Below are positions 1 to 32,000 of a DNA stretch of 32,000 nucleotides, piece after piece. Where the stretch lies: positions 1 through 32,000 of the forward strand of contig NZ_OMOH01000005.1 of the NCBI RefSeq assembly GCF_900289195.1, in the 5' to 3' direction. The notes under the pieces are model-generated. The model did no database searches, was not told where the DNA came from, and worked only from the letters and a program-made list of their open reading frames with translations. The translations under genes were made by a program, and so were the position numbers. Within the stretch, counting starts at the first letter, position 1. Each line of letters opens with the position of its first letter. The DNA comes from Propionibacterium ruminifibrarum (GTDB lineage Bacteria; Actinomycetota; Actinomycetes; Propionibacteriales; Propionibacteriaceae).

Positions 1-55
1 GCGCCGATGGTACTGCACGCGGGAGCGTGTGGGAGAGTAGGAAACCGCCGCACAC
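1..55 (+). rRNA. rrf: 5S rRNA, 3'-terminal fragment (gene begins upstream of window)
   Basis: GCGCCGATGGTACTGCACGCGGGAGCGTGTGGGAGAGTAGGAAACCGCCGCAC matches the conserved 3' half of actinobacterial 5S rRNA (GATGGTACTG...TGGGAGAGTAGG core) as I remember it. A strong hairpin follows directly. Confidence 0.8.
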
Positions 56-67
56 ATTCCACAACGA

Positions 68-108
68 GTGTCCCCGGCCACATGCTGGCCGGGGACACCA
101 CCATTTAA
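68..108 (+). terminator. rRNA operon terminator hairpin
   Basis: 13-bp perfect stem GTGTCCCCGGCCA (68-80) / TGGCCGGGGACAC (86-98), loop CATGC, then CACCATTT. Confidence 0.6.
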
Positions 109-186
109 CAGGCGTTCTTGGTCCTCCGCGGTGCCGGACCGTGTGCCGACCCCGCGTCATGAGCGGGCCGGCGCTAGCGTGGTGCC

Positions 187-759
187 ATGAACGTCGATGA
201 TGATCTCGAGCACCGCCCCTTCGTCACGGTCGAACCGGCCGAGCGCGTGATCCGTCGTCGCAAGGGCGCCAGGGTCCTCGTCCTCGCCGAGGACCGGGTG
301 CTCCTCGAACAGGACACCGACCCGGGGCTTCCCCACCTGACCTGGTGGGTCACTCCTGGCGGGGGAGTCGACAAGGGTGAGACCTTCGCCGATGCGGCCG
401 TCCGCGAACTCCGTGAGGAGACCGGCCTCGTCGTCGCAGGGGAGGATCTCGTCGGGCCCATTGCCCGCCGTCTGACCCACCACGGCTACACCGATCAGGT
501 GCTCGTGCAGACCGAGGAGTTCTTCCTCGTCCGGACCGAGCATTTCGATGTGGACACGTCCGGTTACACCGCCGAGGAGAGACGAACCCTTCTGCGTACC
601 GCCTGGATGACCCGCGAGCAGGTGGCTGCCGCCACGGTCTGGCCCAGGAGGATCCTCGAGCTCTGGGATCTTGGCCGGGGCGACTTCGTGGACCTTGGGG
701 CTGTCGAGGAGTCGACCGTGCCACTCACCGATGAGCAGCGTGCCTTCCTGAACCTCTGA
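187..759 (+). CDS. NUDIX hydrolase
   Basis: 190-aa ORF with a complete Nudix box GGGVDKGETFADAAVRELREETGL (GX5EX7REUXEEXGU). High third-position G+C. Confidence 0.85.
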   Translation: MNVDDDLEHRPFVTVEPAERVIRRRKGARVLVLAEDRVLLEQDTDPGLPHLTWWVTPGGGVDKGETFADAAVRELREETGLVVAGEDLVGPIARRLTHHGYTDQVLVQTEEFFLVRTEHFDVDTSGYTAEERRTLLRTAWMTREQVAAATVWPRRILELWDLGRGDFVDLGAVEESTVPLTDEQRAFLNL

Positions 760-768
760 CGCGAGGCG

Positions 769-2445
769 TCAGTGGCCTTCCAGAGCCACCTCGTCGGCGG
801 TGATGATCCGGTAGGCATAGCCCTGCTCGGTGAGGAACCGTTGACGGTGCTGAGCGAAGTCCGCGTCCACCGTGTCACGAGCCACCACCGTGTAGAAGTG
901 GGCCGTGGTGTCCTGCCCCTGCCGGCCCGCGAGCCGCTGCTTGGGCCGCAGGAGCCGGCCGAGCCGCTGCGCCTCCTCCTGGCGGGAGCCGAAGGTTCCC
1001 GAGACCTGGATCGCCACCTGGGCCGCTGGCAGGTCGATGGAGAAGTTCGCCACCTTGCTGACCACGAGCAGATCGATGACGCCGTTTCGGAAGTCGTCGT
1101 AGATCCGCTGACGGTTCCTCGTCGTTGTCTCCCCGGTGATGATCGGGCAGTCCAACTCGCGTGCGAGCTCGGTGAGCTGGTCGACGTACTGGCCGATGAC
1201 GAGGGTGGGCATGCCCCGGTGGGCCTCGATGATGGACCGTACGACATCGGATTTGGCGCTGGCGGTGGAAGCCAGCCGGTACCGCACGTCGGCGTCGGCG
1301 AGGGCGTAGGCCATCCGCATGTCGTCAGGAAGGTCGACTCGCACCTCGATGCAGTCGGCCGGGGCGATGTAGCCCTGGGCCTCGATCTGCCGCCACGGGG
1401 CGTCATACCGTTTGGGCCCGATGAGGCTGAAGACGTCGGCCTCGTGACCGTCCTCGCGGACGAGGGTGGCGGTGAGCCCCAGGCGCCGGCGGGCCTGAAG
1501 ATCCGCGGTCATCCTGAAGACCGGGGCCGGCAGCAGGTGCACCTCGTCGTAGACGACGAGTCCCCAGTCACGGGCGCTGAAGAGTTCGAGGTTCGGGTGG
1601 ATGCCGTTCCGTTTGGTCGTGATGACCTGGTAGGTGGCGATCGTCACCGGGCGGATCTGTTTCTTCGCTCCCGAGTACTCGCCGATCTCGTCGGGGGTGA
1701 GGCTCGTGCGGGCGAGGAGCTCGGCCCGCCACTGGCGGGCCGAGACGGTGTTCGTCACGAGGATGAGGGTTGTCGCGCCGGTCAGGGCCATCGCCGCCGC
1801 ACCGACGATCGTCTTGCCGGCCCCGCAGGGCAGGACGACCACCCCGGAGCCGCCGTCCCAGAATGCCCTCGCCGCCTCATCCTGGTACGGACGCAGGCTC
1901 CAGCCGTCCTCGACCAGCGAGATCGGGTGGGCCTCGCCGTCCACGAAGCCGGCGACGTCCTCGGCCGGCCAGCCCAGCGCGAGGAGCACCTGTTTGAGGC
2001 GACCCCGTTCGGAAGGGTGGACGACCACCGTCGTCGTGTCGATGGCCTGGCCCAGCAGCCCCCTGGTGCGCGTGCTGCGCCGCACCTGCGTCATGACGGC
2101 CTCATCGGTCGAGGTGAGGACCAGCCCGTGCGCGGGATCCTTGTCGATGCGCAGCACCCCGTACCGCCCCATCGTCTCCGCGATCTCGATGAGCAGAGCC
2201 GACGGAACCGGGTACTTCGAGTAGGTGAGCAGCGCGTGAACGATCTGCTCGGCGTCGTGACCCGATGCGCGGGCATTCCACAGCCCCAGCGGGGTCAGGC
2301 GGTAGGTGTGGACGTGCTCCGGGGCACGTTCGAGTTCAGCGAAGGGAGCGATGGCGGCGCGGGCTTCGTTGGCCAGCGGATGCGCCACCTCGAGCAGCAC
2401 TGTGCGATCGGACTGGACGATCAGGGGGCCGTCATTGTTCATCAC
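769..2445 (-). CDS. xpb: XPB/ERCC3 (RAD25)-type superfamily-2 DNA helicase
   Basis: 558 aa. The N-terminal damage-recognition-like region (LIVQSDRTVLLEV...HTYRLTPLGLWNA) is typical of bacterial XPB. Walker A LPCGAGKT, DEVH box VYDEVHLL, helicase C region (LVVSKVANFSIDLP...QRLGRLLR). Confidence 0.9.
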   Translation of the reverse strand: MMNNDGPLIVQSDRTVLLEVAHPLANEARAAIAPFAELERAPEHVHTYRLTPLGLWNARASGHDAEQIVHALLTYSKYPVPSALLIEIAETMGRYGVLRIDKDPAHGLVLTSTDEAVMTQVRRSTRTRGLLGQAIDTTTVVVHPSERGRLKQVLLALGWPAEDVAGFVDGEAHPISLVEDGWSLRPYQDEAARAFWDGGSGVVVLPCGAGKTIVGAAAMALTGATTLILVTNTVSARQWRAELLARTSLTPDEIGEYSGAKKQIRPVTIATYQVITTKRNGIHPNLELFSARDWGLVVYDEVHLLPAPVFRMTADLQARRRLGLTATLVREDGHEADVFSLIGPKRYDAPWRQIEAQGYIAPADCIEVRVDLPDDMRMAYALADADVRYRLASTASAKSDVVRSIIEAHRGMPTLVIGQYVDQLTELARELDCPIITGETTTRNRQRIYDDFRNGVIDLLVVSKVANFSIDLPAAQVAIQVSGTFGSRQEEAQRLGRLLRPKQRLAGRQGQDTTAHFYTVVARDTVDADFAQHRQRFLTEQGYAYRIITADEVALEGH

Positions 2446-2495
2446 CGTTCAGTATGCGTCGCCTCCGCAAGCCGACGGAACTCCTCGATCCGGGG

Positions 2496-4235
2496 TCAGG
2501 CGTGCGGCTCGGTGAGCTGCCTGGGCAGGCAGCTGTTGAGCAATGCATCGCCGGACAGGTTCGGGTAGAGGCTGGAGCAGACCGCCAGCCCGGCGTCGTA
2601 GCTGTCGATGCCCCCCGGGTCGGCGATGGTCACCCAGGTGTCCTCGGGCAGCGAGAAGATCTGCTTGCCGAAGTCGCCGCCCTTGAGCAGCAGCACGTTG
2701 CGGATGCCGTGGGCGGTGGTGTACTGGACGTTCTCCTGATACCTGTCGTAGATGTCGGGAAGCGTGAAGGTGTGCGAACCGTCCGCGGTCGTCTGCTGCG
2801 GGTCGTAGATGCCCTCGTACTTGCTGTCGATCTGCAGCACCCAGCGGCCGTCGAGCACCAGGTTCTGCATGCTGCGGTTGCGCGCGTCGTTCAGCTCGTT
2901 GAGGGCCTGAGTGCGTTCATCGACCGTGGGCGTCGGTGTCGGGGTGGGGGTCGGCGTCGGGGTCTCGTCGGTGGCCGAGGCGGCGGGCTCGGACGAGGCC
3001 GTGCCCCCCGCGTCGTCGCGGCTCTTGAACAGGACGACGCCGACGACGATCGCGGCCACCAGCAGCGCGGCCAGGACGATGATGATCGCCGTCTTGACGC
3101 CGCCGCCCCCCTTCGGCGTCTGCGGCGGTGCGGCCTGCGGGGCGCCCTGGAAGGTGCCGTTCGGCGAGTAGCCGGACTGGGCGCCGGGGAAACCGATCGC
3201 GCTCAGCCCGACCGCGCTGCCACCCGGCCAGGCCGGGGTGCCTGACGTCGCGGCGCCGCTGGCCCAGCCCGAGGCGCCGGTGCCCTGCCCGGTTCCGCTG
3301 CCGAGCATCGTCGCCGCCAGGCCGGGAGCCAGGACGGTGCTGTTCGGGACGTCGACCGGGGTCGCCGGGGGTGGGGTCCGCAGGGGCGTCAGGGCGGGCA
3401 GGTCCAGGGTCTGGTCGCTCGCCTCGCGGAGTGCGTGCGCGGCCTGGGCGGCGGACTCCGGGCGGCGGGAGGGGTCCTTGCGCGTCAGCCAGACCAGGAT
3501 GTCCCAGATCCGGTCGTCCAAGCCATCCGGCCGTCCGGGGTCGAAACTCAGCTGCGCCTGCATCGCCGCCGCCGGATTCCGGTCGCTGAAGGGCGTGACG
3601 CCGGTGATCAGCTCGTACAGCATGATGCCGAGCGAGTAGAGGTCGCTTGCCGGTGTGGGCGTCTGGTTCATGAGCAGTTCAGGCGCCATGTAGTGCGGGG
3701 TGCCGGCGACCATCGTCGGGTTGGCCGCGCCGAGACCGGTCTCGGACAGTCTGGACACCCCGAAGTCCGTGATGCGTGGGACGAGTTCGGTGCCGGTCTC
3801 GTCGACGAGGACGTTGGCGGGTTTCATGTCCCGGTGAACGATGTGCTGCTCGTGGATCGCCTGCAGCCCCTCGGCCAGTTCCGCGCACACGAAGGCGGCG
3901 TCGGACTGGGTGAAGGTTCCCGCACTCTTGAGCATCTGGCGCAGATCGCGGCCCTCGACGATGTCCATGATGATCGCCAGGGTGTCCCCCTCGACGACGA
4001 GATCGTGGACGCCCACGACGTTGGGGTGGTGCACGCTGAGCAACAGGTTGCGCTCGGAGACGAAGCGCTTCACCATTTCGGTGTTCTCGCTGATGCTCGG
4101 CCGGAGGATCTTCGCCGCGTAGAGGTTCCCCTCGGCGTCCTTCGCCCGCCAGACCTCGCCCATTGCGCCGTCGTTGATGTGGGAAACCAGCGTGTAGCGG
4201 CTTCCCAGGGGCTCGTCGGGGCTGTGCGTCGTCAC
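2496..4235 (-). CDS. Transmembrane Ser/Thr protein kinase (Hanks type) with extracytoplasmic domain of unknown family
   Basis: 579 aa, GTG start. Kinase motifs: GAMGEVWRA...AAK (ATP site), HRDMKPANVL, DFG, APE. Ala/Gly/Pro-rich linker, one TM helix (AIIIVLAALLVAAIVVGVVLF), a (TP)n spacer, then a ~150-aa C-terminal domain. Confidence 0.9.
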   Translation of the reverse strand: MTTHSPDEPLGSRYTLVSHINDGAMGEVWRAKDAEGNLYAAKILRPSISENTEMVKRFVSERNLLLSVHHPNVVGVHDLVVEGDTLAIIMDIVEGRDLRQMLKSAGTFTQSDAAFVCAELAEGLQAIHEQHIVHRDMKPANVLVDETGTELVPRITDFGVSRLSETGLGAANPTMVAGTPHYMAPELLMNQTPTPASDLYSLGIMLYELITGVTPFSDRNPAAAMQAQLSFDPGRPDGLDDRIWDILVWLTRKDPSRRPESAAQAAHALREASDQTLDLPALTPLRTPPPATPVDVPNSTVLAPGLAATMLGSGTGQGTGASGWASGAATSGTPAWPGGSAVGLSAIGFPGAQSGYSPNGTFQGAPQAAPPQTPKGGGGVKTAIIIVLAALLVAAIVVGVVLFKSRDDAGGTASSEPAASATDETPTPTPTPTPTPTVDERTQALNELNDARNRSMQNLVLDGRWVLQIDSKYEGIYDPQQTTADGSHTFTLPDIYDRYQENVQYTTAHGIRNVLLLKGGDFGKQIFSLPEDTWVTIADPGGIDSYDAGLAVCSSLYPNLSGDALLNSCLPRQLTEPHA

Positions 4236-4396
4236 GGTGCCTCTTCGTGGGGTGGGATACTGATGGGTGTGCCCGCGTGGGCACGAGGCCAGCGCAGACG
4301 AGCGCCGTCAGGCGCCCCCTGACATAGTACGGTAGAGCGGCTCAGGGGCGACAGGGTGGAGGCCACAGTGTCACACCCAGCAGGGGAGTGACAGGG

Positions 4397-6853
4397 ATGA
4401 ATGAACCCGCGGAGCATGCGGATGGCGTCGTCGCCGTCGTCGAGGCCGGACCCATTCGCTACCCCCTTTCCGCGGGCGCGACCGTCAGGATCGGCCGCGA
4501 TCCGGGCAGCGACATCGTCGTGAACCACCCCCTCGCCTCGCGGCGTCATGCCCAGGTCAGTGCCGACCACTCCGGTACGGTTCTGGTCCGCGATCTGGGC
4601 AGCGCCAACGGCAGTTTCGCCGCCGGCCGGCGTGTCTCGGAGGCGGCCGTCGCGGCGAACATGGTGCTGAACCTCGGTGCGGTCGACGGCCCTGCCGTCA
4701 CCATCACGCGCACCGTGGTGCCGGCCGGGGCGCCCGGGCAGGCACCTGATGCCGGCGCGAAGGTGGACTCGATCATCCCGCTGGCGGCCCCCCGCTTCGG
4801 TGCCGACACCCCGGGTGGGCCGACCGCGCTCGGGCCGCTGAACCCGGTCACCGCAGCGGGAACGGGGGCGGTCGGTGTCGTCCGGGACGCTGCCGCCGGG
4901 GAGGGCTCCGGCGAGACCGTGCTCGTCACCGCGGACAGGGTGGCCCGAGGTGAATCGATCACAATAGGCAGGGCGCCCTCGAACACCATCGTCCTGGACG
5001 ACCCGCTCGTCTCACGCCACCACGCCAGGCTGACCGGCAGCCCCCAGGACGGCTACCGCGTCGAGGACCTCTCCAGCCTCAACGGTGTCCAGATCAACGG
5101 CCACCCCGCGCCGAGCGGCAGTATCTTCCGTGCCGGTGACCGGCTCGGTGTCGGTCGCACCACGCTACTCATCAGCGACGGCCGCATCATCACCCCCGAG
5201 CCGGCCCAGACGGCGCTCATCGCCGACGAACTGGGGTTCGCCATCACGAGTCACCGCAAGCGCAAGGTCCTGCTCGACCAGGTGAGTTTCCAGGTTCACG
5301 TGGGATCGCTGGTGGCCGTCATCGGCCCGTCGGGGGCCGGTAAGTCGACGTTGCTGCGCGCCATCACCGGCTCCCAGCCGGCCACGAGCGGTCGTGTCAT
5401 CTACCGCGGCGCCGACCTGTACGAGAACTTCGCCAATCTGCGCCAGCGCATCGGCGTCGTTCCGCAGGACGACGTCGTGCACCGCAGGCTCACCGTTCGC
5501 AAGGCCCTGCGCTACGCGGCGCAGCTGCGCCTGCCTGCCGATTACGACGCGCAGGCCCGCGAACACGAGGTCAACCGGGTCATCGACGACCTCGGCCTCA
5601 CCGAGCACGCCGACACCCTCATCAGCCGGATCTCGGGGGGCCAGCGCAAACGTGTCTCCGTCGCCCTCGAACTGCTCACTCAGCCGGAGCTGCTGCTGCT
5701 CGACGAACCCACCTCTGGTCTCGACCCGGGAATGGACAAGTCCGTCATGGAGCTGCTGCGCGCCCAGGCCGACGGGGGCCGCGCGGTGCTCGTCGTGACG
5801 CACAGCACGGACAATCTCTCGCTGTGCGACCAGGTGCTCATCCTGGCCCCCGGCGGGGGAGTCGCCTACTTCGGCCCGCCCTCGGATGTGCTCGCCTACT
5901 TCGGCGCCCCGCGGTACGCGGAGGTCTTCCAGTCCCTGTCGGACGACCCTGCCCGGCACATCAACCGGTACCGGCAGCTGTACCCGAGCACGCCCGTGCC
6001 GGCGCCCTCCCCGTCGCCCGGGATGGCCAAACCCCCGCTGCAGCGACGCGGACGCCAGTGGCGGACCCTCATCTCACGCCAGCTCGCGGTCATCGCCTCG
6101 GACCGTTCCTACGCGGTCTCGACGCTTCTTCTGCCGGTCATCGTCGGGCTGATGGCGCTGGCCATCCCCGGCGACGGCGGTTTCGGGGTGCCCGGCCCCG
6201 ACAACCCGGGTGAACCCAACCAGCTGCTCGTCATCATCATCGTCGGAGCCGGCTTCATGGGCATGGCGGCCACCATCCGCGAGCTGATCGGAGAACGCGC
6301 CATCTTCCTGCGCGAGCGCGCAGTGGGGTTGTCGCCGGTGATCTACACGGGCGCGAAGATCTTCGTGCTGTTCATCCTGACGCTCATCCAGAGCGCGCTG
6401 CTGGTGTCCGTCGTGCGCATCGGCAAGACCGGCCCCCAGGAGGGCATCTGGACCGACGGAACCATCGAGCTGGCCATCGCCGCATTCGGCACCGCCTTCG
6501 CCTCCGGCATGATCGGGCTGCTCCTGTCGGCCGTCGTCACCAGCTCCGAGCAGACGATGCCGGCCCTGGTCATTGCGGTCATGGCACAGCTCGTGCTGTG
6601 CGGTGGTCTCATCGAGGTCACCGGCCGCACGGTGATGGAGACCGTCGCCGCCATCGCGCCGAGCCGTTGGGGTTACGGGCAGGCCTCCGCGACCATCGAC
6701 CTGCGGCAGCTCAACCCGCAGGTCGCCGACGACGCCCTGTGGGAGCACGCCACGGGGGCGTGGTCGCACGGGCTCATCGGCCTGGCCGCGATCAGCGTCG
6801 TCGCCGGCATCCTCACACTCGTGCGCCTCACGAGACAGCGGTCGTCCGTGTGA
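4397..6853 (+). CDS. ABC transporter: two N-terminal FHA domains, ATPase and ABC-2/ABCG-type permease fused (Rv1747-like architecture)
   Basis: FHA1 RIGRDPGSDIVV..SRRHAQV..GSANGSF. FHA2 TIGRAPSNTIVL..SRHHARL..SLNGVQING. Walker A GPSGAGKST, signature SGGQRKRVSVA, Walker B LLLLDEPTSGLD. About six C-terminal TM helices. ATG at 4397 preceded by GGGGAG; the ORF opens at 4388. Confidence 0.9.
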   Translation: MNEPAEHADGVVAVVEAGPIRYPLSAGATVRIGRDPGSDIVVNHPLASRRHAQVSADHSGTVLVRDLGSANGSFAAGRRVSEAAVAANMVLNLGAVDGPAVTITRTVVPAGAPGQAPDAGAKVDSIIPLAAPRFGADTPGGPTALGPLNPVTAAGTGAVGVVRDAAAGEGSGETVLVTADRVARGESITIGRAPSNTIVLDDPLVSRHHARLTGSPQDGYRVEDLSSLNGVQINGHPAPSGSIFRAGDRLGVGRTTLLISDGRIITPEPAQTALIADELGFAITSHRKRKVLLDQVSFQVHVGSLVAVIGPSGAGKSTLLRAITGSQPATSGRVIYRGADLYENFANLRQRIGVVPQDDVVHRRLTVRKALRYAAQLRLPADYDAQAREHEVNRVIDDLGLTEHADTLISRISGGQRKRVSVALELLTQPELLLLDEPTSGLDPGMDKSVMELLRAQADGGRAVLVVTHSTDNLSLCDQVLILAPGGGVAYFGPPSDVLAYFGAPRYAEVFQSLSDDPARHINRYRQLYPSTPVPAPSPSPGMAKPPLQRRGRQWRTLISRQLAVIASDRSYAVSTLLLPVIVGLMALAIPGDGGFGVPGPDNPGEPNQLLVIIIVGAGFMGMAATIRELIGERAIFLRERAVGLSPVIYTGAKIFVLFILTLIQSALLVSVVRIGKTGPQEGIWTDGTIELAIAAFGTAFASGMIGLLLSAVVTSSEQTMPALVIAVMAQLVLCGGLIEVTGRTVMETVAAIAPSRWGYGQASATIDLRQLNPQVADDALWEHATGAWSHGLIGLAAISVVAGILTLVRLTRQRSSV

Positions 6854-6859
6854 TCGGGG

Positions 6860-9040
6860 TCATTCCCCAGCCGTTTCCGCCTCGGCCCTGACCGAGACGA
6901 TCCTGGCCAGCGGCAGGCTGATCCGCCCGGCCGCGCGGCGAACGAGGTGCGCGACCCCTGCCGACATCGACAGCACCCGCATGAGATGGCTCTGCGGCGC
7001 ACCATCGTCGTCGACCCAGTCGACATCCACCCACGAGTCGGTGTCGTGCGCCCGGGTCAGCTCGGACCAGATCTGCCCGGCGGTCATGCCACCGGGTGCC
7101 TTCCCCGTCAGCGCCTGGGCGAGGCGTTTCACATCGACCGGCCTGGCGGCGGAGCCGGCGGCGGGGGTAGGCGCCCTCCGCGGCGCGGGGGTCGTGTAGG
7201 GCTCCCCGCTGGGCCGTTCGGCCACCGGGGCGAATCCCATGGCTTGAAGCGCCGCCACGAGTTCGGCCGGCTCCGCCGCCGCAGTGATGACACCGGGGGC
7301 CAGCTCGCGCAGCCCGAGCTCCGCGGCGCCCGCGTCGGCCAGGATCGCAGCGGCACCGCTCGGATCCGCGACCTGGACGACCGACCCCACCGGGATGACC
7401 CGCACCGCGCCATGGGTCCGGGCGGTGTCGGCGATGAGTGCCGACAGCGGACCCGGCAGGGGGGCGTCGGGTCCGGCCGCGCTGTGCGCGCGCAACCAGC
7501 CGACGATCGTCTCGGCCGACCAGCCGGCATCCAGCGCCCGGCCGATCGAGGCCCGGGTGAACCGGAAGGTCGCCGCGGCTCCGTGCGACTCGCGGTCGGC
7601 GAGCTCGCCGATCACGTGGGCCGTCTCGTGGTCGAGCGGGGCGGGAGCGACCGCCGTCAGATCCGACTGCATCATCAACGAGTCGCCGAAGTCGGCGAAA
7701 CCGGGGTCGGGCGCCGCCGGATCGTTCACCGTGCGGACGAGCACGGTCGTCCGGTCGAAGGCGAGCAGACCGAGCCAGCGGGCCTCGGCGATGAGCTCTC
7801 CCGCGTACCGCTGCCACAGCTCCTGGTGACCGGCGCTGACCAGCCCAGGCCTGCGCCAGGCCAGGCGCTCGGCGAGCGAGTTCTCGTCAACGGCCGTGCC
7901 CGGCGCCGCCGCCGAGAGTTCGGTGAGCACGGCGGACCGCAGTGCCGCAGCGCGCGGCTCGGCACGCCCGGGCCACCAGCCGAGGCCGGTCCACGCCGCA
8001 GCCAGCGTGCGCCAGCGTTCATGGCCGGGGCGGTCCAGGAAATCGTCGTAGGCGGTCGTTGCGAGCCACGCGCGCCCGTGCGCCGTGAGCAGTCCCGCGT
8101 GACGCACCAGGGCCAGGAGGAAACGGCTCTCGCTGGGCTCGTCGTCGACGCCCTCACCGAGGACGCGAGCCACGCCGGTCAGGTCGCGTTTGGACATCTC
8201 CCCGCTGGCGAGCGGCCTCGGGGCCCGGGTGCCGAGATCGTCGAGCACCACCTCGACGTGGCTGATGAACTCCTGCGCCGAGCCGATGGCCGCCCTGTCG
8301 AGCAGGTCGGGGCCGAGGCTCGCTCCGAGCGCACCGGCCGCCGGGGGCCAGTCGGGCACCCGGGCCGGCGGCACGTTCTGGACGTACCGTCCCCCGCGCA
8401 GGTGCAGGGCGACCTCGCGGGGAAGGATCACCTGGTCCGGGCCCGTCGGAACGAGGAGGCCGTGGGCGAGCAGCAGGTCCATCGTCGACTCGGCGTCGTC
8501 CGGGCTCACCGGGCGATCGGCTCGGCGCACCGTGCCGTTCGGCGGTCCCCACTGGAGGCGGCGCAGCACCCGCGCACCGTCCTCGCCGACCGCCTCCAGC
8601 CCGGCCCGGATGGCCGTCTCGGACAGCGGCCTGGCCGAGGCCGGCGCCAGCCCGCAGGGGTAGGGGCCGAAGACGGCCCGTGCCGCCTGGGTCAGGGCAG
8701 CGGGCTCGCCCCAGGCAAGCGCCAGGTCGGTCAGGCGGGTGAGCGCATCCGCGATCTCGTCGTCGCGCCCGCTCACGCCGAGCCCGCCGGACAGGCGTTC
8801 AACGGTGGCTGCGGCGCCGCCGGCCTCGCATGCCGCCATGGCGTGGGCGATGCACAGGACCCACGCATCGACGCCTTCGAGCGCACGCGCGGCCGATGGG
8901 CGAGCCGATGCCCGCTCCGCCAGGTCCGTGATGTCACGCGGGGCGGGGCTGGCCAGGTCGGGGCGGGCCCGCAGCAGATACTCGAGTTCCTGCGCCGTCC
9001 ACTGCTGGAGGCTGGCCGCCAGCGAGCGGGGGGTGCTCAC
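6860..9040 (-). CDS. Helicase-associated domain protein (conserved actinobacterial partner of XPB; Rv0862c-like)
   Basis: 726-aa ORF with strong GC3 bias. By size, composition and context it resembles the ~750-aa protein that normally sits directly upstream of XPB in actinobacteria. No catalytic motif recognised. GTG start overlaps the upstream gene's stop (GTGA). Confidence 0.6.
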   Translation of the reverse strand: MSTPRSLAASLQQWTAQELEYLLRARPDLASPAPRDITDLAERASARPSAARALEGVDAWVLCIAHAMAACEAGGAAATVERLSGGLGVSGRDDEIADALTRLTDLALAWGEPAALTQAARAVFGPYPCGLAPASARPLSETAIRAGLEAVGEDGARVLRRLQWGPPNGTVRRADRPVSPDDAESTMDLLLAHGLLVPTGPDQVILPREVALHLRGGRYVQNVPPARVPDWPPAAGALGASLGPDLLDRAAIGSAQEFISHVEVVLDDLGTRAPRPLASGEMSKRDLTGVARVLGEGVDDEPSESRFLLALVRHAGLLTAHGRAWLATTAYDDFLDRPGHERWRTLAAAWTGLGWWPGRAEPRAAALRSAVLTELSAAAPGTAVDENSLAERLAWRRPGLVSAGHQELWQRYAGELIAEARWLGLLAFDRTTVLVRTVNDPAAPDPGFADFGDSLMMQSDLTAVAPAPLDHETAHVIGELADRESHGAAATFRFTRASIGRALDAGWSAETIVGWLRAHSAAGPDAPLPGPLSALIADTARTHGAVRVIPVGSVVQVADPSGAAAILADAGAAELGLRELAPGVITAAAEPAELVAALQAMGFAPVAERPSGEPYTTPAPRRAPTPAAGSAARPVDVKRLAQALTGKAPGGMTAGQIWSELTRAHDTDSWVDVDWVDDDGAPQSHLMRVLSMSAGVAHLVRRAAGRISLPLARIVSVRAEAETAGE

Positions 9041-10200
9041 CAGTTCGGTCCCTGCCGGCCGGGATAGCCCGGGTAAGGCGGTTGGGGCGCACCGGGCTCA
9101 CCGGGCCGAGATGCGGCCGGTGGCGCGGTGTGCATGGGCGGGCCGGGAACCGGACCGGGTGGGACGTCGGCCCGGCCGGGCGGGGGAGCGGCCGGTGGCG
9201 CGGTGTGGACGGGCGGGCCGGGCGGAACGGCGCCTGCGGCCGGCGGCTGGGGCCGCCCGGTACCGCTGCGGGGCCCGGCCGCCGGCGCCCAGCCCATGGT
9301 CTGGGCCTGTTTCGCCGTGACGAGGCGTCCGGCACGGGCCAGATCCGAACGGGTGAGCCGCGGGCCGGCGAGGATCATCGCCAGGCAGACCCAGCGTGCC
9401 ACCGAGTTGCCCACGGGGAGCGGCTGGGCCTGCCCGGCGAGCAGGGTCACCAGGATGACGAGCGCCACGATGCCGAGCGCCACGAGGAAGGCGGCGCGCA
9501 GGAAACGCCGCGAACGCGACTGGGTCATCGACAGGATCCACGCCAGGAGAAGCATGGCGAGGGCGAAGGGTTGGATGATGAAGCCAATGGCGAGGCAACC
9601 CAGCATTCCTAGCCCGGTGGTGCGCAGCAGGTTCCCGACGCTGTAGGGCAGCACGCCGGTGTCGGTGAGCAGGACCAGGGGCCCGGTCAACTCGTCGGGG
9701 GTCTCCTGGGGCATCGGCGCCGGAGCCCCAGACCACGAGCCGCCCAGCGGATAGTTGTTCACGGTCTGTGGGGCCGGGCCGGACGCCGGGAGCTGCGCCT
9801 GGGGGGCTCTGTCGGCGCCCTGCTGCGGGGCGGCCGCGACGACGAGTGAGGAGGCGTCCGGTGGTGCGAACTGCGTGGACGACGCGGGGCCGCTGGAGAG
9901 CTCGAACGGTGTCCTCGGGTCGTGCGCGCGCGGACCGGAGGTGGCCAGCAGCGACGTGCTCTCGAAGGGCTTGTGCGGGTCCCGCGGGGCCTGCACGGCC
10001 GGGGCCAGGGATTCGAGTGTGGGTCCCGGATCGTCCGGGGAACGGATCGAGTCCGGGCGGGCGAGGGCGCCGCTCACCTCGACGCCCGGTTCCCGACCCG
10101 GCGCCGCCAGCGGCTCGGCCTTCGGCTGCGCGAACGCGGCCGGCGCCTCACGAGGAGCACCGTCCAGCGTGAGGGTGTCGAAGATGCGCGGCCCTGCCAT
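9037..10200 (-). CDS. Proline-rich integral membrane protein, function unknown
   Basis: Disordered N-terminal half, then three or four TM helices (LGMLGCLAIGFIIQPFALAMLLLAWIL, FLRAAFLVALGIVALVILVTLLAG, WVCLAMILAGP) and a Pro-rich repeated tail. Start taken at ATG 10200 (MAGPRIFDTL); the ORF extends to 10326. Confidence 0.6.
   Translation of the reverse strand: MAGPRIFDTLTLDGAPREAPAAFAQPKAEPLAAPGREPGVEVSGALARPDSIRSPDDPGPTLESLAPAVQAPRDPHKPFESTSLLATSGPRAHDPRTPFELSSGPASSTQFAPPDASSLVVAAAPQQGADRAPQAQLPASGPAPQTVNNYPLGGSWSGAPAPMPQETPDELTGPLVLLTDTGVLPYSVGNLLRTTGLGMLGCLAIGFIIQPFALAMLLLAWILSMTQSRSRRFLRAAFLVALGIVALVILVTLLAGQAQPLPVGNSVARWVCLAMILAGPRLTRSDLARAGRLVTAKQAQTMGWAPAAGPRSGTGRPQPPAAGAVPPGPPVHTAPPAAPPPGRADVPPGPVPGPPMHTAPPAASRPGEPGAPQPPYPGYPGRQGPNW
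9114..9222. repeat. Intragenic tandem duplication, 75-bp period
   Basis: CGGCCGGTGGCGCGGTGTGCATGGGCGGGCCGGG (9114-9147) recurs at 9189-9222 with two mismatches. It encodes the PPGP(P/V)..HTAPPAA repeats of the membrane protein's tail. Confidence 0.7.
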
Positions 10201-10369
10201 GCGGTCAATTCTATGGGCGGTCCTGCGCCGCCGCGGCTGCGCGAGCCACGAGGAGACGAGTCGGCACCGTGCGACAAGGCGAGTTGCCCGTCTCGATAAT
10301 CTTGAAGTGGTCTTCTGCCCCCGCATGAGCGGGAGCGGTCACGGCAGCCCGGAAGAATGAGGTGACCAG

Positions 10370-10756
10370 ATGCCGAGCGGCAGGGTGCGTTTCTTCGACT
10401 CCGAGAAGGGTTTCGGATTCATCACGAAGGATGACGGCGAGGGAGAGGTGTACTTCCGCTCCACCGCACTGCCCTCGGACGTGGCCAGCGTCAAGCGCGG
10501 CCAGCGCGTCGAGTTCGGTGTCATCGAGGGCCGGCGTGGTGAACAGGCGCTGTCGATCACCCTCATCGACCCGCCGCCGTCACTGTCCAAGGCCTCCCGG
10601 CGCAAGCCCGAGGACCTGGCCGTGATGATGGAGGACCTCATCAAACTGCTCGATGGCCTGTCGAACGGATATCGTCGCGGCCGTCATCCCAATCAGAGTC
10701 AGGCCACCAAGATCGCGACCATGTTGCGCGGCGTGGCCGACGAGCTGGAGAAGTAA
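10370..10756 (+). CDS. Cold-shock domain protein with C-terminal extension
   Basis: N-terminus GRVRFFDSEKGFGFITKDDGEGEVYF carries the CSD RNP1/RNP2-like motifs (KGFGFI, VYF). A ~60-aa extra C-terminal helical region follows. GAGGTG lies 6 nt upstream of the ATG. Confidence 0.9.
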   Translation: MPSGRVRFFDSEKGFGFITKDDGEGEVYFRSTALPSDVASVKRGQRVEFGVIEGRRGEQALSITLIDPPPSLSKASRRKPEDLAVMMEDLIKLLDGLSNGYRRGRHPNQSQATKIATMLRGVADELEK

Positions 10757-11541
10757 TGCCATCTGCGCGAACCGCCACCACCAAGACGGACACGGTGCTG
10801 GCCGCAGCCGTCGACGTCGCGCTCACTGCAGCCACCCACCAGGCCGGCGACTTCGGGGTGGGGGAGTACCTCGGCTGCGAACTCGAGGGCGAACGCCTGC
10901 TCACCCACTACTTCGCATGCCCCCACAGCGGTTACCGCGGCTGGCGCTGGGCCGTCACGTTGACCCGCCCCCCGCGGGCCCGCACGGCAACCGTCGACGA
11001 GGTCGTCCTGATCCCCGGTGACGACGCGCTGCTCGCCACCGAGTGGGTGCCGTGGGCCGACCGCGTCCGCCCGGACGATGTCACGCCCGGCACGCTGCTG
11101 CCCACCGCGGACAACGATCCGAGGGTGGAGCCCGGTTTCACCGGCGGCGAGATGGCCGCGGACGAGGACCCGGCCGAGTGGAGCGCGACCCGTGACATCG
11201 TCTCGGACCTCGGCCTGGGGCGGGAACGAGTGCTCTCCCACGAGGGACGATCACGGGCGGCCGAGCGCTGGCTCGGCGGCGAGGGCGGCCCGGACAACGC
11301 CTCGACGCGGCACGCGCCGGGCCTGTGCGTCGAATGCGCCTACTTCCAGCGCATCACCGGGTCACTCGGCGTGCTCTTCGGCGTGTGCACCAACGAGTAC
11401 TCCCCGCGGGACGCCAAGGTCGTCAGCATCGACCACGGTTGCGGCGGACACTCGAACGTCGTCGCCGACCAGCGCGGCGTCGATCTGCCCGCTCCCGTCT
11501 ACGACACGATCGGCGCGGACGACAAGGCGATCTTCGACTGA
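10756..11541 (+). CDS. DUF3027-like protein (conserved actinobacterial Csp neighbour)
   Basis: 261 aa. The ATG overlaps the csp stop (TAATG). C-terminal Cys/His cluster CVEC...C...HGCGGH. Family name is from memory of csp-linked actinobacterial genes. Confidence 0.65.
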   Translation: MPSARTATTKTDTVLAAAVDVALTAATHQAGDFGVGEYLGCELEGERLLTHYFACPHSGYRGWRWAVTLTRPPRARTATVDEVVLIPGDDALLATEWVPWADRVRPDDVTPGTLLPTADNDPRVEPGFTGGEMAADEDPAEWSATRDIVSDLGLGRERVLSHEGRSRAAERWLGGEGGPDNASTRHAPGLCVECAYFQRITGSLGVLFGVCTNEYSPRDAKVVSIDHGCGGHSNVVADQRGVDLPAPVYDTIGADDKAIFD

Positions 11542-11670
11542 CCCCGCCCCGGTGCTGCAGCTGCCCGGCACGGGCGGCCACGAGGGTCCCGGCGTGACGG
11601 CGGCACGGCTGCCGGCACACTCCGCGGTCACGGTGCGGCAACGGTGGCAGGCGCCGCTACCATATCCGCC

Positions 11671-13212
11671 ATGGCGTCTGTGTCCCCTGAAAAAACCCTG
11701 GAGGGCTCGTCCTTCGTCGAGCGCTGGTTCCGCGTCTCCGAGCGCGGCTCATCCATCGGCCAGGAGCTGCGCGGCGGTCTGGTGACCTTCTTCACCATGG
11801 CCTACATCCTCGCGCTCAACCCGCTGGTCATCGGTACCGCTGCCGACTCGCAGGGGAACCTGATCTCGGGTGCCCCCAAGTACACCGACGCCGCGGCGGG
11901 CATCATCGACCAGGCCGCGGTCAACCACTCGATCGCCATGGTCGCCGCCGCGACGGCCTTCATCGCGGGCATCAGCACGATCCTCATGGGCGTCATCGGT
12001 CGATTCCCGATCGGTCTCGCCGCCGGTCTGGGCCTGAACGCCATGTGCGCCTACGTCATCGCCCCCAACTCCACCTGGCCGCGGACGATGGGCATGATCC
12101 TCATCGAGGGCATCATCATCACCCTGCTCGTCCTGACCGGGTTCCGTGAGGCCGTCTTCCGTGCCGTGCCCCGGGAACTGCGCGTTGCCATCTCGGTGGG
12201 TATCGGCTTGTTCGTCGCCTTCGTCGGTCTCGTCGACGCCAACATCGTCACCCCCGGCTCGGGAACCCCGGTGCAGCTGGGTCTGGATGGTTCCCTCGGC
12301 ACGCTGCCGCAGCTCATTTTCGTCATCGGGCTGCTGATCCTGCTGTTCCTGTACGTGCGCGCCAAGCGCGGGGCCATGCTCATCGCCATCATCGCCACGA
12401 CAGTGCTCGCCATCATCGTCCAGGCCGTCGCCAAGATTCCCGCCACCCTGCCCGACGGCAGCACCAACCCGGACGGCTGGGCACTCAACGTGCCGGCCTG
12501 GCCCGGCGCCTCGGCCTTCGTCGCCCCCGACCTGGGACTCTTCGGCCGTGTCGACCTGGTGGGCGCCTTCGCCAACGCCGATGGCCAGTTCACCGTCGCC
12601 AGCGTGCTCGGGGCCGTCATGCTCATCTTCTCGCTGCTGCTGGCCGACTTCTTCGACACGGTCGGCACCGTCGTCGCCGTGGGCGCCGAGGGCGGCATCC
12701 TCGACGAGGACGGAGAGCCCCCGCACCTGCGCGGCATCCTGCTCGCCGACTCCCTCGCCGCGGTGCTCGGCGGCCTGGGATCCACCTCGTCCAACACCTC
12801 ATACATCGAATCGACCGCGGGCGTTGCCGAGGGCGCCCGCACCGGCGTCGCCTCGATCTTCACCGGTGTCTGCTTCCTGCTGGCCACCTTCCTGTCCCCG
12901 CTGACGAACATGGTGCCCTCGGAGGCCGTGGCGCCGGTGCTCGTACTCGTCGGCTTCCTCATGATGCAGCAGGTCGGGGAGATCGACTGGCATCATCTGG
13001 TCGACGCCATCCCCGCCTTCATCACGATCGTGCTCATGCCCTTCAGCTACTCGATCTCGGTGGGCATCGGCGCCGGTTTCGTCATCTTCATCGTGCTCAA
13101 GGTCTTCCAGGGCAAGGCCCGCCACATCCACCCGCTCATGTGGGTGGTGGGTGCGCTGTTCGTCGTCTACTTCGCCTCCGACGTCATCAACGGGGCGATC
13201 GCCGGGGCCTAG
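11671..13212 (+). CDS. NCS2/AzgA-family purine (adenine/guanine/hypoxanthine) permease
   Basis: N-terminus FVERWFRVSERGSSIGQELRGGLVTFFTMAYILALNP and 12 or more hydrophobic segments are typical of AzgA/PbuG-type permeases. Start chosen at ATG 11671; the ORF opens at 11644. Confidence 0.85.
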   Translation: MASVSPEKTLEGSSFVERWFRVSERGSSIGQELRGGLVTFFTMAYILALNPLVIGTAADSQGNLISGAPKYTDAAAGIIDQAAVNHSIAMVAAATAFIAGISTILMGVIGRFPIGLAAGLGLNAMCAYVIAPNSTWPRTMGMILIEGIIITLLVLTGFREAVFRAVPRELRVAISVGIGLFVAFVGLVDANIVTPGSGTPVQLGLDGSLGTLPQLIFVIGLLILLFLYVRAKRGAMLIAIIATTVLAIIVQAVAKIPATLPDGSTNPDGWALNVPAWPGASAFVAPDLGLFGRVDLVGAFANADGQFTVASVLGAVMLIFSLLLADFFDTVGTVVAVGAEGGILDEDGEPPHLRGILLADSLAAVLGGLGSTSSNTSYIESTAGVAEGARTGVASIFTGVCFLLATFLSPLTNMVPSEAVAPVLVLVGFLMMQQVGEIDWHHLVDAIPAFITIVLMPFSYSISVGIGAGFVIFIVLKVFQGKARHIHPLMWVVGALFVVYFASDVINGAIAGA

Positions 13213-13239
13213 CGGCCGACGGTGCCACGAGGAGGGCTG

Positions 13240-14217
13240 ATGGGCAGGCCACGTTCCCGCCGCCGACCGGTGGTCGTCGTCTGCGTCGCCCTGGCAGTGC
13301 TCCTGGCGCTCGCCTTGGCCGTCGTCCATGTCGTCGGCCCGTCGTACGGTGTCTGGCTGGTCCCCCCGTCACCGCGCGCTCACGGCGAGCACGCCCTCTC
13401 GCTCATGGACCAGGGGCTGCACGCCCACGGCGACGAGTGGGACCGGAAGCGGGCCGAGGCCCTTGACGCGGTCGCCACGGCACGAAGCCGTGACGAGGTC
13501 AACGAGATCATCGACGATGCGCTCGCGGTGGCGGGCGGACCGCACTCCTTCCTGCTCACCGACGAGGAGCAGCAGCAGACTCAGGAGGACTACCAGGCTC
13601 CCACGCACCGGGTGGACGGTGGGGTGATGACCGTCAAGCTCCCCGCCTTCTCCGGCACGGCGGAACAGGGACAGCAGTACGCCGACGAACTCGCCACGGC
13701 ACTGGCCGCATCCGGGGCGTGTGGGGTTGTCGTCGACCTGTCCGACAACAGTGGCGGTGACATGGGGCCGATGCTGGCCGGGCTCTCACCGCTCATCCCC
13801 GATGGGCCGGTGGTCAGTTTCGACACCTCGCTGGCCCAGAGCCAGGTGGTGCTCGACGGCGGTTCGGTCAGCGGCGGCGGAACCCCGACGACGGCTGAGG
13901 CGGGCAGCTCGAAGCTCGGCGTCCCGGTGGCCATCATCACCAGCGGCCGGACGGCGAGTTCGGGGGAGCAGGCCCGGCTCGCCTTCAACGGGATCGCCGA
14001 CACGCGCGTGTTCGGGCAACCGACGCGAGGCTATGCCTCGGTGAACCAGGGTTTTAGGCTCTACGGCGGGCTCACCATGTTCCTCACCGTCGGTGAGACC
14101 CTGGACCGCGAGGGGACGCGCTTCGGTGAGACCCCCATCGAACCAGATGAGCGCGTCGACCTCGACCAGGCACCCTCGGCGGCCGCGGCGTGGCTGGACT
14201 CGAAGGGCTGCCGATGA
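13240..14217 (+). CDS. S41-family (tail-specific/nisin-resistance-like) peptidase, secreted or membrane anchored
   Basis: N-terminal signal/anchor RRRPVVVVCVALAVLLALALAVV. VVDLSDNSGGDM and TSGRTASSGE segments resemble the S41 catalytic Ser/Lys region. GAGGAGGG lies 4 nt upstream of ATG 13240. Confidence 0.65.
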   Translation: MGRPRSRRRPVVVVCVALAVLLALALAVVHVVGPSYGVWLVPPSPRAHGEHALSLMDQGLHAHGDEWDRKRAEALDAVATARSRDEVNEIIDDALAVAGGPHSFLLTDEEQQQTQEDYQAPTHRVDGGVMTVKLPAFSGTAEQGQQYADELATALAASGACGVVVDLSDNSGGDMGPMLAGLSPLIPDGPVVSFDTSLAQSQVVLDGGSVSGGGTPTTAEAGSSKLGVPVAIITSGRTASSGEQARLAFNGIADTRVFGQPTRGYASVNQGFRLYGGLTMFLTVGETLDREGTRFGETPIEPDERVDLDQAPSAAAAWLDSKGCR

Positions 14218-14354
14218 CCCCCAGGGGGTGTGGGGAGCACGTGGCCGTTGGTCGTGTTTTCCAGGCCACCCCGGAGGGGCCTGCGGGCCTGGGGAGACGG
14301 TCTGCGCATAGAGTGTCCCGCGTGGACAATCAGCAGGACAGCGCCAGGACGCCC

Positions 14355-14666
14355 ATGCGACGCCGCGTGAGGGCGGCCCTTGTCGGCATCGTGCTCGCGC
14401 TCGGGTTGCTGGTGCCGGCTCCGGTGGTGGCCGACCCCGTTCCGGCCGAGCCCGTGCCACAGGCCACCTCGACGGCCACCGGTACCGCCGACGGGCAGGC
14501 CGCGTCACAGGCCGCAGGGTCCGACACCGCTGCGGAGTCCACGGTGGCGGGCGGTTCGCTCAGCCGTAAGAAGACGATCGCGGCCCTCGTCCTCAGTTTC
14601 GTCGTCGCGCTCGTCGCGGCCATCTTCGTCCTGCGGCGCTCGGCGCAGGACAACCGGCTGGGCTGA
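14355..14666 (+). CDS. Small secreted, C-terminally anchored protein, unknown function
   Basis: Signal peptide MRRRVRAALVGIVLALGLLVPAPVVA, low-complexity A/T/S/Q region, C-terminal TM helix plus basic tail. No LPXTG motif seen. Start chosen inside the 158-aa ORF. Confidence 0.5.
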   Translation: MRRRVRAALVGIVLALGLLVPAPVVADPVPAEPVPQATSTATGTADGQAASQAAGSDTAAESTVAGGSLSRKKTIAALVLSFVVALVAAIFVLRRSAQDNRLG

Positions 14667-14676
14667 GCCCAGCCGG
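14654..14676. terminator. Bidirectional hairpin between convergent genes
   Basis: Perfect 10-bp stem CCGGCTGGGC / GCCCAGCCGG. Its 3-nt loop is the TGA stop of the upstream plus-strand gene, and it lies 11 nt before the serC stop. Confidence 0.5.
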
Positions 14677-14686
14677 CCATGAGGCA

Positions 14687-15811
14687 TCAGACGACGATGC
14701 GTTCGAGCACCCAGTCGATGCAGCCGAGGAGCCGGCTCACGTCCTCGGGGTCGACGGAGGCGAAGACGCCGATGCGCATCTGGTCGGTGCCCAGCGCGCG
14801 GTAGGGCTCGACGTCGAGGATCCCGTTGGCGCGCAGCGTGCTGCACAGCAGCGGGGCGTCGACCGCCTCGTCGAAGACGATGGTCGTCACGACGGGGGAG
14901 CGCTGCGCCGGGTCGGCGACGAACGGGTGGGCGTACTGGTGGGCCTCGGCCCACTCGTAGACGCGGCCGGAGGAATCGGCGGTGCGCGCCGTGACGAAGC
15001 CCATGCCGCCGTTGTCGAGCATCCAGCCGAGTTGCTCGTCGAGCAGGATGAGTGTGGCCAGGGCCGGGGTGTTGAGGGTCTGGTCCTTCGCCGAGTTGCT
15101 TGCCGCCAGCGTCAGGTTGAGGGTGTCGGGAACCCAGCGCCCGTCATGGCCGCTCGTGAGGCGGGCCGAGCGTTCCAGCGCGGCGGGCGAGCAGAAGGAC
15201 AACCACAGTCCGCCGTCGGAGCTGAAGTTCTTCTGCGGGGAGAAGTACAGGGCGTCGGCCTGGGCCAGGTCCGCGTCGATGCCTCCGGCGGCGCTCGTCG
15301 CGTCAACGAGGACGAGGGCGCCGTCGTCGACGCCGGCCGGGCGCTCCACCGGCATGGCCACGCCGGTGGAGGTCTCGTTCTGCGCCCATGCGTAGGCATC
15401 CGCCCCGGCCTCGACGGCGGGCAGGCAGCCCGAGCCGAAGGGGGCCTCGGTGACGACGGGTGGCTTCAACCACGGTGCGCGGGAGGCGGCGGTGGCGAAC
15501 TTCTTGGTGAAAGAACCGTACGAGGCATGTGAGGAACACCGTTCGATGAGGCTGACGCACGCCAGGTCCCAGAAACTCGTCGCACCACCGTTGCCGAGGA
15601 CGACCTGGTAGCCATCGGGCATCGAGTAGAGCTCGGCGAGGCGCTCCTTGATCCGGGCCACGAGGTTGCGTACCGCGGGCTTGCGGTGGGACGTGCCGAT
15701 CAGTGGGCTGGCTGCCACCGCGGCGAGCGCGTCAGGACGCACCTTGGCCGGGCCGGAGCCGAAACGGCCGTCGGCGGGCAGGAGCTCAGCGGGAATCACG
15801 AGATCACTCAC
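14687..15811 (-). CDS. serC: Phosphoserine aminotransferase (actinobacterial SerC type)
   Basis: PADGRFGSGPAKVRP...GTSHRKPAVRNLV...PDGYQVVLGNGGATSFWD closely parallels mycobacterial SerC as I remember it. Start placed at GTG 15811 to match that N-terminus; an in-frame ATG at 15862 is the alternative. Confidence 0.9.
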   Translation of the reverse strand: MSDLVIPAELLPADGRFGSGPAKVRPDALAAVAASPLIGTSHRKPAVRNLVARIKERLAELYSMPDGYQVVLGNGGATSFWDLACVSLIERCSSHASYGSFTKKFATAASRAPWLKPPVVTEAPFGSGCLPAVEAGADAYAWAQNETSTGVAMPVERPAGVDDGALVLVDATSAAGGIDADLAQADALYFSPQKNFSSDGGLWLSFCSPAALERSARLTSGHDGRWVPDTLNLTLAASNSAKDQTLNTPALATLILLDEQLGWMLDNGGMGFVTARTADSSGRVYEWAEAHQYAHPFVADPAQRSPVVTTIVFDEAVDAPLLCSTLRANGILDVEPYRALGTDQMRIGVFASVDPEDVSRLLGCIDWVLERIVV

Positions 15812-15976
15812 CCCTCGATTCTCCCACCACGGCCCGGCGAGTACGCGAGGAGAAACGCTCATTCGGCCGCGTCAGCTGGCGTTCCGGGAGATGATGAGGG
15901 AACACTGGCCTTGGGGAATATTCGGGAAGACTTGACGGCTAGTCTTTTCAGAATCGAGAAGAAGTGAGGGCATGGC

Positions 15977-16666
15977 ATGAGCGGCGAGCTGATTGATACC
16001 TCCCAAATGTATCTGCGGACGGTCTACGAGCTGGAGGAGGCCGACATCGAGCCAAAACGTGCTCGCATCGTCGACAGGCTCCACCAGGCGGGGCCCACGG
16101 TCTCCCAGACCGTTGCCCGCATGGAGCGCGACGGTCTCATGCGGCTGACGGAGGAACGCACCATCGAGTTGACCCGGTCTGGTTTCGATGAGGCGCGCAA
16201 GGTCATGCGACACCACCGGCTGGCCGAGTGCTTCCTCATCGACGTTCTCGGGCTCGACTACGACAAGGCCCATGACGAGGCCTGCCGTTGGGAGCACGTG
16301 ATGAGCGAGGAGGTCACCGAACGCATGGCTGAGCGGCTCGGTCACCCCACCGCCAGCCCGTACGGCGCCCCGATCCCCACGGCGACCGCCCGCAAGGTAC
16401 GTCGCCTGGCCGACTACGGTCAGGATCTGCGTTCAGCCGTCGCGGCCGGACTGGACAGGGTCGTTTTCGTCATGGTCGACGAGCGACCGCAGACCGATTC
16501 CGACTTCATGGCCCAGCTCGCCGCGTCGCAGATCCGTCCCGGTGACGTCGTGGTCCTCGGCGGGCAGGGCGATGACTTCGCTCTGGCCAGCGAGGACGGT
16601 CAGCGCACAGTGAGCATTCCACGCGAGTACGCGGGGTCGATACGGGTCAAGTCAGCCCACCACTGA
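15977..16666 (+). CDS. DtxR/IdeR/MntR-family metal-dependent transcriptional repressor with C-terminal SH3-like domain
   Basis: TSQMYLRTVYELEE...PTVSQTVARMERDGL winged-HTH, dimerisation/metal-site region (HHRLAECFL...H..ACRWEH), ~70-aa C-terminal domain. Confidence 0.9.
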   Translation: MSGELIDTSQMYLRTVYELEEADIEPKRARIVDRLHQAGPTVSQTVARMERDGLMRLTEERTIELTRSGFDEARKVMRHHRLAECFLIDVLGLDYDKAHDEACRWEHVMSEEVTERMAERLGHPTASPYGAPIPTATARKVRRLADYGQDLRSAVAAGLDRVVFVMVDERPQTDSDFMAQLAASQIRPGDVVVLGGQGDDFALASEDGQRTVSIPREYAGSIRVKSAHH

Positions 16667-16797
16667 GCGGGGTGCGGCCGGGCGGGGCACGGCGGCGGTG
16701 ATGCTCGGGGCCACCCGGAATAACCCGGTGGCCCCGATGTGTTCTACAGGCGACAACGCCCCGGCTGGAGCCGGAGCCCATTCGTGAAAGGACGACC

Positions 16798-17151
16798 ATG
16801 GCGACCATCGCACTGGATGAGGCCAACTTCGAGAGCACGGTGACCTCCGACGGCATCGTGCTCGTGGACTTCTGGGCCGAGTGGTGCGGACCCTGCAAGC
16901 GGTTCGGGCCGATTTACGAGAACGCCAGCGGCAAGAACGAGGACATCGTCTTCGGCAAGGTCGACACCGAGGCGGCGCAGGACTTGGCGGCGCAGCTGCA
17001 GATCCAGGCCATCCCCACGCTGATGGCCTTCAAGGGCGGCAAGCTGCTGTTCCGCAACGCGGGTGCCCTCAACGCCGCCCAGCTCGACGGACTCATCTCG
17101 CAGATCCGTGAGTACGAGCCCTCCGAGAGCGACAGCGACGAGGCGGTCTGA
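16798..17151 (+). CDS. trxA: Thioredoxin
   Basis: 117 aa with the active site WAEWCGPCK and a thioredoxin-fold length. GAAAGGA lies upstream of the ATG. Confidence 0.9.
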   Translation: MATIALDEANFESTVTSDGIVLVDFWAEWCGPCKRFGPIYENASGKNEDIVFGKVDTEAAQDLAAQLQIQAIPTLMAFKGGKLLFRNAGALNAAQLDGLISQIREYEPSESDSDEAV

Positions 17152-17169
17152 GAGGACCCCCGGAACCGT

Positions 17170-17222
17170 GGCGCGTCCTGCGCCCGGCCAGCGGCCGGGG
17201 CAGGGCGCGCCCCTTCTTTTCC
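17170..17222 (+). terminator. Intrinsic terminator of thioredoxin gene
   Basis: Long GC hairpin GGCGCGTCCTGCGCCCGGCC (17170-17189) / GGCCGGGGCAGGGCGCGCC (17193-17211), loop AGC, followed by CCTTCTTTTCC. Confidence 0.7.
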
Positions 17223-17374
17223 GGGGCGGCTGCGGCCTCGTCCGCCGCACGGGGAGGGACATGCTCGAGGCGTGGCCCGCGTACGGGATGAGGCAGGGGC
17301 CACCTGGGCGGCGCGATGATCCAGGCGGTTGGCCTCCAGTGCCGACGAGCAGCGCACTGGGGCCTCGCCCTCGG

Positions 17375-17447
17375 CGGCCCCGAAAGGATTCGAACCTTCG
17401 ACACGCGGTTTAGGAAACCGCTGCTCTATCCCCTGAGCTACGGGGCC
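17375..17447 (-). tRNA. tRNA-Arg (anticodon CCT)
   Basis: Hand-folded 73-nt cloverleaf: GGCCCCG/TA/GCTC-AGGGGATA-GAGC/A/GCGGT-TTCCTAA-ACCGC/GTGTC/GAAGG-TTCGAAT-CCTTT/CGGGGCC/G. CCA is not encoded. Confidence 0.9.
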
Positions 17448-17588
17448 TTGCCCGTTCAGCCTAGCCGCACGGGCAAGGCCAGGACAAAATCGTCGCGCAG
17501 GTCCGGGTGGGAAGATGCTCCCAGCCGAGGGGGCGGGACGAACGGGTCATTGTTTTATAAACAATTCCTGAGGATTTCTCTCAGATCC

Positions 17589-17616
17589 TTGTCTCGGGTT
17601 CGGCGGGCTCTATGAT
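17589..17616 (+). promoter_or_regulatory. Candidate sigma-A type promoter (TTGTCT-N16-TATGAT)
   Basis: -35-like TTGTCT (17589-17594) and -10-like TATGAT (17611-17616) in an unusually AT-rich patch. Prediction by eye only. Confidence 0.3.
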
Positions 17617-17622
17617 CGTTAC

Positions 17623-17704
17623 CGGAGACGACGCCTTGCTGTTGTAGGTCTCCTGGGGGTGGGCAGACGGCTTCGGCTCCTCAGCGGGCGTCGTCTTCTT
17701 TTAT
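17623..17704 (+). ncRNA. Candidate ~80-nt structured RNA (orphan terminator-like element or leader of the UGPase gene)
   Basis: 10-bp stem AGACGACGCC (17626-17635) / GGCGTCGTCT (17687-17696), extended by GCTG/CAGC (17638-41 / 17682-85), followed by TCTTTTAT. No plus-strand gene lies upstream for it to terminate. Confidence 0.25.
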
Positions 17705-17784
17705 GCCCAAATTCCCCAGGCGCCGGTTGTGGTCTGCGCGGGGACGACACGACGGTGATGCAGCCCACTGGTTAGGCTGTGGGC

Positions 17785-19158
17785 ATGAGTGAGCAAGGAC
17801 TCCAGCAGGCCAGGCAGAAGATGATCGACGCAGGGGTCGGTCGTACCGCCGTTGACGTGTTCAGCCACCATTACGAGCAGGTGGCGTCCGGAGCCACGGG
17901 CCTCATCAGCGAGGACTCCATCCGCCCGGTCGATGACGTGCCGGGCATCGAGGACATCCGCGTCAGTGATGAGCAGGCCAGGCAGGCTCTCGACCAGACG
18001 GTCTTCATCAAGTTGAACGGCGGGCTCGGCACCTCGATGGGTCTGTCCCGGGCCAAGACCCTTCTCGAGGTGCGTGACGGCCGCAACTTCCTCGACATCA
18101 TCGTCGCCCAGGTACTGGCCGCGCGCCGGACCTACGGGGCGCGCCTGCCGCTGCTGCTCATGGACTCCTTCAACACCCACGACGACACGATCGCCGCCCT
18201 GGCGAAGTACCCCGATCTGCCCGTCGGCGACCTGCCGCTGGACTTCCTGCAGAGCAAGGAGCCCAAGCTCTGGGCCGGCGACCTCACCCCCGCCGAATGG
18301 CCGACCGATCCCGGGCTCGAGTGGTGCCCGCCCGGGCACGGCGACATCTACGCGTCGCTCTACGACAGCGGTCTGCTCGACATGCTGCTCGAAGCCGGCT
18401 ACCGGTATGCGGCGGTCGCCAACTCCGACAACCTCGGCGCCGTACCCGACGCGACGATCGCAGGCTGGTTCGCCGCCACGGGCGCCTCCTGGTGTTCCGA
18501 GGTGTGCGAGCGCACGCCCAATGACCGCAAGGGCGGTCACCTCGCCATCCGCAAGGAGGACGACAGGATCGTGCTGCGCGACACCGCGCAGACCTCCGAT
18601 GAGGACATGGCCTACTTCACCGACGAGACGGTGCACCGCTACTTCAACACCAACAACCTGTGGTGGAACCTCGAGGCCCTCAAATCCAAACTCGACGAGA
18701 CCGGTGGAGTCCTCGACCTGCCGCTCATCCGCAACGTCAAGACCGTCGACCCCAAGGACCCCTCGAGCCCCGAGGTCATCCAGATCGAGAGCGCCATGGG
18801 CGCGGCCGTCGAGCTGTTCGACGACGCCAGGGTGCTCCGGGTCGTCCGCGACCGGTTCGTGCCGGTCAAGAAGACCAACGAGCTGCTCCTGCTGCGCTCA
18901 GACGTGTACGAGATCGGTGACGACGGCGTCCTCAGGGCCCAGGTCGAACGCATCCCCGGGATCGACCTCGGCCCGGCCTACAAGTTCGTTCGCGAGTTCG
19001 ACAAACGCATCCCCCACTCGGTGGGCCTGCGGCAGGCGGGTTCGCTGACCGTCACCGGCGACTGGACCTTCGGCGCCGGGGTCCAGGTGGTTGGTGACGT
19101 CACCCTCGGCGACGAGGGCGGCGTGATAGCCGATGGTGAGGTGCTGCAGGGCAGGTGA
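17785..19158 (+). CDS. UTP--glucose-1-phosphate uridylyltransferase, eukaryote-type UDPGP family
   Basis: FIKLNGGLGTSMG nucleotide-binding loop, LLLMDSFNTHDDT, PPGHGDIY and NSDNLGA are hallmark UDPGP (PF01704-like) motifs. ~457 aa from ATG 17785; a GTG at 17779 is also possible. Confidence 0.85.
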   Translation: MSEQGLQQARQKMIDAGVGRTAVDVFSHHYEQVASGATGLISEDSIRPVDDVPGIEDIRVSDEQARQALDQTVFIKLNGGLGTSMGLSRAKTLLEVRDGRNFLDIIVAQVLAARRTYGARLPLLLMDSFNTHDDTIAALAKYPDLPVGDLPLDFLQSKEPKLWAGDLTPAEWPTDPGLEWCPPGHGDIYASLYDSGLLDMLLEAGYRYAAVANSDNLGAVPDATIAGWFAATGASWCSEVCERTPNDRKGGHLAIRKEDDRIVLRDTAQTSDEDMAYFTDETVHRYFNTNNLWWNLEALKSKLDETGGVLDLPLIRNVKTVDPKDPSSPEVIQIESAMGAAVELFDDARVLRVVRDRFVPVKKTNELLLLRSDVYEIGDDGVLRAQVERIPGIDLGPAYKFVREFDKRIPHSVGLRQAGSLTVTGDWTFGAGVQVVGDVTLGDEGGVIADGEVLQGR

Positions 19159-19532
19159 ACGCTGAACCGCAGCTCGTGACGGCCACGGCCTACGCCCTGG
19201 GCGGCGAGTCGGCCGCCGACATCGATACGGGCGGGGTCGGCTCCCCGGCCGCCCTCGTCGCCCGCCTGAGTGAGACGGGATGGACTGCGGCGAGACTCCG
19301 CGCGTTCCGGGACACCTGCCGCGCGGAGGCCCGGCGCTGGCCGCTGACAGTTCCGGCCGAGATCAGGGCGGGCGCCGGATTCGCCCAGCTGCACGCCTGG
19401 GTCAGGCAGTGCGAGTCGCTGCTCGACCTCGACGCGGTGGACGCCGGTGTGAGGGACCACACGCGCCCGTTCGACCGCGAGGACCTGCGCCTCATGAATG
19501 AACGCCCGCCCCACCACGGGGATGTCGGGTGA
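19155..19532 (+). CDS. Hypothetical protein (125 aa), translationally coupled to UGPase gene
   Basis: GTG start overlaps the UGPase stop (GTGA). Strong GC3 bias supports coding. No recognisable motif. Confidence 0.5.
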   Translation: MNAEPQLVTATAYALGGESAADIDTGGVGSPAALVARLSETGWTAARLRAFRDTCRAEARRWPLTVPAEIRAGAGFAQLHAWVRQCESLLDLDAVDAGVRDHTRPFDREDLRLMNERPPHHGDVG

Positions 19533-19573
19533 GCCCCACCGGTCGGGGACGATCGGGACGTGCGGGCACGCGA

Positions 19574-19606
19574 GAGGGGCCCCGGGCACATGGCCCGGAG
19601 CCCCTC
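19574..19606. terminator. Hairpin between convergent genes (hypothetical / mscL)
   Basis: GAGGGGCCCCGGGC (19574-19587) / GCCCGGAGCCCCTC (19593-19606): 14-bp stem with one mismatch. Confidence 0.5.
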
Positions 19607-19616
19607 GTCGTGCTGG

Positions 19617-20015
19617 TCAGGCCTGGGAGTCGGCGGCGGAACGCTTGGCGCCGCCCTCGGTGGCGAGCAGGTCGCGGATCTCGGTGAGCAGCTCGGCCTC
19701 TGTCGGGGCGGGATCCTCGTCCTCATCCTTCTTCAGGCGGTCCATCAGGGCGTTCGTCGGCTTGACGACCGCGAAGTAGATCACGGCGGCCACCATCAGG
19801 AACGAGATGAGCGCGGTCAGGAAGGTGCCGACCGGGATGCCGCCGGGAGCCCAGTTGTCGAAGTTGGGTTCCCTGCCGCCCAGGACGAGCGAGATGAGGC
19901 TCAGAAGGACGTTGGTGAAGGTGGAGACGACGGCGGCGAACGCGGTGCCGATGATGAAGGCGACGGCGGTCTGGATCAGGTTGCCGCGCATGATGAAATC
20001 TTTGAAACCCTGCAT
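19617..20015 (-). CDS. mscL: Large-conductance mechanosensitive channel
   Basis: MQGFKDFIMRGNLIQTAVAFIIGTAFAAVV is the canonical MscL N-terminus/TM1. A second TM helix and a charged C-terminal helix follow. GAGGAG RBS before ATG 20015. Confidence 0.95.
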   Translation of the reverse strand: MQGFKDFIMRGNLIQTAVAFIIGTAFAAVVSTFTNVLLSLISLVLGGREPNFDNWAPGGIPVGTFLTALISFLMVAAVIYFAVVKPTNALMDRLKKDEDEDPAPTEAELLTEIRDLLATEGGAKRSAADSQA

Positions 20016-20240
20016 GGTTCTCCTCGTGACGTGGATGTGAACTGGAATGGACATGGCGTGACGGCACGCCGGAGTGACTAGTGCCCAACCGGGGTCTTCA
20101 ACCCCTGCAGGGGGCCGAACATTCCCAATTCAAGAAGTCTAGAGAGGATGACCACGCTGCCCCACGGGCGCCGCAGAGTGACATGATCGCCTTGCGACAA
20201 GGTGTTTTGTCCGTATCCTGGGGGATCGGGCGCCGAAAAC

Positions 20241-20873
20241 TCAGGGTGCTTCCAGGATGATGCTCAAGTCATAGGATGCCGAGGCGGCCGCCAGCGTGCT
20301 CGCCTGATCCGCCTCGGCGGCCACGATGATGAGGGCGCCGCCGGAACTCGAACCGCTGAACGAACCAGAGGCCTGCGGCGTGGGCAGCGCGGCGATGCGG
20401 ACATGGTTGACGACCGGGACCGGCTGGCCCTCCGGCCCCAGCGCCACGACCGAGATGAGATCGCCGACCGCGAGGATCGACGCGATGCCCTCGTCGGAGA
20501 TGCGGAAGGGCACCAGCGACAGCCCGTCGGCCGTCGAGACGAGTGAGGATGTGACGATGTCCTCGCCGAGCAGCGTCGCGCCGCTGGGGCGTGGCACGGC
20601 GAGGACCTGCCCGACCACCTGGGACGGGTCGGTCACCGCGGAGTCCGGCACAACCTGAGCGGGCAGTTCGGCGAGGGCGACGTCATCGGCGCCGATCACG
20701 ACACCGGCGGCCAGCGGACGGGCACTGACGACCACCGACCGGGTCGGGCCCGAGCCGGGGGACAGGGCGGCCAGGGCGAAGACCAGCGCGCAGGACGCAG
20801 CGATGACGGCCAGCCCGCGACGGTGCCAGCGCACTGCTCGCAGGAACGAGGAGATCCATCTGCCGGGGTTCAT
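20241..20873 (-). CDS. SAF-domain protein (CpaB/RcpC-like), N-terminal membrane anchor
   Basis: N-terminal TM (GLAVIAASCALVFALAAL), then a SAF-like beta-clip region (VVVSARPLAAGVVIGADDVALAELP). The same position relative to mscL and the FmdB gene holds in other actinobacteria, as I remember. Confidence 0.65.
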   Translation of the reverse strand: MNPGRWISSFLRAVRWHRRGLAVIAASCALVFALAALSPGSGPTRSVVVSARPLAAGVVIGADDVALAELPAQVVPDSAVTDPSQVVGQVLAVPRPSGATLLGEDIVTSSLVSTADGLSLVPFRISDEGIASILAVGDLISVVALGPEGQPVPVVNHVRIAALPTPQASGSFSGSSSGGALIIVAAEADQASTLAAASASYDLSIILEAP

Positions 20874-20983
20874 GCCCGCAGTGTGTGCGGCGGACCCCAC
20901 GGCAGGCAGTTGTCCACAGGGGTTTCAAGGGCGCGTCCGGGCACGGCCACGGTTCGCCGTGCCGTGGCGCCAGGAGAGGGGAA

Positions 20984-21298
20984 TCAGGCGGCCGAATCGC
21001 TCGTGGTCGAGGCGGAGCTGCTGGCGGTGGAGTCGGTCGAGGTCGATGAGGCCGTGGAGGAACTGTTCGAGTCCGAGCCCTGGTGGTCGGAGGCGGGAAG
21101 AGCGGCCGAGGTGGCGCCCTTCGAACGGTTGTCGGTGGCATAGAAGCCCGAACCCTTGAAGACCACGCCGACGGCGCTGTACACCTTGCGCAGGTGCCCC
21201 TGGCAGTTCGGGCAGACGGTGAGGGCGTCGTCCGTGAACTTCTGAACGACCTCGAGATCGTTGTTGCAGTCGTTGCAGTGGTACTGGTAGGTGGGCAT
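20984..21298 (-). CDS. FmdB-family zinc-ribbon protein with Ser/Thr-rich disordered tail (Rv0991c/Ruc-like)
   Basis: MPTYQYHCNDCNNDLEVVQKFTDDALTVCPNCQGHLRKVYS is the CxxC...CxxC FmdB ribbon. The C-terminal half is S/T/A low complexity. Confidence 0.8.
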   Translation of the reverse strand: MPTYQYHCNDCNNDLEVVQKFTDDALTVCPNCQGHLRKVYSAVGVVFKGSGFYATDNRSKGATSAALPASDHQGSDSNSSSTASSTSTDSTASSSASTTSDSAA

Positions 21299-21436
21299 GT
21301 TCTCTCGTCCTCACAGGCCCGGCAGGGTGCGCGGGCCGGGGCAATCCTACGCGCGTCGCGGCCGCGGCTGAAACCGGTCGCCGCGGAACGGACCGGGGCG
21401 ACCGGTCGGCAGGCCGCGGACGAATGCGACGGGCCC

Positions 21437-22111
21437 TCAGACCGGGGTCGGCTGGGCGCGGCTGCTCGTGATGAAACCGCTCATCGGGTGGTCGTGCGGT
21501 TCGCTGGGCAGCCGGTCGGCCACCTCGGTGTCGTTGGCCAGCGCCCAGCAGGGCACTGCGGGCCTGGCGTGTTCGAGGGCCCGGTCGTACCAGCCGCCGC
21601 CGGTGCCGACCCGGCTGCCGTCCAGCCCCACCGCGAGGGCCGAGACGAGCACCAGGTCGGCCTGGGCGAGCGCGCTGGCCGGCAGGGCCTCCCCGGTCGG
21701 GTCGGGGATCGACCGCAACCCCGGTGCCAGGGCATGCGGCCCCTCGTACCAGGCCCAGTTGACGTCGTGGCGGACGGCGCCGTCGGGGAGCCTGCCGAGA
21801 ACCGGCACGAGCACCCGATAGCCCTCGGCCCGCAGGGCCTCAACCAGTTCCAGGGTGTCCGGCTCGCCGGCCGCCGACAGGTAGCAGGCGACGACCGAGC
21901 CGGGCGCGAGGTCGTGGCGGATGAGTCCGAGTGCCAGCCGGGTGCGGGCGCGGTCGTCGGCCCGGCGCTGGGCCCCGGTGACGGCGCTGCGCGCCTGCCG
22001 GGCCGCCCGGCGGATCGTCGTTTTCAGCCCGGCCGGGTCGTTCCCGGCCGCTGCGTCCCCGCCGGTGGGGAGCCGCCGCGCGGTGCGTCCGTCGGGACTG
22101 AGCTGAGGCAT
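21437..22111 (-). CDS. 5-formyltetrahydrofolate cyclo-ligase (MTHFS)
   Basis: C-terminal 224 aa of a spuriously long 631-aa ORF. Motifs: IRRAARQAR (N-terminal helix), PGSVVACYLS, LVPV, VGTGGGWYDR (GxGxGYYDR-type signature). ATG at 22111. Confidence 0.8.
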   Translation of the reverse strand: MPQLSPDGRTARRLPTGGDAAAGNDPAGLKTTIRRAARQARSAVTGAQRRADDRARTRLALGLIRHDLAPGSVVACYLSAAGEPDTLELVEALRAEGYRVLVPVLGRLPDGAVRHDVNWAWYEGPHALAPGLRSIPDPTGEALPASALAQADLVLVSALAVGLDGSRVGTGGGWYDRALEHARPAVPCWALANDTEVADRLPSEPHDHPMSGFITSSRAQPTPV

Positions 22112-22129
22112 GCACATATCGTAAGGACC

Positions 22130-23419
22130 ATGGCACTTTTCGGTCGTAGCAAGAAGTCCGTGGCGGTGAAGCCGGCGGAGCCAGAGGTGAAGCAGCTCGC
22201 CCCCGCCCCCGCGCCCGGACCGCACGGGGCCCGAACGGTTGAGGACCAGCGCGACTGGATCTGCTCGATGATCGAACCACTCATGCCCTTCGGCATGAAC
22301 CTCCTCGACGCCTCGGGCCTGAACCTGTGCGAGGACCTGCTCGCCGACGGCGACCTGCCGGCCCTGCCCGAGGCCGCCTGCGAAGGCTACGCGGTGATCT
22401 CGGTCGACGTACGTGACGTCGACCCCAAGGCGGGTGTCGTCCTCACGATCACCTCCGACGTGCACGAGGAGGCCTCGGCCGTTCCGGTGCTCGTCGGCCA
22501 CCCGATGCCTCCGGGCGCCGACGCCGTCGTGCCGCTCGACGCCGCCGACGTCATCGACGGCGAGAACCTGCTCGTGAGGTGCTCGGTCGAGGCGGGCGCC
22601 AACGTCCGCCAGGTCGGCTCCGACGTCGCGGACGGCTCGGTCATCGCCAAGGCGGGGACGACCCTCGACCCGAGGCTGCTCGGCCTCATCGGCGGCGCCG
22701 GCTTCGACAAGGTGCTGTGCCGCCCCCGCCCGCGCGTCGTCGTCCTGGCGCTGCACGAGAAGGGCCGGCTCAGCCAGGCCTTCGAGGTGACCGCCCAACA
22801 GCACCGCGACGCCGCCTCGTTCATGGTGGCCTCCGCCGCCCGCGACGCCGGTGCCCAGGTGTGGCGCGAGGAATCCGTCGCACAGGACGCGGCCGCCGTC
22901 GCCGAGGCCGTCACCGACCAGCTCATCCGCGCCGACCTGCTCATCACCCTCGGAGGCATCGAGCAGGGCGCCGACGGTCTGCTCGCCGAGGCCCTCACCG
23001 GGCTCGGCCCGGTCGACTTCTCGGCGATCGCCCTGCGCCCCGGCCCGGTCATGGGCTTCGGCCTCATCGGCGCGGACCACGTGCCGGTCCTCATGCTCGG
23101 CTCCGATCCGGCGAGCGCCTACACCGGGTACGAGGCATTCGGACGCCCGGCCATCGCCGCGCTCATGGGCACCGACCATGAACGCGCCGCCACGCAGGTG
23201 AGGCTCGATGCGCCGGTGAGCGGCGAGAGCGGCGTCTGCGAGTACATCCCCGCACAGGTCATGAGCACCCCGGACGGGCTGCACGCGCTGCCACTGACCG
23301 GCCGGCCCGGCAGCCTGGGGCCGGTCGCCCACTGCGACGGCTTCCTCGTGCTCGGCGAGGGCAGCGCGTCGGCGCAGGCCGGCGACCTGATCGACTTCGT
23401 GGCGTTCGGAGACAGGTGA
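22130..23419 (+). CDS. MoeA/gephyrin-E-like protein with degenerate catalytic motifs (possible Glp-type paralog)
   Basis: 429 aa from ATG 22130. MoeA domain order is recognisable (..ACEGYAV.., central MoCF-like domain, C-terminal beta-barrel domain ..GDLIDFVAF). Canonical STGDEL, SGGVSxG, KPGKP and GLPGNPVS are replaced by ALHEKG, LGGIEQG, RPGPV and MLGSDPAS. Confidence 0.8.
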   Translation: MALFGRSKKSVAVKPAEPEVKQLAPAPAPGPHGARTVEDQRDWICSMIEPLMPFGMNLLDASGLNLCEDLLADGDLPALPEAACEGYAVISVDVRDVDPKAGVVLTITSDVHEEASAVPVLVGHPMPPGADAVVPLDAADVIDGENLLVRCSVEAGANVRQVGSDVADGSVIAKAGTTLDPRLLGLIGGAGFDKVLCRPRPRVVVLALHEKGRLSQAFEVTAQQHRDAASFMVASAARDAGAQVWREESVAQDAAAVAEAVTDQLIRADLLITLGGIEQGADGLLAEALTGLGPVDFSAIALRPGPVMGFGLIGADHVPVLMLGSDPASAYTGYEAFGRPAIAALMGTDHERAATQVRLDAPVSGESGVCEYIPAQVMSTPDGLHALPLTGRPGSLGPVAHCDGFLVLGEGSASAQAGDLIDFVAFGDR

Positions 23420-24120
23420 CCCGTTCCCCAGACGCCGACCACGTGGGCGCCGCCACCATGGCAGCAGGCCCCGGGTGGCCGGTCGTCCTGCACCACGACG
23501 GCCTCGTGCTGCGCCCGCTGCGATCCCGTGACGCCGGCCAGTGGACCCGGCTGCGGGCCGTCAACCGCGACTGGACCGGACCCTGGGACTCGACCCTGCC
23601 GGCCGACTCGCGTGAGACCCCGCTCGACTTCGGCCAGCTCGTCCGCCGTTACCGGCGCGCGGGGCGCGAGGGCTCGACCTTCGGCTGGGCCCTCGCCTTG
23701 GACGAGACCGGCCGGACCAGCGCCCGGGCCCTCATGAACGCACCGATCATCGGGCAGATCACCGTCGCCGGCGTCACCTACGGAGCCGCCCAGCAGGCCT
23801 CGATCGGCTACTGGATCGACAAGGGGCACGCCGGACGCGGCTACACGCCGAGAGGTGTCGCCATGGCCGCCGACTTCTGCTTCGGCGTCGTCGGCCTGCA
23901 CCGCCTCGAGATCTGCATCCGACCCGAGAACGGGCCGAGCCACCGGGTCGTCGCCAAGCTCGGCTGGCGCTACGAGGGGCTGCGGCAGCGTTATCTGCAT
24001 ATCAACGGCGACTGGCGCGACCACGACGTCTACGTCCGGACCGCCGAGGAACGCCCGGCGAACGGTGAGCTGCACCGGCTGCTGACCCGCAGCCTCTCGC
24101 CGGATTGGCAGCCTGACTGA
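23416..24120 (+). CDS. GNAT-family N-acetyltransferase (RimJ/RimL-like)
   Basis: LVLRPLRSRDA...W, IGYWIDKGHAGRGYTPRGV (acetyl-CoA loop Q/RxxGxG/A-like), LHRLEICIRPENGPSHRVVAKLGWRYEG. GTG overlaps the moeA-like stop (GTGA); ATG 23458 is an alternative start. Confidence 0.85.
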   Translation: MTRSPDADHVGAATMAAGPGWPVVLHHDGLVLRPLRSRDAGQWTRLRAVNRDWTGPWDSTLPADSRETPLDFGQLVRRYRRAGREGSTFGWALALDETGRTSARALMNAPIIGQITVAGVTYGAAQQASIGYWIDKGHAGRGYTPRGVAMAADFCFGVVGLHRLEICIRPENGPSHRVVAKLGWRYEGLRQRYLHINGDWRDHDVYVRTAEERPANGELHRLLTRSLSPDWQPD

Positions 24121-24225
24121 GAGCGTCGGCAGGACCCTAGGGTGAACCTGTGGGGGTTTTCACAGGGACGCGATGAACCCGGTGGCGGCGTGTAAGCGCC
24201 GGTGACTTGGGGCTGAACCCCTAAC

Positions 24226-25017
24226 TTGTTCCTCGTGGGTGTTACTGGATTGATCTGGCTGGCGATCGTCGCCGGCTGGCTGGCGTATCTGGTTCCACGA
24301 TTCGTGCTGCACAAGGACCCGCGTCTGACGGTGCGTGATGCCCGGATGAGCGACTTCACCGAGTCGATGCGCGTCGTGCGACACAGCAAGGGCACGGTGA
24401 AGCCCGATTTCAGCGAACTCAACGATCCCGCACTCCAGATCTCGACGCCTCTCCAGCGCGAGGCCGTCATGTTCGAGGTGAGGCGCGCGGCGCAGACCGC
24501 GGAGCGCCGCCGCCGTCTCGGGCTCGTCGGCTCGCTCGTCCTCATGATCGCCTCGGTCGTCATCGCGGTGGTGACCTCGGCGCCGTGGTGGCTCTCGCTC
24601 ATCGGCGTCGCACTGCTGGGCGTCTTCGTCGTGGTCAGCCGCATCAGCGTGCGCACCGTCGACGCCATGATCGACGCGAAGCTCGACTCGGTGTACCAGG
24701 ACCAGGACTGGTCCGAGGACACGGTCGCCGTGAACACGGTCGACCTGACCGATGTGCACGACGAGGACACCGAGATCTCGATCTCGTTGGAACTCCCGAT
24801 GGCCTCGTCCATCGGCTCGCTGTGGGAACCCATCGCCGTCACCCCGCCCACCTACGTGTCGAAGCCGCTCGTGCCGCGCTCGGTGCGCACCATCGACCTG
24901 TCCGCCCCGGTGCCGCCGGTCGCGGCCCCGCAGGTGCCCGTCGTCGCCGAGCCCCCGCAGGGCGAGGGGCGCGGGGACGAGGAGCAGGACGATCGTCCGC
25001 GCGCCGTCGGAGAGTGA
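24226..25017 (+). CDS. Conserved membrane protein (Rv0996-position; possible GlpR-like receptor)
   Basis: N-terminal TM helix (GLIWLAIVAGWLAYLV), two central TM helices, acidic/Pro-rich C-terminus. Start is uncertain (TTG 24226 or GTG 24235). Confidence 0.55.
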   Translation: MFLVGVTGLIWLAIVAGWLAYLVPRFVLHKDPRLTVRDARMSDFTESMRVVRHSKGTVKPDFSELNDPALQISTPLQREAVMFEVRRAAQTAERRRRLGLVGSLVLMIASVVIAVVTSAPWWLSLIGVALLGVFVVVSRISVRTVDAMIDAKLDSVYQDQDWSEDTVAVNTVDLTDVHDEDTEISISLELPMASSIGSLWEPIAVTPPTYVSKPLVPRSVRTIDLSAPVPPVAAPQVPVVAEPPQGEGRGDEEQDDRPRAVGE

Positions 25018-25181
25018 GCCACCGGGTTTGGCGAAGTTCCCCTCTGAGCGCCTGCCAGCCGCGGACCGTCGCGATGGAGGCGTCCCGGCGGTCGCCGCTC
25101 CGGCGGCGTGAACGACAGCCGCAGGCGTTTTTCTGGCGCGGGCCGTCCGCGCGACCGAGACCGACCGGCGGGGTCCTCACC

Positions 25182-25211
25182 TTGGGTCAGGGCCCCTGCT
25201 GGTGCTAGGCT
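25182..25211 (+). promoter_or_regulatory. Candidate promoter of tRNA-Ala (TTGGGT-N18-TAGGCT)
   Basis: -10 of the actinobacterial TAnnnT type, ~38 nt upstream of the mature tRNA 5' end. By eye only. Confidence 0.3.
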
Positions 25212-25249
25212 CTGACGTGCTCCGGCGCTTCGCAGGGAGTCCGGTACGA

Positions 25250-25322
25250 GGGGCTATAGCGCAGTTGGTAGCGCGTCTCGTTCGCAATGAGAAGGTCGGG
25301 GGTTCGAATCCCCCTAGCTCCA
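25250..25322 (+). tRNA. tRNA-Ala (anticodon CGC)
   Basis: Hand-folded 73-nt cloverleaf GGGGCTA/TA/GCGC-AGTTGGTA-GCGC/G/TCTCG-TTCGCAA-TGAGA/AGGTC/GGGGG-TTCGAAT-CCCCC/TAGCTCC/A. The G3:U70 alanine identity pair is present. Confidence 0.95.
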
Positions 25323-25329
25323 CTGAATA

Positions 25330-25371
25330 CCTGCTGGCGCTGATATATTGACGCGTCAGCAGGCATTTTTC
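25330..25371 (+). terminator. Intrinsic terminator after tRNA-Ala
   Basis: CCTGCTGGCGC (25330-25340) / GCGTCAGCAGG (25353-25363) stem with one mismatch, AT-rich loop, then CATTTTTC. Confidence 0.6.
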
Positions 25372-25950
25372 ATGTGTGTGCCATTTGAGTTCTGCGCGTG
25401 AGAGGTCTTGTTTTTGGTGCAAAATACCTAGTCAGATCGGTTTTTGCGCGCGAGAGTTACCCCCGCTGTGGGGTGAGATCATGTGCTGGCGTGCGCATCA
25501 CGCTGTTGGGTGGTGCGCTCGTGATCAGGGATCGCTCTCGTCCAAGGGCCCAATTTCGAGGATGTCGGATGAATCGGGCTTCGGCCATGTGGCTGGTGTG
25601 GAGACCAGGATCGTCTTGCCAGCCTTGACAACGAAGGACCCGAAAAGCAGGTTCTTTCCGCCTCCGATGGCACTCCCAATCATGAGCGGCACGACAAGCG
25701 ATCACTCTGGGGCAGGTAGATGCGTCCACAGACCCCACACACCACCGTGACCGGCCATGCGGTTCTGGTAACGGTAGGTGCGGTTGCGTCACTCATGTGC
25801 CCATACACGCTCTGACAAGGAAAAATAGCAACTCCGAGCACGACCAGGAGCTTGGGTCCGAGGAGGCGAAACGGGTTGAGATCACCCCTCTTCAACCTGT
25901 ACAGTTATTGCACCTGATTCAGTTGTTTCAGATGGGTGGAGGGGTTGAGG

Positions 25951-26385
25951 ATGCCCACGGTGCTGCACGCAACAGCGGTCGATCGCGGTGATGTCGAGAT
26001 GGTGCGCTCGCTGGCTGATCGGCTTGGCGACACCGCCCTGTCTGCTGTGTTGACGCAGCTGGTGAGTGCTGTTGAGCGTGGCGTTGACGTTGCGCTGCTT
26101 GATGCTGACAAGGAACTCACGCCCAACGAGGTGGCCGACATCTTGAAGGTCTCCCGTCCCTACGCGGTCAAGTTGATGGATCGTGGCATCCTCGCGTTCC
26201 GCATGGTGGGTAGTCACCGTCGTGTCGCGATGGCTGACCTGGTCGACTACATCACCCGTCACGAGCGTGCCAACGCCCACATCAGTTCCGTGCTTGCCAA
26301 CCGTGAAGCCGCGATCTCTGAAGCAATGGACGAGGCTGCCGTACTCACCGATGAGGATCTGGCAGAGCTGGCCTCACTGGACTGA
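25951..26385 (+). CDS. Excisionase-family (HTH_17/MerR-like) DNA-binding protein, antitoxin-like, orphan
   Basis: ELTPNEVADILKVSRPYAVKLMDRGILAFRMVGSHRRVAMADLVDYI is the typical excisionase-family HTH. GGAGGGG lies 7 nt before ATG 25951; the ORF opens at GTG 25936. Confidence 0.75.
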   Translation: MPTVLHATAVDRGDVEMVRSLADRLGDTALSAVLTQLVSAVERGVDVALLDADKELTPNEVADILKVSRPYAVKLMDRGILAFRMVGSHRRVAMADLVDYITRHERANAHISSVLANREAAISEAMDEAAVLTDEDLAELASLD

Positions 26386-27480
26386 CAGGTGCCGCCGGAT
26401 GAGGTCGGCGACTCGTTGTGCTGTCGGTAGTTGGCGCTCGCAGTCCGGGCACACGGGAAGATTGCACCCCTCATCTTGAGTGGGGACGAACCACAGTCCA
26501 CACACCCCTCGCTGCGGTAGCCCTTTGATGATGGCCTCAGTCAGGCCAGTGCGCGAGACGTAGTGCAGATGTGTCAACGGCTGAGGCTCTACGGCAGGAA
26601 GCCCGGTCTGCGGATCGGCTAGTTCCGAGGCTGCCATGATCTGGGCAAGTTTCGTGTGGCTGACGGTCAGCCACACGACCATGTTCCCGTCGAGGTCGTA
26701 GTGAGCGTCGGGAGGGCACGTCTCGCTGTGAATGAACGGAAGAATCTCCTGAAGTGCGGCGTCGATAGCCCTGTGGCTGGGCCCGAAGCACTTCAATTCG
26801 ACGGTGGCAAGGCTTGAGGATTGCTCGAGCTCGAGTCCACCGCTCGTCACTTGTGGTGGCTCGTGGTCCTCGAAGTTGATGGTCAGGCTGGCTGTCAGCG
26901 GTTGCCCCGGAGCGGCAGGGAGTTCGACAGGGGTCGGTCCTGAGCTTTTCAGCGCCTCTGCGATTCCGACAATGACACGGTTGATGACCTCGCCCCGCCA
27001 GAGCAGTTCCACAACCAGGCGTTCCTCGCGGTCGCGGATCTTGTAGTCGGCCCGAGTCGGTTTCTTGTTGTCAAGTGGGGCAGAGCCCGTGGCCTGGGAC
27101 ACGGTGGCCGACACGGCATCGGCGACGTGGGCGTGGAAGTGATCATGGCGGTCGGCGTAGATGAGCCAGGGATCACCGGCATCGTCGGTGATGATGGCTC
27201 CGCGCCAGCCCGCGCCGTCACGGTCCCGAACTTCGAAGACAGGCTGTCTTGCTGATTTGGACGCTTCCGAATGCCGATCCGGGGTGCGGTCGGGGAAGTA
27301 TGACCGCGCATCGTTCAGCAAGGGCTGATCGAGGTCATAGAGACGCACGGGGCTCGTCGGATCCTGGACAAAGAGCCGAATGCTGCTGCGCTGGCGCTCA
27401 TTGGCAAAACTCTCCTGAGGCAGGCTCTTGAGGACGCGATACGTGGGCCGAGGCTGCCTGTGCCCGTCCGAAAATTCCAT
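26374..27480 (-). CDS. Hypothetical 368-aa protein: unknown N-terminal/central regions with His cluster, plus C-terminal DUF3039-like Cys4 zinc-ribbon
   Basis: AGGGGTGG RBS before ATG 27480. DRHDHFHAH lies at 27127-27153. The C-terminus THLHYVSRTGLTEAIIKGLPQRGVCGLWFVPTQDEGCNLPVCPDCERQ resembles the small actinobacterial DUF3039 proteins (HYV...ALCGK.W.P......PVCP.C) as I remember them. Confidence 0.7.
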   Translation of the reverse strand: MEFSDGHRQPRPTYRVLKSLPQESFANERQRSSIRLFVQDPTSPVRLYDLDQPLLNDARSYFPDRTPDRHSEASKSARQPVFEVRDRDGAGWRGAIITDDAGDPWLIYADRHDHFHAHVADAVSATVSQATGSAPLDNKKPTRADYKIRDREERLVVELLWRGEVINRVIVGIAEALKSSGPTPVELPAAPGQPLTASLTINFEDHEPPQVTSGGLELEQSSSLATVELKCFGPSHRAIDAALQEILPFIHSETCPPDAHYDLDGNMVVWLTVSHTKLAQIMAASELADPQTGLPAVEPQPLTHLHYVSRTGLTEAIIKGLPQRGVCGLWFVPTQDEGCNLPVCPDCERQLPTAQRVADLIRRHLSVQ

Positions 27481-27585
27481 CGCCACCCCTGTGCTCACTG
27501 TCGTGCGCATCGAGTCTATCGGCCGACACCCCACACCAGCCCGGCTCAGGGAGCGCAAGGGGGCAGGGTTGCCACGTAGCTGCGT

Positions 27586-27915
27586 TCAGCCGAAGAAGAT
27601 GGGGTCGCCGCTGTCGTCGATGTAGTCGAGGAGCACTTGGACGGTGGGCGTTGGCGGGATGTCGTAGGCGTGGAATTTGAGGTTCTGGTCGCGCCAGTAC
27701 AGGCTCCACAAGCCGGTGGTCTGGGTGTATCGGAGTCTGGCGATGGGGAATCGAGTGTGGTCGCCTTGGCCGTCCCAGGGTGGGCGGACTTCGACAATCG
27801 TGACGTGGCGAGCTTCGACGTCGGCTTCGATCTTGACTTGCTCCCACAGCTGTTTGGGTACATGGGCATCGCACCAGCGACGGATGCGCACGAGGTCGAT
27901 GTCGGGAAGAGCCAT
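27586..27915 (-). CDS. DUF3024-like protein (109 aa)
   Basis: MALPDIDLVRIRRWCDAHVP...HVTIVEVRPPW...FPIARLRYTQTTGLWSLYWRDQNLKFHAYD closely follows the DUF3024 pattern remembered from Streptomyces homologues (..RAPW..PIARLRYT...W.LYWRDRNL.FH.Y). Confidence 0.75.
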   Translation of the reverse strand: MALPDIDLVRIRRWCDAHVPKQLWEQVKIEADVEARHVTIVEVRPPWDGQGDHTRFPIARLRYTQTTGLWSLYWRDQNLKFHAYDIPPTPTVQVLLDYIDDSGDPIFFG

Positions 27916-28069
27916 GTCTCAACGCTACCGGCGTTAGAGCCGGTCGGGGGAATAGGTGATCAGCGGTGTGTGGTGAGCAGGTCCCGGCGTCATTTCGCGG
28001 CTGAGGTTCGGCACACGCGTGGCTGGGTCAAACCTCAACCGTCAAGTGATGGCGGATGACTGCAGCGGC

Positions 28070-28300
28070 CTACGCCTGGTCGGTATCGAGTAGCTCAAGG
28101 GCGTCAGCGACGTTCGTGGCATCAAGCTTCAGCCCGACACGCACCGTCCGCTGCTGGAATCGCTTGGTCGCCATCGCCCCACGGGCCAAGCCCGCACGAG
28201 CTAGCTCGTTGACCGCCTCGCCAAGACTGATGTGACGTTCCCGCCTCAGCCGCTCGGCTGCCGCAGTGACCTCGGGGTCCAGCTGCACCATCGTCCTCAT
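28070..28300 (-). CDS. Ribbon-helix-helix (CopG/VapB-like) antitoxin-type DNA-binding protein, no cognate toxin gene
   Basis: MRTMVQLDPEVTAAAERLRRERHISLGEAVNELARAGL is an RHH beta-strand/helix/helix pattern. 76 aa from ATG 28300; ATG 28291 is the alternative. Confidence 0.65.
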   Translation of the reverse strand: MRTMVQLDPEVTAAAERLRRERHISLGEAVNELARAGLARGAMATKRFQQRTVRVGLKLDATNVADALELLDTDQA

Positions 28301-28392
28301 GTCAACCAGTATGAGCGGCACAGACACTGAACCGAATGTCGGTGCCCGGTCATATCATGATCTATCGACTTGAGCCCGGAAGGTGGTGCCCC

Positions 28393-31300
28393 ATGACAGA
28401 CACGATCCTGAGTCTGGGGGCACTGCACGCTGGCCAGCGCCTTCGCGGCCTGGTGCCGGGTCAGGTCGTCACCGTGGTCGCTGTCGACCCCATTGACGAC
28501 GGGCTGGTGGAGGTCTTCTACCGCGACGAGAGCGGCCAGAGCGGCGCCCACATGGTGACGGGCGCCGACGCGGCCGCCCTCACCGAGGTCTCGGCGGAGG
28601 ACTCGACACCGGCCTTCGACGCCGACCCCGACGAGTTCCGTCTGGCGGCCGAGGCCCAGCGCATCAAGTACGCCGCGCTCTACGATCCGATGGCCGCGGT
28701 CAACAGCTCCGACGTCGACCCGCTCCCGCACCAGATCAGGGCCGTCTACGAGGAACTGCTGCCGCGCGTCCCGCTCCGCTTCCTGCTGGCCGACGATCCC
28801 GGCGCGGGCAAGACCATCATGGCGGGCCTGTACATCAAGGAGTTGATCCTGCGCTCGGACTGCGAGCGGGCCATCGTCGTCGCCCCCGGCGGCCTGGTGG
28901 AGCAGTGGCGTGAGGAACTGGCCACGAAGTTCGACCTGCGGTTCGAGGTGTTCAACCACCACATGGTCGACGACGCCCAGGGCCGCAACGTCTTCGCCGA
29001 GCACGATCTGCTCATCGTGCGGATGGACCAGATCTCCCGCAGCCCGGAGCTGATGGAACAACTCTCCGATGTCGCCTGGGACGTAGCCGTGGTGGACGAG
29101 GCGCACCGGATGAGCGCCCACTACTCGTCATGGGCCGGCGAGGTCGACGAGACGAAACGCTTCAAACTGGGCCGGCTCCTGTCGGAGACCGCGAACAACT
29201 ACCTGCTCATGACCGCCACCCCGCACGCGGGCAAGGAGGAGGACTTCCAGCTGTTCATGTCCCTGCTCGACCGGGACCGGTTCGAGGGCAAGTTCCGTGA
29301 GGGCATTCACCGCACCGACACCCAGGGTCTGATGCGCCGGATGGTCAAGGAAGACCTGCTGACCTTCGACGGCAAGCCCCTGTTCCCGGAGCGCCGCGCC
29401 TACACCGTCGCCTTCGAGCTGAGCCCGGCCGAACGAGACCTCTACGAACAGGTCACCGACTACGTCCGCACCGAGATGGGCCGCGCCGAGCGGATCGCCC
29501 AGGCGGGCGACCGCAAACGCGGTAACAACGTCGGTTTCGCCCTCACCGTGCTGCAACGCCGCCTGGCGTCCAGCCCCGAGGCCATCCTGCGTTCACTGGA
29601 ACGCCGCCAGGCAAGGCTGGAGGCCCGGCTCCGCGAGACCAGACGCGCCGTCGACGATGTGCTCGACGCGTCCCTGCCCGCCCTGTCGGTCGAGGACTTC
29701 GATGACGTCGACGAGGAGACCACCTGGGAGGAGCGTGCAGAGTTCGAGGCCGGCATGAACGAGGTCGTCGACCGCGCGACCGCGGCCCAGACCATCGACG
29801 AGCTCCGCGCCGAGATCACCATCCTGGAGGACCTCATCCGGGTGGCCCGCCGCGTCCGGCTCCAGGACGTCGACAAGAAGTGGGCGCAGCTGCGCGCCAT
29901 CCTCGACGAACAACTGCTGTCCCATGACACAACGGGTGCGGCCCGCAAGATCATCATCTTCACCGAGCACCGCGACACCCTCGACTACCTGCACGGCAGG
30001 ATCACCGCCCAGCTCGGCCGCGCCGACGCCGTGATCACCATCCACGGCGGCACCAGCCGCGAGGACCGCAAGGCCGCCCAGGAGCAGTTCACCCACAGTC
30101 CCGAGACCGTGGTGCTGCTGGCCACCGACGCCGCAGGCGAGGGCCTCAACCTGCAACGCGCCCACCTCATGGTGAACTACGACCTGCCGTGGAACCCCAA
30201 CCGCATCGAACAACGCTTCGGACGCATCCACCGCATCGGCCAGCGCGAGGTCTGCCACCTGTGGAACCTGGTGGCCTCCGACACCCGCGAGGGCGACGTG
30301 TTCAACCGCCTGCTCAGCAAGATCGACCAGATGGGCAAGGCCTACGACGGCAACCTGTTCAACGTGCTGGGGGAGCGCGACGCCTTCCAGGAGCGCTCAC
30401 TGCGCGATCTGCTCATCGAGGCCATCCGCTACGGCGACCAGCCCGAGGTCAAGGCCAGGCTGGGCAAGATCATCGACGCCGGGGTCTCGGCCGGCCTGGG
30501 CGAGATGATACGCGAACGGGCCCTGCACCCCCAGATGTTCAGCGCCCTCGACCTGGACGCGGTACGGGCCCGCATGGAGCTGGCCAGGGAACGACGCCTG
30601 CAACCCGGCTACATCGCCGCCTTCTTCCTGTCCGCATTCGAGCGGCTCGGCGGCCGCATCCGACGGCGCGAGAGCGGCCGCTACCAGATCACCCGCGTCC
30701 CCGAGCGCCTCGTGGGCATCGCGCGGCGCGCCAACCGGTGGGCGCCGGTCGCGGACTCCTACGAACGCGTCACCTTCGAACTGGAGCGGGTCAGGGTCGA
30801 CGGGCGCCCCACCGCCTCCCTCATCGCCCCCGGCCATCCGCTGCTGGGCGCCGTGATCGAGGCCACCATCGCCGACCTCGGCGAGGCCCTGTCCGCCGGC
30901 ACCGTCCTGGTGGACCGCCGCAGCACCCAGGCCGAGACGCCCATGCTCATGTACACCGTCGAGCAGCGCATCCACAACGCCACATCGAAGGCCGACACCG
31001 TCTCACATCACTTCGACTACCCGCTCCTGGCCCGCGACGGCACGGTCACCGTCTCACCGGCCCCGCCCTACCTCGACTACGAGTCCCCGCGCGCGGGCGA
31101 ACGTGAGGCCATCGCAGCGGTGATTCGCGGCGAGTGGGTGCGTCAGAGCCACGACAAGGCGGTGCGGGCACACGCCTACCGCGAGGGGCTCTTGCCCAGG
31201 ATGGAAGAGGTCAGGGCCCGGCTGGAGGCCGAGGCGGCCCGCACCCGGGTGCAGGTCAAGGACCGGCTGCTGGCCGAGGTCAACCACTGGGACGCCGAGT

Positions 31301-31905
31301 ACAACCGCCTCGACGCCCTGGAGCGCTCCGGGGTCATCGGCCGGCTGCGGGCCGAGACCGCGCTGGCGAGGGCCCGCCAGCTCGACGACCGGCTCGACCG
31401 GCGCCTTCACGAACTCGACCAGGTGACGAATCTCGTCGCCGTGCCCTCGGTGATCCGCGGCACGGCACTCATCGTCCCCTCCCGCATGCTCGCACCCAGC
31501 CCCGGCGTGTTCGCCCACGAGACCGAGCAGGTGGAACGCCGCGCCGTCGAGGCGGTGCTCGCCGCGGAACGCGCCCTGGGGCGTACGCCGGTGGAGATGC
31601 CCCGCAACAATCCCGGCTACGACATCCGCTCCATCGACCAGGCCGGACGCACCCACTACATCGAGGTGAAGGGCCGCATCCACGGCGCCGAGACCTTCAC
31701 GATCACCACCAACGAGGTCACCTTCGCCCAGACCCAGGGCGACCGCCACCGGCTGGCGCTGGTCGAGGTCTCACCCGACGGCCCCGGGCATGACCGGCTC
31801 CGCTACGTGACGCAGGCCTTCTCACACATCGAACCGTCCGCCACCACCCGCTCCTACAACGAGGAGTGGCGCGGCTACTGGACCAGGGGCGGCCCGCCCC
31901 GATGA
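28393..31905 (+). CDS. SNF2-family helicase fused to C-terminal DUF3883 / PD-(D/E)xK nuclease-like domain
   Basis: 1170 aa. GGAAGGTGG RBS before ATG 28393. Motif I DPGAGKT (GAGKT = 28801-28815), motif II DEAH (29095-29106), motif III MTATPHAG, motifs V/VI LATDAAGEGLNLQ...NPNRIEQRFGRIHRIGQ. C-terminus: ERALGRTPVEMPRNNPGYDIRS...HYIEVKG...FTITTNEV (D 31621-23; E-V-K 31663-71). Confidence 0.9.
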   Translation: MTDTILSLGALHAGQRLRGLVPGQVVTVVAVDPIDDGLVEVFYRDESGQSGAHMVTGADAAALTEVSAEDSTPAFDADPDEFRLAAEAQRIKYAALYDPMAAVNSSDVDPLPHQIRAVYEELLPRVPLRFLLADDPGAGKTIMAGLYIKELILRSDCERAIVVAPGGLVEQWREELATKFDLRFEVFNHHMVDDAQGRNVFAEHDLLIVRMDQISRSPELMEQLSDVAWDVAVVDEAHRMSAHYSSWAGEVDETKRFKLGRLLSETANNYLLMTATPHAGKEEDFQLFMSLLDRDRFEGKFREGIHRTDTQGLMRRMVKEDLLTFDGKPLFPERRAYTVAFELSPAERDLYEQVTDYVRTEMGRAERIAQAGDRKRGNNVGFALTVLQRRLASSPEAILRSLERRQARLEARLRETRRAVDDVLDASLPALSVEDFDDVDEETTWEERAEFEAGMNEVVDRATAAQTIDELRAEITILEDLIRVARRVRLQDVDKKWAQLRAILDEQLLSHDTTGAARKIIIFTEHRDTLDYLHGRITAQLGRADAVITIHGGTSREDRKAAQEQFTHSPETVVLLATDAAGEGLNLQRAHLMVNYDLPWNPNRIEQRFGRIHRIGQREVCHLWNLVASDTREGDVFNRLLSKIDQMGKAYDGNLFNVLGERDAFQERSLRDLLIEAIRYGDQPEVKARLGKIIDAGVSAGLGEMIRERALHPQMFSALDLDAVRARMELARERRLQPGYIAAFFLSAFERLGGRIRRRESGRYQITRVPERLVGIARRANRWAPVADSYERVTFELERVRVDGRPTASLIAPGHPLLGAVIEATIADLGEALSAGTVLVDRRSTQAETPMLMYTVEQRIHNATSKADTVSHHFDYPLLARDGTVTVSPAPPYLDYESPRAGEREAIAAVIRGEWVRQSHDKAVRAHAYREGLLPRMEEVRARLEAEAARTRVQVKDRLLAEVNHWDAEYNRLDALERSGVIGRLRAETALARARQLDDRLDRRLHELDQVTNLVAVPSVIRGTALIVPSRMLAPSPGVFAHETEQVERRAVEAVLAAERALGRTPVEMPRNNPGYDIRSIDQAGRTHYIEVKGRIHGAETFTITTNEVTFAQTQGDRHRLALVEVSPDGPGHDRLRYVTQAFSHIEPSATTRSYNEEWRGYWTRGGPPR

Positions 31906-31948
31906 TCCATCCCCGCCGCCCAATCTCACCGTCGACGAAAGCAGTCCC

Positions 31949-32000
31949 GTGACCAAGAAGAAACTCATCGAGACCTCCCTGCCGCTGGAGGCCATCAACG
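31949..32000 (+). CDS. DUF1156-type (COG1743-like) adenine DNA methyltransferase, N-terminal 17 codons only
   Basis: GTG 31949, 44 nt after the helicase stop. VTKKKLIETSLPLEAIN matches the conserved DUF1156 N-terminus (..KLIE..LPLE.IN...) as I remember it. Truncated by the window end. Confidence 0.6.
   Translation, partial: MTKKKLIETSLPLEAIN

Follow-up and report, generated by a model that had tools for sequence, protein, structure and literature searches.

The closest described relatives of the locus analyzed here are the Hma systems, which were named in 2021 by Payne, with 1,638 loci in 26 phyla (PMC8565338); the same operon had been predicted earlier (PMC7641849). In 2024, Liu reported that HmaA of Halomonas meridiana SCSIO 43005 alone protected E. 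coli from phage T4. Protection depends on motif VI and on residues of the nuclease domain, which nicks supercoiled plasmid DNA in vitro; phenotype data for HmaA come from this Halomonas protein only (PMC11232893). Rakesh and Krishnan (2026) gave a domain-level description of the family under the name Type-1 BREX-related system, found HEPN-fused DUF499 proteins in 1370 of 2446 taxa, and drew a parallel between the three Hma core proteins and BrxHII, BrxXI and BrxC of Type-3 BREX (PMC12839542). Embedded genes occur in 62.7% of Hma loci, with up to three counted (Payne 2024, bioRxiv 10.1101/2024.01.29.577857).

Here we describe such a locus from Propionibacterium ruminifibrarum. A preliminary description, made from the DNA alone, knew of no mechanistic or phenotypic characterization of the module, a view superseded by the naming of Hma in 2021 (PMC8565338) and the T4 defence shown for HmaA in 2024 (PMC11232893).

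The Hma operon and its setting

The window, which is the whole 32,000-nt stretch analyzed, contains hmaA and the first codons of hmaB. Downstream genes were read on the public contig L001, which shows 0 mismatches to the window over 13,608 nt. The gene order is hmaA, hmaB, four embedded genes, hmaC, all on one strand of L001. hmaA (28393..31905, + strand) encodes a 1170-aa Swi2/Snf2 helicase-nuclease, as indicated by PADLOC, Pfam and an NCBI protein of P. ruminifibrarum with 100% identity. An alternative start at 28336 would give 1189 aa; the NCBI protein and homologues favour the shorter form. The PADLOC HmaA model matches with E=0 and 1308 bits, aligning residues 7-1156 with profile positions 3-1159 of 1176.

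The DUF1156 N6-adenine methyltransferase gene hmaB begins 43 nt beyond the hmaA stop (44 nt from last stop base to start base). Its GTG start is at 31949, and the 5' end present in the window (31949..32000, + strand) holds only 17 codons, reading VTKKKLIETSLPLEAIN, before running off. On L001 the full gene (13557-16325) encodes 922 aa. HmaB matches the PADLOC HmaB model over nearly the whole profile (E=0) and DUF1156 at 2.7e-29, with FAGGG at residue 119 and DPPY at residue 521. This bears out the earlier assignment of the downstream frame to the DUF1156 methyltransferases. The Zn ribbon attributed to it is another matter: HmaB has no CxxC pair and so lacks the ribbon.

Between hmaB and hmaC sit an Abi_2/HEPN gene, a DUF1016/YhcG nuclease gene and an RHH-MazF pair. 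hmaC follows 2.75 kb downstream of hmaB on the same strand. Its product, a 1133-aa HEPN-DUF499 ATPase, matches the PADLOC HmaC model over nearly the whole profile (4.7e-271) as well as Pfam HEPN_Swt1 (1.8e-34) and DUF499 (1.5e-32). It carries the HEPN motif R94-x4-H99, Walker A GGGKT and Walker B ILIDE. A DUF499 ATPase had been anticipated at this place. DUF3780, expected alongside it, is absent from the neighbourhood, and belongs to the Type-2 subtype. PDB sequence searches returned no solved structure of HmaB or HmaC, and a scan for promoters and terminators in the operon gave nothing beyond shuffle expectation.

The three PADLOC Hma models match near full length, and the HmaB and HmaC models fit the true downstream genes, with strand and layout as expected. 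The locus is therefore, with hardly any room for doubt, a complete Hma operon, alias a Type-1 BREX-related or DUF499-centred system. The preliminary description had allowed that its picture of an uncharacterized module would fall if defence-finder models already classified the locus. Since the PADLOC-DB 2.0 models for HmaA, HmaB and HmaC match all three core proteins, the locus is already classified, and that picture has to be given up. Hma has had its name since 2021 and was tested in part in 2024, so the locus is one more, ordinary copy of a described system. As a discovery it carries little weight: the architecture is catalogued in thousands of taxa, and the PADLOC label would be Hma. Its modest practical value is that of an actinobacterial example in which the operon is complete and the motifs are intact. 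Run automatically, PADLOC might report the system as split, because there are four embedded genes here versus the maximum of three in Payne 2024.

The operon lies in a region of lowered GC, which drops from ~0.70 to 0.61 across 25-28 kb. A tRNA-Ala(CGC) gene found with ARAGORN (25250..25323, + strand) probably marks the left edge of the island in which the operon lies; housekeeping genes lie upstream of it. A search of L001 for a direct repeat of the 3' end of the tRNA, which could mark the other end of the island, found none. A DUF3024 gene (27586..27915, - strand; Pfam 6.7e-30), which matches the untested PADLOC candidate PDC-S43 at 1.1e-18, is a neighbour and not part of Hma.

HmaA, a Swi2/Snf2 protein with a predicted nuclease domain

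Judged from its sequence, HmaA is the likely effector of the Hma (Type-1 BREX-related) system. Pfam matches are to SNF2-rel_dom (3e-15, residues 131-352), Helicase_C (3e-23, residues 508-616) and NOV_C (PF13020, formerly DUF3883; 7e-20, residues 1047-1131). The SNF2 ATPase motor (28720..30345, + strand) comprises two RecA-like lobes and, at residues ~345-490, a helical insertion. Motif I (GAGKT, 28801-28815), motif II (DEAH, 29095-29106) and motif VI (QRFGRIHRIGQ, 30211-30243), all on the + strand, are invariant across 50 homologues. The same holds for D1077 (31621-31623) and E1091 and K1093 of the E-V-K triplet (31663-31671), which lie within the PD-(D/E)xK domain (31531..31785, + strand). 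This C-terminal NOV_C domain is predicted to be an active nuclease. The 1170-aa frame and these motifs, including D...EVK, stand where the preliminary description placed them, and its reading of the protein as an SNF2 translocase joined to a DUF3883/PD-(D/E)xK nuclease agrees with the Pfam matches.

We also examined predicted structures. The full-length model is of moderate quality only (pLDDT 65). At the N-terminus, AlphaFold2 predicts a small beta-barrel, Tudor/SH3-like in appearance (28420..28602, + strand; residues ~10-70), built of five strands (16-21, 24-35, 38-45, 50-56, 64-67; pLDDT 80-89). The N-terminal domain of this helicase family has been described as Tudor (PMC12839542); in our model, residues 16-67 are a putative Tudor/SH3-like domain. 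For the motor, RapA is the nearest solved relative (phmmer 1e-34, Foldseek 2.6e-19). Residues 740-1170, modelled alone, reached a mean pLDDT of 81.6 and matched RapA 8t0l_F over 309 columns (Foldseek 5.7e-6). This part of HmaA appears to consist of a RapA-like C-terminal alpha/beta region and a long helical hairpin (30610..31482, + strand; residues ~740-1030). It had previously been described as a coiled, Arg/Glu-rich region. The region is not only a coil: in the model, the RapA-like alpha/beta region is followed by the ~90-residue hairpin, with helices 921-978 and 984-1011. The nuclease domain matched the Hjc resolvase 2wcz_B (Foldseek E 1e-3, target TM 0.61), and SPARDA nuclease chains were also matched.

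E. coli RapA is a Swi2/Snf2 RNA-polymerase recycling factor, and it resembles the HmaA motor and the ~300 residues after it. That RapA is the nearest solved structure for both regions raises the idea that HmaA is itself a housekeeping transcription or repair factor, unrelated to defence. We find this scarcely credible. HmaA scores 174 bits against the NCBIfam RapA model, whose cutoff is 576, and has an added nuclease domain; housekeeping RapA, unlike HmaA, lacks such a domain and is not partnered by a methylase or an ATPase. The operon partners of hmaA are methyltransferase, ATPase, and toxin or nuclease genes, and the gene sits in a lower-GC island beside a tRNA. Moreover, Hma loci are patchy across actinobacterial genera and also occur on 66 plasmids.

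Proposed mechanism and the embedded genes

The best overall explanation, a complete Hma operon together with a proposed restriction-modification-like (RM-like) mechanism, seems to us highly probable as a whole; for the mechanism taken by itself, the chances look even. In this scheme, the variable central domain of HmaB would read a short motif, at which the enzyme marks host DNA. The wHTH domains and variable C-terminal domain of HmaC would help to recognize invading DNA. HmaA would then translocate along that DNA with ATP, and its C-terminal nuclease would nick or cut. The HEPN domain of HmaC, Abi_2/HEPN, the YhcG nuclease and RHH-MazF may be back-up or independent effectors. Three points of this scheme are inferred only: that methylation serves to tell self from non-self, what HmaC does, and what the embedded genes do.

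Sequence variation offers a handle on this scheme. Among ~47 actinobacterial loci, the least conserved parts are residues 241-520 of HmaB, between motifs I and IV, and residues 961-1080 of HmaC, a pattern that would be expected of specificity or sensor domains. In the sister species Propionibacterium australiense, HmaA and HmaC are 97-98% identical to those described here, and the central region of HmaB has diverged. Such HmaB divergence beside near-identical HmaA and HmaC constitutes a ready-made specificity test.

The Halomonas experiments count against RM-like logic. hmaA by itself gave full protection from T4, and it showed no toxicity when hmaB was missing. Passage of T4 through cells that over-expressed HmaB did not let it escape: such phage were restricted equally well (PMC11232893). 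An alternative is that HmaA is a self-sufficient sensor-effector helicase-nickase that mounts a dormancy-type abortive response, with HmaB and HmaC accessory or regulatory. The collapse of the Halomonas phenotype at MOI 10 is in keeping with this, as is the lack of hmaB or hmaC beside ~15-20% of hmaA genes (PMC11232893). Yet the three genes are linked in ~80-85% of loci, across 26 phyla (PMC8565338, PMC11232893). Further against a merely accessory HmaB, its SAM-binding and DPPY motifs are intact and its variable central domain is typical of target recognition. Nor is T4 a good test of protection by adenine methylation, because its DNA carries glucosyl-hydroxymethylcytosine. We see self-sufficiency of HmaA as a possible but doubtful account.

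The junctions of the embedded genes, all of them beyond the end of the window, were also analyzed on L001. The Abi_2 and RHH-MazF cassettes share their flanks: each has the same 64-nt element in front and the same 45-nt hmaC leader behind. Because this leader is duplicated, the DUF1016 gene opens with the hmaC ribosome-binding site and first seven codons. Inverted repeats of ~18 nt (14 nt perfect), with TA on each side, flank the RHH-MazF pair, and a matching empty site was seen in one Actinomycetaceae locus. Locus L058 has the left repeat in degenerate form, which makes insertion and deletion equally possible. Searches gave no confirmation that the cassette is mobile: further copies of its inverted repeat turned up neither in the window, with up to 3 mismatches allowed, nor, by exact match, in 60 loci. 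A metagenome scan with MazF yielded three RHH-MazF pairs (64-67% identity), whose contexts are unrelated and which lack repeats of this kind. Two structural candidates were rejected: the 64-nt element does not fold better than shuffles (z -2.0 to +0.1) and has no T-run, as would befit a hairpin or terminator, and the DUF1016-hmaC spacer gives a consensus of -5 kcal/mol with essentially no covariation across 17 loci.

It is conceivable, although we think it improbable, that embedded genes between hmaB and hmaC do not land at random but are swapped at fixed junction sequences. If so, there would be a concrete embedding route in two parts: unequal or microhomology recombination between Hma variants, and a toxin-antitoxin pair borne on a small non-autonomous element. 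The junction repeats could thus help to explain how embedding arises, a question that published papers leave open.

Comparison with BREX, DISARM and described Hma loci

The motor region of HmaA is matched by PADLOC models for DrmD (9e-111), BrxHI (3e-98) and BrxHII (1e-89), and by NCBIfam DISARM_DrmD at 366 bits. Could the locus then be a divergent DISARM or a canonical BREX system, with a helicase resembling DrmD and BrxHI/BrxHII? This is very unlikely. The DISARM_DrmD score falls short of the cutoff of 610 and covers only residues 74-661 of HmaA. None of PglZ, BrxA/B/L, DrmA, DrmB (DUF1998) or DrmC (PLD) is encoded in the 23.5-kb locus, and the HmaA, HmaB and HmaC models fit far better than those of DISARM or BREX; on HmaC, the PADLOC BrxC model reaches 1e-4 only. 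We accordingly rejected membership in BREX (types 1-6), as the locus has no PglZ or Brx domains, and in DISARM, as DrmD is below its curated cutoff and there is no DUF1998 or PLD gene.

In Type-3 BREX (BrxHII, BrxXI, BrxC, PglZ), the helicase is homologous to that of Hma, and the methyltransferase and ATPase are analogous. The earlier statement that the visible parts do not match BREX was therefore too strong, given this parallel (PMC12839542) and the matches of the BrxHI and BrxHII models to HmaA. In contrast to Type-3 BREX, the present locus has no PglZ, BrxA or BrxB, its ATPase is DUF499 rather than BrxC, and the helicase carries the effector, a nuclease, as a fused domain.

Type-2 BREX-related systems (PLD/HKD helicase, DUF1156, DUF499 and DUF3780) share the methyltransferase and ATPase families, but here there is neither a PLD/HKD domain nor a DUF3780 gene. 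Membership was rejected: NCBIfam phospholipD_antiphage scored 162 bits against a cutoff of 1100, and Pfam gave no PLD or DUF3780 match. The other two models of the Type-2 NCBIfam 'antiphage' trio scored 104 bits (cutoff 1000) and 171 bits (cutoff 1200).

Hma of Halomonas has all three proteins found here, one with SNF2-rel_dom, Helicase_C and NOV_C, the others with DUF1156 and DUF499. The motifs GxGKT, RxxR of motif VI and D...ExK are common to both, and in Halomonas, too, defence genes are embedded inside the operon. The differences are that the host here is an actinobacterium, that HmaC here has an N-terminal HEPN-Swt1 domain, and that the embedded set is Abi_2/HEPN, DUF1016/YhcG and RHH-MazF, versus Septu and an AAA_21 pair in Halomonas. 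In the majority form of the Type-1 BREX-related system, the DUF499 ATPase is fused to HEPN, the DUF1156 N6-methyltransferase contains a target-recognition-domain (TRD) insert, and the Swi2/Snf2 helicase carries a small barrel at its N-terminus and an active PD-(D/E)xK domain at its C-terminus. This locus has that form, with its barrel and its nuclease activity predicted; the system is the same as Hma, with no substantive difference.

HmaA and its domains

The 1170-aa ORF recognized in the preliminary description is real. It lies at 28393-31905 on the + strand and encodes HmaA, the helicase-nuclease of the Hma defence operon, and all of the motifs quoted for it are present where they had been placed: GAGKT (28801-28815), DEAH (29095-29106), QRFGRIHRIGQ (30211-30243) and D1077...E1091-V-K1093 (31621-31671). 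Starting instead from an upstream ATG (28336) would lengthen the protein to 1189 aa; the shorter start is the one used by the NCBI protein and by homologues. A Propionibacterium ruminifibrarum protein matches HmaA at 100% identity. The domain-level reading was also correct, with Pfam assigning SNF2-rel_dom to residues 131-352, Helicase_C to 508-616 and NOV_C (PF13020, formerly DUF3883) to 1047-1131. The motor motifs show no variation across 50 homologues (72-80% identity), and the same holds for D1077, E1091 and K1093.

The structure model of full-length HmaA was of moderate quality (pLDDT 65), with a confident five-stranded barrel at the N-terminus (residues 16-67), and its top structural match was RapA of E. 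coli (2.6e-19). A separate model of residues 740-1170 was better (pLDDT 81.6) and matched the C-terminal region of RapA (5.7e-6 over 309 columns). The last ~120 residues match the Holliday-junction resolvase Hjc (2wcz_B, E 1e-3, target TM 0.61) and, again by structure model, the PD-(D/E)xK nuclease of SPARDA complexes. On the strength of these matches, HmaA is predicted to be a RapA-like translocase to which an Hjc-like nuclease has been added.

The operon beyond the window and its embedded genes

A GTG at 31949, 43 nt past the hmaA stop, opens an ORF that reads VTKKKLIETSLPLEAIN and exits the window. The exact HmaA protein was found on a 51.7-kb public contig, a segment of which (L001) overlaps the window by 13,608 nt without a mismatch and extends past its end (window position = L001 position + 18392). 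Both downstream partners foreseen in the preliminary description are present there, on the + strand. The DUF1156 methyltransferase gene, hmaB (L001 13557-16325, 922 aa), has intact catalytic motifs, FAGGG at residue 119 and DPPY at residue 521. The ATPase gene, hmaC (19079-22480, 1133 aa), encodes an N-terminal HEPN_Swt1 domain (1.8e-34) and DUF499 (1.5e-32), and it too retains its catalytic motifs (HEPN R94-x4-H99, Walker A GGGKT, Walker B ILIDE).

The stretch between hmaB and hmaC holds four embedded genes on the + strand (L001 16329-18989). They encode an Abi_2-like HEPN protein (16329-17159, 276 aa; RNRVAH motif; PADLOC PD-T4-5, 2.5e-18), a DUF1016_N plus YhcG_C PD-(D/E)xK nuclease (17169-18284, 371 aa; PADLOC candidate PDC-S02, 3e-107), a small ribbon-helix-helix (RHH) protein (about 18431-18678) and a MazF/PemK toxin (18675-18989, 104 aa; PemK 2.5e-15). 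The survey maximum between hma genes is three, so rule-based tools may call the system incomplete. Insertions between hma genes occur in about 66% of loci (Liu et al. 2024, PMC11232893). By another count, 62.7% of 1,485 Hma systems have embedded genes, a property exploited for 'guilt-by-embedding' discovery (Payne et al. 2024, bioRxiv 10.1101/2024.01.29.577857); the PDC-S02 and PDC-S43 models, both matched here, originate in that study.

The hmaB-hmaC interval is empty in most Microbacterium loci and holds only the DUF1016 nuclease in about 25 loci. Among related loci, L026 (Actinomycetaceae) has Abi_2 and DUF1016, L029 has Abi_2 alone, and L023 (P. australiense) has DUF1016 and RHH-MazF; L001 has all four genes. 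In L001, the Abi_2 and RHH-MazF cassettes are bracketed by two pairs of direct repeats, one of 64 nt (16365-16428 and 18295-18358, 83% identical) and one of 45 nt (17145-17189 and 19055-19099, 89% identical). The 45-nt repeat consists of the conserved hmaC leader TTCTAGGAGACAACG followed by ATGGCGATGAACAACCGAGAT, that is, the leader plus the first 7 hmaC codons, and so DUF1016 in L001 and L026 starts with MAMNNRD, like HmaC. Where DUF1016 is directly 3' of hmaB, it starts with MPGSRD. Judged from the sequences, this difference looks like recombination at a shared CCGAGAT, and the repeat pairs suggest that cassettes may be shuffled by recombination between Hma variants.

The RHH-MazF pair is itself bounded by inverted repeats, perfect over 14 nt (18362-18375 and 19003-19016) and extending to about 18 nt with one indel (18357-18375 and 19003-19020; TAGGG(G)CCAGCAAACCG), with TA on each side. 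The repeat flanking the pair is TAGGGCCAGYAAACCG, and an uninterrupted site without RHH-MazF is seen in L026 (~9940-9950). These features may mark a small non-autonomous mobile cassette. No further copies of the inverted repeat were found in the window (allowing up to 3 mismatches) or, by exact match, in 60 related loci, and metagenome MazF relatives were without it. The left repeat is degenerate in a further related locus, L058, making insertion and deletion of the cassette equally possible. The junction elements showed no convincing structure or covariation.

Genomic setting and spread

The operon begins about 3 kb after a tRNA-Ala(CGC) gene (window 25250-25323). Past the tRNA (25324-28392), GC is about 0.61 versus about 0.70, and this lower-GC stretch leads from the tRNA into the operon, so the region is probably an island integrated at tRNA-Ala. 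The 23.5 kb of L001 showed neither an integrase nor a repeated tRNA end. The interval between the tRNA and hmaA contains an HTH_17 gene, a DUF3039 fusion, a DUF3024 gene and a small RHH-like gene. The DUF3024 gene (27586-27915, - strand) matches PADLOC candidate PDC-S43. Beside it lies the DUF3039 fusion gene (26374-27558, - strand), and the sole recognizable part of its 368/394-aa protein is the C-terminal DUF3039; just 184 aa match in P. australiense, and an indel of ~650 bp (L001 8523-9174, absent from L023) lies at or beside the 5' end of the gene. A small gene (28070-28288, - strand) is divergent from hmaA and encodes 72 aa as called, or 85 aa from an upstream GTG. It has no family match in Pfam, PADLOC or NCBIfam, is restricted to the two Propionibacterium loci among those compared, and could be a local regulator.

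The nearest other locus is that of P. australiense NML98A072 (L023), in which HmaA is 97% and HmaC 98% identical but HmaB only 85%. The HmaB divergence is concentrated in L001 14365-15099 (residues ~270-515), where blastn gives no alignment, a pattern that would fit a swapped target-recognition domain. On the 3' side of hmaC, L023 (13550-16833) carries a Gabija-like pair, an OLD-type ATPase-TOPRIM and a UvrD helicase, whereas the roughly 1 kb at this place in L001 (22481-23513) lacks long ORFs and looks AT-rich in six-frame translation, which makes the far side of the operon a variable spot. Relatives of HmaA are found on 66 plasmids, and relatives of HmaC (58-88% identity) in many actinobacterial genera; both observations are compatible with horizontal spread.

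Mechanism and relation to known systems

A restriction-modification-like model is the best-supported fit to the operon. HmaB would methylate adenines in host DNA, HmaC would aid in recognizing foreign DNA, and HmaA would translocate along that DNA and then nick or cut it; back-up or independent layers may come from HmaC's HEPN domain and from the embedded nucleases. Conservation across ~47 actinobacterial loci is lowest at two places, the part of HmaB that separates motifs I and IV (residues 241-520) and residues 961-1080 of HmaC. These are where specificity or sensor domains would be expected, which lends support to the model.

Alternatively, HmaA could be a stand-alone effector. HmaA of Halomonas meridiana is non-toxic and, alone, guards E. 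coli against T4; its defence is lost with R610A (motif VI), enhanced with T136A, and dependent on four NOV_C residues (D1084, E1104, K1106, E1121), and its isolated C-terminal domain with Mn2+ nicks supercoiled pUC19 (Liu et al. 2024, PMC11232893). Moreover, T4 from cells over-expressing Halomonas HmaB was restricted as before, with no sign of protection (PMC11232893). These results speak against the restriction-modification-like model, and we therefore retain the alternative, though we consider it less likely. T4 DNA has modified cytosines, and hence this phage is a weak test of protection by adenine methylation.

The system itself is already known, contrary to its initial description as a poorly characterized module. 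PADLOC-DB models for HmaA (E = 0, 1308 bits), HmaB (E = 0, 1106 bits) and HmaC (4.7e-271, 900 bits) were each matched over nearly the whole profile. The definition of Hma (helicase, methylase, ATPase) goes back to Payne et al. 2021, with 1,638 loci in 26 phyla (PMC8565338); the same operon had been remarked on in a 2020 EVE-domain survey (PMC7641849), and the neighbourhood was first noticed in 2013, according to Rakesh & Krishnan 2026, who gave the family a new name, Type-1 BREX-related system (PMC12839542). In their account, the helicase has Tudor, Swi2/Snf2, inactive REase and C-terminal active REase domains, and its partners are a DUF1156 N6-methyltransferase with a target-recognition insert and a DUF499 ORC/Cdc6-like ATPase, which ends in a hypervariable RRM domain and is HEPN-fused in 1370/2446 taxa (PMC12839542).

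Other families were rejected. For DISARM, DrmD reached 366 bits where the cutoff is 610, and DrmA, DrmB and DrmC are absent from the 23.5-kb locus, as are PglZ, BrxA, BrxB and BrxL of canonical BREX and the PLD domain and DUF3780 of the Type-2 BREX-related system. RapA proper scored 174 bits, below its cutoff of 576. Only the anatomy of the junctions around the embedded cassettes is mildly new; it is unproven and lies outside the window. The locus itself represents the majority form of the Hma, or Type-1 BREX-related, system and is an ordinary example of it.
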